In this document: piece by piece, positions 1 to 64,000 of the stretch
Layout of the letters: every line of letters begins with the position of its first letter
How positions within the stretch are numbered: the first letter of the stretch is position 1
NCBI GenBank assembly: GCA_964016885.1
Contig: OZ024746.1
Location: 89,900,001-89,964,000, forward strand
Source of the DNA: Eledone cirrhosa
Lineage: Eukaryota
Direction: 5' to 3'
Length of the DNA stretch: 64,000 nt
Made by a program: the position numbers and the translations under genes
Notes under the pieces: model-generated
The model's database searches: none
Seen by the model: the letters and a program-made list of their open reading frames with translations, nothing else
Told to the model about the DNA's origin: nothing

Positions 1-442
1 TAATTACAAATATTACAAATATTAATAATAGAAGTGGGATGTTTTCATTTTGATTATGTGTTTTTAAAATAGGCAAAGTGTCTCCTATATACAAAAGCAA
101 ACATGTCATTTCATGAGTAATAAAAGTATTTTAATCTGACATTTACAGTGTGAAATATATAGTGTAAGTCAACCAGTACCCACCTATCGAAACTTATATT
201 GTAAAATGTTTCAGATCTGTTAATATAAAACTATATATATATCAATGTCGATGTATGGGCATTCTTCTTTATGAGGAATGAACTTAACGAAAAATATGAC
301 ACGTCTCAATGGATACATACTTCTTATATATGATTGACATATTCATTTTTTACACGGTTAAGGTGGATCGGACATGTCCATTGAAGTAAAGTAGACGGCT
401 AGGCTAGAGGGCAACGTGAATAGTACTACAAATTATACATAT

Positions 443-486
<44 letters not shown>

Positions 487-488
<2 letters not shown>

Positions 489-3400
489 TCTCGCCGGACG
501 CCTCATCGTGGCGAAGGGGTGCCAACCACTTATCTTATTGGGCAAAGAATCGGCAAATACAGGCGGCAGGCGTCGGGTTAGAAACCCAGCACTGCTGTAA
601 AAATTCTAACCGCTAAAGAAACAGCAAGAAAAAAAAAAATGAAAAAAAAAACGATCTGCGTAAAGATGAAGGCGTGGGAAACACTCCACTCGTGACGGAC
701 CTCAACTAAAGCCGAACGTACGTTGGTGTTCCGATAAGCCGGATTCTGAGCACCAAAACAATGATGCAAATTGTAACTTGGAACGTGCGTACACTATACT
801 TCGCGAGTTCGACCACTACCTGCTGGACATTCTGGGCGTGAGTGAAATGTGCTGGAGCGACAGCAGAAAGATGAGTTCCAGCGGAGACACAATTCTGCTC
901 TACTCTTGACACCAAGACAAGTATGATCATGGCGTTGGACTTGTGCTTAGCGCCACAGAAACTCGAGCATTGATCGGATGGGAGCCAGTCAGCGAGCATA
1001 TTATAACCTCCCATTTTCAAAGTGGGCATGCGAAAATCATTTTTGTTCAGGGTTACGCAACGATTGATGACGCAACCGACATCGACAAGGACGCCGTCTA
1101 TAAACAGCTGCAGAACACATTTAATAACTTGCCCAGCCATGACATCAAGCTACTGATCGGTGATTTAAAAGCTCAGATTTGCTACAACAGACAGGGACTG
1201 GAACAGGTCACTGGGCCATTCGGTTCTGCTGCGGTCACCAAGGACAACGGGGAGTTGACTGCAGCTGTTTTGTGCCATCAGCAGCTTGTGCATTAGCCAC
1301 ACCTATTTCAAACAAAAGGCGGTTCACAAGGTTATTTTGCAGTCTGCGGACCAAAAAAGCCGAAATGAATTCGACTAGATCTGCATCAACCAGCGCTGGC
1401 GGTCCTCGGTACATGACCTCAGAGTGCATCGAGTTGCGGACGTGGGATCAGACCACCACCTACTGCGTGCGGAACTTCAGCTGCGCCTGAAGAATCGGAC
1501 ACGACAGGAAAGACCAAAGCCATATGCAGTGGAGAAGCTGAAAAAACCCGGCCAAGCGCGACTGTACCAACTGGAGCTACACAACCGATTCCAGCAGTTG
1601 AGTGAGGCTGCAGATCTGGAAGATCAATGGGCGATGTTCACGACAGCGGTGACTTAGGCGGCACAAGAAACTATTGGCCGAAGACGAGGAACGAAGAGGG
1701 AAAAATGGATCCAAGAACCAACGTGGAACCTGATTGACAGATGATTAAAGGCAAATGTCGAGCGAGATTCTGCCACATCGGAAGAAGACCACAAGAAAAG
1801 AGATGCCGTATAGCGCCAAATCGACCGACTGGTAAAGCGAACCTGCATGCGGGACAAACGTGACTGGCTGGAGAAGAAAAGTGCTGAGGCAGAGGAAGCT
1901 GCTGGTCAAAACGACACAAAAGCACTGTTCCGCATCGTGAGGGAGTTGACAGGAATGTCGAGCGGTGCCAGCATGACAGTGAAGGACACAAATGGCAGAC
2001 GTTTGCCACTGGAGCGGAACAGGAGCAGAGATGGTTGGAGCACTTCAGGGAGACGCTGAACCAACCAAATCCGGTCGCCCTGATAGACTTGACCGCAGAG
2101 ATTCCAGTAACCACTGAGGTACTCAAAGTCTGCGAGGACCATATCACCAAGCAAGAGACGAGAGATGCGATTAGCCACTTGAGGAACGGCAAAGTAGGCG
2201 GACGGGATGAGATCTCTGCTGAGCTGGTCAAATTCGATGAGGAGAGCACTATAACGGCGTTGAGAGACTTGATGAACCACTGCTGGACTGTTGGTCGGGT
2301 TCCCCTTGAGCGGCAGTGCAATGAAGGGAAACCTGGAAGACTGCAACAACTGGCGTGGTTTCACATTGTTGTTAGTCCCAGGCAAGGCGTTCTGCACTGT
2401 GCTGCTGCGTCGACTCCGGCAGGCTGTCGACTCTGTGCTCCGGGAGGAACAAGCCGGCTTCCGAAAAAATTGATCTTGCACGGAACATCTTTACACTACG
2501 CAACATTCTCGAACAATGCGTTGAGTATTTAGCGGTCAATGTTATTGATTTCCAGAAGGCATTTGACACTGTACACCGGGAGTCGCTGTGGAATGTTGCG
2601 CAACCATACGGCATTCCTGCAAGATTCATCGCCAATTTCAAGGCCCTGTATGGAAACTCCACCTGCTGCGTGCGGACTGAGTCCGGTGTGACGGATTTAT
2701 TTGACATTGTCTCCGGAGTCAGACAAGGTTGCATTCTCTCTCTACTGTTGTTCCTGCTGGCAGCCGATTTCGTACTAAGGCAAATGGATGAAGGACCCGG
2801 TCGAGTAATCTCATGGAGAGGGCAGTTGAGGCTGGGGAACCTAGCATTTACCGACGACATCACTTTGATCGTTGAAAACAGGCCCTAACAACATCCCTAC
2901 AAGAGAGTGCGGAGAAAAGATCGGCCTGAGAATCAAAACCAAAATAACCAAGGTCATGAAAACGGCCAACACAGGTCCAGTGATCAGAGTCAACCAACAG
3001 GACCGCGAGGAAGTCGATCACTTAACCTATCTGGGCAGCATCATGACAAGCAGCGGCGACGCGGAGCTCGACATCAACTGTCAGATTGGTAAAGGAGCCG
3101 CAGTTTTCCAGCGATTGTGCCCAGTCTGGTCGTCTTCATGCATTAGCACCAAGACCAAGCTCTGACTGTACAAGAGCATCGTGCTGCCGACAATGATATA
3201 TGCGAGCGAGACCTGGAAGATTATGGCAAAAATAGAGAGATGGTTGAACGCTTTCCACCAGCGGTGCCTGCGAAAGATCATTCGTGAGTCCTGGCACGAC
3301 CGAGTGTGAAACGAGGAGATCCTGCGGAGAGCCGAGTCATGGACGCTGCAGAGAGTTGTCAGGGAGCGTCGGTGCTGTCTGGCTGGCCATATTCTGCATC

Positions 3401-3626
3401 TGCCAAATGAACGGCATTCGAAAACAGCGATGAACTGGACTCCGCCTGGCGGTAAACAGAGGTTGTTTGCCCATGGATCACCTGGCGACGAACGTTCCGC
3501 AAGGATCTGATGGCAGACATCATCACCTGGCACGGTCTCGAAAATGTTGCTCTGATCGTGACCGTTGGGTCACATGACTGGTCGATGCGCCGAACGGCAC
3601 GGAGGATCTAAGACTAAGATTAAGAT
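487..3626 (+). mobile_element. Near full-length, decayed RTE-clade LINE (APE endonuclease plus RT; many stops and frameshifts)
   Basis: Motifs in order across frames: IVTWNVRTL (~771), LLIGDLKAQI, GSDHHL, WRGFTLL, EEQAGFR, GVRQGCILS, LAFTDD (FADD-like), YLGS, YASETW, AMNWTP. The 3' end is a short tandem tail (ctaaga/ttaaga, ~3608-3626). Visibly GC-richer than its flanks. Confidence 0.92.
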
Positions 3627-3884
3627 ATGTATATGCAAACAAAAAAGAAGAATGTAAATCATTATAAAAGGAAAACAATAGATTTCAAGTTATCGTGGAA
3701 CACCATTCTACAAAGAACTCCATATCTTGGGAACAGGTGGGAATGCAGATTATGTTCAGGGGAGATCTCGGAAATTACTAAATCTAAGGACAATTTATTA
3801 AATAAAAGACAGGATTTGATCATAGGTTGTAATCACCGTATACGAAGAACATTTAAATACTATAAACCTAATGAAATACTATAA
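3627..3884 (+). pseudogene. 3' fragment of a Hydra-type PLE endonuclease C-terminus
   Basis: ORF reads LSW...PY...ECRLCSGEI...LLNKRQDLIIGCNH, the same CxLC-E...LLN-R--L---C-H pattern as the C-terminus of the 31-32 kb element. Confidence 0.65.
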
Positions 3885-4103
3885 ACCTAATTAAATATTC
3901 TAAATAGCAACTCACTATAATTCCATGTAGAGTAACATTTATTAGTACCGCTTTCCACTAATTATATGCATTCATCCTAATTTTTGCCTTTTACTGTTTT
4001 AGCTTCCTTAGATTTATGCGTTACTGACTAAAGGCAACAAGATACACAACCACCCGTAATTGCATGAGTAAATATATATCTATGTATGATATGGAAATAT
4101 ATT

Positions 4104-4158
<55 letters not shown>

Positions 4159-4185
4159 GTATATATATATATATATATATATATA

Positions 4186-4361
4186 ATGTAGGAGGTGAGT
4201 TTTATGTTGATTTAAAACTGCACTATCCACAAGTGTTTTTTAGCCTTCATATCATGTCCTCCTGTTTTATCTGATGAAAACACAAATATTATTGCATGAT
4301 GATGTTTGTTTTTGAAATGCGCATAATAAAATACATGGAACTCCTTTAACCATCTTTTGAT

Positions 4362-4368
<7 letters not shown>
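4186..4368 (+). mobile_element. Short pseudo-LTR remnant of the Hydra-type PLE family between (TA)n tracts
   Basis: 4206-4368 matches 33714-33880. 4186-4205 (tgtaggaggtgagttttat) matches the inverted element terminus at 30345. Confidence 0.8.
4265..4331 (+). ncRNA. Minimal type I hammerhead ribozyme motif
   Basis: Stem I ttttat/ataaaa, CTGATGA at 4271-4277, long stem II, GAAA at 4314-4317, stem III t-gcgc-a with a palindromic loop, cleavage triplet AUA. Confidence 0.8.
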
Positions 4369-4402
<34 letters not shown>

Positions 4403-4616
4403 ATTTATATGTGTGTATGTGTGTATGTGTATATACTTATATATGTATGTGTGTATGTGTATGTGTGCATATATATATATATGTGTATATATAAAATATA
4501 TCTGTTTGTGTGTGTGTATATGTGAGTATAGGTGTATGAGTGTTTATATATGATTATGTGAACATGTATGAGGAGTGTACATATACTCACACATGTATAT
4601 ATATGTGTATGTGTGG

Positions 4617-4698
<82 letters not shown>

Positions 4699-4699
4699 G

Positions 4700-4745
<46 letters not shown>

Positions 4746-5805
4746 AGTGTGTGTATATATATATAAATATATATGTATATATATGGGTATAGATGTGTAT
4801 GTGTGGATATAGATATGTATGGATATGTATGTATATGATTATATGCATACGTGTAAACGTGTATTTAGGTTTGCATCTATTTGTGCGTATGTATATTTTT
4901 GGTTGAATATTGATATAACTGTACCTCTCTCTATATGTAGTGTTGATATATGCACATTGTAATCTATGAAATGTATGTGTTTTAACTATGCCAACAGGTA
5001 TTTATCTGAGTTTGATTATTTATGCATAAACATACTTGATCGTATTTTAGAGCGTCTCATATTATACTAAGTGCAATTTAATACACCGTACTATATTGTG
5101 TTGGTTAAATTGTATATTATCGCATTACTGTATTATCATTATCTTATTATAATTTTTATCTTTTAATATACCATCTTTCCTAGCCATAACCTTAATTTAT
5201 ATTCACCTTAAAACTCAATACAACACTAATCACCCTTTTATTTTGACATTCCTTTAAATTCACTATACCAGATACATTCAACTATCAGTTTGACAATCCC
5301 TTTCCTCCTAATATATTTGCTATGCCAATTCTACTATTAACACCTTTCAAAGGGTCATTAGCTCAACTAAAGTGTATTACTTTTCATCTGGACACTATAT
5401 GAAAGAACAATTTGATTAGTTAGTTCTTCAACAGCCCACCAAATAAGGACATAATACTAACATACTACTAATTCTGAATAAAATTATTATTGCTTTTGAA
5501 AACAGCTGGTGATATGCATGTAAGTAAATATATTCTTTATCTGATAGTTTGTAACAAACCTTACATAGATCAATAAATGAGTATAGCTACAATGTAATAT
5601 CATCATTTTGAAACGATCATAAAGCAGTGAAGTATATCTCTAATGACTTGATTTTTTATTTCATTGTTTTAATTTATATCATGACTCTGTTTTCCTTTTA
5701 ATGTTTTATTATTTTCTGAGTTTTATCTTAACCTACAACATTTTCAACATATGGATTACATCGAGTTCTTCATGCAGAATAGACCCCACAACTTACTGTG
5801 GTACC

Positions 5806-5841
<36 letters not shown>

Positions 5842-5842
5842 A

Positions 5843-6679
5843 AATATGGTTGCTGTGTAGTGAGTAGTTAAGTTAGGCTTAACAATGGAATTAGAATAAG
5901 AAGAAATCAAGAACGGTTGTTCCTCATTTGTTTTCTTCTGGCGCTCTCGGATATTTCAACACTTTAAATACACTATACCTACCCCCAGGGCGTTCAATAG
6001 CCGGGTAAGTTATTGGAAAAACAGTGGGGGAGAGAAGGAAAATAGAAGGGAAAAGGGGAAAAGAGAGCCCTCTCCCGTTCTTGCTTTCTTCTTATTCTGA
6101 TTACATTTTAAAGCCTAACTGAACTACCAACTACACAGCCACCCTATTCTCCATATATTTTATCATCTTTCGCTGTGATCCGACTCTCTTCTCTCTCCCT
6201 CTACCTACCTATTTCGTTACTATCTACTGTTCCCCCTCTTTCTTCCTCTCCCTTCCCGCTCTCACTTTCACTCACCCTCTCTCTTGCCTGCTACCTCATT
6301 GTTTCCCCCCGCCTGACCTCCTAGCAGTCTTTTTCTCGCTCATACTCGCTTGGGTCAGTCGTGTTTTTAGTTCGATCACACGCTCTCGAACTTATGTTCT
6401 ATTACCACCGTGGTCTTGGATTCTCTCGCCTCCAGTTGCTGCACATTCTTCGGTTTGTTGTTTTTTTAGCTGTTTTCTCTTTTGCCCCTTTCCCCTTACA
6501 TTTTCTTTCTCTTCGTCCTCCGTTTTCCCAATAACTTACCCGGTTATTGAACGCCTGGGAGTCAATATATTGTCTTTAACGCGCTCAAATATCCGAGACC
6601 CCCAGGAGACGACTGAGGAGGAAAACTTTCCCATCCCCCCTTTCTTTATTTCGTGTTATACTCTTTCCATTTTGAAGCC

Positions 6680-6680
<1 letters not shown>
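5843..6680. repeat. Complex inverted-repeat remnant between (TA)n tracts (probable PLE UTR/pLTR)
   Basis: 5843-5916 is a diverged inverted copy of 6075-6148, and 5921-6068 is a diverged inverted copy of ~6470-6619. Confidence 0.6.
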
Positions 6681-6750
<70 letters not shown>

Positions 6751-6755
<5 letters not shown>

Positions 6756-6916
6756 AACATGTTTAACCCCGACGGCAGAGCTCAAGCCGTTTCGGCGGCT
6801 ATTTCTGGACTAGAAATAGCCGTCGAAACGGCTTGAGCTCTGCCGTCGTGGTTAAACAATTTCCTATGAACTCTGGTAGGTTATGGTCCATCTAGTTTCT
6901 TACCGCACCTCCTTCG

Positions 6917-6920
<4 letters not shown>
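6751..6920 (+). mobile_element. Fold-back hairpin built from the 3' half of a hammerhead ribozyme, plus tail; PLE pLTR remnant
   Basis: Near-perfect palindrome at 6751-6867 containing stem II, GAAA, cggc-ttgagctct-gccg and TC. Homologous to 57550-57731. Flanked by (TA)n. Confidence 0.75.
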
Positions 6921-6962
<42 letters not shown>

Positions 6963-7589
6963 CGATAATATCTAACGGCGCTTAGCTGTGTTATATGTGT
7001 TGTTGTCTGTTAATAAAGACTTAACCTCAATATATATGTGAATAATAGAATACAATACAATACAACATACCATTCATCATAATAATATTAACTCATCTCC
7101 CTCCTTTGTATGTCATTGTCTACTCAATTTCCTGTAACATTTATTGAATTTTATCATAGTTCATTATATATAAATCGATTATGAGTAAACAAAACTCTCG
7201 TATTTGTGATTAGAGAAAATGTTCAGTCCATAAAACTAAGGATTCCTTTGAATAGCAGTCCATAATCATGACTTTATCTTGAAATAAAATCTGAATTCTT
7301 TGTTAAATACTACGGCATGTTTCAATGTTACTGTCACCACTCAAATGAAATAGAACACCACCATGAAAATGGTCATAAAATATACATGACTATTCCCCAA
7401 TTCTGAAAAATCAAGCCAGAAAATATTTGCACCCACATAACAGAAGTTCATTGGGTATATATCGGTCTCGATAATATCGTTTCGTTTTCCAGCATTTTGT
7501 TCCAAGTACCTAAAAGTTACAGCCTCATCTTATTTTATATAGGAGGGCTTGTATGCATTTGAACCACCATAATTGGCAGTGAAATCATC

Positions 7590-8150
7590 TTAGACACATA
7601 TGTTTCAGGGTAACAGTAATATACATGAATTTAATAGTGTAATTCTTATGGGATGCATATTGAAAGATGGCCGGTTGAAATATACGTTTTAATAAAATAA
7701 AAAAGATAGCCCAGATAATAAACACATTAAAAGCTACAGCAATGTAGAAGACATCCATGTACATCATATGAAAGAGTACTGGTAGAATGTTCCAGTAAAA
7801 ACCCAAATAAAATGCAGGCATAACAGACCAGATATTATGATATGGGACAGGGAGAAGAAAGCATGCACAGTAGTGGAACATGTCTGCCCAGCTGATGCCA
7901 ATATAATATCAAAGATTAGCGAAAAGGAGAATATTTATACCGAACTGATGACAAATCTGCAGATACTCCACCCTGATTACACCTTTAGATGCCTGTGATT
8001 TTGGGGGCACTAGGTTATGTTAGTAACTGCCTCAATACAAATCTTGAGAAGCTAGGCTTCACAGGAACAGAAAGAACACAACTAGTTAGGAAATTACAAG
8101 TAGAATCCAAGTAAAAATATGTAAAACATTCCAAAAATGTTGCATCTAAT
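7590..8150 (+). mobile_element. R4/Dong-like non-LTR retrotransposon 3' fragment (restriction-like endonuclease)
   Basis: Translates HNRPDIMIWDREKKACTVVEHVCPADANI...KENIY...MPVILGALGYV, a PD-(D/E)xK REL domain. Confidence 0.8.
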
Positions 8151-8615
8151 AACTGCATATACACATGTACAGATACAAAGCATACACATGCAGACATACA
8201 ACTCAAAACATACACATCCACATGCAGACATACAACTCAAAACATACACATCCACACATACGATAACATCCATATCTACACATGTATGCATACATAATCT
8301 ACCTAGATGATGTTGTGTAAATTCCAATGAGAGAGTCTTGTGTCTATGTTAGAAACCGTCTTTCTCTCTATTGGCAAAGATTTGTGAAATTATAAAACCA
8401 GAAGAACATACATATATATATATGAAGTTTGCCTGCTCCATATAAAGCTCAACCATGTCTTGCAATTTATATTTGTTCCCTCCCGGCATCATACTACAAA
8501 TGGATTTTGAGTTCTCAAAGCCCGTGAAACACTCGTCCACGAATAATACAATGATGTCTCCATTCATTATTGTTTCTACATGCATACATACAATTAATAT
8601 ATATATATGCATATA

Positions 8616-9706
8616 CTAGCAGAAGTATTCGGCGTTGCTCGGATATTAAATAGTAGTTGTATATATCATTTACGTCAATACTTCAGTGCTGCTTCGAAAA
8701 CTATACTTTTACAAAATCATCGGCTTTGTCCAAAAGGGGTTCCTGCTCCCAGGCGCCCCCTACCCAATATGTGCCAATTCTGAGAGTTCACATTCATCCG
8801 TAGCACCAACGTAGCGGATGTGTCAAGTTTTGTGAAAATCGGTTGCGAACGCAAGAAGTTATGAAGTTTTGTTGCATTGCACTGCAATACTTCAGTCGAC
8901 TCCTAGGAAGTGGTTAAAGTGGTTAAAGGGGTTATCTGCCGGGGGGCCCTATAATCAATATCTGGAAAAATGACAGTGCCCATGACCATCAGGAGTACAT
9001 ACGTAACCTATGTCTTAAGTTTGGTGAAAATACTGTAAAAATACATGAGGTTTATACATATGCGTGTGCGTTCGTGTGTGTGTGTGTGTTCATGTGTGTG
9101 TATGTGTGGGTGGTTGTGTATGTATTTGTGTGTGCGTACGTATGTGTATGTCCGTCGGGGCATACATATGTACTGGCCTAAATCTTCACTATTTACTTTT
9201 ACGATTTTAATAACCTCTGTCATTTTCGTTTTCAATTTTATTTACATCATTCTTAAACTCCGGGGCTGGAAATCATTCTGTTATTTTAAGTAGAATATTT
9301 GTCTAACGACTCCATTTATACCATAAACTTGGTCTTGTCTTTGCATGAAATTGTTCTTCACGCTCCACATAATGACGTATTATACTCGCTTTTTTCCCGT
9401 TCAATGCCAAGGAACGTCTTCACGAACCAAAATATCGTCTTCCTGTTTTCGTTCGGTTGCAACGTTTCTCGAAATAATTACTTCTGCGTTCACAGATTAC
9501 TCTCAGTTCAATTTGAATGGGAAATTCCTGTTTCATCGATTTTCTCCGTAACCATAGAAGATTGTAGCTTGAAAGTCGACCCAACGCCTCATAGGGTCAT
9601 TCTGCATAACCGTGTACATTTTCGCTGCATTCCACCAAGCCGTTTCGACGGTTATCCGACTACACCTACATATACAACGTCCGGCACTTCCATTTTATAG
9701 AGTAGA
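8616..9706 (-). mobile_element. Non-autonomous Helitron
   Basis: On the minus strand: 5' A|TCtactctataaaa at 9706, subterminal hairpin (ccgagc-aac-gccga) and 3' CTAG|T at 8616. Confidence 0.7.
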
Positions 9707-9814
9707 TTTGTTTATATATGAATGACAAAAAGAAAATACAAAACTATACATTAATTGTTTCTACTAAACCTTCAATGTAAGACACAACCTACATATTTGA
9801 TAGGACTCCAGCTC

Positions 9815-9816
<2 letters not shown>

Positions 9817-9845
<29 letters not shown>

Positions 9846-9860
9846 CTTCTTCTTCTTCTT

Positions 9861-9891
<31 letters not shown>

Positions 9892-9920
9892 TTCTTCGTC
9901 TTCTTCTTCTTGTTCTTCTT
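9817..9920. repeat. (TCT)n microsatellite
   Basis: Direct reading. It explains the poly-S/R/K ORFs. Confidence 0.97.
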
Positions 9921-10609
9921 ATTTTGCTCCCCCCTGGAACATTGGGTGCGAGCCACCCCCACACAATGACATGTTCTGAGTCTGCTTTTCAACTCCACCA
10001 TGATGCACTGTGCGTCATGGTGTATCTAACTATTTTTTTAGGTCTTACTACGGCTGATTTCTTCCAGAGAGAAATAAAGAGATGGAAAAATGCAGAGAAG
10101 AATCATCCCCGGAGGAATAATAAAAAATGTTTACACTGCACATTTCATTTTTTCAAAGCTAAATCTGCCGATCAAAAATCAGTAATTCAACTCCCTGAAA
10201 ACTTTCAAATATATGCTGTTCTAGCATGAATATTATGCTAAGGATAAGCTGTCCACAAAGTAAGATTTACTTGCATATCCCCGCTCATATAAACACATAA
10301 ATACATGCATACGTGAGTATTAGAACAGAGGGAAATAACTCACCGAACGCGACAGTGTTGGGGGCCCCAGGGACCACATTTTTCAAGTTAGACATTTGAA
10401 ACCTCGTCTATTTGGTTCTTTGGCACTTTTTACATAGGTGTGTATATTTGTATGTCAGTCCGACCATGTCTACTACCATTTAACCGTGCACATCTGAATT
10501 TCAACCACCGCCCATTTCACAAATATATATTAGATACATGAATATATACACACATATATATGTACATGCATACATACAATTACATATATATATGCTTCCG
10601 TACATACAC

Positions 10610-10672
<63 letters not shown>

Positions 10673-10733
10673 CGCACACGCGCGCACACACACACACATA
10701 CACCCCCACACATACACCCCCCACACACACAAT

Positions 10734-10771
<38 letters not shown>

Positions 10772-11966
10772 ATCCATACATGTTCCTATATACATATACA
10801 TATATACATATAGATATATATCCATACATGTTCCTATGCACATATAGACATACACATACGTATTTAAACATGTGAATACAATTCGAACGAGAACGTTTGA
10901 ATATACATTGGCGACGTCACCCAATCATATAATAATTATCTTGTATTGGAAATAATACTGTCGCAATATCCCTATAAAAATTCATCCTTACAACGTAAGC
11001 ATAAGATAAATTAGTCGTAATGATCTTGGTCAGAAATATTTTGTGTATTAGTGAAACCTCTTATCCAACATATGTCAGTATAACGTTAATGATTAGTAAA
11101 CAGGAAATAACTATGTGTTCTCATAATATGCAGATACTGCGCCCGAACCACCAACATCTGTCTAATATTTCGAGTCCCACAACTATCGCTATTATTGAAC
11201 CGACATAGATTATATTTTAAATTATCCACCATAGAATTTGAATTCGAACAGTATTAGTTCTAACTAAATCATTCAATATAGTTTGTTTAGCTGTTCCAGT
11301 CTCTGAAGCTCAGCAACTTAACCACTACAGTATCTAGTTCAACAGAATGTTTTAAATTCAGAGGATATTATATATAATTAGGAAAGGTTACATGAATACA
11401 TTGATCTTCTGTGCATAGCTTGCACTGACTTTTCTAAGAGCCGAAAGTTAAATACGAATTCAAGCCTTGGATATTAACACAATATATATGACATGACCCC
11501 ATATAACTGTCAGTTAACCACCAAAAATATATATTTTAGCTAGTAAACCGCAATTACTGAGACACAAATAGGTTGAAACTATAGGATATTTATTTTAATA
11601 ATTTCAAAGCATCAAAACAACAGTAATTCTTGTTCAGATCAAATGTCATTTATGAATATAAAAAATACAAACGTAATGTTAGCAAACACAATGACTGAAA
11701 AAAAAAAAAAAAAAAAAAAAATAAGAGTATGCTACGGTTTCGTATATTTATGATTTTGGTCTGTGGTTATCTTTCAAAGAAAATCAAACAAGATTGGCAC
11801 TTTTAAATATCAGATATGACAAGATCAATTTTAGTTAGCTTTAGGTATGATTTATACTTTTGACAAATAGTAGTATGTCGTTTCGAATATTCTGAAAAGG
11901 AAGAAACAACGATTGAAGTGAGGCATTACAAGTACATCATGTTCACACAAGCATGTACACAAACAA

Positions 11967-12039
<73 letters not shown>

Positions 12040-12045
12040 GATACA

Positions 12046-12130
<85 letters not shown>

Positions 12131-12364
12131 TTATATATATGCATACATATATGCGTACATACATGCGTACATACATGCATACATATATGCGTACTTACAT
12201 ACTTATATAAATTTATATATACATACATACAGAAATACAAATATGCATACGTAAATATACATATTTTTTTTGCGTCTCAGTATACACGCATGTATGTATA
12301 TGTACGTATGCATATATGTATTTCTGTATGTGTGTATATATAAATTTATATATGTATGTAAGTA

Positions 12365-12404
<40 letters not shown>

Positions 12405-12644
12405 GTATATATATATAGTATATATATACGTATGTATATATATATGTATATATATGTATATATGTATATATGTTTATATGTGTATGTATGTGTATATATA
12501 TGTATATATATATGTATATGTATGTATGCATGTATGTGTATGTGTGTATATATGTATATATGTATATATATGGATATATGTATATATATATGTGTGTATA
12601 TGTACATGTATATGTGTGTATATATATATGTATTATCTCTTTCT

Positions 12645-13700
12645 CTTAATTTCGAGTATATTTTATTTTGACCTGCCACCTTCCTGGTGGCAAAGTTGTA
12701 AAAGAAAAGAAATTGTCATCCCTTAAATCGCAAGCATGTTTTGCAAAACTTGAAGGTGCCAACTATCGCAGCCATTTGTAGACTATGAATTAGGGAGCTG
12801 CGCACTTTGTCCGCAAATCCAAGTTGAGTCATACTTTGCTCCATGCGGGTTGGTATATAACCCGTAGCTCCAATAATGATGGGTAAGAAGCTAAAGGTGT
12901 ATCTTGAATACTGGATTTATACACTCATCCTCAATGGTCGGTAGATGTCCTCCTCTCCTGTATTTTTCTGACAACATTTACATAAAGAGGGCAGCTGATC
13001 TCCACAACAGAACACGTTTTCAATGAGTTGTCCCAAACAACATTATCAGGCTGGTTGCGCATTAATTTGGTGGCAATTTTTATTTTCAGGTTCCACCAGT
13101 ATTCCTTAGTGCCATCTGTCTCAATATATTCTTTCTCGTTTGTTGTTAATTTTGTTTTCCGAAGTGCGTTCCAGATGGTTCTAGCTATCCCATCGTTTTT
13201 CATGGGGAGGTAGTAGCGAGATGACATTCATTCGCAGCTGGCAACAATGTGGCTTACATCCTCGATCTTTGTTTTACATAGCCTATATTTATTGTCAGCT
13301 GCTGGCCCTCCTCTTTTGTGCAGCAGATATTTGGTAGGGAGTTCTTGTTCCCGTATTGCATAGAGATATCCCTCAAGGTGTGATGTCATACACTTGTCGG
13401 AACTCCATGCCATGCTTTTTGATTGGTTTATCCCCTCAATAGTCTGTGCTTTACGTCTCAAGTATCCATGCACAACCTTTTCTGTAAATTGGTCAATTTT
13501 TTCATCTTGTTTGAACATTGAATAGGATCTTCCGATTTCTCTGGGTGAGAGATTTATATCAGGCTTTATTCCATATCTCTCCTCAAGATCAGTCGCTATT
13601 CTAATGATATTTGTTTTCCATGCTCATAAACCTGGGCAAGATGATTGCCAACCTATTTCCTCTGTTGAAGGTGTTGCTTCAGTGTTACTATCCGGGTCTC
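12645..13700 (-). mobile_element. R4/Dong-like non-LTR retrotransposon 3' fragment (Zn knuckle plus REL endonuclease)
   Basis: HGYL..., EGYLYAIREQELPTKY, YRLCKTKIEDVSHIVASC (decayed CCHC), NQPDNVVWD...VVEISCP, LPIIIGATG. Confidence 0.85.
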
Positions 13701-14308
13701 ATATGTTATGTATATATGTATGTATATATATATGTATGTATATATCAGGTCACCAGTTGGTGCTACTGGTAACGTGTATCACAGTACAACATGTCTTATG
13801 GTCGGGTCGTTGTCGACTAAACTGGCAACCGCACCAAGGTTTCTTGGTGAGGAGGGTGACTTTGGACATCCTGCAGGACTAAAAACAAAACTGTCAAAGG
13901 GCAAAGGAGCTCTTAAGAGTCAATGGTCATCCAAAATCACCGGGAGAGATGACTCTGATATAACACCTGCAACTCTGATAGTATCCAATGATGTTGACTT
14001 GTTCTTCTTTTTGGTAAATATCATCTTGGTGAAGAGTATGGGACTGGCTTTGTGCAGTGCCTTTTCTCACTATAAAAGCTTTACGGCACAGGCATTGATT
14101 TATATCTGGAGATCTCTCTGCACTTGTCGTCACATGGTTCCATGGGCCCAGCACTATGTGTCAATAATTGTCACAAGTATAGAGTTTCTACCAGTGTTTT
14201 CAAGTCGCTGGCTGGACTAAAAAGTCACACTCGTTCAGCGCATCGGTAGGGTTTCTCATACATGGATATAAAGTAGTGGCTGTACTCGAAAACGAGTTGG
14301 CAGCAACC

Positions 14309-14431
<123 letters not shown>

Positions 14432-15332
14432 TATCTAAATGAGAGGTATAGAGATTGTTTTAGCAAGAAGCTAACGGCATTCTATAACATATATGCGACT
14501 ATAACGTCAAGATGGGAAAAGTAGTTAACGAAAGATTTAGGAAAAATAACTCAAACTCATCCGTGTATATATGTGTGTCTGTTTGTGTGTGTCTCTATTT
14601 GTATATATATATATATGCGTACTTACATACATATATATACATATACATTTATACATATACATATACATATACATATATACGGAGTACGAGGAAGAAAGAA
14701 AGAGACTGAGCGACAAAAATGGAAAGGCAAACACACATGTTTCTCTTAGTAATGAAGAAAGAAAACATTATTTGATACCACATGGGGTGTAAATCTTGAT
14801 AAATGTCATGTACAACAAGGAATCTGTTCTAGTTTAATGTGTTGTTTTATGAAACAGTACTGATTCACTAACATACCAGATTAGAAAGCTTATATTATTC
14901 TAAGTTATTTTTTATTCACTCTCTCTATAGCAGATTTGTTCTGATTCAGCAGACATAAGAGATAAATGATAAGGATTCCAGACATGAAGTAATGTTTTTT
15001 TCTTGTTTTTACTTACGTACTCATTTTTGTTTGAGGGGAATTATATATTACACGACAATATGTATTATTATCCTAACGGTTTCATTTTACAATTGTAATA
15101 TTTCGGAAATATTGGTCTAATATTTCTAGGAAGTTCAGAAACCATGGTAATAGCCGAGAATTGATAAAGTTAGATATTGGTTCAGTATTTTCATAGAACT
15201 TTACAAAAGGTGTTCGGAGAAATATTTAAGGTTACAATTTGTCATTTAATTTACGTTGATTTAATGAAAATCAACCCAGAAAAATTATGGGTTATGGATA
15301 TCTCTCACTCTGGCCTAATCTCTCTCTCTTGC

Positions 15333-15419
<87 letters not shown>

Positions 15420-16048
15420 TGGTCTCTATCGTCGATATAAACGTATAAGTGTGCGACAGCTGTGACTGTGTTAATATGGTGGACTACAATTTTGATGGAA
15501 TTTTGTAAGGATATAAAAGCTTGGTTAAGATATGAAACAATTTGACAACAAACATTGGTGCAAATGTGTGTTACAGGACCCCTCGGGCAACATTCCTAAT
15601 TATGTATTGCTTAAGATGTTAACACCCCATGTCCAGCAACAACTAAGTATGTGACGTCTGGTGCGGTGGGACACCATTTTCTCGTGTGAAACTACTTGGC
15701 CATGTGAGAGCTCACGAGTTTGTGTTACACCTATATTTGTTTTTATAAGCTTTGTAAGGTTAATCTCCAGTTATTTAGTAACATTTTCCCCCACATGTTT
15801 TCCCTTTATTTTTTTCAGTAACACCTCTACGTTGCAATATAAGTTTCACTTAATCGTCTATACTTTTGACACACTCCAACACACAACTTAAAATATCTCC
15901 ATAGCTGTCTCTGCCTTCTATATTGCATATTTAGGGAATTTTTACGCGATTTCCATGTTTTTTTTACACCTATTTCTTTTAGCTGTTTCTCATATCTCTA
16001 TGGAATATACCCTATCTCCCATCTCACTCTCCATCTCTCTATATATAG

Positions 16049-16089
<41 letters not shown>

Positions 16090-16218
16090 GACAGACCCAC
16101 ACACACACACTCACACACACACACACACACACACATACACACACGCACACACACACATATATATATATATATACTTATGTGTGTGTGCGTGCGTGTTGAT
16201 ATCTCTGTCTATATGTAA

Positions 16219-16352
<134 letters not shown>

Positions 16353-16359
16353 GAAGAGA

Positions 16360-16480
16360 GGTACGTGGCCAAGTGGTAAAGGTGCTGTGTTCGATTCCTG
16401 GCTTGCGTATTGTAATCTTGAGTAAGACACTTCATTTCATTTTGCTCCAGTATACTCAGCTGATCCTCAGCATACCACCA
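16360..16480 (+). mobile_element. tRNA-derived SINE fragment (CORE-like)
   Basis: A-box-like tggccaagtgg, B-box gttcgattcc, then ttgagtaagacacttcatttc. Confidence 0.6.
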
Positions 16481-16684
16481 ATAGCACAAGTCAGCGCTCA
16501 GAGAGAAAGAAAGAAAACTAGAGAAAAAATGTGAACTTTTCTCCCTAAATAATTATGTAAAAACAATTTCCCTCCATATTCATTTCCTTATAGAAATGAT
16601 TTATCCAGAATTGTAATAAATTCTGCAGAATAATTTTTATGAATGAAACATTTGTAATCCTGGAGAAATAATTTCAATAATAAA

Positions 16685-16878
16685 ATAATTGTTTCTACTT
16701 TAGGCACAAGACCAGCAATTACCCAGTACATTACTGGTACTTTATTCTATCGACCCCGTAAGGATGAAAGGCAAAGTTAACCTGGGCAGGATATGAACTC
16801 CGACTGTAAAGGGACGTAACTCTATGCTTCAGAGCATGGCGTCCGAACCTCTACCGATACTGCCAATCCACCGCCCTT
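16685..16878 (-). mobile_element. tRNA-derived SINE, dominant family of this window
   Basis: Minus strand has A-box tggcagtatcgg, B-box-like gagttcatatcc, body ctttgcctttcatccttacggggtcga and 3' gaaacaattatt. Eight or more homologous copies lie in the window. Confidence 0.88.
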
Positions 16879-17150
16879 CAATAATAAAATAATAAAATAC
16901 ACATACAAACACGCACACACACCCATACACACACACACGCACACACACACATCCACACACACACACACACACACATGTGCATATATAAGATTAGTTTTAA
17001 CGAGAAAAAATCAATTTAACCTCATAACAAACGTTTTGATATTCCAACACGGAGAACGGGGGCTTTGCTAAACATCAATGTTTCTACTTATAAAGATATT
17101 TTATATATATAGCAGGTGCGCTTTTCAAACCCTTTATTATTTATCATTTT

Positions 17151-17212
<62 letters not shown>

Positions 17213-17352
17213 ATATGTGTTTGTGTGTGTTTGTATGTATTCATGTGTATATGAAACTGTGTAGATATAACTTAATAAGAGTAGAAATAACAATTTGTTT
17301 ATGTCATTAGGTTGTTACAGAATGTATTATTGACAGACAATTGTAATAAATT

Positions 17353-17543
17353 AATAATTGTTTTACTTTTGCCACAACGCCAGCAAATACCCGGTGCATT
17401 ACTGGTACTGTATTTTATCGACCTCGTTAGGATGAAGGGCTAGGTTAACGTCGACGGGATTTGACCCCAGACCGTAAAGGGACGTAACTATGCTAGAAAG
17501 CATGGCGGCCAACCCTCTACTGATACTGCCGATTCACCACCCT
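17353..17543 (-). mobile_element. SINE, same family as 16685
   Basis: Colinear similarity over ~190 bp. Confidence 0.85.
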
Positions 17544-20500
17544 GTAGTCATATATTAATAATAACATCTAATAATTAGACAGTCACAAATATCATGGACA
17601 TCGACATTCCTCATAGGTTCGGTGAATGTATGTGTTTCTATTGTGTTTTCTGTACTGAAGTGCAACTATCAAGATAACACTAGGTTTATGAGAACATGTT
17701 ATAATACAAATAGTTCAATAATTCTTGTTCATAATTACAATAATTCTCGTTCAACCTCTTTCATAGTTTCGAAACGTTTCAAATATTTAGCAAGAATCAT
17801 ATTCAAAATGTAAAGGCTTGCACTTGGAACTTACAAAACTTATATCTTCATTTGATATGATAGAAACGCGCGAAAGCTGATGATGATAAAGCCACACACA
17901 AGAAAGACATATATATGAAATGGAAGTTCATTCCTAGTTAATTAATTAATTGCCCTGTGAGAACTCTGGGTAATTAAGAATGAATCTGTATTTGGTATCT
18001 ATTAATAAGGTAATGGATCTGACCAAAACCAAAAGCGTATCACTGAAATCTAATTTGTGAAAATCAGTTATATCATTGCTAATAATCCTGATTCCATGCC
18101 ACGTTTATGGTTCAGTTGACCAACACTAAAATAAGAGGAAGGTCACTTTTATTAAAATGCTTGAAGAATAGTTATATGAAGTAGATGTCGTGATAAAAGG
18201 ATGCATATATGTGACTAATGAAGAAACATTGCATGTGGTATGTATTGTACTATTTATAAGCGGAAATGAGCTATACCTCGCATAATAACAGATTGTTTCC
18301 TATGAAAGTAAGTATTTTATTAGTGTCTATTTCTTCTTGTGGTAATCATTCTAAGATATTGTAGCATTATATCCTACATACAATAATTATCCATATTATG
18401 ACAACAGCACATACTCACATTAAACAATTAAGTGAGTGGGATTAAGTTTAGGTTGATTGGAATAATAGATTTGATTGGTTCAGTTAGATGTAAAGGAAGG
18501 CATATCAAGAGTTTTATGTAAATTGCATAAGTTGTATGGTATAGATTTTCTCCGGGTGAAATGGAAATATATGGCCACATATAATCTAATTCATCCAATT
18601 AATGAAACCTATTTTACGTGTATATTTCATTTGCAAGTAACTGTCAAACTTTCATCAAAGGGTGGAAGAAGGGAAACTCAGATTGATTTGTAAGAAAGTG
18701 TGTAATGAGGATTTACGGATTATGCCTATAAACGACAATTCTGTGGTGCTGATAAGCTATACGCAATCAAGTTTATAAGCGATAAAGAGAGATACGGAGT
18801 GTGTAATTGGGCCTGATTCTTATTAAGAGAAAAGAGATATGAAGGTAAATAGAATTATGAATCCTGTATGCTTTGCATTGAAGTTTGTTTAATTATACAT
18901 CGACGTCAATCCTAAGGTTGTATGCCATTGGGCAATATGTTTAGATATTCTGTGATATTCACAGAATATTATCTACAGAATTAGCAAAAGAGACTGATCA
19001 TGTATTGTATCTGCACATTGATTGAAACAAAGTAAACTATATATTCCCTGCGCACATTTCACACAACTAACACTTTTCAAGCTGGCAATATTCATATGAA
19101 AAATAATAAATTACGTGATTATTTAATTTATGTAAAATACGTGAATTTCGCGATACAGTGTCCAATGGCAGTATGAGTAAAAGTGCATAGAGCAAGGAGC
19201 AATAATAGTGAAACGCTAATGTTGTTTCAAAACACCAGAGGGCATATGAAAATGTGCCAATATGTTTTCTTCTTCTTAAACACTTGTATAAAGTCATGAT
19301 CAGCTAAATTCGACTTGGATTTCTAAATAGGAATATTAACATATAACGAGCAGTAGCCAACATTTTGTTTTGCTTATGATAACCCCAGGTCATTTCCGAT
19401 TAGCTTCAACTTTACCCATCATCTTTTTCTTTTTTAAACTAGGAATACATTTTGGGGTGAGTGGTATTTTATTAAATAGCCGGGTTTATTTGACGGATAC
19501 TTCCAGCAGTTAATGAAAAAATCCTTTTGAATATTTTTCTATTCTTACATCTCATTGGAATGTGAAGGAAATACGCACGCCATTTAATGGTCTCATTTGG
19601 GAATCTCCTTCGTGAATGAGCATGGCTGTCTATTAAATCCGGATCAAGGTTTTCTTGTCAAACCGTATAAAGAAGTGACACCATTGGCTCATACTATACC
19701 AACTTATATTCGGCTGCATAGTCATATGTCTATGTAACTATAATACGGCTCCTTACTTATGTTAATGCCATATCAGGTACAGAAGACACTGTATTATGCC
19801 CTCCCAAACGTTAGACACCTCACGTCAATAATTCTCTAATATCCTGAACAAATATCCCTCTCACGATAGATACCTTTCCATGTTATTCATTTTAATAATA
19901 CGAATATGGATCATACACGCTTAACTAGACATTCAAATACGTACAAATGTGTCCTTAACATGACTTGGCATTTAGGCTTTTGACCAGTGTTACTCGACAC
20001 AAAAAATATAGCATGGCGTTCATTCAAATATATATTTATGGAGAGAAGATTCTTCTCCTTCTAAAATGAAAAGCTCGGTATATCGATCAATTCTGATACA
20101 TGTAGAACAGAGTAACTACTATACATATGGGTATCCTAGAATACTTCTAAAGATGGTCATTAGGGATCCAAATATTCGATTACCGAACCCGGTGAAACCG
20201 CGTTTTATTCAACCCGACCATTATGATGGACAGGTCTTTGCTTTTGTGTCTTTCCTTTGATATAAAGTTCGATAAATTAGAAACTATAGCTTTACCCAGA
20301 ATGTCGGTTTTCTGGATGTACCGTCCGCACTGCACTATTTGTACTCTGTAGTTATTAATCCGTGTGCAATATTAAACGTCTGATACACAATCACAGGAGC
20401 TCTGCTAGAGTGAGTGTGAAAAGCATGGCACATATAGATTATCGAATTCTAAAATGTATGAAGAAATATATCGAGAATATTCTTTCACTTGATGCATTTT

Positions 20501-21227
20501 TCCTTCCATCAGTTACAAACATTTTTTATTTATAAGAATTGCAACCATATATTCCCATTTTCTAAAGCTTTTCAATCTGAGGTTGTTTTATAGAAGAACA
20601 CATTAACAGTGTAATATTTTCTTTCCCTCCTCTTTTTATGTACGTTTTGAAGCACTTTATGTACATTTGCTGCATACATATACAGGAAATCCTGTCATGA
20701 AGAGCCACTAGCAATATAGAATATATTTATAATTATTATAAAACGCTCCAGATCAAAGAGTCTGTAAATCATTATGTTTACTTGAGGAAGAAAAATCAAC
20801 AAACTTCATTCTACTCTCATGCATTTAAGAAAATATATCGACTATCAATAATCATGTAAATAAGCCACATAGGCACTCAATTTGCGTAGATATTCTTCAA
20901 GGTATTGTTACAAATCTACCTCAACTATCTTTAGGTTTGTTTTGCTAGTCACGATATTTTATTTAATTCATGCGTTCCGATAAGAAAAGAATATATTTAT
21001 AAATTCAGTGTTTGAATTTCTGGGGAAAAACATAAACAAAGTTCTCCTTGCATTGCAGAGTTTATTTTTGTAGAAAAGCACGATTTCTGTCAACTATAAA
21101 ACAAAATATGTTTGATTTATGTGACTTCATGTAAGGACTTATGCACACACACACACACACTTACACAAATACACACACATACACACACTTACACAAATAC
21201 ACACACATACACACACATACACACACG

Positions 21228-21295
<68 letters not shown>

Positions 21296-21785
21296 ACGAC
21301 AGCTTGAGATCGGTGTGAAAGTCGAACCTCCGTAAAGACCTGAAAATCCGCCTCTTCATTGCTGTAATGGAGCCTGTGCTGCTGTACGGGTCTGAAACTT
21401 GGACACTGACCAACAAACTCACTCAGATGGTGGACGGGTGCTACACGAGAATGCTGAGGATGGCTCTGAACATTAATCAGTATACACTGTGGATGAAAAC
21501 CTCAGAGCTGTATGGGAGCCTCCCAAACGTCAGCTCAAAAGTGACACATTGGAGACTGGTGTTAGCCGGACATGCTCACTGATATCAAGAGTTGACATTG
21601 CGCTCAGTGCTCCTGTGGGTGCCACTATGTGGACACTCTGGAAGTGGAAGACCAAGGTTAACGTATCTTGATGCCCTCCGGACAGACACTGGTATGTTGG
21701 AGACGCAGGACATGGCAGCAATAATGAGGGACAGAGACCGCTGGAGAGAACTCGTCCATGGATCTCGGGAATTTTACCCGACCTA
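21296..21785 (+). mobile_element. RTE-type LINE 3' fragment
   Basis: LKIRLF...VLLYGSETWTLT...DGCYTRMLRMALNI...LAGH...GRPRLTYLD...DRDRWRE. Homologous to 62855-63370. Confidence 0.88.
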
Positions 21786-21803
21786 GAATATATATATATA
21801 TGC

Positions 21804-21838
<35 letters not shown>

Positions 21839-21924
21839 ATAATAATAAATTTGAAGACTAAAATCCAAAGAGGGCTTGATGAGGATAAATATACATCAAA
21901 GAGATGAGAACCGTAGAGCAAGCA

Positions 21925-22120
21925 TTTATTAAAATAACAGATTAAGTTTAAGCAAAGAATCGCTGCTTTGACCCTTAACTGGATCTTCTGAAACTAAAAT
22001 AATCAATCTGTTAACGCAGAAGTAATTATTTCAAAAAACGTTGCAACCGAAGGAAGACAGGAAGATGATACTTTGGTTCGTTGACACGTTCCCTGGCAAA
22101 GAACGGCTAAAGACAAATAT
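21925..22120. repeat. Unclassified dispersed repeat shared with 57757-57950
   Basis: Colinear match (aaataacagattaa...cgttgcaaccg...gttccctggcaaagaacgg). Confidence 0.7.
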
Positions 22121-22734
22121 AATACGTCATCATTTGGAGCGGTGAAAACAATTACACGCAAAGACAAAACCACGTTTATGGTATAAATGAAGACGTAGAC
22201 TAATATCCTATTAGGTGGTTCGTGGAGACGTTCTCTGGCAATGAACAGAAAAAAGAACGGAATTTTCGCAGTTCCGATCTTTGTATATTTAACGAGCTCC
22301 AGATTGTTGAGCTAAGAAATTAGAATGGTTGGGCTACTCTCTCTTGCATTTTCCCCCAATTCATGAGAGCCGTTATTTGATGCAAATAACACGTGATTTC
22401 GCCCTACTCTGGGCAGCGTGTTTTTTGGCTTTCTCTCTATCCAATACGCTAGCTGCGACGTGAACAGTGCCCATACTTGCTGACTGAGGATGCTATGGGC
22501 TGTTATACCGCACATCTCTGTGGTGAAACGATCTAAATTCGTATCAGCAAGTTTATAGCTATAAGGTTAGTATTTTAAAACTCTACATCAGAGATTTGAT
22601 TCTGACTTGGATATTTTTAGGTATTGTTCTCAATACAGTAACGGTTAAACTCACATGTAATAATTGTTTACACACTTCTCACTGTGTAACACACTTCTCT
22701 CTCTCTGTATGTGTGTATATACATATATATATAT

Positions 22735-23986
22735 ATATGAAAAAGTTTGTCCTCATCAGTGGCCTTCCAACCGTCTCAGGCATTTCGTCGCATTAAAGGC
22801 CATATACCTCAGGTTGGTGCGAGCAACGGCTAAAGAAAAGTCGTTGGGACACGTAAATAAAGGGGACGCTAGGGTAAACAAACAAAAATGGTTTAAGAAG
22901 CAGAAAGTGATGAAGAAGGAAACAAGTCCCAGATTTCTATGAATATAAATTCGGTGGAATCGTGAACGAGAGAATAAAGACCATCAAACCTGGTTGAAAT
23001 ATGAGCAAGGAAGGAATTTCGCACTGGCTAACGGGAGGAAGAAGGGGTCTGGTCTGCGAATTCGGTAAACATAAGTTCTGTGAAGTCGCAGACGAGACAG
23101 AGAGAAAAAAATTCATACCGACTTGGTAAAGTGCCCGCGAGAAAAGGATTACGGACAGGTCAAACGGGAAGAAAGGGGAGGAGGAGAGGTAGTGACAGAG
23201 AGTGAGTGAGTGAAAGGTGAGGAAGAGGCTAACAGAGAGAGAGAGACTGCTAGAAAGGGTAAAGACAAAAAGAACGAAACAGACTGGTGGCAGCGGAGGA
23301 AAAAATATATGTATCAATATGATAATAATGGAGCTGCGGCGCTACAAATGGGTTACATATGAAAAAGTTTGTCCTCATCAGTGGCCTTCCAACCGTCTCA
23401 GGCATTTCGTCGCATTAAAGGCCATATACCTCAGGTTGGTGCGAGCAACGGCTAAAAAAAAATCGTTGGGACACGTAAATAAAGGAGATGCTAGGGTAAA
23501 CAAACAAAATCGTTTAAGCAGCAGAAAGTGATGAAGAAGGAAACAAGTCCCAGATTTCTATGAATATAAATTCGGTGGAATCGTGAACGAGAGAATAAAG
23601 ACCATCAAACCTGGTTGAAATGTGAGCAAGGAAGGAATTTCGCACAGGTCTAACGGGAGGAAGAAGGGGTCTGGTCTGAGAATTCGGTAAACATAAGTTC
23701 TGTGAAGTCGCAGACGAGAGAGAGAGAAAAAATTCATACCGGCTTGGCCAAGTGCCCGCGAGAAAAGGATTACGGACAGGTCAAACGGGAAGAAAGGGGA
23801 GGAAGAGAGGTAGTGACAGAGAGTGAGTGAGTGAAAGGTGAGGAAGAGGCTAACAGAGAGAGAGAGATTGCTAGAAAGGGTAAAGACACAAAGAACGAAA
23901 CAGACTGGTGGCAGCGGAGGAAAAAATATATGTGTAAATATGATAATAATGGAGCTGCGGCGCTGCAAATGGGTTACATATGAAAA

Positions 23987-23991
<5 letters not shown>
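22735..23991. repeat. Tandem dimer of a ~622-bp unit plus a ~14-nt start of a third unit, in (TA)n
   Basis: tatgaaaaagtt recurs at 22736, 23358 and 23979. The two units are highly similar but not identical. Confidence 0.92.
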
Positions 23992-24049
<58 letters not shown>

Positions 24050-24053
<4 letters not shown>

Positions 24054-25580
24054 TTATGCTTACGGAGAGTCTAGTTGCCAATAAGAAACACACGCACCAG
24101 GTGCTTTCATTTCAATTTATTATAAAGTAAATTTATAAATTTCCGGTTGGTTGGTCGTTTCCACAACCAAACGATTGTTCATATATTGTCAAAGTTCTTT
24201 TGTCACACATTCTGTGACCTCTTCAGTGGCTGGGGATTCTTTTCTTTGTTTTTGAGGCGCTTCTTTGTTCTGTCTTATGCCATCTTGTTTTTGTTGTGTG
24301 CCTAGTTTGCGCTTGTGTTACATCCGGGTGTCTGTGTGTGTTTATATTTGTTTATTTATTTGTTTATTTACATGTTACTGGTTGGTTGTTTGTTCTATGT
24401 TTGTGTGTGTTTTCATTCCGTCCTTAATTGTAAGTTGTGATGTTGCTATTCTATTCATGTTTTCTATTTAATTTTGGTTGGAATTCATTTATGGTTATTG
24501 CCTTTGTGATTTGTCTAAAAATTGCGTCTTTTTTTGTGTAGATTCTATTTTTATTTCTATGTTCTCTAATTTACCCTTATGTTCTATTTTAGCATGTTGG
24601 TGGAGTACAGATGATTCTTTACTATCTTGAAGCTCTCGCCAGTGTTGATTTATCCGCTTCCCTATACTACGAGCTGTCTCACCTATGTACACTATATTCT
24701 TATCTCTACATTGTCCTTCAGTATATATTATGCTATATACTACATTTTTAGTTTTACAGTTAATATGGGGGCTTAGTTTAGAGATTATACGTTTCTCATC
24801 TATACAGGTAGGTCTTTGAAAAGGATGTGTATTGCTAATAAGTGTTTTTTATGGAGGTACCTGGTCTTTCTACTCTCTTAATATTGAGTTTATATATATC
24901 TAGGGCCCTATATAAATGTGTCAGCTAATTCACCTCTAAGGGTTGTATCGATGAACATTACACCCTGGTATTTATTGTTATCATACCATGAGTTTATTCT
25001 ATTAACCTTATTCCTAGTTCTTTCTATTCTATTACAACATTTGCTCCTATACATCGGTCAGGTCCCATTTGTATCATTATTTACCATGTTTTCCCATTTG
25101 GTTCTGGCTCCTCTATATACTCTGATTTTATCTCTCAGATTGTAACCAGAGAACTGCATACGGTGGATGAAGTGTTGTATGTGTCTCTCTAGTTCTTTGG
25201 GGTTGCACATGCGGGACACGTTTCTCATCACCCGTTCCAAATCCGCAATGAGTATGTTGATTTTGGTAGGGTCCGAAACAGCGGAGCTTCGGTGGATCAG
25301 ATATTTGTAAGTCATGGGTTTGGCATAATGGGAATGGAGGATTTGTTTTTTGTTATTAATGGAATCTAACCAGAGCTCTGTGTCTAGCACAGGGAATCGA
25401 TGGTTGGGGTGTTTTCTTGGGTAGTCTATAGTAGCTCTAATACTCTGGTGGATGGAGTTAGCTATTTGCTGGATGCTTTCCATGGTGTTTTTCTCTAATT
25501 ACAGACTGTTCTCTAGTGTTTTTTTTTCACTACGATGTTTATATCATCAACGTAGCGGGAGTACATTATCAGGTTTAAGA
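24050..25580 (-). mobile_element. 5'-truncated decayed PLE, sister subfamily (B) of the 44.7-52.8 kb element
   Basis: YSRYVDDINIV near 25540-25565, MESIQQIANSIHQS...PVLDTELW...RMQFSGY, YIGETARSIG. The 3' UTR matches 29092-29560 and 63465-63720. Confidence 0.92.
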
Positions 25581-26062
25581 GGTTGCAGAATTCAGACTTT
25601 TTATTGAAATAATTAAAGTAGAGATATGTATGTTTATTTGTGTGCTGGGGTGCGAGTGTGTGTGAGTGTGTGTGAGTATGTGTTTGTGTAGGAAGATGAT
25701 TCTAATAGTAGAAATGGGGGAGGGAGTTGTGTGTGTGTAGGTGTGTGTGGGAGTATGGTTAGAATATTAAGATGGAGAGAATATATATATTGTTTTATAA
25801 ATGATTCCGTTAGTACAAATGGGGGGGGGGGGGGGAGTTACTTGTGTGTGGGGTGTGTGGTTAGCATGTTAAATTGTTAGAGTATTAACGTATGTTAAGG
25901 TTTATATATTTCTGGTTTTTATTTTCTAAAATAGGTGTTATGTGTGTGTGTATGTATGTGTCTGTTGGGATGGTTAGCATCTGATGGTGTTGACATAATG
26001 TATATCAAAATATATTTAATGCTGGTCTATATTTTTGAATAAATAGATTTTCCTTATTTATT

Positions 26063-26106
<44 letters not shown>

Positions 26107-26255
26107 ATACTAGTTTAATGCATTTCTATTTGTCTTTGAAAACAAATTCGAGAAAATATTCAATTGCATATGCAGAGAGAGAGATTGAGATAGATAGATA
26201 GATAGATTAATAGAGAGAGAGAGAGTTTGATACACACACACACACACACACACAT

Positions 26256-26294
<39 letters not shown>

Positions 26295-26340
26295 CGAAAG
26301 GCTTCCTAAAAAATGACTATGTTATACAGGATCATGCATG

Positions 26341-26407
<67 letters not shown>

Positions 26408-27464
26408 CAATGGGATATTTTCTCGTATTTCTTTTCAGAGACAAATATAAATATATTACAATTGTATATCATACAGTGCCCATTAATATATACTCTTCTC
26501 TCTCTATATATATTTCATATATTTCTAGGTTGATGTCAATAAAATGTATTAAAATATATTTTAGATTTGTCCTCTCTACATCTACGTTGTTGTTTGTGTT
26601 GTCGCTAGCACTTACAAATTGATATATAGAATCCCTGTAATGTAATGCAATGTTTGCCGACTCGGATAGAAACATCTGCATTAAATTTACACTTCAAGAA
26701 TACTATATCAGAATGTTTATAGAATTTTACCTGTTACTGCAGGCGAAGCAGCCATTCATAAATAATCGAAAATAACTTACGATCTGGTTGAGAGTGAAGT
26801 AAATCAATATTGCAAATATTTGGATAACTCATATATATAGGAGTAAAAATAAATATTCTAAGTAAATTCGTTTACAACCTAAATACGAAATAATTATTTA
26901 ATATTCAGACATAATCAGTCATCAATACGATTTTTACTCAAACTAAAATTCTACAAGGTTTATTGGCTGCTATCTGTATCTGTATCATATATACTTTGCA
27001 GTGATATAACAGAAAATAGGAAGGAGTTTCAAATGCCAACGGCAAAGCGCGTTTAAACAGGGAATATTTGATGTATAAGTTGCCAGCTCTAAGCAACATA
27101 AAACTTCAAAATATGGGAATATTTTGTTATTTCCAACGCTCCCTATTATAAGTATCCATGTGTTAAGTTAGGTTATTCTTGATATATTCATAGTTCGAAT
27201 AGTTCATATCACAATCGTTTGGTTTCGAAAGTGATCCGACTGAACTTGTCTTTGGGAGAGTGACCTATACCTTAGTCTCTAAACTGCTCTTGCAGTTTGG
27301 TGAACGTTAGTTTGAGGAACGTTTGTGAATGTAAATCGAGTGGATGGCGCATTCTTAATCTTTCTTTAGCTGATAAATGTAATCAGTCAGCTGGCTTTAA
27401 AAGAATATCCGATATATATAGTATATCCTCCGCCACTTCTTCTTCTACCTCCTCCCCATCCTTC

Positions 27465-28530
27465 TTATTGTTCTTCTTCTTCATCTTCTTCTTCTTCTTG
27501 AGAGGGTCGTGGAGGCACATTTTTTCAAACACAGCTTCAAGCTGTTGCTGTCAGAAGCAACCCTCTCCAACTGGCCCGATTGGACCCCCAAGCGATAGCA
27601 GCCAAGCTCATGCATGTTATCCAACTATCTTTCTCGAGATCTACCCCTAGGTCTGCTGCCGGTTGGCTCTTCCCATGAAGTCTATCCAACGATTCTTTTT
27701 CTGAGACGTTCTAACCCCATGCTCATAGTATCGAAGATGTGATCTCTCAATTCGGAGAAGGAGCGGCTCTTCCTGGAGTGATTTTCCGGTCTCCGAAATA
27801 CACACTCTATCGAGTAACCTTACTCCAACACCCTTCCGAGAATCTCATTTCGGCCGCTTGTATTTGTGATCGTATTATTTCGGTCATTACTTAAGATTCG
27901 TGATTATAGGGAAGGGTTGGGACGAATACCAAATTAAAGATAGCGAATTTGGCTTTTACGCCTACCTCAACTCTTTTGATTACAGAATTCTGATGCTGGT
28001 GCAGTAATGCACCAGCTACTGCTATTCTTACACTTAATTCAGCTTCCAGCCTTCCATTACTCGTGATCACTGACCTGAGATACTTGAACCTCTCTATCTG
28101 ATTCAGTGGAACTCCATTCACCTATAGAGTGCACTGCGTAGGGTTCCTTGAGAGGACGAATATCGCAGTTTTCACAGCTCTGATTTTCATTCAATCCATG
28201 CAGCCCTCGGCATCCAAACTTTCTAGTGCAATTTGGAGATCACCTTCTGTCGAATTAAGTAACACCATGAGAATTGCGAATTCTATCCGATTGATTTTAC
28301 CTCCTCCAGTCATGTCACCAACGCCCAACCCAACTGTGCATGTCAATCCTGTTCACGAAATGATGAACAAAAGGATCTGACTCCCACATTGAATTGTTTC
28401 GATTTAGCACCATTTATACGAACACAAATATACGGGCACACTTATAGAGGCATCTGGGCAGAAAGAACCGGTCCATCGATACGTTACTTTAACAAAGCAT
28501 CCCACAGCTTGGCTCGTGAAATTCGATTAT
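27465..28530 (-). mobile_element. RTE-type LINE 3' fragment with (GAA)n-like tail
   Basis: NGVPLNQIERFKYL.SVITSNG...RIAVA...KAKFAIFNLVFVPTL.Y.HES. Similar to 59000-59682. Confidence 0.8.
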
Positions 28531-29041
28531 ATATATATATATATATGACACTCTAAATATCACCCTCTGTATAATTGCATATACATTCCCAATAAATTCA
28601 ATGCTATAATTGGATGCCAATGCTAGAATGCTGACATGGTATCACATAATTTCCTAAACTAATTCTTCTAATAGTAATATTTAAATGATAATATTTGTGC
28701 TGTGCATTAAATTAAATAAATCCACTTTAGTAAACGTAAATATGGTACGTTTATAAAAATTCACACGCTGTGGTATCTTAATTGAAATATAAAATAGATT
28801 TGCTTTTATATTAATCGAAGATTTACACTGAAAAATGTATGCAGACAACTAAAAATTGTTAACTCATGCGACGATTTCCCTAATTCAAATACCGTTTTCG
28901 GGCTAATGGAACATCTTGAATTACCTGGATGAGTAGGTAATGTTATTTTAACAAGATTCGACTTCACACACTACAAATCATTTGTTGCGTGTACTCTAGA
29001 TACTCTGCTATTTGAAAACCCACATATTAGCTTTGTAAAAA

Positions 29042-29091
<50 letters not shown>

Positions 29092-29099
<8 letters not shown>

Positions 29100-30217
29100 A
29101 TACTTTGGGAGGGTGATGTTGCCAATATGAAACACACGCACCAGTTGCTTTCACTTCAATTTATTATGAATTAAATTTAGAAATTTCCGGTTGGTTGGTT
29201 GGTTCCACAACCAGACGATTGTTTGTATATTGTCAAAGTTCTTTCGTCACACATTATGTGACCTCTTCAGTGACTGGGGATTCTTTTTTTGTTTTTGTGC
29301 CTCTCCTTTGTTCTGTCCTACGTCATCTTGTTTTTGTGTGTGTTGTCTGCTTAGTTTGCGCATGTGTTACATCCGGGTGTCTGTGTGTGTTTATATTTGT
29401 TTATTTATTTGTTCATTTTCATGTTACTGGTTGGTTGTTTGTTCTATGTTTGTGTGTGTTTTCATTTTGTCTTTAATTGTAAGTTACGATGTTGCTGTTC
29501 CATTCATGTTTTCTATTTAATTTTGGTTGGAGTTCATTTATGTTTATTGCCCCTGTGATTTGGCGAGAGCTTCAAGATAGTAAAGAATCATCTGTCCTCT
29601 ACCAACATGCTAAAATAGAACATAAGGGTAAATTAAAGAACATAGAAATAAAAATAGAATCTACACACATAAAAGACGCAATGTTTAGACAAATCACAGA
29701 GGCAATAAACATAAATGACTCCAACCAAAATAAATAGAAAGCATGAATGGAATAGCAACATCACAACTTACAATTAAGGACAACATGAAAACACACACAA
29801 ACATAGAACAAACAACCAACCAGTAACATGGAAATAAAAAAATAAATAAACAAATATAAATACACACAGACACCCGGATGTAACACATGCGCAAACTAAG
29901 CACATAACACACACACAAACAAGATGGCGTAGGACAGAACAAAGGAGAGGCACACAAACAAAGAAAATAATCCCCATTTACTGAAGAGGTCACATAATGT
30001 GCCACGAAAGAACTTATGAACAATCGCCTGGTTGTGGAACCAAGCAACGAACCGGAAATTTATGAATTCCTAAATTTATAAATTTAATTTATAATAAATT
30101 GAAGTGAGACTGTTGGTGCGTGAGTTTCCTATTGGTAACATGACCCTCCCAAAGTATAAGAATATTGGTTTCAACACACGTTTTCATATACAGAATCTTC
30201 CTAAACAAATTCAGAAA

Positions 30218-30223
<6 letters not shown>
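29092..30223. mobile_element. Head-to-head inverted pair of 5'-truncated PLE subfamily B 3' ends, in (TA)n
   Basis: Minus arm at 29092-29562 and plus arm at 29561-30223. The plus arm carries the EN C-terminus WRELQDSKESSVLYQH...RQITEAINI, then the UTR, then ATG 30140 reading [28 protein letters not shown]. Confidence 0.92.
29232..29274 (-). ncRNA. Minimal hammerhead-like motif of PLE subfamily B
   Basis: Minus strand: gtca CTGAAGA g gtcac-ataatgt-gtgac GAAA g-aa-c TT tgac. Confidence 0.6.
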
Positions 30224-30280
<57 letters not shown>

Positions 30281-30299
30281 TAGATAGATAGATATATAC

Positions 30300-30348
<49 letters not shown>

Positions 30349-31202
30349 GGAGGTGAGTTTTATTGTAGCCCAATAAAGCAATGCAGATATCGGATAAGTA
30401 GCACTCTACAGTTTGTCGGACTGGAGTATAAATAATATAAGATCGAAACATGGTTAAAAGAGTTCCAAGTATTTTATTATGCGCATTTCAAAAGCAAATA
30501 TCATCCTGGGATGATATCTGCGTTTTCATTATATAAAATAGGGATACATGATATGAAGCTTAAAAAACACTTGTGAATAGTGAAGTTTTAAATCATTATA
30601 TGAAAAATAATTTAAGATTGATGTATGAGTTTGGGAAAAAGTGAGAGGGGGGTGGGGGTGGAAAAGGTAAGGAAGAGGAGGAGATGAGTGTAAAGAATGG
30701 TGGGGGAGGAGTATAAGAAGGAAGAATGAGAGAGGAAGAGAGATGGGTGACAGTGAGAGAGAGATAGCCTTTACAACTGACAAAAAATATATATTGTCTC
30801 ACAGAGAGAAGTTAAAAAGCCGTTGGAACATAATAGATAATTTAAAAGAATTTGAAATAAAAAGTTAATGAGGTTTATGCATGAAGAGAAAAAAAAGGGA
30901 TTAAGATTAATATTAAATTGAGGTTTGTATATTGAAGGGTTAAATAATACGTGCGAGGAAAATACATTATTAATATGTATCATTAAATTAAAAATAATAA
31001 TGTTATTAAGGATATACTGTGAAAAGAAGTAAAAGAATGAATGAGTTGTGAATTTAGAGGAATAGGTTAGTGTTTAAGTTTGTTTTTATGTAATATAATA
31101 TGTGTGCGTAATATATGTACGTAAATAGTTTGTTTAAAAATGAGCGCAGAAAGCAAAGAAGAAAAGAATGTTTAAGGAAGTAAAATATCTAACATCATTA
31201 TT

Positions 31203-32616
31203 TTGAATTCTTTAAATCGGAAAATTCCTCAACTTCGCGGTGGAATTTATCGTGACGATGGACTTGTTACTATCTTAAATTGCAATTTAGTTAACCTTAA
31301 TAATATTAAGAACAATATACGTGGTCTCTTTAAGCAACATAACCTTAAAATCGAATTTGATAACGTCAAACTAGCTAACTTCTTGGATATATCCCTTAAT
31401 CTTGACACTGCCCTATATTACCCTTACCATAAAAACAATGAGAATCTAAATTATGTTAATTTTAAATCTAACCACCCAACTAACATTAAAAATGCTATAG
31501 TCAGTAATATTGGAAAAATAATATCCTCTAATAAAAATATATTTGGTGCTAACGCCAATTAATATGATAATGCGCTTTCTAAAGCCGGATATCCTGATAA
31601 AATTAAATACAGTAACAAAACCAATCCTAGAATGTCTTACAGTAAAATAATTAATTATGATCATTCCAATAACTTAAATATAAGGCCTAGATACAAAAAT
31701 ATAATCTGGTATAATGCTACTTTCTCTATTTCTATTAATAATAATTGTTTCTACGTTAGGCACAAGGCCAGCAATTACCCAATGTCTAAACTATTCTTTA
31801 GGGCCTTAGATAAATGCTTACCTCCCTCACATATCTATCGTAGAATCTTTAACAAACATACAATAACATTTTCCTATTCCACCTCCTCCAACATCTCTAA
31901 CATTATCTCTAAACACAAAAATAAAATATTAACTATTAAATCACATCCTTCCAACACTGAGCGTCATAATAATAACTGTAGTACTCCCGACGTCATTGTT
32001 AACTCTAGGCAGAGATTCTGCAAACTCAAATACGACGTCAAATGTAATTTCGTTGTATGTTCATAATACCAATCTAAATCAGGAAAATATTATTCCTATC
32101 GTAGATATCGTCTCCAATCCAATTCCTCCTATAAATAACACTAGATCACTTGTTAATAACTCTGTTAATCTCTCTAATCGCAATTGTAATTGCCCTGTTA
32201 GAACTAAATGTCCTCTCAGTAACCATTGTCTTGATTAAAACTTAGTCTATGAATGTAAGGTTATAACTGATACCAATTCCTTTACCTATTTCGGTTCCAC
32301 TTCCACCTCCTTCAAGGCTAGATTTTATAACCACAATTAGTCTTTTAGATACCAACTTAAAATAACTAACACGGCACTCTCAGAACTCATATGGTCCTTG
32401 AAAGACAAACAATATTAGCTATAACATCTCTTGGAGAAAAGTTTGTTCTGCCTCTCCCTACTTGAATGCCTCCCTATCCAGAACATGTAATCTTTGCCTA
32501 TTACTGAGAAAATTACCATTATATCTAATCTCAATTCTATAATAAATAGACGCACTGATTTATTTTCTCTCTGCTTGCATAAATTCCACAGAACATTCCA
32601 CAAAGTATACACCTAA
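31203..32616 (+). pseudogene. Hydra-type PLE RT-GIY-YIG pseudogene (5'-truncated, with stops and frameshifts)
   Basis: GGIYRDDGL, NFLDI, SNHP, IIWYN, IFNKHTITFSYS, CNC...CPL..HC, LVYECKV, YFGST...FKARFYNH, IWSLK, CNLC...EK...NRR..L...CLH. The CxC linker before a C-terminal EN fits the Hydra clade. Confidence 0.82.
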
Positions 32617-33773
32617 TATCTAATACCTTACTAGTTTAACATCTTTTTTCTCAAAGGATTATATATCTTTTAAAAATATACCCATTGTTCTACCTTATTT
32701 CAATATTATTTATTATATATTATATAATACAAGTTACTCATTCTATATCATTCCTCTTTATCAGTTTCCTTTCTTCCTCTTTTCATTCTAATTTATAACC
32801 TCTAATCAGAAATTGTTCTTCCTAACTACTTCCCAATTCTTATTATTACTCACCACAACATTATCCAATCTTCCATCGTTCTTCATTCATTGGCCATAAC
32901 AATTTTTTTTTTTTTTAAAAATACATTATAGTATGATCTTTAATAGTCCTTCGTAAACATAAACATTTTTTTTTTTATGTTAGATTTTTCTTCCTTAAAT
33001 TCCTTATTTCTTCCTTTCATGCTCGTTTGACTTTTACATATTACAATACATAAAAACAAACTTAAACCCTAACTAATTCAGTTAATATATTATATTATTA
33101 CCATTAGAAAATATTTCGTAAACATGTATATTTTTTTATATTAGATATTTTTGTTCCTCAAACATTCTTTTCTTCTTTGCTTTCTGCGCTCATTTTTAAA
33201 CAAACTATTTACGTACATATATTAAGCAAACATATTACATTGCATAAAAACAAACTTAAACACTAACTAATTCCTCTAAATTCACAACTCATTCATTCTT
33301 TTACTTCTTTTCACATTATATCTTTAATAACATTAATATTTTTATTTTAATAATGCATATTAATAATTTATTTTCCTCGCACGTATTATTAAACCCTTCA
33401 CTATACAAACCTTAATTTAATATTATTCTTAATCCCTTTTTTTTCTCTTCATGCATAAACCTCATTAACTTTTAATTTCAAATTCTTTTAAATTATCTAT
33501 TATCTTCCAACGGCTTTTCAACTTCTCTCGGTGAGACAATATATATATTGTTCTCAGTTGTAAAGGCTATCTCTCTCTCTCTATCACCCATCTTTCCTCC
33601 TCTCTCATCCTTCCTTCTTATACTCCTCCCCCACCATTCTTTACTCTCATCCCCTCCTCTCCCCCCCGTCACTTTTTCCCAATATCACACATCAATCTTA
33701 AATTATTTTTCATTGTTGATTTAAAACTTCACTATTTACAAGTGTTTTTTAAGCTTCATATCATGTATCCCTA

Positions 33774-33840
33774 TTTTATCTGATGAAAACGCAGATATCA
33801 TCCCATGATGATATTTGTTTTTGAAATGCGCTTAATAAAA
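33774..33840 (+). ncRNA. Minimal hammerhead ribozyme motif in Hydra pLTR (one stem III mismatch)
   Basis: ttttat CTGATGA-stem II-GAAA tgcgct TA ataaaa. The inverted copy at ~30471-30540 has a mutated core (ataatga). Confidence 0.72.
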
Positions 33841-35989
33841 TACTTGCAACTCTATTAACCATCCTTTGATCTTATATTATTTATACTCCAGTCCTACAAA
33901 CTGTAGAGCGCTACTTATCCGATATTTGCATTGCTTTATTGTGCTACAATAAAATTCACCTTCTACATTATATATATATATATATATAGAACATATGTCA
34001 CCTCACTCCTTTTTCTCTATCTGGCTTTGTATATATATACATATATAGGGAGAGAAAGAGAGGGGGATAGAGAAGGGGAGGAGAGAAAAGGAGATAGAGG
34101 GATAGCAAGAGAGAAAGAGAGCAAGTGGGAGAGATAAATATTATCCACTGTTACATCTTTTATACACATAAGCATAATTATGTTTTTATTTATGGTCCAT
34201 CTCAACGTTCCGTTTTTCTTAATCTTATCGCCTTGTTTACTTTTTAGTTAGAGCTGCCTGATATCCAAATCATTATAGTACTGATAAGCGTTGCGGATAG
34301 ATTCACTAGTTAATTCATGTGTACATATAATTCCTTTGATTATTTTTAAATTTATGTAGATTTTACTGAAAGGTATATAGCAACATCAAAGCAATCTATT
34401 TTTTGCCTTAACGCATTATTTTAAATCAAAACTCATTCATTCGTAATACAATTTCCGAAATATTTTTAGCGGTCTGGTGAAGCAGACTTATACAGAAAAT
34501 TTGTTGCACCCTCCTTCTCTTTCTGTACAATTCTCTTACTAACTCTACTTCTCTTCCCCACTGTGTGTATATTGCAATTCCTATTCAGATATAACTCATG
34601 TGTTTATTTATTTATGTACTATCCTCTTATCTCAATATATGAAGAGTATGTTTACTTCCTCTCGCGTGCGTGGCTTACTGTGTAGTTTTATGGTTTCATT
34701 AATTTAAACCGGATAATCCATGGTCGACAAATATCAGTAATGCACACGTATATAAATCTCAAAACAAATCTGATACGTTTACATTTAAATTCCCTGCAAT
34801 ACTTGGATTCATTTATCTTTGGGCTGTTAATTATATGTCATAAACCTAATTTACAAACCCCATTTTAAATATTGACCCTTGTATGACAGTCATCTCTAGA
34901 CCATAAAATCTATAGCTTTCAAAGACTAGTGGAACTCTTTTTTTCTATAACCTAATATTATATTTCTGTTGAGCAATGTTAAGGATAATCAATATTACTA
35001 ACACCAGGGCTTAGGTGATGCAATTAAAACATACATAATTGATTAAAGCATTTCAAATTCTTTCTTCCCATAATATTATTCTCAATAACTATATTTGTGT
35101 TGAGATACACTTTCTGAAATATTTGTCGTGAATTTTTAACATTGATCATGTATGTTCTTCTTACTTACTGATTTAAGGAAGCAAGTGATTTGTTGATCTG
35201 AAACTCCGTTGTCGACATCATGTTGGCAAAATCCAACCAGTATAAGGTGGTGTAACTTCTGAAGACGTTTTTGCTAGTATATGAGAAATCAGTAATTGTG
35301 GATAGTTATAAATGTCATATTAAATACTACCATTACCGTTTGTCATGTTTATATTCATTTTCTCACAATGTGTCGAATATATACCATTTACATCCTCTGT
35401 AAGTGATTTCTTGACGTGCCAATATATAATGATGTAAGACGCAATATGAAATCTAGTGGAAACCTGAAACACATTTTATTGAATTATTGTATTCCATAGT
35501 GATTTTGGAATAGAAATGCCCACACACTTGATTTCCGTGAAATATATTTTCTATCAATAATATCTATGTATGGAAGAATGTTACTGAAAGATGTCGTATA
35601 ATGTAAATTTTGATATCTCATATTTACATTCTATGCAATCCAATTGAGCTACACGTGTGATAGAGAGAAGGGATGTATGTGCGAATTCATATCGCGTGGT
35701 GATACAAGTCAGCATTTAAAGATAACTAAATACGTAGAAAATGGTAGGTTTTTTTCACTCACAAACAGCCGAATAAGGAAAGAAATAGGTAGAAATTAAG
35801 AGGCAAATGTGAATCTTCATCGAAATTGATTTTTGTTTGTTTCTCTATGCAACCATGTTTGTTATCAACATTGGTATTCATATTTGTTTTTAATTTGTAA
35901 TCTATATGTATAAAAGCAGGATTATATATATATGGAACGATCGACTTTCGTCAACTTGGACCGAGGAAACAATGTTTCCATTGGTATTT

Positions 35990-36145
35990 CCAAATGCTAA
36001 TACTATCTGTCGCAACTCTGGGCAGAAGGAACAACGAGAAATAAAGTGTCTTGCTGAAGGACATAATGCATCACCCGGTCCGGGAATCGAACTCACAACC
36101 TCATTATTGCGAATCCAATTATCTAACCACTCAACCACACACCTT
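35990..36145 (-). mobile_element. tRNA-derived CORE-like SINE
   Basis: Minus strand: tggttgagtggtt, gagttcgattccc, then tgtccttcagcaagacactttatttc. Confidence 0.72.
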
Positions 36146-36146
36146 T

Positions 36147-36180
<34 letters not shown>

Positions 36181-36208
36181 TACATACATACATACATACA
36201 TACATACA

Positions 36209-36320
<112 letters not shown>

Positions 36321-36475
36321 CAGATGAACCTCAAATTTCTGAAATTACCAGCAGCTGACGTAATCGCCTACGTCTTACATAATGTTTGGATGACGAAGGT
36401 GGGATATGGAATTATGTATAGTGTTTTAGAGGAATTAAAATTCTAAAGTAAATTTATATTCTGGCAAAGTCTCAC

Positions 36476-36672
36476 AGTTCAAAATATTTAATCACTGACA
36501 ATTGTTTCCTCTCATAGAAATATATAGCACCAACAGCAAGTTAATTTATTTAACCATTTGCTATTAGTTATTTACGTTAGCTAATAGCAATTTTTTTAAA
36601 TAACACAATTTTCTGTCGCTGCTATATATTCCTATGGGGGAAACAATTGTCAGTGATTAAATGTCTTGAACT
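36476..36672. repeat. ~197-bp imperfect fold-back (MITE-like)
   Basis: agttcaa..tttaatcactgacaattgtttcc pairs with ggaaacaattgtcagtgattaaa..ttgaact, and pairing continues to the centre (ttgctattag/ctaatagcaa). Confidence 0.8.
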
Positions 36673-36968
36673 TTTATTTTTTTTCTTTAAGCACATTACA
36701 ATTATATATTGGCTCTGCTTGATGCTATCATAGCATTGGTACACACCTAGTAAAGAATAAAATTTACTCTCATAAATACAAATATTTTTAATATGCATAT
36801 ATATATATATATAGTTCGGGAACTACTGTAGGTACCCGTTTACGTGTATTGTATTGAAGCGAATAACTATGTGTATAGCCTGGGATTTTGTTTAACATTA
36901 CATATTGAGTACGCTGAGATGCACCCGGTCCTAGCAGTTATAACTATGCTTGGTCCGTCAACATATAA

Positions 36969-37016
<48 letters not shown>

Positions 37017-38931
37017 GTTTGTATATGTATATTTATATGTATATATATATATATATGCATACGTCTCCATTTTAAAGCAGTGAAATTGAGTACATGAGAG
37101 GAACTTTTAGACTCACCCATTGCTACATGTAATGTTATACCTCCAAACACACACAAACACAGAGCGAGAGTGAGTGTGAGAGAGAGACTAAGAGCGAGAG
37201 AAAGAGGGAGAGAGATAGCGAGAGGGGTGAGTGATTATTACAAGCACTTCCCAGTGATTTTAGTAGACTTACATATTTAATGTATATTTCTCATACCCAT
37301 GTGTATGCACCTTTGAAAATGATCTTAGTCACTGTAATTATACTATGTTTTAACATTATACCAGATATCTGTTGCTAATAATTCTAACCAAACAGAATGC
37401 ACATTTACACCTCCTTGGAGTGGGTAATTCCAGATAAAATAGTGAAATGGACGGTTGTAATTTGCATAAAAATTGATGCGTATGCGAAATGATTATTCTT
37501 AAACAGCTGGGTAAATAGAGATATAATGTTAATCAGAGGGTTCATATTCTTAACCTCACCTTTGAAGCGGAGGCTTTCTTCAAACAACATTGCTTTCTTT
37601 CTGGTAGAAATAAAAATAATAAAAAAAAAATTAAAATAGCGAAACAGGTTTGCATAAGGTGATTCTTTATTGACAGCTTATTAGAAACCGCTTAATGTCA
37701 TTATCTTATTCCATTTTACTGACAGCAAAGGAACGAATGTAATATATTAGTTTCTAAACAAAAATATGCAAACTCTATCACAACTTAATTTATCACTGCT
37801 AGTTTGAAGAATATTGGAAGCATTCAAACGTGTTTAATAATTGTAACACTAAATAGTGCTTTTTCTTTGAGAAATTGAATTGTAAGTTAGATATACAGAT
37901 GCACGCTGTTAGTAAATACATACTTACCTTTCCGGGTGTGAATAATAGTTGGTTAAATTACCCGTTTGTTGATATGTGAAAACTAAGTTGCTATTGACTC
38001 CAATTAATATTTGTACGCATTCACATACGTTGGTAGCTAATTTTCGAACCACAGTGAATATAAGCATATAGCTACTTCTATTACTCGGAAAATTAGATAA
38101 AATGTTGTCTTATTTAGAAAAAAAGACTAAGAGCGTTAACAACATGTATTAATTTGCATGAGCAGCGTATTTCAGTGAAATCAAATGTAAGCTGATTGTG
38201 TCTGTATACGTCTCGGAAAATTAAAACGACCTTTCAGACTCGGCCAGGCATTATATTCTATACCAAATGATTCTTTCCGTATGATCCTGCTTTATACTAA
38301 GTTATTCATTTTTCTGATTAGATATATATAATAGTAGAGTAATGCCATAACCAGCTATACTTCCTCCGTCTAAAAGTATGCGCAATCCTCTTCCAACTAA
38401 CCGTTACTTATCGGAACTATATATATATCTAAAAAAAAGTCTAAAGTCTGTCTTGAGCCAGAAGGCTCATTTGGCCGGTGCTTATCCGGGTTTCATGGCG
38501 TGAAGCGATTGAGAGTACAAGACTACAAGACTCCCCAGCGAGAAACTGACACATACTAAATACCAGAAACATATTTGTGTATAAGGGACGATCGATATAC
38601 CAAGGTTTTTGCTAGCCACGTTCACCTATATGGAAGGTGAGAAGGTCACCAGCAAAATAACTTTAGTTACTTAAATGGACTTAATTTATAACCCCTGTTC
38701 AACGCTATATAAATGAATTCGTTTCATTAACATTTCGTTAGGAGATATGAATTAAGTAATTAAGGTTTCTAACGTTCCACTGATACCCATATCTGGCAAA
38801 CTTGATCAGTTCTGAATTTTAGTTTACAAGATGTCGTTATATTGGACTTTGCTTGTTCTGTTTGCTCTGGGTTTTTTTAATTCCCACCGCAAAAACTCCG
38901 TGACAAACAAATTAAAGCGCGCACAACACAT

Positions 38932-38999
<68 letters not shown>

Positions 39000-39134
39000 A
39001 CACACACGCGCACGCGCACACACACACGCGCGCACACACATACACACACACACGCGCACACACACACGCGCACACACACATACACACACACACACACACA
39101 TACACACACACATACAAACACATACACACACACA

Positions 39135-39168
<34 letters not shown>
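38932..39168. repeat. (CA)n compound microsatellite
   Basis: Direct reading. Confidence 0.97.
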
Positions 39169-39298
39169 GCACGCAAAAAAACTACAAAAACAAATATATA
39201 TATGTATGCACATGTGTCACCAAAATATTTCTCTTCATCGCACTTACAATAAAACACATACCCATATATGTTTATACACACTCACATATACACACTCA

Positions 39299-40067
39299 TC
39301 TATATATATAAAACTGTGGTTGTCTGTCTGTCTATGGATTTTTGGCACACATCTCCTCTTAGAATCTCTCACGGAATTGCACCGAAATTGCTATACTTGT
39401 ACATTGAGCCCTAGCGAAGACATCGGAAAAAAAATATTTCAAATCGACCCACCCTATGTGACGAAATCGAATATAATGTATCGATTTTTGAGCGTAAGTG
39501 ATCAGTTATTTCCCTTTGTTCTGTTTACATTGAGCGTCTTACGTAAAAAATTACGCTGGCTTTCTCAGCGTTTAAAATGACATTAACACAATTTCATCAG
39601 TTCGAACACTAAGCTTCCGTTTTGCTTCATTTCCATTTAAAAGCATTTTAAAACAATATTTTTACTTGAAAACAAGTCTATTTAAAGACTACGTAAAACA
39701 AGCAAATATTTCAGGCGTGCAGACAGTCGTGCAGAGAGGTAATATAGGCGTGCAGACAGACATAACTGATAATTTGGTTACGCTAATGTTTTTCTCTGCG
39801 TTGCAGTGTTTACATTGTCGATCTTTGTTAATAAATAACCAGTGCAGTTTTTATCCCCAGCATCCTCTTTTGTTATAACATTCGGGTTATCGTTATGTTT
39901 TCTTAACTTCATAAGGCATATTGTTGGTTGAGGGAATATTAATCAAAAACACCACATGCAAGTCTGCACAGTAGACATTACAGTTTTTAAGCCAAAAAAG
40001 AAACTTAACATTGTAACTTTAACACAGCTACTGAGCGACCCCGAGCAACGCCGGGCTTTACTGCTAG
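39299..40067 (+). mobile_element. Non-autonomous Helitron
   Basis: 5' A|TCtatatatataaaa, gtctgtctgtc repeat, subterminal hairpin cccgagc-aac-gccggg, 3' CTAG|T. Confidence 0.78.
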
Positions 40068-40249
40068 TACTCTCTAAAACCATATTCCTAAAATAGAATT
40101 TGTTTCGGCAATCCCGTTTGACTCTCTTCCCTACAGCAATTGTCTCTAGCTCGCATTTCCTGCTTCACCGGCTCAATCTGAACTTTTGGCCAATCCTTTA
40201 ATACAATTGAGACTATTCCTAAAAATAAATTTGTTCTGTGAAAACACAA

Positions 40250-40308
40250 CTACCAACACTACTACCACTACTGCAACTACCAACATTACTACAGCTACTA
40301 CAACAACA

Positions 40309-40353
<45 letters not shown>

Positions 40354-40380
40354 GCTACTGCTACTACTACCACCACCACC

Positions 40381-40474
<94 letters not shown>
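40250..40474. repeat. (ACT/ACC)n trinucleotide microsatellite
   Basis: Direct reading. It explains the poly-T/V/L/S ORFs. Confidence 0.97.
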
Positions 40475-40475
<1 letters not shown>

Positions 40476-41109
40476 CTCTGTATACATATATACGGTTCCG
40501 TTTAAGACAGTCTTCACAACAAGAAAGATGAACAAACCATTCCAACATTTAATTTTAAATTTTGAATTATTTTTAATAGCAATATTCAACATTTGATAAG
40601 ATGGATTACACTGATACATAGAATCCGGTTATAATTTATATATTTTATATACACTAAAAAAACTCCTTAAAAAATACAAATAATGAACTGATTAGATGGA
40701 AATATAATATTTCAGAGCATATTTATTTCCTTACACATGGGAGTTGTACATCCAATTATATGAAATGTTATGAAACAATTCGCATAATGAATATTGATAT
40801 AAATGCATTCATATACATACACAATTCGACGCTCTCTCTCTTCAGAGAAACAATAAAATATCTTCGAATGAAAGAAAGTATGTCTGAAATACAATTTGTA
40901 AACTCGGCCATAGGGATGAAGCTATGGCAGGAGACATTTCAACAGTGTAAATAATACACATTCATTTTCTTCCAGTCTATATAATATTTAGCTAATTCTG
41001 AAATGGTGTGGCATTATATACTCTATAAACTATAATAAAGTAAGGAGCGCAGTACTGCGAACGGTTTATAAATTGTTATCCCATTAGGAAAATAAGTTTC
41101 CTTTGAATC

Positions 41110-41300
41110 AATAATTGCTTTTACTTCAGGAACAAGGTCAGCAATAACCCAGTGCATTACTAGTACTTTATGTTATCGACCCCCTAAGGATGAAAGGTAA
41201 AGTTAACTTCGACAGGATTTGAACTCAGACCGTAAAGGGACATAACTATGCTGGAAAGCATGGCATCCGACCCTCTAACGATATTGCCAATTCACCCACC
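41110..41300 (-). mobile_element. SINE, same family as 16685
   Basis: Colinear similarity. Confidence 0.85.
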
Positions 41301-41750
41301 CACCTTTGAATAAATAATGAATGAATATTACATAATTTATCTACTAAACTTCGTGGCTGTTCAATATATTTTGTTTATCTAAAGATTCACTTCTTTAACA
41401 TTGCTGAAATGTTAACACTTCCGGTTGACCATCGCTTAAATAAACATACTAATTTTCTGTCACTAATTTTCTCCTAATGCAGATTATATATAATATCGTC
41501 TTTATTGATGTGTCATGGATTACGTTACTGATTAAATAAGACAGTGTAATGCAGTCTTCGTTCAATTTCTATGTATTGTCAATTACGATTTTAATTGATG
41601 CATCATATCTACATGTATATATAGCTGCGTACAATATCAATATACACACTATACATGCTAGCAGAAAAACACCCGAGGGTGGTTTTTCTGCTGGTCATAC
41701 ATAATGCCCTACTTCTCTTTGAGCTTTGTATATACAGTGAGGCATTTGCT

Positions 41751-41801
<51 letters not shown>

Positions 41802-42053
41802 TTGAAAGGATATCAAGTAGGATTGGTTACACCTTCATTACATTTATTGGTAGGCGACGCGCGTTTCGCCACTGATCAGCTGAAGGTTCGATCTGTATCG
41901 ATCTTACCCGACTCAATAATCGCCAGCTCGACGGATGCTTTAAAATCGTCCTTGCACTCTGTATAGCTCTACACCTCAACACAGAAGTGAACCTAAACAT
42001 CGAGTGCTCACCCGGTGAACCTGCAGTAACTCCAAGTTACATTCAAAGTTACA

Positions 42054-42135
<82 letters not shown>

Positions 42136-43409
42136 TTATATAGCAAAGGCAACACTGTATATATATGCGTCTGTGCAGATATATATATATATATATATGC
42201 ACAGACGCATATACATACACGAATATACATGTATGTATTTATCTATCCACCAATCTGTTACATTATACTTCTATCAATCTGTTTATCTTTTGGGTTATAT
42301 GTGTATCCATTTCTCTACTTATATTTACGTTTTCCTAGCTCATCCTATATATATCTATATAGCTTTTTACGTAACTATCTACGCATCGGATTCTGTATAT
42401 ATGTGTGTGTAATTCTGTGGCTCTAATGACATGCGTGTCTGTGGTATTTTATAAATTGTCCTTTCAATCAAGAATTAATTCCCACTGATTACAATGCGTA
42501 AACTCATCTTGCATGTAAAGTGTTTGGAAATCAGATAAATTTCAAATAGCATTTAACCTCCATTTATTTAATAAAATAGCATTCATAATTCAGAGAGGAG
42601 TGTTCTGCTGTATTACTAATTGAGTGTGCTCATGAATACAAAGTAGTAACTACCGAAAATAGGAAAAGCTTATTATCTCATGTAAAAGAATATATATAAT
42701 CCTATATTCACACATCTTTCGATTAATAAAGAGATAAATAATGTGTTAAAATCTCTGTACAAACAGCATAAATCAAATCAAATTCTGGTTTTAATTCATT
42801 ACAAAGCTTTGCCAGAATTTCCAGTTCATTCATAACGTTGTTTCCTAGATTGTTAGATTCTATATTACAGGTTATTAATAACAAATTTCGATTTCTGATT
42901 TGACGTCTCCTCTTCATAACAAAATATTTGAATGATTATAAGTTCCTTTGATTTACTACAGGTATTGAGAAACGAAAGGGTTATCAATCGATGTTTATCA
43001 GTTCTCACAACGCAATCAATTATATGCTATGAATTCCTTTTTTCTCGTTTCTTCATGATTAGTTTTTCCTGTTCAGAGCATTTTATCAAAAGGCGAAGTA
43101 GCATAATCAATCTGTGAATTTGATTCACTATAACATGTCTGCTCATATTATCAGCCTTGTGTTCTGATTTCATTTGCATCCTTATTAATTTCAGTTCATT
43201 GAATATCTCCTGCTTTTATTTAGCATTAATTGTTGTATCTGGAAAATCTTTCTGAAAATTAAGCTGCTCCTATGGAAATCTATGTAATCAATATTTTATT
43301 TTCTTGGGGTGCATTAAATAATTAATTCTCTTTGATCTCGTCTGTCGGAGAATAGGGAAACAATAAATAAAATACTAAAAACATCTTTCTGAACCTTCTT
43401 TTTACATAT

Positions 43410-43610
43410 TGGTTTCTGATCTAGACACGAGGTAAACAATTGGTGGGTAGGAAAGAGTCGATTAAATCATCTACTCCACTGATTTACTGGTATTTATATT
43501 GTCCAATCAGTAAGGATGAAAAAACGGAATCGAACCGAGGGGAGATTTGAACGCTGAACTTAATTATAAGCTGCAGAGTATGTTGGCGAACGCTTTACCA
43601 ATACATACAA
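43410..43610 (-). mobile_element. Old SINE related to the dominant family
   Basis: tactggtatttatattg..taaggatgaaa...gatttgaac. Confidence 0.55.
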
Positions 43611-44238
43611 ACCACAAACCTGATATCTTTCCTTTATAATATTAAAGTTGTTTTCTAATTGAGCATTGTTTAAAGTCAGCTAAAACGATTTCCATTTATA
43701 TTGTTTTTGTATTGGATTTTTCTGAATTTACATTACTCCTAGAACTACTCATTTCACCCGTTTATACTGCAATTCAGACAGCTTTAGTACAAATAATAAT
43801 TGAGTCTCGGTGTTGGGGGAAGAGCGAATGAACTAATATTGGTTATTTTTGCTAAATGGTAAGATTGCATTTAAAATTCCTAATTTAATGATAGTTATGT
43901 ACAATTTGCCGCCATATATGTGTATTTGATTACCTTCGAAAAAGTAAACCAAAGAAGGAGTCGCCCTATAGGAGAAATAAATAGCAAAGTTGCTAACGAA
44001 TGATATGAAACACTGCTTCCACAGACTTTTACGCAGATGATAACAGTATACTAAGTAAATATACCTACAGTAAATACTATTATGTTTACACTAATTACAG
44101 GCATACGATATATTAATATCAGAGTAGTTGTGCTAGTAATAAATGATAGAACAACTATTAGGAAAAGTACCGTTAGATAATTCTGCCAATTACAACCTTC
44201 ATTAATTTTAGGAAAATCTCTGTTTACAGTTTGTCGAT

Positions 44239-44314
<76 letters not shown>

Positions 44315-44377
44315 GTCCCAAGGCTCTGATACCATCAACACTATAAACACAGAACTGGCATATCTAAGAACTGACTA

Positions 44378-44433
44378 ACTGCCTGATGAGGTCATAGCCA
44401 TTCAATGACTATCATCGAAATATATATAGCAGT
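44378..44433 (+). ncRNA. Minimal type I hammerhead ribozyme motif in a short pLTR remnant (44313-44470)
   Basis: Stem I actgc/gcagt, CTGATGA at 44383-44389, stem II gtcat/atgac, GAAA at 44417-44420, stem III t-atat-a, AUA site, followed by AATAAA. Confidence 0.78.
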
Positions 44434-44470
44434 AAATAAAGGATTATGAGTTCATGCAATTGACTTATGT

Positions 44471-44602
<132 letters not shown>

Positions 44603-44692
44603 GGAAAAAGATGAGTATTGATGTAGTACAATACTCATCTTTTTCCATTTATCTGAGGGTTCTAAACCGCATTATCAGGTAAAATTTCTTTC

Positions 44693-44737
<45 letters not shown>

Positions 44738-44999
44738 CGGCGATGAATTAGTTTTGCGAGGTTTTTTATATGAAATCGTGTGTCGAAACAGATATTGTTA
44801 TATTTGGGGAGGGTCATATTTGCGTAATATTGCCAGAATTAATAACAGAACACACTCACTGTTTGGTTGGTTTTCGCTTCTCGCTGTCTTTTATATATAT
44901 ATATCTGCGATCTAACTTACTCGGTCCTCAATGTTGCCATTGACTGACCGGCGGTCAAAAATAATACAGATACAATATAGACAAACACATATATATATA

Positions 45000-45046
45000 G
45001 TTTACATAAATCTTTCGTTGCACATCTGCAACATCGTCAGTGGTGT
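45000..45046 (-). ncRNA. Hammerhead-like motif in PLE 3' UTR/pLTR (mirror of 52510-52556)
   Basis: CTGACGA t gttgca-gatg-tgcaac GAAA gattt a. Confidence 0.6.
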
Positions 45047-45319
45047 TATATTCATTGTTCCTCCTGTTGTGTTGTATGTCTACGCCATTTTTGTTTGTGT
45101 TCAGTCTGTCTATATATTTATTTATTTATTTATTTGCTTGTTTGTTTATCTTATTTTATTTTGTCTTCTTTGCGCATGCGTTTGCGTGTGTGTATAGTGT
45201 TATGTGTGATGTGTGACTAGTGTGTATAGTGTTGTGTCTGCTGGGTGACTAGTGTGTGTTTATGTGCTTGTGTATGTATTTATTTATCTTATTTTATTTA
45301 ATTTAATTTACTTATTTAT

Positions 45320-48300
45320 TTATACTTCTCTTAGGTCAGTGTTGTTTGTTTGGGTGTTGTTGTTGTTCCACTCATTCTTTCTGTTTAGCTTTGGTCTTCT
45401 AATTTCTATTTCACTGGCCTCTCTGATTTGCCTATCTGCTGGGTCATTCCTATGTTTAGATATTATTCTAATTTCTATGTTGTCTATGTTACCGTCATGA
45501 TGTTGTCTAGCATGTTCGTATAGTACTGACCCGTTTTTTCGTCCTTTTAGTTCCCCCCAGTGTTGGTCTATCCTTTCACCTATGCTACGAGCTGTCTCAC
45601 CTATGTATGTTGTTGTCGTGTTTCTGCAAGTACCCTCTGTACATCTTATGCTATAGACTACGTTTCTAGTTTTACAGTTTATCCGGGGGTTCACCTTACA
45701 TATGATACATTTCCTATTGGTACAGTGGGTTTTCTTAAAAGGGTAGGTTTTGCTGATCAGGGATTTTATGGTGGTTCCTGGCTTTTCTACCACCTTTATT
45801 TTTAAGTGGGTCTTTCTCAGGGCCTTTCTACACTGGTTAGCTAATTTCCCTCCAGGGGTGGCGTCCACAAACATGACACTCTGATATCTCTGGTTGTCGT
45901 ACCATGATGTGGCCTTCCCTATCTTATGTCTAGCCCTATCTAAGCTATTCCATGATTTGCTCCTGTATAGTGGGCAAATTCCTTTCATGTCCAGTTCTAT
46001 GAGGGTCTTATACTTTTCCATGGCTCCTTCGTATACTCTGACTCTGTCTCTTTGGTTGTAGCCAGAGAACTGCATGCGGTTGATGAAGTGTTGGATGTGT
46101 CCTTCCATTTCTGTTGGGTCGCACATGCTGGACACATTCTTCATCACTCGTACCAAATCTGCGATCAGAATATTAAACTTAGCACTACTGGACATTGCTG
46201 AGTTTTTGAGTATCAGGTATTTGGAGGCCATGGGTTTAGCATAGTGTGAGTGGAGAATTTGGGCTCTCTCGTCTATAGTGTTAATCCAGAGTTCTGTGTC
46301 TAATACAGGTAGTCTATTGTTAGGGTGTTTGGAAGGGAAGTCTATAGTTACAGTTATACTCTGGTGTATGGAATTAGCTATCTGCTGGACGCTTTCCATC
46401 GTGCTACGTTCTAAATCAAACTTGTTAGTGCTCTCTAGTGGGGGTGTTCTTATAACTATATTGATATCGTCTACATAACGAGAGTACATGATGAGGTCTA
46501 TGGAGCTTTCATTAAGGAGATCTTTAAGTCTCCTTTCCCACCATACCATGAAAAGGTTGGCAACATCGCCAGCTATGCTGACGCCGATGGCTGCTCCCTC
46601 ATTTTGGGTGTAGATTTTCTCATTGAACTTAAATATGTGGCCCTTTAGGGTAGTTTTGATACTAGCCCCTATTGCATGTGCGACCATTTTTCTTACCTGA
46701 TCAGTGTTTTGGGGGGTCCGTATAGCTTTGGTCCACCCAATCCACCTTCCTATGGGAGTCTTTTTAGCCATTGAGGTTATGGTGGGGGGTCTACCTCTTA
46801 TAGGTCTACTAGGGCAGAAACATCTAAGGTCATGGCTGTCTAGGTAGTCAGTGTCGTAGGTAAGTCTAAGTAGGAGGCCCAGTTCGTCTGTGTCGACGTC
46901 GCAGAACTCCACCTCACTCTCAATGATCATCTCCACACATCTTTTCACAGCAAAATCAATGTTAATGGATGGGTACAGTGACACCACATCCATGCTGCCT
47001 ATTATGCAGTTGGATAGGCTCCTGTTTTTGTTGCACTCACTGATTCTGCTGAGGAGGTCCTCTGTACTTTCACATACATCTGGGGACATCTTGATTATGG
47101 GGCGTATAACCATTGAGAGGAAGTAGGAGATCCTGTAGTTGCTAGCTATATTAGCTCCGCATACAGGTCTTGTTGGTGGTCCTATTGTCGGGTCGTCGAC
47201 TGTCTTGTGGTCTTTGCGGAGCCCATACAAGGGTGGTATGCCATTGTTAGACGCCTGGAAGTTGTTGGCAGTGCGTCTGCTTGGCTTTAGGATGTCAGTC
47301 CACATCATCATGTGAGCGTTGAGGATTTTTTCTCTCCCATCGTGTGTTAGTTGTGCAACTTCGCTCGTGTTGGTGATGTGGGGTTGCATTGCCTCGATGT
47401 AGTTCGGCATGCTATCTATTGACATCCTACCAGACTTATCTGTGGGTAGACACACTACCTCACCATCCCTTGTGCGCTGCTTGAGGCTAACCAAGCCTTC
47501 TACAGGTTTTATCCCAAGTTGTTGGGCCTCTGGTCTGCTCTGTCTCATAGTGTACCTGTCTACTACTTGTCTAATCTTATTTCTAGCTATGGTGAACTGT
47601 GCCTCCGTCTCGTCATCTATTTGTTGTGGTATGCAAACTCTTTTATTAAAGGGTAACCTCGTAGGATAGATATTACCCATCTTATATGTTTTGTCAGCTG
47701 GGTTGAAAAATAGTTTCTCTAAGGGGTTGTCGTTATTTCTATCGTCATAGTTGTGTGTGTTGCTATTATTGTTATCATGGTGGTTGTTGTTGTTTCTATC
47801 CTTAGCATTAATATTATTATTGTTATGATTGCTAGATGTATTGTTGTTTACTTCACCGTTATTGTTGTTGTTGTTACTGCTATTTCTACCATTGTGGTTG
47901 TTACTATTATTATGTTTCTTGTTTTTGTTGATGTTGCTACATGTACTATTTCCATTATTACCACTGTGGTTATTGTTGTTGTTGTTGTTCGTATTGTTAC
48001 CGTTATTACTACTGTGGTCACTGTTGTTGTGTCTGTGGTTAACGTTTCTATTATTATTATTATTGTGGTTGTTGTTGTTCTGTCTATCGCTAGTATTATT
48101 ACCATTATCACTATTTCTCACTTTCCTGCCATTGTTATGGTTATGGCTGTTATTTCTATACCCAGAGTTATTGTTTATATTACTACTACCGTTATTATTG
48201 TTGTTGTTGTTTACCTTTGCATTCCAACGTATTTTTGTGAAACACTTTTCCAGCTCCGTTTTGCATTCCATAGGATTAATCTTTTTGTAGATGGCAAATT

Positions 48301-48887
48301 TTGGTGGTAACTTTAGGATTTGTTGTTCTTGTTCACTGATTAAAGTGTTCCCATAGATATTTACTGTGTGGTCATTGGTAAATTCTTCCGGTAGTTTTAC
48401 ATCACTCATACGGATGTTGTCGATGTTATCTGGGTATTTTTGAGAATATTCGATTTTCCTTTCTTGTAGTTTTTTCTTATTCATCCATTCTAATTTCTTC
48501 TTGAAATGCCTACAGCATTCGTTTTGAGCATATTTCGTTTCGCGTCGGATGACGCTCATGAAGTCATCTCTCTCGTTTGCTGTGATGAGATTTCGGATTT
48601 CCTTACCGTTGATGCGTTTTTGTCTGTAGAGTGCGTTGACTTTTGTGTATGTTGTTCTTTTCATATTAACTGTTATTGTGTGTTTTAGCCGTTCAGCTTG
48701 TGTTTTGTTCAATAATAAATTATTTACTTGTTTTGATATGTTTGTTGTGTATGTTTTGGAGGAAACACAGTGTTTTAAGAAGCGGATTTGTTCTGTTGTT
48801 ATTGTAGTTTTTATATAACAGAAAACAGTGTCTTTCAATAACCTTTCAGCTTGGCACAAGCTAATGCCATAGCGGCGATGAATTAGT
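45320..48887 (-). CDS. PLE polyprotein: RT plus C-terminal GIY-YIG endonuclease, uninterrupted but lacking its first ~22 codons
   Basis: PTDKSG, LYGLRKDHK, RPVC, SMDVVSLYPSI, GAAIG, YSRYVDD, LPVLD, CTNRKCIIC linker, NVVYSIRC...YIGETAR...R...H...H...H, RQIREASEI, LNRKNEW. The track start at 48859 is a TTG (Leu), and the frame stays open to ~48887. Confidence 0.95.
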
Positions 48888-48891
48888 TAAT

Positions 48892-51800
48892 ATGAAAAGA
48901 ACAACATACACAAAAGTCAACGCACTCTACAGACAAAAACGCATCAACGGTAAGGAAATCCGAAATCTCATCACAGCAAACGAGAGAGATGACTTCATGA
49001 GCGTCATCCGACGCGAAACGAAATATGCTCAAAACGAATGCTGTAGGCATTTCAAGAAGAAATTAGAATGGATGAATAAGAAAAAACTACAAGAAAGGAA
49101 AATCGAATATTCTCAAAAATACCCAGATAACATCGACAACATCCGTATGAGTGATGTAAAACTACCGGAAGAATTTACCAATGACCACACAGTAAATATC
49201 TATGGGAACACTTTAATCAGTGAACAAGAACAACAAATCCTAAAGTTACCACCAAAATTTGCCATCTACAAAAAGATTAATCCTATGGAATGCAAAACGG
49301 AGCTGGAAAAGTGTTTCACAAAAATACGTTGGAATGCAAAGGTAAACAACAACAACAATAATAACGGTAGTAGTAATATAAACAATAACTCTGGGTATAG
49401 AAATAACAGCCATAACCATAACAATGGCAGGAAAGTGAGAAATAGTGATAATGGTAATAATACTAGCGATAGACAGAACAACAACAACCACAATAATAAT
49501 AATAATAGAAACGTTAACCACAGACACAACAACAGTGACCACAGTAGTAATAACGGTAACAATACGAACAACAACAACAACAATAACCACAGTGGTAATA
49601 ATGGAAATAGTACATGTAGCAACATCAACAAAAACAAGAAACATAATAATAGTAACAACCACAATGGTAGAAATAGCAGTAACAACAACAACAATAACGG
49701 TGAAGTAAACAACAATACATCTAGCAATCATAACAATAATAATATTAATGCTAAGGATAGAAACAACAACAACCACCATGATAACAATAATAGCAACACA
49801 CACAACTATGACGATAGAAATAACGACAACCCCTTAGAGAAACTATTTTTCAACCCAGCTGACAAAACATATAAGATGGGTAATATCTATCCTACGAGGT
49901 TACCCTTTAATAAAAGAGTTTGCATACCACAACAAATAGATGACGAGACGGAGGCACAGTTCACCATAGCTAGAAATAAGATTAGACAAGTAGTAGACAG
50001 GTACACTATGAGACAGAGCAGACCAGAGGCCCAACAACTTGGGATAAAACCTGTAGAAGGCTTGGTTAGCCTCAAGCAGCGCACAAGGGATGGTGAGGTA
50101 GTGTGTCTACCCACAGATAAGTCTGGTAGGATGTCAATAGATAGCATGCCGAACTACATCGAGGCAATGCAACCCCACATCACCAACACGAGCGAAGTTG
50201 CACAACTAACACACGATGGGAGAGAAAAAATCCTCAACGCTCACATGATGATGTGGACTGACATCCTAAAGCCAAGCAGACGCACTGCCAACAACTTCCA
50301 GGCGTCTAACAATGGCATACCACCCTTGTATGGGCTCCGCAAAGACCACAAGACAGTCGACGACCCGACAATAGGACCACCAACAAGACCTGTATGCGGA
50401 GCTAATATAGCTAGCAACTACAGGATCTCCTACTTCCTCTCAATGGTTATACGCCCCATAATCAAGATGTCCCCAGATGTATGTGAAAGTACAGAGGACC
50501 TCCTCAGCAGAATCAGTGAGTGCAACAAAAACAGGAGCCTATCCAACTGCATAATAGGCAGCATGGATGTGGTGTCACTGTACCCATCCATTAACATTGA
50601 TTTTGCTGTGAAAAGATGTGTGGAGATGATCATTGAGAGTGAGGTGGAGTTCTGCGACGTCGACACAGACGAACTGGGCCTCCTACTTAGACTTACCTAC
50701 GACACTGACTACCTAGACAGCCATGACCTTAGATGTTTCTGCCCTAGTAGACCTATAAGAGGTAGACCCCCCACCATAACCTCAATGGCTAAAAAGACTC
50801 CCATAGGAAGGTGGATTGGGTGGACCAAAGCTATACGGACCCCCCAAAACACTGATCAGGTAAGAAAAATGGTCGCACATGCAATAGGGGCTAGTATCAA
50901 AACTACCCTAAAGGGCCACATATTTAAGTTCAATGAGAAAATCTACACCCAAAATGAGGGAGCAGCCATCGGCGTCAGCATAGCTGGCGATGTTGCCAAC
51001 CTTTTCATGGTATGGTGGGAAAGGAGACTTAAAGATCTCCTTAATGAAAGCTCCATAGACCTCATCATGTACTCTCGTTATGTAGACGATATCAATATAG
51101 TTATAAGAACACCCCCACTAGAGAGCACTAACAAGTTTGATTTAGAACGTAGCACGATGGAAAGCGTCCAGCAGATAGCTAATTCCATACACCAGAGTAT
51201 AACTGTAACTATAGACTTCCCTTCCAAACACCCTAACAATAGACTACCTGTATTAGACACAGAACTCTGGATTAACACTATAGACGAGAGAGCCCAAATT
51301 CTCCACTCACACTATGCTAAACCCATGGCCTCCAAATACCTGATACTCAAAAACTCAGCAATGTCCAGTAGTGCTAAGTTTAATATTCTGATCGCAGATT
51401 TGGTACGAGTGATGAAGAATGTGTCCAGCATGTGCGACCCAACAGAAATGGAAGGACACATCCAACACTTCATCAACCGCATGCAGTTCTCTGGCTACAA
51501 CCAAAGAGACAGAGTCAGAGTATACGAAGGAGCCATGGAAAAGTATAAGACCCTCATAGAACTGGACATGAAAGGAATTTGCCCACTATACAGGAGCAAA
51601 TCATGGAATAGCTTAGATAGGGCTAGACATAAGATAGGGAAGGCCACATCATGGTACGACAACCAGAGATATCAGAGTGTCATGTTTGTGGACGCCACCC
51701 CTGGAGGGAAATTAGCTAACCAGTGTAGAAAGGCCCTGAGAAAGACCCACTTAAAAATAAAGGTGGTAGAAAAGCCAGGAACCACCATAAAATCCCTGAT

Positions 51801-52236
51801 CAGCAAAACCTACCCTTTTAAGAAAACCCACTGTACCAATAGGAAATGTATCATATGTAAGGTGAACCCCCGGATAAACTGTAAAACTAGAAACGTAGTC
51901 TATAGCATAAGATGTACAGAGGGTACTTGCAGAAACACGACAACAACATACATAGGTGAGACAGCTCGTAGCATAGGTGAAAGGATAGACCAACACTGGG
52001 GGGAACTAAAAGGACGAAAAAACGGGTCAGTACTATACGAACATGCTAGACAACATCATGACGGTAACATAGACAACATAGAAATTAGAATAATATCTAA
52101 ACATAGGAATGACCCAGCAGATAGGCAAATCAGAGAGGCCAGTGAAATAGAAATTAGAAGACCAAAGCTAAACAGAAAGAATGAGTGGAACAACAACAAC
52201 ACCCAAACAAACAACACTGACCTAAGAGAAGTATAA
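48892..52236 (+). CDS. PLE polyprotein, second (more 5'-truncated) identical copy, 1114 aa
   Basis: Identical translation to the minus copy from MKRTT onward. YVDD at 51079-51090, VVY at 51895-51903, YIG at 51949-51957. Confidence 0.95.
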   Translation: MKRTTYTKVNALYRQKRINGKEIRNLITANERDDFMSVIRRETKYAQNECCRHFKKKLEWMNKKKLQERKIEYSQKYPDNIDNIRMSDVKLPEEFTNDHTVNIYGNTLISEQEQQILKLPPKFAIYKKINPMECKTELEKCFTKIRWNAKVNNNNNNNGSSNINNNSGYRNNSHNHNNGRKVRNSDNGNNTSDRQNNNNHNNNNNRNVNHRHNNSDHSSNNGNNTNNNNNNNHSGNNGNSTCSNINKNKKHNNSNNHNGRNSSNNNNNNGEVNNNTSSNHNNNNINAKDRNNNNHHDNNNSNTHNYDDRNNDNPLEKLFFNPADKTYKMGNIYPTRLPFNKRVCIPQQIDDETEAQFTIARNKIRQVVDRYTMRQSRPEAQQLGIKPVEGLVSLKQRTRDGEVVCLPTDKSGRMSIDSMPNYIEAMQPHITNTSEVAQLTHDGREKILNAHMMMWTDILKPSRRTANNFQASNNGIPPLYGLRKDHKTVDDPTIGPPTRPVCGANIASNYRISYFLSMVIRPIIKMSPDVCESTEDLLSRISECNKNRSLSNCIIGSMDVVSLYPSINIDFAVKRCVEMIIESEVEFCDVDTDELGLLLRLTYDTDYLDSHDLRCFCPSRPIRGRPPTITSMAKKTPIGRWIGWTKAIRTPQNTDQVRKMVAHAIGASIKTTLKGHIFKFNEKIYTQNEGAAIGVSIAGDVANLFMVWWERRLKDLLNESSIDLIMYSRYVDDINIVIRTPPLESTNKFDLERSTMESVQQIANSIHQSITVTIDFPSKHPNNRLPVLDTELWINTIDERAQILHSHYAKPMASKYLILKNSAMSSSAKFNILIADLVRVMKNVSSMCDPTEMEGHIQHFINRMQFSGYNQRDRVRVYEGAMEKYKTLIELDMKGICPLYRSKSWNSLDRARHKIGKATSWYDNQRYQSVMFVDATPGGKLANQCRKALRKTHLKIKVVEKPGTTIKSLISKTYPFKKTHCTNRKCIICKVNPRINCKTRNVVYSIRCTEGTCRNTTTTYIGETARSIGERIDQHWGELKGRKNGSVLYEHARQHHDGNIDNIEIRIISKHRNDPADRQIREASEIEIRRPKLNRKNEWNNNNTQTNNTDLREV

Positions 52237-52509
52237 ATAAATAAGTAAATTAAATTAAATAAAATAAGATAAATAAATACATACACAAGCACATAAACAC
52301 ACACTAGTCACCCAGCAGACACAACACTATACACACTAGTCACACATCACACATAACACTATACACACACGCAAACGCATGCGCAAAGAAGACAAAATAA
52401 AATAAGATAAACAAACAAGCAAATAAATAAATAAATAAATATATAGACAGACTGAACACAAACAAAAATGGCGTAGACATACAACACAACAGGAGGAACA
52501 ATGAATATA

Positions 52510-52556
52510 ACACCACTGACGATGTTGCAGATGTGCAACGAAAGATTTATGTAAAC
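52510..52556 (+). ncRNA. Hammerhead-like motif in PLE 3' UTR/pLTR
   Basis: CTGACGA at 52516-52522, one extra nt, 6-bp stem II, GAAA at 52540-52543, very short stem III. Stem I is weak. Confidence 0.6.
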
Positions 52557-52660
52557 TATATATATATGTGTTTGTCTATATTGTATCTGTATTATTTTTG
52601 ACCGCCGGTCAGTCAATGGCAACATTGAGGACCGAGTAAGTTAGATCGCAGATATATATA

Positions 52661-52741
52661 TATAAAAGACAGCGAGAAGCGAAAACCAACCAAACAGTGA
52701 GTGTGTTCTGTTATTAATTCTGGCAATATTACGCAAATATG
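52661..52741 (+). promoter_or_regulatory. Candidate pLTR promoter/5' UTR: TATAAAAG upstream of the element's true ATG (52739)
   Basis: TATAAAAG at 52661-52668, Inr-like acagt ~30 nt downstream, then an ATG conserved in subfamily B. Sequence inference only. Confidence 0.35.
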
Positions 52742-52756
52742 ACCCTCCCCAAATAT

Positions 52757-52828
<72 letters not shown>

Positions 52829-54855
52829 CTGTTCGGCATAACACCTCCCGGAGCAGAACCGAACGCACGTTGATTCCTTCAAATATTAACTACTCCCTTT
52901 TAAATTACCAATGGGTATTACTCTTTCCAGATTTTAAGGATCAAACCCCAGACGTATTTCCGTGACACAGGCGTCGAACGATTCCTGTGCCTCACTTAAT
53001 TACAAGCGCGTTTTAAGGTTATCTTTCTGGCTTCACAAAATGATAGCTTCATGTTGACCTGGCCCATTGACCATCATATTAGACGCCAAGACCTTGAATT
53101 GCAATGCACTAGACAATTCTATCTACGCCTGCCAATGTGCAGTGGATCAGTTCAATTTCTGGAAGTGTTCGTCGCAGACTGTGATGACTTCGTCATCAAA
53201 CCGGTTGCCAAGTGAAGCGCTGTAGTCGTGTAGCGCACCGAACTCTACAAACCGGAAACATTACACCAGCAGCACAAACCCTTCTACAACTACCTTCTAC
53301 CTCTCATACTATCCGTCAACTTTACGCGAAGTCGAGTCCTGATCATTTCCTGCACTGATTGACAGGCATTTTATGTGCATGAAACATATAACAAAAAAAC
53401 ATTAATACATTTTCTAATAAACACAGAGATAGAAAGCCATACATACTCACACACACCTAAATCTGCGCATATATGTACATACTTATTCTGACTTAACATC
53501 GTATATTGTTGTGCTACTATGGTAATATAACGGCCGTTATATATTCAATTCCATTCCAGTTATTTCACCTATTGAAGAAAGTTCGTATTTTTCGCTTACA
53601 ACATCATTTCACACAATGGCACACAACGTCCATATACGATGCTAATGTACCCAGGCATACATTCACACCATCAGCAACAACACATACGCTCATAGACATA
53701 AAGTGTACTTAGATAAATAACACGCACTCACGTCTCCCTCATTTTCCCTCCTATATCTCTGAACACCATAACCGTTTTAATTCTTCTCTGTGTATATATT
53801 TGTATTCATGTGCTCATGTGAAGTACTAACCTCTGATGTATTGAACTGTTTCTCCCTTTTCCAGGCGTCAACATAATAATACTCTTCCTATTGTATCTTT
53901 GTTTGTTTATATATTAAACTATATATATGTTAATAATGCCAGAACACCTAGTTAAAGTTCTATAATACCAATTTAATATCATTTATTAGTTATTAAGTTT
54001 GTTATTCAAATATCATATAATTATTCAATTAATATTGTATTAATGCCATCGTTATATGTCCCATCTTATACAAACGTATTATTAGAATCAATAATAATAA
54101 TGTGTTAATCACATAATACATTTAATGGAAGAAAAATAGAAATTTAAAAATAGAATCTAGGCAAGTTAATACCAATGTGTTTCATAGCATAACTTCTAAT
54201 ATTTTCAATTGTCACTGAAACTCATATTTCGCTAAAGGGGAAAAGTTTAAGTTGATTTATAGTCATACATTTCAGAGAGTAACAGTTATACACAGAGCCA
54301 TGAATGGTATTTCTTTAAATCCTCAGATGAAATATCTTGTATTGTTTGTTTGGGATCTCAGCTCTCTGAGCACAAACCCCACAGATGTCAAACTTATCTC
54401 CAACACGTTTGGTTTCATAAACATGGAAGCAATCCAACGCAATGTATCGACGGAATCTTTACACAATTTGGCTCGAGGCCTTGTAGTATATTTTCTGATT
54501 TTTGTGTTTTGACGATAAAAACGCGTTACAATTCGAATCGGTCTATTGTTTATTTGGATCTTTTCGTCAGTGATTCTTAAACATATCAATGCTTTGTGTT
54601 ATCAATGTTATCATTACACATCAAGACTTCCATCACTTCCATCACGATATCCATTCTCTTGAAATTTAGATTTATTTTCTTACAATTTGAACGGCATTTC
54701 CTAACAGAGAATTTGCAATACTGAAATGTACACCATAGGTGACAAATATTAGTATTACATCCGAAATCTGAGCAGCATCACACACACGCGTACACACACA
54801 CACACACACATACATACATACAAACACACACACACACACACATACATACATACAA

Positions 54856-54920
<65 letters not shown>

Positions 54921-54921
<1 letters not shown>

Positions 54922-55072
54922 ACTAAAGAGTTTACCCTGATAGTGGGATTTAGAACCCTCTAAAAAATGGAAAAAGATGAGTATTGACGTACATTTAGAT
55001 CAACACTCATCTTTTTCCATGTTTAGATAGTTCTAAATAAACCCCACTATCAGGCTAAACATTTCTTTAGTA
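54921..55072. repeat. ~150-bp fold-back; partial homolog at 44601-44695
   Basis: tactaaaga..cctgatagtggg..atggaaaaagatgagt pairs with actcatctttttccat..cccactatcagg..tctttagta. Confidence 0.8.
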
Positions 55073-55191
55073 AAAAAATACGGTGAAATCTTCTATTTCT
55101 AATTTCAAACTCGCTCGCTGTTTCAAAACATACTTTCATATATACATACACACGCACAAACACACACATACATACATACCCCCCCCCCCCC

Positions 55192-55231
<40 letters not shown>

Positions 55232-55804
55232 ACAGATAGAGGCGTAAGTTTCCGCATAAAAGCAAACATTTGATGTACAATCACACCCATACATACTACT
55301 CGATCCCGCATAATACGTGTGCATATTCCTATAAATTAAACAAATCAAAAGAAAAAAATTAACAGACACTAAACATATCTATGCACAAATCTGAATTTAG
55401 TAATTTCAGAAATATCTGACGTAAGATGTGTATTGAATTAGATAATTTTATGATTTAAACTTCGATTTAAATTCAGTCGTGAAGAAATTGTTTCAAATCC
55501 ATGATAAGCACCAGATTTAATGGTGATTACTGGCTTCGTTGCATCAAGTTACACTTGAGAGAACATAGATTTGTGCTTTGTGCAGTTATAATAATCACAT
55601 CATTATGGTGTTATCAACATTTCAATAAAATATTCTGGTGCTTTTCATTTTACAATTCTTTGAATATATAAATATATCCGTTGTGTGAAATACATAAGCA
55701 GGCAAGCAAATAACTTTCACTAAGTTGATGATAGCGATATCCATTAACATTATCAATGTCACGGTTATCGTCAAGATCTTCATTTTACTATCATTATTTT
55801 TATG

Positions 55805-55908
55805 ATCTGAGTTCAAATCCCGCTGAGGTTAACTTTGCCTTTCATCCTTACAAGTACCAGTAATGTACTGTTGATTGCTGGCCTTGTGCCTAAAATAGAA
55901 ACAATTAT
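55805..55908 (+). mobile_element. SINE (partial), dominant family
   Basis: gagttcaaatccc...ctttgcctttcatcc...gaaacaattatt. Confidence 0.85.
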
Positions 55909-56921
55909 TTTAGCTTCAGGTCAAAAGTACCTAGTTAAATCGGATTGCAAATATTTGATTACTAATATGTGGCTACGTATAGATGGATAATTTATCAACA
56001 CGGCGTATAAATAAATACGTTTGAAAATCAATTTGAATGCGAAATTTTAATCACATTGCTAGAAAAATATAGATCTAAAGAGAACTCTCGTAATTGAATG
56101 AAGAATAATGAAATTGACTGCATTAAATGGTTATTGCAAGCTGATGTTTTGCGTTTTCGTCATCATCCAGATGCCACTAAAACTAAGCATATTGGTCTAC
56201 AGAACGGATGGATTAAAATGTATTATCAAGAGTGTAATATCCGGTGAAACTAAATAATATTCTAAGGGCAAAACCTTGGGTAATCTTAAATAATTTCTTT
56301 GATCCCCACAAGTGTGAACAGCCGAAACCATTGGACTTATCCAAACATCTTGCCCGGGCTCCACCCATAGCTCCTCTGCTCGTTGGTTGTGTCAATAAAT
56401 TCAGTCCAGCGATACTTTCTTGTGAAACACTAATCTGTTGACCTAATGTTGAGCCCTTGATCTCTCAATTCAGAGAATTATCAGATCTACTAGTAGTAAC
56501 TTTCTGATCTCCGAGCTCAGGACTCTATCGAGCAATTTAATCAAAATTTAATTGAATGAAACCCATTTCGCCCGCTTATGTTTACAATCTTATTTGATCG
56601 GTCATTGTACAATGTTTGGCACAAACAATGGATTGAATTTTGCCAGTTTGTGTTTTACACATAGCTCCCGTTTTCTGTTGATCAAATGCTGATGCTGGTA
56701 CATTACGACACAGGTTCATACCTATCTTGTTCAGACACTACAACATATTAATTAATGTCACAGAACCCTCATTTGAGATATGTTCACTGAAGCCTAGTAT
56801 TTTTAATCACAATCAGCGCTACTATATTCCCATTAGTTACGTATAAGATAATTACAGGGAGTCTCGTCAAAAGACTAGAAAATCTTTCCAGGTTACGTCA
56901 TATAATACCATAACACTTCAG

Positions 56922-57108
56922 ATAATTGTTTCTACTTTTGGCACAAAGTCAGCAATTACCCAGTGCATTACTGGTACTTTATTTTATCGAACCGGTAAGG
57001 ATGAAAGGCAAAGTTAATCTCGGCGGGATTTGAACTCAGAATGGCAAGGACCGTAACTCTATGCGTCAAAGCATGGCGTCCGACCCTCTATCGATACTGC
57101 CAATCCAC
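56922..57108 (-). mobile_element. SINE, dominant family
   Basis: Colinear similarity. Confidence 0.88.
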
Positions 57109-57210
57109 TTACATGAAATCTATAATAAAATAAAGGGAGGAGTGGGGGACAATGTCCGTTTTATATTTTTTTATATCCCGTTAATAAAATAAGTTGGGCT
57201 ACTTTGAATA

Positions 57211-57332
57211 AATAATTGTTTCTACTTTTTGGTACAAATCCAGCAATTACCCAGTGGATTACTGGTACTTTATTTCATCGACCCCGTAAGGATTAAAGGC
57301 AAAGTTAAACTCTGCGGGATTCGAACTCAGAA
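57211..57332 (-). mobile_element. SINE (5'-truncated), dominant family
   Basis: Colinear similarity. Confidence 0.85.
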
Positions 57333-57549
57333 ATAATGAAGGATTATATAATGTATCTACTAAATTTTGTAACACATAAGTAAGTTAATATATTACTAAT
57401 TTCAACATTTACTTCTTTTAAAAGTTTAAAATTTCAACTTCCGGTACATCGAAACAACCACTACTACCATATATATAGACATAGCGAGAACAATGACCAA
57501 ATGTATGAACAGACAGAGTGACTATGTGCTATATATATATATATATATA

Positions 57550-57729
57550 AAGGAAAAGAGTCAGGACCCCGACGGGTATTTCTGAGTTCAGAAATAGCCG
57601 TCGAAACGGCTTGAGCTCTGCCGTCGGCTCCTGACTATTTTCCTAGTACCCATTCTACTACTCCTACTCAAAGTATCGAGTACTCTGGTGCGTTATGGTC
57701 CACCTCGTTCTTTACCACACTTCCTTCGT

Positions 57730-57731
<2 letters not shown>
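57550..57731 (+). mobile_element. Hammerhead-derived fold-back pLTR remnant, same family as 6751-6920
   Basis: agaaatagccgtcgaaacggcttgagctctgccgtcg is identical to the 6.8-kb copy. Shared tail ending ccttcgttat, with (TA)n flanks. Confidence 0.75.
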
Positions 57732-57761
<30 letters not shown>

Positions 57762-58023
57762 TAACAGATTAAAGTTTAAGCAAAGAATCGCTGCTTTCAT
57801 CCTTAACGGGATCTTCTGAAACTAACAATGTCAATCTGTAAACGCAGAAGTGGATATTTCAAAAAAACGTTGCAACCGGAGGAAGACAGGAAGACGATAC
57901 TTTGGTTCGTGGAAACGTTCCCTGGCAAAGAACGGGAAAAAATGAATATAATCAGGAGTTTTAGTTATGTTTTCCTGCTGGGTACGGGTATGTTCTTTGT
58001 AGAAATATTCAGATGTTGTTTCT

Positions 58024-58074
<51 letters not shown>

Positions 58075-58541
58075 AACAGAAAGATGAAGAGATTATGATT
58101 TTTTAAATATGCTGAGGTATTAATGTATGTGTACGTATGTGCATATACATATATTTACATGTATGAGCAAATAAATGTAATCGCGGAAACACAGAAGGAC
58201 CGCATCTAGGACCACATGCAACAAAAGACATGCGAAAGGGGTGGATAAACGAGCAGCTACCAGAGCAAAAGATAACAATATAGTGAGGACCACTGGGAAA
58301 CCTCTCTAATAATTTTTGAAGTAAGCAAACACACTTGTACCGTTACCCTGGGTGATGGCGAGATTGAGGTGCTGGAAAATCCAGGCACCCTCTAAAGTAT
58401 CACCAGCTACCTCAGTTAGGTAAGCCACAAACGAAAATAAGAACCTCGCTGTCAGTAAATCGATTTACCCAAACATCTCGAACGCCACTGCCTGGAAAAT
58501 GTAGTTAATCAAAGGATCACGGTATTTTAGGATTTTATTCC

Positions 58542-58606
58542 GTCCGGCTGAGGAAGCAGTAGCTCTCGCCCTCACCACTGAAACCACTCTAAAGTGGTAA
58601 TAAGAC
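58542..58606 (+). ncRNA. Degenerate hammerhead ribozyme motif
   Basis: CTGAGGA, damaged stem II, GAAA, stem III ccact-ctaa-agtgg, GUA site. Stem I is poorly paired. Confidence 0.45.
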
Positions 58607-58644
58607 AGTGTCTGTATGTGCGCGCGCGTGAGTTTGTCGGCATT

Positions 58645-58812
58645 ATTGGCAGTATCGGTAGAGGGTTGGACGCCATGCTTTTCAGCAAAGAGGTACGGCC
58701 TTATGGTCTGAGTTCAAATTCCGCCGAGGTTAACTTTCATTCTTACCGGGTCGATAAAATAAAGTACAAGTAATACGCTGGGATAATTGCTAGCCTTGTT
58801 AGAAACAAATAT
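58645..58812 (+). mobile_element. SINE, dominant family
   Basis: tggcagtatcggtagagg...gagttcaaattcc. Confidence 0.85.
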
Positions 58813-58868
58813 TAAATTAGAGACGTATGTGTGTTTGTGTCACATATATATATATATGTCTCTGTGTG

Positions 58869-58920
<52 letters not shown>

Positions 58921-58999
58921 ATGTGTGTGTGTGTGCGTGTGTGTGTGTGTCACCGTTTTTTAAGTCAGAGACATATATGTTTGTATCCCTTTCCTTGCT

Positions 59000-59682
59000 T
59001 TTACACACACACATTGTGTGACGGATGTATGGACAAAAGTCCATCACATTTATATAGACGTGAATGGAGTTCCATTGAAGCAGATAGAGAATTCAAGTAC
59101 GTCGGGGCCGTATTCACGAGTCGAGTGATGGAAGGCAGGAGGCGGAATTTAAAGCAAGAAATGCAAAAGCTGATACAGTCATGCACCTGCTTAACCATTC
59201 ATTAATTGCAAGGGATGTAGGTGTAAAAATCCAAATTCGCTGTCTTTCTGGTATTCCTGCCAACCCCTACTTAGGGTCATGAATCTTGAGTAATGACGAA
59301 ACGAAGATGATGGTACAAGCCGAGGAAATGGAGTCCCTCCGAAGGGTCTTTGGAGTAATGTTAATCGATAAAGTGCATAGCTTAGAGATCAAATCCGCTA
59401 CTTCTCGGGATTGAGAGATCACAACTCCGATACTATCGACATGTGGTTAAAATGTATCAGGGAAGAATATCTGGACAGAGTTTACAGGCAAAACCAAGTG
59501 GCAGGAGACCCAGAAGTATACCTTGGGCAATATAGTTGGATAACATCCATGAGTTTGGCTGGTCACGCTTTGGGATCCAACTGGATGAGTTACAGTTGTT
59601 TGCTTCTGACAGACCCGCTGGAAGGATTGTTTGAGGACTTTGCCCCCATGACCCACTCAGAAATAAGTTGGCGAAGAAGATA
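59000..59682 (+). mobile_element. RTE-type LINE 3' fragment (family of 27465-28530)
   Basis: EFKYVGAVFTS, GHES, EMESLRRVFGV-like remnants and a gaagaaga end. Confidence 0.7.
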
Positions 59683-59917
59683 TTGTAAATTTACTTTTCA
59701 ATTTACATATATCTATATGCATATATATTTGCGTATAAAACCAATATGCACACTATATATGCTAGCAGAAAACTGCACGAATGGTGGTTCTTCTGCTATT
59801 GGCGAAACATTGGGATATATTGCGTTTGTTTGTCTATATTGTTTCGTTGTTCTGATCAGCTGCGAGAATGCGAAACTTTTCATAGCTATTTATTTTACAT
59901 TGTTGATTGTATTGCAA

Positions 59918-60110
59918 TTGGTGGATTGGCAGTATCGGTAGAGAGGCGGACACCATGCTTTGACGCAAAGAGTTACGTCCCTTGCCATTCTGAGTTCAAA
60001 TCCCGCCGAGGTTAACTTTGCCTTTCATCCTTACGAGGCAAATAAAATAAAATACCAGTAATGCACTGGGTAATGTGCTGGCCTTGTGCCTAAAGTAGAA
60101 ACAATTATTG
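59918..60110 (+). mobile_element. SINE, dominant family
   Basis: Full-length colinear copy with A and B boxes. Confidence 0.88.
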
Positions 60111-60871
60111 ATTTTATTGCTTAGCTACATAATCATGTCAAGAAAGAGAGAGAGAGAGTGAAAGAGATATTCCATGTGTATTTAAGTTTTACATAATCTC
60201 AGTTAATTTATATTAATCACCTTACTAAATTGTAATTATGAGCTCATTTGGCACTTCTCTTCTCTATGTAGAGATGATCAAATGTAAAGTCAATCGAAAC
60301 AGGATTTGAGCTGAGAATATTCTAATGCAAAACTAAATATTATTAAGCGTTAACTTTCACACACATTGGTACATGACTACCGAATTTTCATTAATTATAG
60401 CTGCGAGAACCTATATGAACTATAGAGAATATATCTAGGTTACGTTCACGCGAAAATTAATGAAACATTTAGTCGGGGAATTGCAATATCTGTTTTATCA
60501 CATTTTGCTATCATTCTCACTCAAAATAAACACGAGATACATATATACGATTTACGGATAACGACGCTTCCTTTTCAACATACTAAACAGAGATCTTGCT
60601 CTACAGACTTTGACCTTTCATTGCATTCTATAGAGTATTTGCATATATTGAAAATTCAATGAGTTATTATAAATAGAATTTATCAAATTCAGCTTCTGTC
60701 TTCTAATTAGTAGCACATTCATATATCCATGGCTGGAACTGTGTTTCCGTGAAGTATAACGAGAACTTAATATTTAGTTCGAATGTGTTGTTTATGGAAA
60801 AATCAATGAGCATATTTCTGTAAGATCTCATACACAATGTTTCACCAATATAGAGATAACAAGAACACCTT

Positions 60872-60906
<35 letters not shown>

Positions 60907-61539
60907 GATGATTGCTGATTTTGTCAGAATTCCACAGCTTGGTGAACTGCAGCAACTTGAAATAACGTGTTTTGTTTAAGAATAAAACTTACCTCCCGTT
61001 ATGGGATACGTACTCACGATTTTCCTATAGTGAGTTAAAACACCTACTAATGGAAGTCCGATTTGCACTAAGAGAGCCGAAACGAATACCATAAAGGAGG
61101 CTATTCGACGCGTGCGCATGTGTGTTTGTGTGCGTATGTGCAAAAGGCAAACAGAAATACCAAAGCAAACGACACGGTGCAATGAGGAATTATATTAGTA
61201 TTATTAGTAGAAAAGATTCTTAAAGTTTGGAACCTAGTACTTCATTAGAATATAGAATGAGTATTTAAAAAAGAAATATAAAGATAGAGAGTCGTTGACA
61301 GTGGCAGCTACGATAAAAAAAAAACCTACCAACACTTGGAAAATTCTTGATATTGGCATTGTTGTATAAGAAAAATAATTGTACTTGTCTTAAAAGGCGG
61401 CGATCGAACGCACCTAGCTCAACCGGAAAAACTCATTTTATATACAGATAATGTACTGTTGAGCAGTGTTTACGTAGTAAGTGCAAAAGCTTGTGGTACT
61501 GTCTAACATTAAGCGAAAAGCCACTGCAGAGAGAGGTTC

Positions 61540-62470
61540 TGAGTGAAAACGTTATAACAGAATGCCAAGGTACGAAAGCATTGAATAAAAACTATAGATA
61601 GGAACAAGAACTGGCATGGAATGAAAGGTCTTTCTGATGGAAAGTTTCCAACCGCCATTAAAGGCATTGTTGATCCTAGATGTTGATTTTAGCTTAGGAA
61701 ATTTTATTATTACTGAGACACAAAACGAGTTATGTAGAACCAAATGGTTAAAGCTAACATCGATGAATAAAAATGCTTCCGACTTTGTAGAACATGCCAT
61801 AAAGCATAAGAATATGTGGAACATATTGCAAATGGATGTGATCAATTAACAACAAAACAGTAAAAATTCCAACGTGTTCTTATAGCTAAAGGAATCCATT
61901 GGAAGAGGTGCATATAATGCAACACCGAAACGCAAGTTCAGCGGTACGAACATAGTTTTCTTGAAAGTCCCTATCAGGTGAGGTGAAGAGTTATTCTGGC
62001 ACCTCTAGATCTATAAAACAAAGTCCAACACATGCGCTCTGGTATCATTGTAAAATCAAACAAGTCCACCCAAAGAATATGGTCTCTAATTGATAGTGTG
62101 ACCCCTCATGTCCATAATATGCGTGAAAAGCAAAGGGGAAAAAATCAATATGTATGGGGATTTTGAAAGCGATGCTAGAACTCCGTACCATGTAAGTTAT
62201 GTTAGAACTCAGTACCATGTATGGTCAGAAGCAATGCCAATCGTCATTGCATCACTAGGCATGGTCCCAAAACGCCTTACATCTTTCATTAAAAGTGTTC
62301 GGATCCTCCACTTCATAGGCAGTGTCCGAATTTCTACCATCACTAGTTCAGCCACTGTTCTGCGTGATATACAGAGCCTCTGAGATCAGGAACTGACCTG
62401 AAGCCAATTAATGCTTCTCCTAGCAACCAACTGTTATGACACCTTACAAAATAATTAAAATAATCATTAT
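61540..62470 (+). mobile_element. Old R4/Dong-like LINE 3' fragment
   Basis: VEHIANGC (Zn-knuckle remnant), EKINMY, PIVIASLGMVPKRL...ATVLRDIQSL*. Confidence 0.65.
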
Positions 62471-62854
62471 TATTATAATTGTGTGCATTGTTAATATCAT
62501 CAGTAAATTTCGGTTTAAAAAATTATTCCGATTTAGAAATTTCCTATACATTGTAGCATGAAATTATTCGACTAATAAAAAAAAAACAAAAAGAAATAAG
62601 CCTTCTGATTTTTTCATAGCAGGAATTAGTTTCTCCCGCATCACTAAATAACGTAATTAGTTCTGTTTTAATATTTTGAATACAGATTGTTGTAGCTCAA
62701 ATGAACATTTTCACGAAATACATTTAGGACTTTCTATTTTTAAAATCAATATTTGATTGTAGGTTTTTCGATATCTTTATATTTGACTCTTCGGATTGAT
62801 ATAGTATCTCGAAGAAGAGTGAAAGTATAGATATGCTCTTCCTCTCAACCACAG

Positions 62855-63370
62855 AGGATGATGTGGTTGAGAAGAAGAGCAAAGCTTGGATGGCGTTCTA
62901 CAGTTTGAGATCTGTGTGGAAGTCAGACCATCGTAAAGAACTGATGATCCGTCTCTTCGTTGCTACAGTGTTGGTCTGAGAATTGCAAACTGACCAAGAA
63001 ACCCACTCAGATGGTGGATGAGTGTTACATGAGAATGATGGGTTACATGATGATGCTCTGAACATTAATAAGTATACTCTGAGGATGAAGAACTCAGATA
63101 TGTGCCGGAGCCTCCGAAAGGTCAGCTTGAAAGTGACACAGAGGAGATTGAGGTTAGCTGGACATGTGCACCGACATTCAGAGTTGACACTGCACTCGGT
63201 ACTCATGTGGGAGACCCTAACCGGACACACTAGAAGAGGGAGACCGAGCTTGACATATGTTGATGCCCTATGGAGAGACACATGTCTCTTTGAGACGCAG
63301 GACATGGCAGGGACGATGAAGGTCAAAACAACTGGAAGAACTCGTCCATGGATCTCGGGAATTTTACTCG
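62855..63370 (+). mobile_element. RTE-type LINE 3' fragment (family of 21296-21785)
   Basis: KAWMAFYSLRSVWKS, RRLRLAGHVHRH, RRGRPSLTYVD. Confidence 0.85.
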
Positions 63371-63372
63371 TC

Positions 63373-63760
<388 letters not shown>

Positions 63761-64000
63761 TCTTAGGTATGAAACGAAATTGTAGCTGCCATATAGCTCG
63801 AGCTGTTTGCGTCATTCACAAAGCACTAGATAGAGCAGTTATGTTAATATATTACCGGCCAGAGTAAATACAGCAATTAAAAAGTGTGACAGGAAACACA
63901 AAAATAAAAAAAAACACCGAAGGCACTGGCCATACATATATGACACCAAAAAGGTTGAAATCTATATAAACATATATATATACTGTGGTTACCTCCGATT

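Follow-up and report, generated by a model that had tools for sequence, protein, structure and literature searches.

The window, by which we mean the whole 64,000-nt stretch of DNA that we analyzed, is AT-rich animal DNA with many (TA)n tracts. It holds Penelope-like elements (PLEs) of two diverged subfamilies, A and B, and of a second PLE family, E. Subfamilies A and B are each represented by one head-to-head pair, and two further copies, C and D, are B-type. Copy C, a sixth copy with its end near +26, had been missed by an earlier note on this DNA, and we found no convincing inverted partner for it. The features of the A and B copies are listed here, with positions in the element counted from its ATG.

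24045..25578, minus strand: copy C, decayed, B-type, ~1.5 kb; its end lies in an expanded A-tract close to the short site
29044..29095, unstranded: (TA)n target tract, left side of pair B
29092..29562, minus strand: pair B left arm, 471 bp, 5'-truncated; its 3' end is the short site (ATG+26) at 29092
29242..29270, minus strand: hammerhead-like core in the pLTR of the pair B left arm; motif match only
29561..29562, unstranded: pair B head-to-head junction; 2-nt overlap without TA tract or filler, judged against copy C
29561..30223, plus strand: pair B right arm, 663 bp; endonuclease C-terminus, 3' UTR, ATG at 30140
29981..30009, plus strand: hammerhead-like core in the pair B right arm; stem partly decayed
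30166..30223, plus strand: 58-nt tail, subfamily B
30220..30255, unstranded: (TA)n target tract, right side of pair B
44734..48888, minus strand: pair A left arm, 4155 bp; its 3' end is the long site (44734)
44734..44791, minus strand: 58-nt tail, subfamily A; ATG at 44817
45320..48886, minus strand: open frame of 1188 aa; Asn-rich insert, reverse transcriptase (RT), CX4CxxC linker, GIY-YIG-type endonuclease with CCHH-like residues
48885..48888, unstranded: pair A head-to-head junction; 4-nt microhomology
48885..52764, plus strand: pair A right arm, 3880 bp; starts at ATG+282 and ends at the short site (52764)
63465..63718, minus strand: copy D, solo, 5'-truncated, B-type, ~255 bp; short end, (TA)n on both sides

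The element of pair A is apparently young and intact, and its two arms show no mismatch over 3880 bp. The right arm of pair B runs past the short site (30165) and stops at the long site (ATG+84) at 30223; in the left arm of this pair the start codon has decayed to ATC. An origin of the inverted pairs as artefacts of assembly, for instance from fold-back reads, is very improbable. The arms of pair A are 100% identical, an identity that polishing could inflate, but the flanks and ends differ between the two sides, the arms of pair B are only 91.5% identical, and the architecture is typical of PLEs. We also note that in pair A the left arm begins at ATG+65, within the tail, and comprises exactly one permuted unit together with a 20-nt direct terminal repeat (ATG+65 to +84; 48869-48888 and 44734-44753); a stall of the cDNA near the upstream copy of the initiation region may give such a start. 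A tandem duplication of ~620 bp, 96% identical (22739-23991), reaches the (TA)n tract that holds the 3' end of copy C.

We characterized the element from the 1188-aa frame of subfamily A. Among 4154 candidates, 164 are homologous to its RT and endonuclease part at E ≤ 1e-10; the best of these is an Octopus vulgaris protein at 68% identity, which makes a cephalopod the likely host. The RT core matched Pfam RVT_1 with E = 1.6e-4, which is under the Pfam cut-off. The Pfam scan over the entire 1188-aa ORF gave no match, nor was there a Pfam endonuclease match in this frame, and a PDB search with the element protein returned weak RT matches only. The YVDD and GIY-YIG-type motifs, which we spotted by eye, are conserved across 25 aligned sequences. 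A single ORF in which an RT is joined by a GIY-YIG endonuclease at the C-terminus is the layout of EN+ PLEs, and the element also has their pLTR, made of the 3' UTR plus the ORF start, and their tandem or inverted insertions. The linker reads C-x4-C-xx-C, two Cys lie within the endonuclease core, and His residues follow downstream. This agrees with the CX2-5CxxC linker ahead of a GIY-YIG core and the CCHH motif by which Neptune and Nematis are defined in the available sections of Craig et al. 2021 (PMC8557442). By these definitions, which we applied to the motif layout, the element would be a Neptune/Nematis-type PLE. With such C-terminal EN+ PLEs it shares the RT, the CX2-5CxxC linker, the GIY-YIG endonuclease with CCHH-like residues, and microsatellite targeting; it differs in its RT motif, which is DKSG here, whereas PLE papers name DKG. 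An in-frame Asn-rich insert of ~150 aa lies N-terminal to the RT (47723-48310 and 49246-49833); N-rich inserts have been reported in Adineta vaga PLEs too, but at a different position.

The first codons of the 1188-aa frame are present only in the tail. The ATG plus 28 codons sit at the 3' end of the element, with a 20-nt overlap with the 5' end of the ORF. These 28 codons are the real N-terminus, as their F-x-T-R motif is also found in the homologs P0016 and P0022 and in a related locus, L001.

We placed the 3' termini in a six-way alignment of the subfamily A and B copies. The short ends at 29092, 52764, and 63465 fall in one alignment column, and the long ends at 44734 and 30223 fall in a column 58 nt further, with no gap between them. 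The two columns are ATG+26 and ATG+84 in both subfamilies, and both lie within the first 28 codons of the gene. This confirms the earlier proposal of two fixed 3' termini, 58 nt apart, in diverged subfamilies. It had also been proposed that the ends run into (TA)n through a short TA match, and indeed all five clean ends abut (TA)n tracts, with a TA-phase overlap that measures 4 nt for the short site and 3-4 nt for the long one. Because of this overlap, each end is uncertain by 3-4 nt, and the long end of subfamily B is not pinned further, since the subfamily B sequence that would follow is absent from the window.

The positions of the termini are conserved in a setting that is not. The 3' UTRs of A and B are 43% identical globally, compared with a mean of 35% and a maximum of 40.5% in 20 shuffles, and +1 to +84 is identical at 65 of 84 positions (77%). 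The chance of five ends falling on at most two sites is P = 0.003 with 17 TA-match sites and P = 0.18 with 4 candidate sites; these values are generous, as they overstate independence among copies that are related. The element offers longer TA matches, of 11 and 13 nt in the A UTR and of 5 nt at +19 and +51, yet all five clean ends lie elsewhere. The site therefore appears to be set by position and not by TA homology, and we rejected TA microhomology as the site chooser for these ends. The RNA at the start sites showed no significant fold (z of 0.43 and 1.46). We conclude that two fixed internal termini in the start of the coding region are supported, in a sample of six A/B ends and two pairs from one window.

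Relatives of the element were found at 29 metagenome loci and on one genome contig, and none were viral. We scanned the 20 metagenome loci of at least 2300 bp and inspected the 3' regions of 12 of them and of the locus L030; these 13 regions held no long-site end and no informative pair, and an exact scan of the metagenome contigs for the 26-nt motif gave no matches. A usable end was present in one of the 30 related loci, L003 (44% identity in the best segment), which ends in (TA)n after M-V-L-A-T-I-N-Y. This peptide aligns with the N-terminus of P0016 and stops two codons ahead of the F/Y-x-T-R motif, the same spacing that the short site shows. L003 thus appears to end at the codon homologous to the short site (n = 1), a position that we infer, because its own ORF start lies outside the contig. 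The PLE relative L030 (2683 bp) is placed in a bacterial metagenome-assembled genome, on a short contig that is most likely host DNA binned with that genome.

The sequence between the two termini corresponds to the known PLE tail. The available text of PMC8557442 describes a tail of 30-40 bp, often at just one end, which can be either end, and (TA)n targeting. For Adineta vaga Pen2a, inverted insertions are described as often having the tail at one end (PMC3846280), and the accessible part of PMC2377424 describes a 34-37 bp repeat that flanks ORFs in D. virilis. The extension here is likewise optional, lies past the pLTR at one end of an inverted insertion, and codes for the next N-terminal residues. 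The Asn-rich in-frame inserts and an ORF placed between short direct repeats of tail sequence (20 nt here) are further likenesses to the systems of these three papers. The tail here is 58 nt long, outside the 30-40 nt of the papers, a range that is descriptive and not a strict definition. It also differs from the tails of those papers in having borders that are conserved to the codon across subfamilies, and both borders have a 3-4 nt TA match to the target. Novelty of the termini is not supported, since a tail at one end of inverted insertions was already described (PMC3846280, PMC8557442). The two termini repeat what is published and are a new example, not a new mechanism; what is added here is a longer tail, conserved borders, and a neighboring non-overlapping inverted copy that argues for priming on two strands. 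The literature that we searched, a scope that most subscription papers fall outside, held no report of a 58-nt tail or of site-to-arm coupling, and the available portions of PMC13282606, PMC12602865, PMC9977147, PMC8969392, and bioRxiv 10.64898/2026.07.22.740005 contained nothing further on termini.

The closest biochemical parallel is PAc, a Poseidon element from Anolis carolinensis, in which two internal RT start sites border the tail in vitro (PMC11167929). PAc resembles the element here in having two internal termini in the ORF start that border the tail, AT-rich targets, and a hammerhead in the pLTR (here a motif match only). It differs in belonging to the Penelope/Poseidon clade, which lacks the CX2-5CxxC linker, and its starts at ~+111-118 and tail of 30-40 nt stand against +26/+84 here. 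The same paper reports that PAc cuts and extends both strands in vitro, that a dimer is predicted, and that the start site showed no difference from strand to strand. Its initiation site is stated to be not homologous to the target. The earlier note had cited this work for microhomology-guided priming and so misquoted it. By analogy, the tail borders here are likely RT initiation sites, a role demonstrated in vitro only for PAc. The locus offers a Neptune/Nematis-type element with predicted start sites at +26 and +84 and a simple (TA)n target, where the literature that we found holds assays of one Poseidon protein.

A small number of distinct termini would also be expected if the ends were inherited. 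Read-through transcripts into flanking (TA)n would prime by (UA)n pairing, daughter copies would reproduce the junction of the parent, and the termini would persist by descent. All ends do abut (TA)n, and no target-site duplication is readable there. However, the same two codon positions have been kept while their surroundings diverged, probably in the distant relative L003 too, and PAc initiates internally on RNAs of varied 3' length (PMC11167929). We consider inheritance of the ends distinctly unlikely.

Our preferred explanation, which we hold to be somewhat probable, is that the copies are 5'-truncated PLE insertions into (TA)n, that RT starts at either of two internal sites with the known tail between them, and that priming on both strands gives the pairs. 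Following PAc, the protein would bind a tandem RNA within its downstream repeat, where the coding region begins, and the endonuclease would nick (TA)n, sometimes on both strands, as PAc does in vitro. Each nick would then prime cDNA at +26 or +84, the positions seen at this locus; placement in the RNP presumably decides the site, and the TA match of 3-4 nt helps at most. One priming would give a solo copy. Two primings on opposite strands would give cDNAs that grow toward each other and whose 3' ends could join by the 2-4 nt of microhomology seen at the junctions, yielding a head-to-head pair. In favor of this explanation, the same two positions are used despite the divergence of the UTRs, and stronger TA tracts are unused. 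The +26 site needs no inverted partner, because D and C, both solo, have their ends at or close to +26. The junction microhomologies are 4 nt in A and 2 nt in B, and the family E copy at 4186-4367 (see below) needs two primings. Against it, the 5' ends of paired arms lie close together, which points to a coupling that the model itself does not explain; in addition, the evidence for two primings comes from another family, and that from PAc comes from another clade.

Family E served as a natural control. Its motifs, read in decayed frames, are those of the Hydra clade as given in the available sections of PMC8557442: a CxCX5C linker, no CCHH, CxxC and CxH, and (TA)n targets. Family E and subfamily A showed no significant protein match. 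The two copies considered are:

30346..33968, unstranded: family E head-to-head pair, Hydra-like PLE; both arms have the same terminus, within 1 nt
4186..4367, unstranded: family E copy; 20-nt inverted arm with the long terminus plus a ~160-nt sense arm

The 20-nt arm at 4186 is the exact reverse complement of the long E terminus, and an 18-mer of that terminus occurs only twice in the window. The ~160-nt arm ends ~91 nt before the long E terminus, a short E end that occurs once. Each terminus of this copy lies in (TA)n, and the arms do not overlap in the element; therefore they cannot come from fold-back of one cDNA, but two opposite-strand primings can produce them. In L1 twin priming, two primings on opposite target strands yield an inverted junction with microhomology. 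The non-overlapping E copy resembles this process, whereas the A and B arms both hold the 3' part of the element, overlap almost fully, and end at fixed internal sites, not at poly(A).

These observations bear on the earlier proposal of two internal priming sites, one for each target strand. Its two fixed internal termini stand, and priming on both strands is plausible given the 4- and 2-nt junctions, the non-overlapping E copy, and PAc in vitro. The assignment of one site to each strand is not supported, as the PAc paper reports no strand difference and the two arms of the E pair at 30346-33968 share one terminus. Of the four inverted pairs in the window (A, B, and two of E), three are mixed, combining a long with a short end, and in the fourth both ends are long. 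Two of the three mixed pairs, taken over families A/B and E, carry the long end on the longer arm. It had been taken as a rule that the long terminus sits on the longer arm; this rested on n = 2 and is reversed in the E copy 4186-4367, where the long terminus is on the shorter arm. Because E is a different family, it restricts the generality of the long-end rule without refuting it for A/B. A pair often, though not necessarily, combines a long with a short end, and the longer arm need not be the one that carries the long end.

In pairs A and B themselves, the tailed arm is the longer one (4155 versus 3880 bp in A, 663 versus 471 bp in B). With two pairs, this association of arm length and terminus has a probability of ~0.25 by simple arithmetic and is not above chance, and the arms that carry short ends measure 255 bp, 471 bp, 1.5 kb, and 3.9 kb, so that no length rule holds across copies. 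The 5' ends of the two arms are 217 nt apart in A and ~130 nt apart in B, though the pairs differ ~6-8-fold in length. Such closeness in both pairs by independent truncation has P = 0.01-0.13 under three simple models. Close 5' ends therefore favor coupling on one RNA, whether by a strict asymmetry of the two sites with displacement or by fold-back. Variants in pair B gave few clues: there were 0, 0, and 2 informative sites for separate templates of its arms (the left arm is 93.8% identical to copy D), and none of 24 run-polarised sites had a pair-specific shared variant (2 were shared, both also in C). A two-template origin of the pair B arms is not shown by these variants, because post-insertion decay explains them equally well.

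In the strictly asymmetric route, a more explicit form of the earlier note's view, one RNP on one RNA uses +26 for one strand and +84 for the other; RT from +84 would push the first cDNA aside and move beyond its 3' end before joining, leaving each pair with one tail, on the longer arm. It fits the long and short end in both A/B pairs, the tail on the arm that reaches further 5' (by 217 and ~130 nt), the identity of the A arms over 3880 bp, and arm lengths that look coupled. The pattern rests on two pairs with a chance of ~0.25, however, and runs against the lack of a strand difference in PAc, against the long-plus-long and long-on-short-arm copies of family E (another family), and against the tail at either end in the part of Craig et al. 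(PMC8557442) that was available. We regard this route as rather unlikely.

The other coupled route, to which we give equally little weight, begins with a single priming at +84. The 3' end of the cDNA then folds back by microhomology to copy the cDNA itself, and at +26 the resulting second arm is either cut or joined to the target; a similar self-priming was already proposed for head-to-head PLE pairs (Arkhipova et al. 2013). It predicts identical arms, a shorter second arm contained within the first, a small loop, and junction microhomology, all of which are seen in A and B. Yet there are solo copies that end at +26 and have no partner, the family E copy with non-overlapping arms cannot arise in this way, and a separate reason is needed for the stop exactly at +26.

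A narrower version of two-strand priming would account for the coupling. One dimeric RNP would prime both strands on a single RNA at two codon-fixed sites, which would have stayed in place since a divergence to ~45% protein identity, and RT from +84 would chase and displace the cDNA from +26. We regard this as speculative and unlikely on present evidence. If true, it would explain at once the tail at one end, the close arm stops, and the slightly longer tailed arm, and it would provide a testable genomic signature of PLE inverted-repeat formation. The available text of PMC8557442 names the formation of tandem and inverted PLE insertions as an open question.

We compared 4 of 24 public runs with 29086-30233. 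In run X1, 15,672 contigs align to this interval, with a summed depth of 945k in the bin of the short end and of 818k, 692k, and 530k in three bins over the tail and right flank; these sums are not copy number. One contig of run X2 aligns, with 24 differences, past the long end and onto the TA flank. For run X22, raw-read depth falls from ~5,600 to ~140 in the last bin and 2016 molecules stop at 30211, so that these reads did not show the long end. Sequence of the short-end region and sequence of the tail are both common in public runs, where depth is no tally of ends. Words of subfamily A are present at 0.68-0.80 in runs of three organism labels (among X1-X19), with lower shares in many others.

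The hammerhead-like core motif and stem are present in five of six arms, and the core is changed in copy C. An Rfam scan of 29000-30300 gave no hammerhead match, and folding z-scores were not significant. The related PLE locus L004 carries a 61-bp inverted piece of pLTR (1-61 and 3126-3186), with a hammerhead core at the start of the contig.

Two other repeats were noted in the window. An imperfect palindrome of ~150 bp beside a (TA)n tract (54921-55072; partial copy at 44603-44691) is MITE-like. A dispersed repeat of ~200 bp, with at least 8 copies at 75-90% identity (16670-16877, 17339-17543, 41106-41296, 55806-55912, 56922-57108, 57207-57331, 58645-58819, and 59920-60119), is probably a SINE.

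Follow-up and report, generated by a model that had tools for sequence, protein, structure and literature searches.

The reverse transcriptases (RTs) of Penelope-like elements (PLEs) are sister to telomerase. The canonical endonuclease-bearing (EN+) PLEs of the Neptune/Nematis type, as described by Craig et al. (2021, PMC8557442), encode a single ORF with the RT together with a C-terminal GIY-YIG endonuclease (EN), the two separated by a CX2-5CxxC linker, carry a hammerhead in the pseudo-LTR (pLTR), and form 5'-truncated copies, partial tandems and inverted 5'-truncated copies, with a tail at one end only and (TA)n repeats as targets. By the features given there, the Eledone cirrhosa element considered here shares all of these and shows no difference in kind, the tail being 43-58 nt long as compared to 30-40 nt. 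The Penelope element of Adineta vaga (Arkhipova et al. 2013, PMC3846280) has the first 12 codons of the ORF in its pLTR, or 22 when the tail is included, and resembles the present element in its inverted pLTR, its Asn-rich inserts and the joining of its 5' ends via microhomology; circularly permuted copies are also mentioned there. That element is present in low copy number and self-priming on an antisense template was proposed for it there, whereas thousands of copies exist in the present family and the counts favour sense-RNA priming from both ends.

The Poseidon element PAc of Anolis carolinensis (Frangieh et al. 2024, PMC11167929) is similar in that two adjacent internal RT starts within the ORF start define the tail, both DNA strands are cut and extended, and the targets are AT-rich; it differs in that the starts of PAc, at +111-118, share no homology with the target, while all of the main 3' ends described below fall on TA or AT matching the (TA)n. 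For PAc, a multi-copy linear mRNA is assumed (PMC11167929). The animal non-LTR retrozymes (Cervera and de la Pena 2020, PMC7229834) likewise possess a type I hammerhead and tandem copies, and rolling reverse transcription by PLE enzymes has been proposed for them (PMC7229834; bioRxiv 10.64898/2026.07.22.740005), the latter source linking retrozymes to PLEs. These are, according to PMC7229834, small and non-coding with circles shown experimentally, whereas the unit considered here is 4.1 kb long, coding and autonomous, and its circle is a putative one. A circular PLE template was proposed in outline in 2014 (PMC4209133), and the origin of the longer-than-unit and inverted PLE copies is stated to be unresolved both in PMC11167929 and in PMC8557442. 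A literature search, which mostly covered material other than subscription papers and supplements, found no published count of template sharing between PLE rounds or arms, and no direct published test of a circular PLE template.

The insertion and its element

The window, i.e. the whole 64,000-nt stretch of DNA analysed, contains at 44734-52764 a two-armed, head-to-head insertion of a young EN+ PLE in a (TA)n target, which flanks it at 44697-44736 on the left and at 52761-52819 on the right. The left arm (44734-48888, minus strand) is 4,155 nt long and exceeds one unit of 4,135 nt by 20 nt; the right arm (48885-52764, plus strand) is an inverted, 5'-truncated copy of 3,880 nt, which is 100% identical to the left one and overlaps it by a 4-nt microhomology at the head-to-head junction (48885-48888). 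The 3' ends of both arms run into the (TA)n, that of the left arm being of the long ("tailed") class at +84 from the ATG and that of the right arm of the short class at +26, and a variant private to this insertion is present in both. The layout is textbook for PLEs and the locus itself is ordinary. An assembly artefact behind the identical arms is unlikely, as the two arms end differently and variants specific to a locus persist at sister loci. Four contig sets yielded neither a read nor a contig that spans the locus, and no information on expression or circles. The 5' end of the left arm is not free but constitutes the inversion junction with the right arm, a feature that the first-pass annotation of this DNA had left out.

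That annotation had pointed to an exact 20-mer at both ends of the left arm and to a 4,135-bp unit, and both were confirmed. The copy at 44734-44753 (minus strand) lies at the arm's 3' end and represents the final 20 nt of the unit, and the copy at 48869-48888 (minus strand) is the start of a second round, in register; these are the two occurrences in the window, spaced 4,135 bp apart and not extendable either way, with the outer bases of the 20-mer blending into the (TA)n flank. In the unit numbering used below, u1 is window position 48868 and the count runs down to u4135, which places the 20-mer at u4116-4135 and the ATG at u4052. The open frame of the left arm (45320-48886, minus strand; 1,188 codons) lacks the first 22 codons, and the ORF start, 28 codons at 44734-44817 (minus strand), is found in the 3' pLTR and tail and is partly repeated at 52739-52764 (plus strand). 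Its stranded ATG (44817-44815, minus strand) reads MTLPKY...HRRY and stays in frame through the 20-mer, as had been claimed, to give a 1,210-aa ORF; ORFs that run unbroken from ATG to stop over at least 1,200 aa (1,210 in most cases) occur 43 times, at 35 of the 88 merged sister loci.

The frame of the left arm contains, in order, an N-terminal domain, an Asn-rich stretch, the RT with its DKSG and YVDD motifs (the latter at 46466-46477), a CX4CxxC linker and, lastly, a C-terminal GIY-YIG endonuclease with the motif VVYSIRC-TEGT-C...YIG, in which two cysteines lie between GIY and YIG as in the CCHH configuration. In an alignment of 11 proteins, the endonuclease residues Y86, C90, Y102 and G104 and the three cysteines of the linker between the RT and EN are invariant. 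At E<=1e-10 the ORF has 281 protein relatives, of which the best is named as an RT-domain protein and the closest named is a hypothetical RT of Octopus vulgaris (68%); two relatives (P0016 and P0022) start with a similar N-terminus and one carries PF01541. A Pfam search with the ORF itself found no family, and a PDB sequence search returned weak RT matches only (best E 0.044). With a single RT ORF, a GIY-YIG domain, a partial-tandem pLTR, an inverted 5'-truncated partner and an optional tail, the element is classified from its sequence features, by the descriptions available in PMC8557442, as a canonical EN+ PLE of the Neptune/Nematis type. It was also compared with Naiad/Chlamys, which have an N-terminal EN and no canonical hammerhead, as opposed to the C-terminal EN and hammerhead motif found here; with the Hydra clade, which lacks CCHH and has a CxCX5C linker, and which it does not match; and with the non-LTR retrozymes, the small, non-coding tandem units of which are unlike a 4,135-nt unit with a 1,210-aa ORF.

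The hammerhead motif was recognised by inspecting core matches and is found at 45005-45042 (minus strand) in the left arm and at 52514-52551 (plus strand) in the right arm, i.e. on opposite strands, with no two motifs in tandem at the locus. As the left arm has no upstream ATG and there is one hammerhead per strand, the prediction is that it does not serve as a source element. The motif is of a minimal type I, with the core CUGACGA at 45040, a bulge, a 6-bp stem II closed by GAAA, a near-palindromic helix III and a stem I of 2 bp; it occupies u3829-3862 (window 45040-45007), 190 nt upstream of the ATG, with the predicted cut after 45007. In older copies, helix III is altered by a G-U to G-C change that keeps the pairing. 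An Rfam search returned no hammerhead, only microsatellite-driven chance matches, a scan requiring a 3-bp stem I returned nothing, and the region folds no better than its shuffles (z -1.19); the motif, which lies in the pLTR, represents a putative ribozyme. The PLE identity, the hammerhead motif and the internal priming put forward in the first-pass annotation are all supported by the sequence features and by PMC11167929.

Family-wide counts of 3' ends and stops

The 24-nt head-to-tail junction has 252 occurrences in the 3.0-Gb genome and its reversed control has none, so that the junction is not a matter of chance. Exact matches to the 3'-end 24-mer number over 5,000, and the 24-mer counts from 3' to 5' (5,179; 2,385; 1,668; 1,080; 312; 252) drop steadily genome-wide; these counts mix subfamilies and were left out of the rate estimates. 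The junction sample comprises the first 100 of the 252 junctions (on C1-C3, with one on C4), which correspond to 88 loci and 92 junction-bearing segments, and removal of 26 segments that were older than 97% identity, rearranged, incomplete or adjacent to gaps left 66 arms. A further sample of 60 regions, collected by 3' ends, excludes long arms, and no long-range rates were taken from it.

The 3' ends fall into a short class at u4070-4083 (+19 to +32) and a long class at u4120-4135 (+68 to +84), both of which sit inside the ORF start. An inverted partner is present for 51 of the 66 arms, mostly joined by overlaps of 1-7 nt, and a short 3' end is paired with a long one in 87 of 89 insertions (p about 1e-23), namely at 62 of the 63 long-arm loci and 25 of the 26 loci sampled by their 3' ends. 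The window locus obeys this rule, being long on the left and short on the right.

A stop at 20 nt past one round had been taken by the first-pass annotation to mark a circle, with 5' ends expected to be enriched at unit length plus a few nt. Neither was borne out: of the 66 arms, not one has its end in the first 50 nt upstream of the junction and five have it in the first 100 nt, and the stop distances past the junction follow an exponential with a median of about 1 kb (p=0.55) that spreads to 8.8 kb in the longest arm, with arms reaching three rounds. Overshoots of at most 30 nt past an arm's own 3' end position are found in 3/66 arms, with about one expected at the mean rate. At 20 nt, the left arm shows the smallest of the overshoots past the junction and does not represent a class of its own, and this overlap has no special meaning other than being where copying stopped. 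The alternative offered at the time, a linear transcript with its 5' end about 110 nt further, fares no better, as 47 of 66 arms extend as far as the upstream ORF; seven cross a second junction.

The stops are concentrated shortly before one round is complete, as opposed to shortly after. On C1-C2, 52 of 92 passes at the u349 marker get as far as the junction, and of 77 clean arms, 33 come to a halt within the 349 nt that precede it (u1-349), ten of these 33 within the 24 nt of u149-172 (scan p=0.006), which corresponds to 48697-48720 (minus strand) in the window. The stop rate at u149-172 is 5.6 per kb as compared to 0.5-0.7 beyond the junction; in the second round, the stop zone gives 2/9 (p=0.30), which does not differ significantly. 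Such stops before the junction are expected if the RT re-enters a protein-bound region 3' of the priming sites, and a protein binding region is known for the anole PAc (PMC11167929); the stop zone could instead reflect RNA structure or the purging of complete copies. Other clusters are found at u4050-4070 (6/35 long-end partners) and at u3815-3845, inside the hammerhead (8/49), and among 28 unpaired short arms, six bear an inverted micro-arm of 14-23 nt from the 20-mer region, which makes the position of the 20-mer a common early stop. In 4/26 short insertions, the two arms come to an end at one and the same base (0.23 expected), in three of them at unit 3750-3764, and the surrounding zone u3736-3784, which was picked post hoc and is of low-complexity sequence, holds stops of 11 of the 53 arms at risk vs. 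none of the 41 partners of long arms. Together, these stops and the symmetric short insertions give some templates a linear look, which suggests that linear templates also exist.

Variant sharing between rounds and arms

Sharing was scored at 26 informative sites, with eight low-complexity sites dropped. Rounds within one arm differ in 0/788 comparisons (76 pairs) and opposite arms in 2/717 (92 pairs), as against 22% of comparisons between different loci, among which 30 haplotypes are found at 67 loci. Counted per locus, rounds match fully at 41/41 (9.3 expected from random partners) and arms at 30/32 (6.4 expected), and the result for opposite arms was replicated in new loci (18/18 matching, 3.3 expected, with 0/213 sites differing). 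Locus-private variants are present in all rounds in 23/89 cases and in both arms in 24/97, the remainder being specific to a round or arm, in keeping with mutation at a later time or errors of assembly. Two round-specific variants shared by two loci are located in opposite rounds, which indicates that there is no inherited unit-to-unit difference, and the variants common to rounds and arms imply that each insertion passes through a single-unit bottleneck.

Identical variants would also be explained, with no shared RNA, if the second arm and the extra rounds arose through fold-back self-priming, for which the template may have been antisense (PMC3846280), or through duplication or conversion at the DNA level after insertion; the near-perfect palindromic junctions (4/26) point the same way. 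Such an origin is nevertheless very improbable. In many short insertions (e.g. L182 and L201) neither arm is contained in the other, so one arm cannot be a copy of the other, and older loci match at the lineage sites despite many arm-specific variants. Furthermore, in sense polarity it is the 3' ends that are fixed and the 5' ends that are ragged, which is the pattern of priming on sense RNA.

In the scenario of Frangieh et al. (PMC11167929), the template would be a read-through transcript, linear and uncut, that derives from a source array of several units and is internally primed at the two sites. The units of such a source should diverge and transmit their differences in order, of which none are seen (0/788), and the arrays would presumably shorten in every generation with no rebuilding; the arms nonetheless extend to three rounds, with a stop rate that stays steady. 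Inversion junctions are not passed on between distant loci either, the exception being the neighbouring pair L180/L181, which shares one. A linear multimer is thus considered unlikely here, even though uncut RNA is the main in vitro substrate (PMC11167929), arrays of 2-3 units do exist (7/66 arms), the lack of a scar at the cut site is accounted for and the symmetric short insertions suggest linear templates. It has to be noted that one locus, C1:181.30 Mb, also fits a template with unequal units: a 118-nt deletion is present in three rounds of one arm and absent from the other arm, and both arms share private variants despite it, which argues for two templates or a later DNA rearrangement, a mixed pattern that self-priming or a DNA-level event would accommodate as well. 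An intron was considered for the 118 nt and rejected, as the deletion lies between direct repeats and has no GT-AG.

The putative ribozyme cut provides a further point of comparison. The priming sites are located 215-273 nt 3' of it, so longer arms made on a cut monomer must cross the cut. Among 188 anchored passes, the 166 young ones contain no new indel at the predicted cut, and one lineage has an inherited 9-nt duplication across it (about 50/188 passes). None of the 63 partner arms stops at unit 3846-3902, and one or two 5' ends in the 3'-end sample fall at the cut. A linear monomer, either hammerhead-cut or terminally redundant, on which the RT, on arriving at the 5' end, would jump precisely to the 3' end of that molecule or of a sister one, would yield the same single-unit bottleneck, and the 9-nt duplication spanning the cut, which a jump could have made, along with the same-strand jumps seen elsewhere in a few arms, would be compatible with it. 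It is, however, hard to reconcile with the scar-free young passes and with the lack of a 5'-end pile-up at the cut, and the putative start region holds no stops among the partners of long arms (0/41), all of which leaves the precise jump decidedly unlikely.

A likely unit-length and probably circular template

The reading that we favour, at a probability of roughly 60% and on the grounds of sequence comparison, is that both arms result from two-ended priming on one unit-length, probably circular RNA, followed by joining via microhomology. In this model, an RNA unit would be cut by the hammerhead and then probably closed into a circle; the GIY-YIG domain would break the (TA)n target, following which each 3'-OH end would prime at one of the two internal sites via a few A/T bases, and each RT would move 5'-ward around the template until it stalls, allowing the two cDNA ends to be joined by microhomology. 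At the window locus, the arm from the long site would have made one round plus 20 nt, and the arm from the short site would have halted 255 nt before a full round. The circular template already proposed in the first-pass annotation remains the best reading because variants are shared across rounds and arms, short and long 3' ends pair almost strictly, and there is neither a stop nor a scar at the predicted ribozyme cut, while the argument from the 20 nt does not stand. More tentatively, and with somewhat less than even odds, the template may be a 4.1-kb, ribozyme-made, protein-coding RNA circle on which an asymmetric enzyme dimer would prime from both ends of the (TA)n break, at two fixed sites of one and the same circle, roll, and often stall at its own footprint shortly before a round is complete.

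Several observations speak against a circle. One expressed source locus per cell would also give shared variants, as would conversion between arms, and the one-arm deletion at C1:181.30 Mb, the 2-bp stem I and shuffle-like folding of the hammerhead region, the inherited 9-nt duplication across the cut, the symmetric short insertions and the u3736-3784 stops have to be counted on the same side. In vitro, moreover, the anole PAc uses uncut RNA, its ribozyme mutants still insert, and no reads end at the cut (PMC11167929).

The layout itself has already been described (PMC8557442; PMC3846280), and it is the family-wide counts that constitute the useful part of this analysis. With over 5,000 exact 3'-end matches, dozens of intact ORFs, mapped priming sites and stop zones and a predicted cut, the family allows the circle, multimer and jump models to give different and cheap predictions. 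If true, the circle mechanism alone would account for the pLTR as well as the tail, for the stranding of the start codon and for the inverted arm, and a natural rolling-circle reverse transcription with two-ended priming would matter for retroelement biology.

Arm stops in the ORF start and in short insertions

Within its ORF start, the Penelope-like element (PLE) carries two copies of the motif CAAGCTGA, at window positions 48846-48853 (unit 16) and 48693-48700 (unit 169), and arms of sister loci stop at both of these sites, at unit 15-18 and unit 161-172, respectively. The motif is a candidate protein-binding or pairing element. Among the short insertions of the family, L187, L219, L229, and L221 have both arms ending at the identical base. 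The first three of these loci also have an A-run variant in common and stop at unit 3750-3764, which makes this position a candidate transcription start or, alternatively, the mark of a candidate non-autonomous sub-lineage.

Shared structure, target choice, and possible source recombination

At L050-L052 (G000:C1:181298074-181312950), a 118-nt deletion positioned between direct repeats is common to three successive rounds of the same arm and absent from the opposite arm, although the two arms have private variants in common. The neighboring loci L180 and L181 (G000:C1:36.13-36.15 Mb) have one inversion junction in common and differ in one 3' end, which lies at unit 4122 in the former versus unit 4077 in the latter. 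The target of L204 is an (ACT)n-type repeat rather than (TA)n, and its long end is moved by one base, fitting that target. In the haplotype table of sister loci L031-L130, several copies, e.g., the locus at C1:173.84 Mb, resemble mosaics of two main lineages, a pattern that suggests recombination between source elements.

Other repeats and older PLE remains in the window

A hairpin with arms of ~23 bp and a loop of 8 nt (44597-44652) lies between TA tracts immediately to the left of the studied insertion, and it may be a repeat, because the contigs of run X1 have loose ends there. Decayed non-LTR (LINE-type) fragments are present at 1671-2888, with an RVT_1 match (E 1.4e-10) at 2376-2885, and at 63022-63501. 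Older related PLE fragments occupy 24000-25580, 29040-30170, and 30320-33990, with protein identities of 61% and 54% to the RT/EN region at 24498-25578 and of 52% at 29561-29704. These fragments are laid out as inverted arms, decayed and with 85-90% identity; they represent two-armed insertions of other PLE families, earlier in date.

Follow-up and report, generated by a model that had tools for sequence, protein, structure and literature searches.

Inverted insertions of Penelope-like elements (PLEs) that carry a pseudo-LTR and a tail are known for Penelope, Neptune, Nematis and Naiad, as described in PMC8557442 (Fig. 2), and for Pen2a_Av (PMC3846280). An inverted 5΄-truncated copy with a one-sided tail is a described PLE layout, and the mechanism by which PLEs generate their tandem and inverted ends is an open question (PMC8557442). 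A Poseidon PLE studied in vitro nicks both strands, extends them, and initiates at two sites in the 5΄ part of the ORF that coincide with the tail borders; the enzyme is a predicted dimer (PMC11167929). That work concerns another PLE clade, with a tail of 30-40 nt.

We analyzed a 64-kb stretch of Eledone cirrhosa DNA (contig OZ024746.1; hereafter the window) and found two identical 5΄-shortened PLE copies standing head to head within (TA)n. An initial annotation had reported apparently identical 3,880-bp arms, a 213-bp spacer and an AGTT junction, and base-by-base alignment of the assembled sequence bore this out, as the arms are exact reverse complements (3,880/3,880 bases, gapless). The annotation had set the start of the insertion at 44792; it actually lies at about 44735-44737, with a 55-nt tail outside the left arm. 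The parts of the insertion are as follows.

44697..44736, no strand: left half of the (TA)n target; its final 2-3 bases are common to the element end
44734..44753, minus strand: 20-nt direct repeat, identical to 48869-48888
44737..44791, minus strand: tail present on this side only, lying beyond the palindrome arm and corresponding to ORF nt +27 to +81 of the next unit
44792..48671, minus strand: left arm, 3,880 nt
48672..48884, minus strand: spacer, 213 nt, ordinary coding sequence of the left copy
48885..48888, no strand: inversion junction, AGTT overlap, complement of AACT at 48668-48671
48885..52764, plus strand: right arm, tail-less, 3,880 nt, ORF nt +282 to +22/+26 of the next unit
52761..52819, no strand: right half of the (TA)n target; its initial 4 bases are common to the element end

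Given the 20-nt repeat, the left copy comprises one 4,135-nt unit plus 20 nt, ending at +65, between the two start sites discussed below. The AGTT at 48885-48888 forms both the first bases of the right arm and the last bases of the left copy, and an overlap of at least 4 nt arose in 1.4% of 200,000 simulated random head-to-head joins of this element. A target-site duplication is unreadable within (TA)n, and the flanks, when joined, did not reconstitute any interrupted repeat present elsewhere in the 64-kb window; the empty site is therefore putative.

A pseudo-LTR holding the ORF start, an inverted truncated copy and a one-sided tail are all present, and the layout is normal for PLEs; only the arm length and an extra RT segment are unusual. 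The locus shares with the inverted PLEs cited above the head-to-head 5΄-truncated copy, the ORF start in the pseudo-LTR, the one-sided tail, the (TA)n target and the candidate hammerhead core. However, the inverted copy here covers 94% of one unit, compared with approximately one pseudo-LTR in those elements, the upstream direct repeat is only 20 nt, and the tail is 55-60 nt rather than 30-40. Near-full-length inverted PLEs had been called uncommon: the arm length is indeed extreme, but the layout itself is the published norm (PMC8557442, PMC3846280), and five more pairs with this layout, though not this arm length, lie in the window. The initial annotation did not mention the RT insertion, the tail, the candidate hammerhead cores or the fact that the left copy exceeds one unit by 20 nt.

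Both RT-endonuclease frames had been described as unbroken, and they are open from stop to stop, with 1,188 codons at 45320-48886 on the minus strand and 1,123 codons at 48865-52236 on the plus strand. The frame on the left and the pseudo-LTR parts are listed below.

44815..44817, minus strand: native start codon in the left pseudo-LTR, outward-facing (MTLPKYNN...)
45007..45040, minus strand: left candidate hammerhead-ribozyme core, with CUGACGA, a 6-bp stem II and GAAA (motif scan and fold), mirror of 52516
45320..48886, minus strand: left open frame, encoding N-terminal helices, Asn-rich insert, RT, linker zinc finger and GIY-YIG endonuclease, without the first 22 codons
52237..52738, plus strand: non-coding part of the right pseudo-LTR, 502 nt, candidate hammerhead core at 52516
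52739..52741, plus strand: native start codon in the right pseudo-LTR, outward-facing

Candidate hammerhead cores occur in both arms, and the core with stem II recurs in three of four older related copies, in which the paired bases differ; stem I of the core at 45007..45040 appears weak in the predicted fold. An Rfam scan of 44000-54000 gave no hammerhead match, and its eight weak hits were all microsatellite or outside the element. The promoter scan used a bacterial model and is uninformative for this eukaryotic element.

The native ATGs are present only at the outer ends (52739 on the plus strand, 44817 on the minus strand) and face outward, as had been claimed. The accompanying statement that neither ORF has its own start needs qualification, because both copies keep an in-frame internal ATG at unit codon 97 (48892 on the plus strand). 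Neither frame is preceded by a start or a pseudo-LTR, so that neither copy can probably spread further without read-through from a host transcript. The two copies were likely written in a single recent insertion: if the arms drift freely, their zero differences bound the age at approximately 0.1 My at a rate of 3.6e-9 per site per year, derived from PMC13282606. Of the earlier reading, a young inverted PLE inserted into (TA)n therefore holds, but ‘active family’ was an overstatement from one locus. As a dsRNA substrate, with the small RNAs, editing and self-silencing proposed for it, or as a fragile locus, the palindrome is a candidate only. Fragility is plausible but damped, because a 200-bp spacer cut rearrangements approximately 20-fold relative to 12 bp in yeast (PMC10164571) and because older pairs have survived to 80-93% identity.

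The most likely origin of both copies, to which we give about an even chance, is a single recent event: the endonuclease would have nicked each of the two target strands, and reverse transcription would have been primed from both ends. The locus geometry, the open frames and the repeated end positions are observed directly, and from them we infer the following steps. The RNA template would have been longer than one unit, and priming would occur at ORF nt +81/84 from the left target end and at +22/26 from the right one, these being fixed sites whose interval forms the tail. Both cDNAs would extend over almost the whole unit and stop close together, after which their 3΄ ends would anneal through AGTT/AACT, any overhang would be trimmed, and each would be copied on the other. 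L1 twin priming likewise comprises two priming events from opposite target strands and an inverted join with few-base microhomology; its two cDNAs cover different parts of one RNA, whereas both copies here cover the same 3.9 kb. A literature search for twin priming in inverted Penelope insertions returned nothing relevant. Neither start site showed a stable stem-loop (z 0.27 and 0.18).

The five further (TA)n-bounded inverted pairs in the window are older (80-93% identity), and one-sided tails of 50-60 nt occur on four of all six pairs. For example, the arms of the pair at 29096-30219 are identical at 419 of 453 aligned bases, and the two sides of this pair end at ORF +22 and +81, the positions also used by the large insertion; its copy at 30219 has the same tail-end position as 44737..44791. 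In addition, a solo 250-nt copy (63469-63717) between two (TA)n arrays displays the tail-less end without an inverted partner, which suggests that this end is a priming site in its own right. Besides these ends, two-ended priming is favored by the in vitro behavior of the Poseidon PLE (PMC11167929), the described layout (PMC8557442), the low chance frequency of a 4-nt overlap and the telomerase-like RT structure given below.

Geometry alone does not separate two-ended priming from fold-back self-priming, a close rival that we nevertheless hold to be rather unlikely. A single cDNA, primed at +84, would have extended for 4,154 nt, folded back across 213 nt to pair at AACT, and served as its own template; at ATAT it would then have been joined to the distal (TA)n end or cleaved by the endonuclease. 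This account is favored by the use of AACT, the closest among 12 possible sites offering 4 or more complementary bases (1/12), by the tailed copy being longer in both loci where this is readable, and by two small loci whose spacers, at 5 and 8 nt, resemble hairpin loops. Copy lengths within a locus are also coupled (ratios 1.05-3.3 in five loci, P ~0.001 under two nulls), as both fold-back and two-ended priming would have it, for loci chosen for inversion, with the complex locus 5839-6679 excluded and very short arms liable to be missed. Moreover, antisense-template self-priming has been proposed for head-to-head PLE palindromes (PMC3846280), as has the production of the tail via endonuclease resolution (PMC8557442). 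However, fold-back would need a separate reason for stopping at +22/26 each time and would depend on the pairing of only four bases; the tail-less end occurs without inversion, and the tail borders are RT start sites in vitro (PMC11167929).

It is very improbable that the second arm stems from a misjoin or from a fold-back read, or that real differences between the arms were lost in polishing. Perfect arm identity would fit such an artefact, fold-back reads constitute approximately 0.55-0.6% of nanopore genomic reads (PMC12870357), and inverted PLE structures trouble assemblies (PMC8557442). However, the right arm terminates before reaching the left flank, 55 nt short of it and exactly at a biological end that recurs at three other places; a different flank follows, whereas a fold-back within a read would continue into the mirror image of the left flank. 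If two loci had been misjoined, just 4 common bases would have been available. Diverged, and hence old, pairs of the same architecture lie nearby, and one of them shares both ORF end positions, an argument against a read artefact.

A circular or dimeric RNA template could be added to either two-ended priming or fold-back, although we regard it as improbable. The left cDNA would have made one lap of a hammerhead-generated circle of 4,135 nt and halted 20 nt beyond its own start, or would have met a second priming complex located one unit upstream on tandem RNA. The length of the left copy, one unit plus 20 nt with its end at +65 between the start sites, points this way, with a chance of 1.3% for a uniform stop but of 6-11% given a long copy, so that the significance is modest after conditioning and comes from one locus. 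Candidate hammerhead cores are present, and circular templates have been proposed (PMC4209133). In contrast, the pair at 29096-30219 has no such relation, stem I looks weak, and cleavage in the Poseidon element was neither needed in vitro nor seen in RNA-seq. We attach a similarly small probability to the combined reading, in which an unnamed PLE lineage with a C-terminal Nematis-like endonuclease and a fingers insertion of telomerase length would copy whole units processively, and the locus would record one complete circuit of a 4,135-nt circular RNA that halted 20 nt beyond the start, with a second cDNA as its mirror. An insertion free of mutations, whose three junctions can all be read, together with older ones having the same two ends, supplies coordinates for a genome-wide test to separate fold-back, two-ended priming and a circular template.

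The protein features of the right copy were located as follows.

49333..49830, plus strand: Asn-rich in-frame insert, 166 aa, 51% Asn; mirror 47726-48223
50566..50952, plus strand: stretch from RT motif 3(A) to motif 4(B), a distance of 128 aa that includes ~70 additional conserved residues; mirror 46604-46990
51079..51090, plus strand: RT catalytic YVDD (sequence motif)
51832..52173, plus strand: C-x4-C-x2-C-x7-C linker and GIY-YIG endonuclease, with CCHH, R, H, E and N residues

Structure prediction supports a single ORF with a telomerase-related RT, as in endonuclease-bearing PLEs. The RT model (pLDDT 92) had telomerase RTs in all of its top 14 structural rows (VIA), the best with Z 14.8 and rmsd 4.0 over 276 aligned residues, and Foldseek also placed telomerase at ranks 1-2. 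The endonuclease is C-terminal, with the CCHH and the R, H, E and N residues; Y1078, C1082, Y1094, G1096, R1105, H1109, H1125 and H1130 are invariant in 53 aligned proteins, E1156 and N1168 are conserved at ≥90% in the same set, and C1087 at ≥90% in both the 19-row and the 121-row alignments. PF01541 is carried by 26-58% of members in Atlas neighbours. Pfam gave no match to the PLE protein itself, and among 19 aligned members it found RVT_1 in four and, weakly, GIY-YIG in one. The PDB sequence search returned no match to the protein, and the PDB profile search returned weak bacterial RTs and histone noise, nothing else.

The spacing between RT3 and RT4 is 126-135 aa in all 121 aligned proteins, with approximately 70 extra residues conserved throughout, and the insertion occupies the position of the telomerase insertion in fingers (IFD); by hand count, human TERT has approximately 115 aa here. 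Matches to the segment came from 189 clusters at 50% identity. Folded alone it reached pLDDT 86, Foldseek returned nothing for it at E 0.001, and its best fold match among 48,161 chains (Z 4.7, rmsd 3.8, 65 aligned) indicates neither likeness to nor difference from the telomerase insertion. The last linker spacing is 5-11 residues in 118 of 121 rows, and 4-2-7 in 71. The closest named relative is an Octopus vulgaris protein (68%), which is also the sister in a tree of 64 of the 121 rows, among which there are no named reference PLEs. A lineage combining a C-terminal Nematis-like endonuclease with an RT3-RT4 insertion was not found in the literature searched, and the RPVC and ELGLY motifs are absent from the supplement of PMC8557442; Arkhipova 2006, Evgen'ev and Arkhipova 2005 or Repbase may already contain it. 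That this group is an undescribed lineage is possible, at slightly less than an even chance. If so, the claim that an IFD is absent from canonical PLEs with a C-terminal endonuclease would be contradicted, and an intact-looking enzyme would be available for testing whether the insertion aids processivity.

Among the named clades, Naiad, suggested by (TA)n targeting, was ruled out by domain order. Naiad and Chlamys elements share the insertion at the IFD position, the (TA)n targets, the inverted copies and the tails, but their endonuclease is N-terminal and they lack canonical hammerheads, whereas here it is C-terminal and a candidate hammerhead core is present. The Hydra clade (CCHH absent, CxCX5C linker, DKT, <3 kb) was rejected, as CCHH is present here along with DKS and a 4.1-kb unit. 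The Adineta vaga elements Pen2a, Pen3 and Pen4 also have a long in-frame Asn-rich segment and long inverted structures, and Pen3 and Pen5a have an RT3-RT4 insert that is short and Cys-rich (PMC3846280). However, these elements are members of the Penelope/Poseidon group, and in them the Asn insert separates RT from EN or RT from the thumb, whereas here it is upstream of RT; the RT3-RT4 insert here is also longer and without that Cys motif. Neptune resembles the locus in its CX2-5CxxC linker, (TA)n targeting and C-terminal endonuclease, but Neptune rows have no RT3-RT4 insertion (~57 aa); it was rejected with ~25 residues between CxxC and the next Cys, compared with 7 here. As in Nematis, a reduced CX2-5CxxC precedes a C-terminal GIY-YIG endonuclease with CCHH, and the short C-x4-C-x2-C-x7-C linker matches the Nematis rows of Fig. 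S2. In contrast to the absence of an RT3-RT4 insertion stated for canonical PLEs (~57-60 aa against 126-135 here, by hand count from Fig. S1 of PMC8557442), the present protein has 128 aa, compared with ~60 in the nematode rows of that figure, which we take to be Nematis; it also carries DKS rather than DKG, and its host is a mollusc.

Comparison of the window with itself returned a single perfect inverted pair, 44792-48671 (minus strand) and 48885-52764 (plus strand), whose arms agree at 3,880 of 3,880 bases and are separated by 213 nt. These arms and spacer, two unbroken RT-EN frames and a 4-nt microhomology at the inversion junction had been proposed in the initial annotation, and all were confirmed: the minus-strand frame is 1,188 codons long and the plus-strand frame 1,123, and AGTT (48885-48888) is common to both copies. 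Among 200,000 random head-to-head joins, 1.4% showed an overlap of this type. The accompanying claim that neither ORF has its own start held only in part; the native start is absent upstream of both, but an in-frame ATG is retained at codon 97 in each copy.

The insertion begins at about 44735-44737, abutting (TA)20. Because the 55 nt ahead of the left arm (the tail) extend the frame that opens at 44817 with the outward-facing ATG, and because their final 20 nt equal 48869-48888, the unit was determined to be 4,135 nt, or 1,210 codons plus 502 non-coding nt. In ORF nucleotides counted from the ATG, the left copy starts at +65, takes in one complete unit and ends at +81/84 of the unit after it; the right copy starts at +282 and ends at +22/26. 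The additional 5' sequence present in the left copy accounts for the whole spacer. Each ATG is preceded, at a distance of about 220 nt, by a putative hammerhead core with a weak-looking stem I (at 52516 and 45040), and an Rfam scan gave no score for this core in either copy. A further hammerhead-like core, at 44383-44420 in the left flank, may be left over from a different Penelope-like element (PLE). Upstream of the RT is a segment of 166 aa, 51% of which are Asn; Asn-rich inserts are also described for Adineta PLEs (PMC3846280).

A protein search with residues 390-1188 yielded 207 relatives. Among the best 120 of these, the closest and the only organism-named one was an Octopus vulgaris protein (68% identity), which was the sister of the focal protein in a tree of 64 of the 121 aligned protein rows; an octopus is therefore the probable host. 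For the predicted RT-endonuclease model (pLDDT 92), telomerase RTs were the first structural matches, as expected for a PLE. We file the element as an endonuclease-bearing PLE that is Nematis-like, a likeness and not a clade placement.

The absence of arm differences gives a 95% bound of 0.08%, or about 0.1 My at 3.6e-9 per site per year (a rate derived from the calibration in PMC13282606), in agreement with the suggested very recent insertion, although past gene conversion would lower the apparent age. Polishing could likewise have levelled arm differences. That the whole structure is an artefact is unlikely, since, in contrast to the fold-back reads of PMC12870357, the right arm terminates at a biological end, beyond which the flanking DNA is new. 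The structure is real and young, extreme but expected for a PLE. For O. vulgaris, PMC13282606 gives 31 families with 336 recent PLE insertions, 1.83 Mb in total; the mean is 5.4 kb by our arithmetic, and therefore long young PLE insertions are not rare in that species. We hypothesize that dsRNA, small RNAs and editing might occur at this locus. Small RNAs of Adineta PLEs are mostly antisense (PMC3846280), and rearrangements in yeast are about 20-fold lower with a 200-bp than with a 12-bp spacer, except in single-stranded DNA (PMC10164571).

Six (TA)n-bounded inverted pairs, including the focal one, were chosen from masked self-comparison and reading of the sequence within the window.

Other (TA)n-bounded inverted pairs in the window
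5839-6679: 80% identity; complex, old direct-plus-inverted repeat between (TA)n arrays
6754-6917: 49/53 identical; spacer 5, tail 53
29096-30219: 419/453 identical; spacer 127, tail 60
30346-33968: 770/828 identical; spacer 1,942, no tail
44603-44696: 18/18 identical; spacer 8, tail 50

Protein evidence of a PLE was found for two of these five older pairs. The pair at 29096-30219, a related subfamily placed head-to-head in (TA)n, has the end positions of the focal element (+22 and +81), an overlap of about 2 nt at the join near 29561 and hammerhead cores in both arms. A longer relative at 24.4-25.6 kb shares 69% identity with the focal element; in the related subfamily, 24046-25581 (minus strand) is a decayed, tail-less 1.5-kb 3' fragment with no inverted partner seen. 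The solo copy at 63469-63717, which also ends at +22 and has no partner, is a 250-nt fragment of the pseudo-LTR (the part holding the ORF start); it includes a hammerhead core and is flanked by (TA)n arrays on both sides. At 30346-33968 is a decayed PLE with inverted arms of about 850 bp (93%) and a linker, CNCPVRTKC (CxCX5C), of the Hydra-clade pattern. Miniature hairpins of the same build, each with its tail on one side and also between (TA)n arrays, occur at 44603-44696 (18 bp; directly adjoining the focal target, with a relative at about 54931-54974) and 6754-6917 (53 bp; relatives near 57549-57730).

Further repeats in the window are the following:
1888-2888 and 63022-63501: disrupted reading frames of non-LTR retrotransposons (Pfam RVT_1 match at 2376-2888, 1.4e-10)
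22732-23991: tandem pair, about 640 bp each, 96% identical, G- and A-rich, (TA)n array at end
16675-16892, 17339-17564, 41106-41301, 56922-57133 and 59920-60119: dispersed SINE- or MITE-like repeat of about 200 bp, 79-90% identity

According to PMC11167929, a Poseidon PLE in vitro makes nicks in both target strands and extends them, and its reverse transcription starts at two ORF 5' sites, the tail borders. The simplest reading, to which we assign about an even chance, has one cDNA primed from each end of the target (at +84 and +26), both cDNAs extended for nearly one unit, and their 3' ends then annealed and joined through the four bases. The two copy lengths are coupled per locus (ratios 1.05, 1.09, 1.27, 1.44 and 3.28; P ~0.001, for five loci preselected as inverted pairs, with the complex pair 5839-6679 left out), a coupling that calls for a common stop or a common origin. 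Fold-back of a single cDNA, a possible but less probable course, also accounts for this coupling, and is consistent with pairing at the nearest of 12 candidate sites, the longer tailed copy in both readable loci and the very short spacers. A circular RNA copied for one lap, a template proposed in PMC4209133, or a dimeric RNA on which synthesis was blocked is rather unlikely: the left copy does have its end one unit upstream within the tail interval (1.3% by chance, 6-11% if the copy is taken to be long), but this relation is absent at 29096-30219. For separating two primed cDNAs from these alternatives, the focal locus is a useful clean test case.

An insertion in the RT is a more surprising lead than the palindrome layout. 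The 121 rows were picked by similarity to the query, and the counts reflect that choice: the linker Cys spacing is 4-2-7 in 71 rows and all four Cys are kept in 118, whereas the distance between RT motifs 3(A) and 4(B), 128 aa in the focal protein, is 126-135 aa in all 121. The extra part contains near-invariant residues and has a confident predicted fold; a search with the segment matched 189 clusters at 50% identity, and no similar Atlas cluster carried an informative name. The linker spacing is that of the Nematis rows, unlike Neptune, in Fig. S2 of PMC8557442, which states that canonical PLEs are without this insertion. Counting against novelty are a short Cys-rich insert that Adineta Pen3 and Pen5a carry at this position (PMC3846280), the choice of rows by similarity, the selected rows of Fig. 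S1 and the absence of a clear structural match for the segment by itself, the telomerase insertion included. By hand counts from the selected rows of Fig. S1 of PMC8557442, the distance is about 57-60 aa in canonical PLEs, 84 aa in a single Naiad, as much as about 119 aa in Chlamys and, as a comparison of spacing and not of structure, 115 aa in human TERT.

What the first reader, a model, noticed from the sequence alone, without database searches (positions are those of the whole stretch)
50566..50952. Telomerase-like insertion-in-fingers in a PLE with a C-terminal endonuclease: possible distinct lineage
Seen: 128 codons separate the motif A Asp (SMDVVSLYPSI) from the motif B' Gln (YTQNEGAAIG). 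The segment includes ELGLLLRL...CFCPSRPIRGRPPTITSM...WIGW. Known: canonical C-terminal-EN PLEs (Penelope/Poseidon, Neptune, Nematis) have roughly half this spacing. An IFD is characteristic of TERTs and was reported for N-terminal-EN PLEs (Naiad/Chlamys). Inference: an IFD-like insert together with a CxxxxCxxC linker and a C-terminal CCHH GIY-YIG may mark an under-described PLE clade relevant to telomerase origins.
Basis: partly seen in the sequence, partly recalled or inferred. Interest (0 to 1): 0.78.

Follow-up and report, generated by a model that had tools for sequence, protein, structure and literature searches.

The report
Penelope retrotransposon lineage with novel insert
This is a very young copy of a Penelope-type jumping gene whose copying enzyme carries a conserved extra piece of about 70 amino acids at the spot where telomerase has its own insert, but the piece likely arose independently and marks an apparently undescribed lineage rather than a telomerase relic.

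Summary
Observation confirmed: 128 codons separate motif A Asp from motif B' Gln. Other sampled C-terminal-EN and EN-less PLEs have about 54-64, Naiad/Chlamys-like ones 79-97. The insert defines a family: 126-132 in 117 of 121 aligned proteins, from octopus, sea cucumber, jellyfish and many metagenome contigs. It is conserved and predicted folded (pLDDT 92-98). It does not look like the telomerase IFD: the model is small helices and a basic loop, whereas TRAP is largely beta sheet (PMC10055720), and it does not align with Naiad-type inserts (0.5%). The family is one long-stemmed clade (100/100), sister to insert-less Nematis-like elements (99/95 mixture model; 84/52 simpler model). AU tests do not exclude Naiad, Hydra or other affinities, and no named references or TERTs were in the tree. 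The window holds two head-to-head copies in (TA)n; the genome has 1,272 exact 24-mer hits. I found no description in 9 paper searches; Repbase, Dfam and Arkhipova 2006 were unavailable. No earlier scan note matched this protein. Verdict: new variant, likely an independent gain; interest 0.5.

The parts
48885..52764 (+). Right copy of the PLE, 5'-truncated; ends at the short 3' end and runs into (TA)n
44737..48888 (-). Left, inverted copy, about one full unit read from a permuted start, with the long 3' end (55-bp tail); 44792-48671 is 100% identical to 48885-52764
48865..52236 (+). RT-EN ORF, 1123 aa stop to stop, lacking the N-terminus (complete ORF is 1209-1210 aa in tandem copies elsewhere in G000)
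45320..48886 (-). RT-EN ORF of the inverted copy, 1188 aa stop to stop; mirror of the A-B' region at 46604-46990
49345..49830 (+). Asn-rich low-complexity segment (162 aa, 51% Asn) upstream of the RT; no such run in 46 of 46 long homologues
50101..51288 (+). RT core from the DKS motif to motif E; AlphaFold2 mean pLDDT 94.7; best structural matches are TERTs
50566..50952 (+). Motif A Asp to motif B' Gln, 128 codons
50638..50850 (+). The insert proper (about 71 aa): ELGL(Y)L helix, acidic helices, basic CPxR..GRxPxxT loop, RW motif
51832..51882 (+). Short C-x4-C-x2-C-x7-C linker, Nematis-type length
   Evidence: (Fig. S2)
51895..52188 (+). C-terminal GIY-YIG endonuclease with CCHH and R/H/E/N residues (read from the sequence; Pfam GIY-YIG passes cut-off in homologue P0099, not hit in this protein)
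52516..52543 (+). Hammerhead-like core (CUGANGA, stem II, GAAA) in the 3' non-coding part; stems I and III not formed in monomer folds; no Rfam hammerhead hit; cleavage untested
52739..52764 (+). Start codon and first codons of the ORF repeated at the 3' end (pLTR/tandem organisation)
52765..52820 (.). (TA)n target, right flank
44698..44736 (.). (TA)n target, left flank
24437..25577 (-). Older, decayed 3' remnant of a related subfamily (69% nt identity); starts after motif B', so does not cover the insert

Best explanation
This is a very young, high-copy Penelope-like retrotransposon with a C-terminal GIY-YIG nuclease, and its 70-residue insert between RT motifs A and B' was likely gained independently of telomerase in a lineage probably allied to Nematis. 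Shown: the element has a ~4.12-kb unit that forms tandems and head-to-head inverted pairs, lands in (TA)n and has one short and one long 3' end; the insert is shared by a family from at least three animal phyla. Inferred from known PLEs (PMC11167929): the nuclease would cut AT-rich DNA on both strands, and the RT would start at two internal sites near the ORF start, producing the inverted pair and tail. Predicted: the insert forms small helices between the two helices that every PLE has after motif A and before motif B'. Inferred and untested (about even odds): its conserved basic loop contacts template RNA or primer DNA and holds the duplex, a role like that of telomerase TRAP but reached with a different fold.
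For: Spacing 126-132 in 117 of 121 aligned proteins against 55-60 in 114 of 115 scorable Nematis-like proteins. Profile of the A-B' region aligns to Nematis-like RTs at 98.5% with one clean gap of about 71 columns; the insert alone aligns to Naiad/Chlamys-like inserts at 0.5% over 5 columns. Insert mean pairwise identity is 38% against 45-50% for flanking RT, with E191, G193, L194, R217, G221, P224, R237 and W241 at 92-98%; the loop is net positive in 121 of 121 rows, median +4. [quoted passage not shown] With insert columns excluded, the family is monophyletic at 100/100 and groups with six motif-defined Nematis-like rows at 99/95 under LG+C20 PMSF and 84/52 under LG+G4. The short linker matches Nematis_C4/Cr/Pp in Fig. 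S2. EN lies C-terminal in 61 of 61 homologues where the motif was found (of 120). Youth: 150 of 150 scored matches are 100% identical over the insert; 1,272 exact 24-mer hits, reversed control 0. Ends: 17 of 17 readable terminal ends run into TA-rich repeats; 6 of 6 two-ended insertions have one short and one long end.
Against: AU tests do not reject joining the family with Naiad/Chlamys-like rows (p 0.082 and 0.081), Coprina-like (0.084), Poseidon-like (0.175) or Hydra (0.44); only family plus all seven Neptune-like rows is rejected (0.034), and those rows are not one clade in my trees. The stem is long (0.98-1.28), so attraction is possible. Reference groups were labelled by architecture and motifs; no named Nematis, Athena or TERT sequence was in the tree. 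The family lacks the DKxxEF and KTHK motifs of Nematis (78 of 96 and 111 of 120 in the Nematis-like set) and has DKS/KDHK, as Hydra does. The fold rests on prediction only, and no residue-level superposition on TERT could be inspected. Nothing tests the insert's function.
Confidence: 0.65

Rival explanations
1. The insert is a true homologue of the TERT IFD, retained from the PLE-TERT ancestor and lost in other C-terminal-EN PLEs.
Confidence: 0.08
2. The family is its own major PLE clade, not a Nematis branch (perhaps near Hydra), and the insert is its independent signature.
For: Stem 0.98-1.28, similar to the Naiad stem. Distinct RT motifs DKS, KDHK, GGAIG (84, 97 and 114 of 121). Family plus Hydra costs only 0.7 log-likelihood units.
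Against: 99/95 support with Nematis-like rows under the mixture model, run without Hydra; Nematis-length linker and CCHH present, whereas Hydra lacks CCHH (PMC8557442).
Confidence: 0.2
3. The lineage and its insert are already catalogued, for instance as Repbase or Dfam 'Penelope' families or in Arkhipova 2006, so only this copy is new.
For: Members sit in public proteomes of O. vulgaris, Holothuria leucospilota and Sanderia malayensis. Craig et al. mention sporadic IFD-like regions in Coprina. Most subscription papers are outside the library.
Against: Craig et al. say that RTs of N-terminal-EN PLEs have the IFD 'unlike canonical PLEs' after surveying Repbase families. The family motifs ELGLY, GRPPT, LYPSLD and LYPSID give 0 hits in their supplement, though long rows there are cut at 400 characters. 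Searches list no paper describing it.
Confidence: 0.2
4. The insert is a tolerated, unstructured or spliced-out addition without function.
For: It is less conserved than the flanking RT (38% against 45-50%), and this ORF tolerates a 162-aa Asn-rich run.
Against: Length is fixed within 6 residues across proteins 33-68% identical, with near-invariant residues; confident fold in two models; it is in frame in every scorable homologue.
Confidence: 0.03

Closest known systems
Nematis clade of PLEs (Nematis_Cr, _C4, _Pp; PMC8557442 Figs S2, S7)
   Same: C-terminal GIY-YIG with CCHH; short CX2-5CxxC linker; nearest group in both trees (motif-defined stand-ins only).
   Different: A-B' spacing about 129 against about 58; DKS/KDHK/GGAIG instead of DKxxEF/KTHK/AMG; long separate stem.
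Neptune clade
   Same: C-terminal EN, CX2-5CxxC linker, (TA)n targeting, tandem and inverted layout.
   Different: Neptune's linker has a long spacer after CxxC; spacing 56-59; not grouped with the family in either tree.
Naiad/Chlamys (PMC8557442)
   Same: Extra sequence between motifs A and B'; (TA)n bias in Naiads; inverted copies and tail.
   Different: Their EN is N-terminal; their insert is about 20-40 aa (spacing 79-97 here) and shows no profile match to this one.
TERT insertion in fingers domain (IFDa-TRAP-IFDc)
   Same: Position, similar total length, two flanking helices; RT core structurally closest to TERT.
   Different: Predicted middle is short helices and a basic loop, not an extended beta sheet; the flanking helices align with those of insert-less PLEs.
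Hydra clade
   Same: KDHK motif and DKS/T; C-terminal EN; (TA)n targeting.
   Different: Hydra lacks CCHH, is short (713-aa ORF in this genome) and has no A-B' insert.
Asn-rich Penelope elements of Adineta vaga (PMC3846280, parts 1-2 of 5 read)
   Same: Long in-frame Asn-rich segment; pLTR containing the first codons of the ORF; optional tail.
   Different: There the segments are 460-554 aa, 25-30% Asn, between RT and EN or RT and thumb; here 162 aa, 51% Asn, upstream of the RT.

Membership tests
Penelope-like elements, C-terminal EN+ | Single ORF with telomerase-like RT and C-terminal GIY-YIG EN | tested here: met
   EN C-terminal in 61 of 61 homologues with the motif
Penelope-like elements, C-terminal EN+ | CCHH motif in the EN | tested here: met
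   C, C, H, H read in the translation against Fig. S2
Penelope-like elements, C-terminal EN+ | Partial tandems, inverted 5'-truncated copy, optional tail | tested here: met
   unit 4117-4129 bp; 6 of 6 two-ended insertions have one short and one long end
Penelope-like elements, C-terminal EN+ | Hammerhead ribozyme in the pLTR | tested here: inconclusive
   Core and stem II present, stem II differs but still pairs in the older remnant; stems I and III not formed; no Rfam hit
Nematis | Short CX2-5CxxC linker before GIY-YIG | tested here: met
   pattern in 91 of 120 homologues
Nematis | RT nests in the Nematis clade | tested here: inconclusive
   Sister to motif-defined Nematis-like rows, 99/95 and 84/52; no named Nematis sequences; alternatives not rejected
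Nematis | DKxxEF and KTHK motifs and about 58-residue A-B' spacing (features of the three published rows, my reading of Figs S1, S7) | tested here: not met
   DKS/KDHK and 126-132 in the family
Neptune | Long linker after CxxC | tested here: not met
   7 residues here against about 20 or more in Fig. S2 and in own-genome Neptune-like copies
Naiad/Chlamys | N-terminal EN | tested here: not met
   EN is C-terminal
Naiad/Chlamys | Their IFD-like insert | tested here: not met
   hhalign probability 0.5%, 5 columns, 121 inserts against 16 Naiad/Chlamys-like inserts
Hydra | CCHH absent, modified CxCX5C linker | tested here: not met
   CCHH and CX4CxxC present (Hydra features)
TERT IFD | Insert between motifs A and B' of over 100 residues total spacing | tested here: met
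   128 against 107-149
TERT IFD | TRAP/IFDb largely an extended beta sheet | tested here: not met
   Predicted secondary structure helical in two models against PMC10055720; prediction only
TERT IFD | Residue-level structural superposition of the insert on IFD-TRAP | tested here: inconclusive
   The tools give ranges, not residue pairs
TERT IFD | Sequence-profile homology to TERT IFD | not testable with these tools
   No TERT RT-domain sequence covering A-B' could be fetched
TERT IFD | Supports processivity and duplex holding | not testable with these tools
   needs an in vitro assay

The most novel reading that the evidence does not exclude
The family is a separate deep PLE clade that kept a remote homologue of the telomerase IFD together with a C-terminal nuclease, making it an actively transposing model for the RT from which TERT arose.
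Probability: 0.08. Interest if true: 0.85.

Novelty: new variant of a known kind. Interest (0 to 1): 0.5.

Why it matters
The published view is that canonical C-terminal-EN PLEs lack an insert between motifs A and B' (PMC8557442). This lineage has a larger one than Naiad, of TERT-like length, apparently from a separate origin. If so, that site has been expanded several times independently, and presence of an 'IFD' should not be used as evidence of closeness to telomerase. The role of such inserts in PLEs is an open question in that paper. This family is very young, has intact 1209-aa ORFs and has insert-less Nematis-like relatives in the same genome, so a deletion or swap in the in vitro PLE assay of PMC11167929 can test it directly. 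The family is also poorly covered by Pfam (best hit RVT_1 below cut-off), so it is likely under-annotated in invertebrate genomes.

Full report
Observation. [quoted passage not shown] The motif A Asp codon is at 50566 and the motif B' Gln codon at 50950, 128 codons apart. Counted by hand from Craig et al. Fig. S1 (PMC8557442; I read the abstract, passages, sections 6, 12 and 22, and supplement parts 1, 5, 53, 54, 57 and 59 of 59), the spacing is 58 in Penelope, 57 in XtropNep4, 81 in Naiad-Amil and 107-149 in four TERTs. In my own panel it is 55-60 in 114 of 115 scorable Nematis-like proteins (of 120), 54-64 in 43 other PLE-like RTs and 79-97 in 16 Naiad/Chlamys-like RTs (59 of 74 scorable).

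The element. The window holds two copies head to head: 44792-48671 and 48885-52764 are 100% identical over 3,880 bp. Both outer ends run into (TA)n. Elsewhere in G000 the unit is 4117-4129 bp, forms tandems and inverted pairs, and encodes 1209-1210 aa from an ATG that is repeated at the 3' end. Of 18 terminal ends in the loci examined, 17 were readable and all 17 run into TA-rich repeats; 6 of 6 insertions with both ends readable have one short end and one end about 41-55 bp longer. This is the layout and tail described for PLEs (PMC8557442 section 6; PMC3846280 parts 1-2 of 5). In the anole element PAc the tail corresponds to two internal RT start sites (PMC11167929, passages). The family is very young: all 150 scored matches are identical in protein sequence over the insert, and a 24-mer inside it has 1,272 exact hits, reversed control 0. 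A 162-aa, 51% Asn segment lies upstream of the RT; none of 46 long homologues has one, and Asn-rich inserts are known from Adineta Penelopes at other positions. A hammerhead-like core lies at 52516-52543; its activity is untested.

The insert is a family trait. A protein search gave 280 homologues, 120 listed, 33-68% identical. In 117 of 121 aligned rows the spacing is 126-132; the other four are cut at the N-terminus. Named hosts are Octopus vulgaris, Holothuria leucospilota and Sanderia malayensis; most rows are unnamed metagenome proteins. Mean pairwise identity in the insert is 38%, against 45-50% in the flanking RT. Eight positions are 92-98% conserved. The first half is acidic (median net -5) and the CPxR..GRxPxxT loop is basic in 121 of 121 rows (median +4). 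AlphaFold2 gives pLDDT 92-98 across the insert in the RT-core model and the same helices in a separate 130-residue model.

Placement. I built a panel from the own genome and from metagenome and MAG contigs, labelled by nuclease position, linker and motifs, not by name. Insert columns fell out at the 75% occupancy filter. The panel reproduces the published pattern of Neptune-like rows paraphyletic to Coprina-like rows. The family is one clade at 100/100 on a stem of 0.98 (LG+G4, 47 rows) or 1.28 (LG+C20 PMSF, 36 rows without Hydra). It is sister to Nematis-like rows at 84/52 and 99/95 respectively. Its short linker also matches published Nematis. Against this, AU tests reject only family plus all Neptune-like rows (p 0.034); Naiad (0.082, 0.081), Coprina-like (0.084), Poseidon-like (0.175) and Hydra (0.44) are not rejected. 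The family's DKS and KDHK motifs resemble Hydra more than Nematis. No TERT, Athena or named Nematis row was included, and the root is not inferred.

Mechanism. Shown: RT and EN motifs, intact ORFs, (TA)n landing, tandem and inverted layout, two 3' ends. From established PLE work: cleavage of AT-rich DNA on both strands and internally initiated target-primed reverse transcription. Inferred: the insert was gained once on the stem of this lineage. Inferred and untested: its basic loop binds template or primer, a TRAP-like role by convergence.

Novelty. Craig et al. state that, unlike canonical PLEs, N-terminal-EN PLEs have the IFD, with sporadic IFD-like regions in Coprina. Searches (search 95 concerned TERT structure) listed no paper describing a C-terminal-EN lineage with such an insert; of the 2026 retrozyme preprint (10.64898/2026.07.22.740005) I read part 1 of 5 only. 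Repbase, Dfam and Arkhipova 2006 were not available, so prior cataloguing remains possible (about 0.2). Earlier scan notes showed no look-alike of this protein. Verdict: a real, apparently undescribed PLE lineage with a conserved, predicted-folded insert at the IFD position; a new variant of a known kind; most likely not a telomerase relic. Interest 0.5.

Noticed in passing
window 24045-25577 (-): Older remnant of a related subfamily (69% nt identity) ending in (TA)n, with a hammerhead-like core near 24198-24226 whose stem II differs in sequence but still pairs; its GAAA reads AAAA. A further EN fragment lies at 29561-29713 (+).
   Followed up: partly
window 31563-32066 (+): 167-aa frame resembling the thumb/linker of a Hydra-clade PLE (by eye, against Fig. 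S7 motifs and L080).
   Followed up: no
window 1671-3569 and 62898-63501: Broken LINE-like RT fragments (RTE/CR1-type by recalled motifs).
   Followed up: no
G000:C27:13140648, 14254631, 14728979: A TERT C-terminal-extension exon (PF21399) occurs at three places with the same score; no RT exon was recognised in 100 kb around the first.
   Followed up: partly
L055, L057, L084; L065, L069; L080; L081: The same genome carries Neptune-like, Nematis-like, Hydra-like (very abundant, 51,473 first-look candidates) and Poseidon-like PLE families; no Naiad was found by three patterns.
   Followed up: partly
L219-L234: Naiad-like PLE RTs, four with N-terminal EN, lie on contigs of genomes filed as bacterial, probably host contamination of MAGs.
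   Followed up: partly
window 49850-52200, runs X5 and X6: Near-identical sequence (pieces with 0-5 differences in 345-732 bases) is present at low depth in runs coded as organisms B and C; related hosts, contamination or transfer were not told apart.
   Followed up: no
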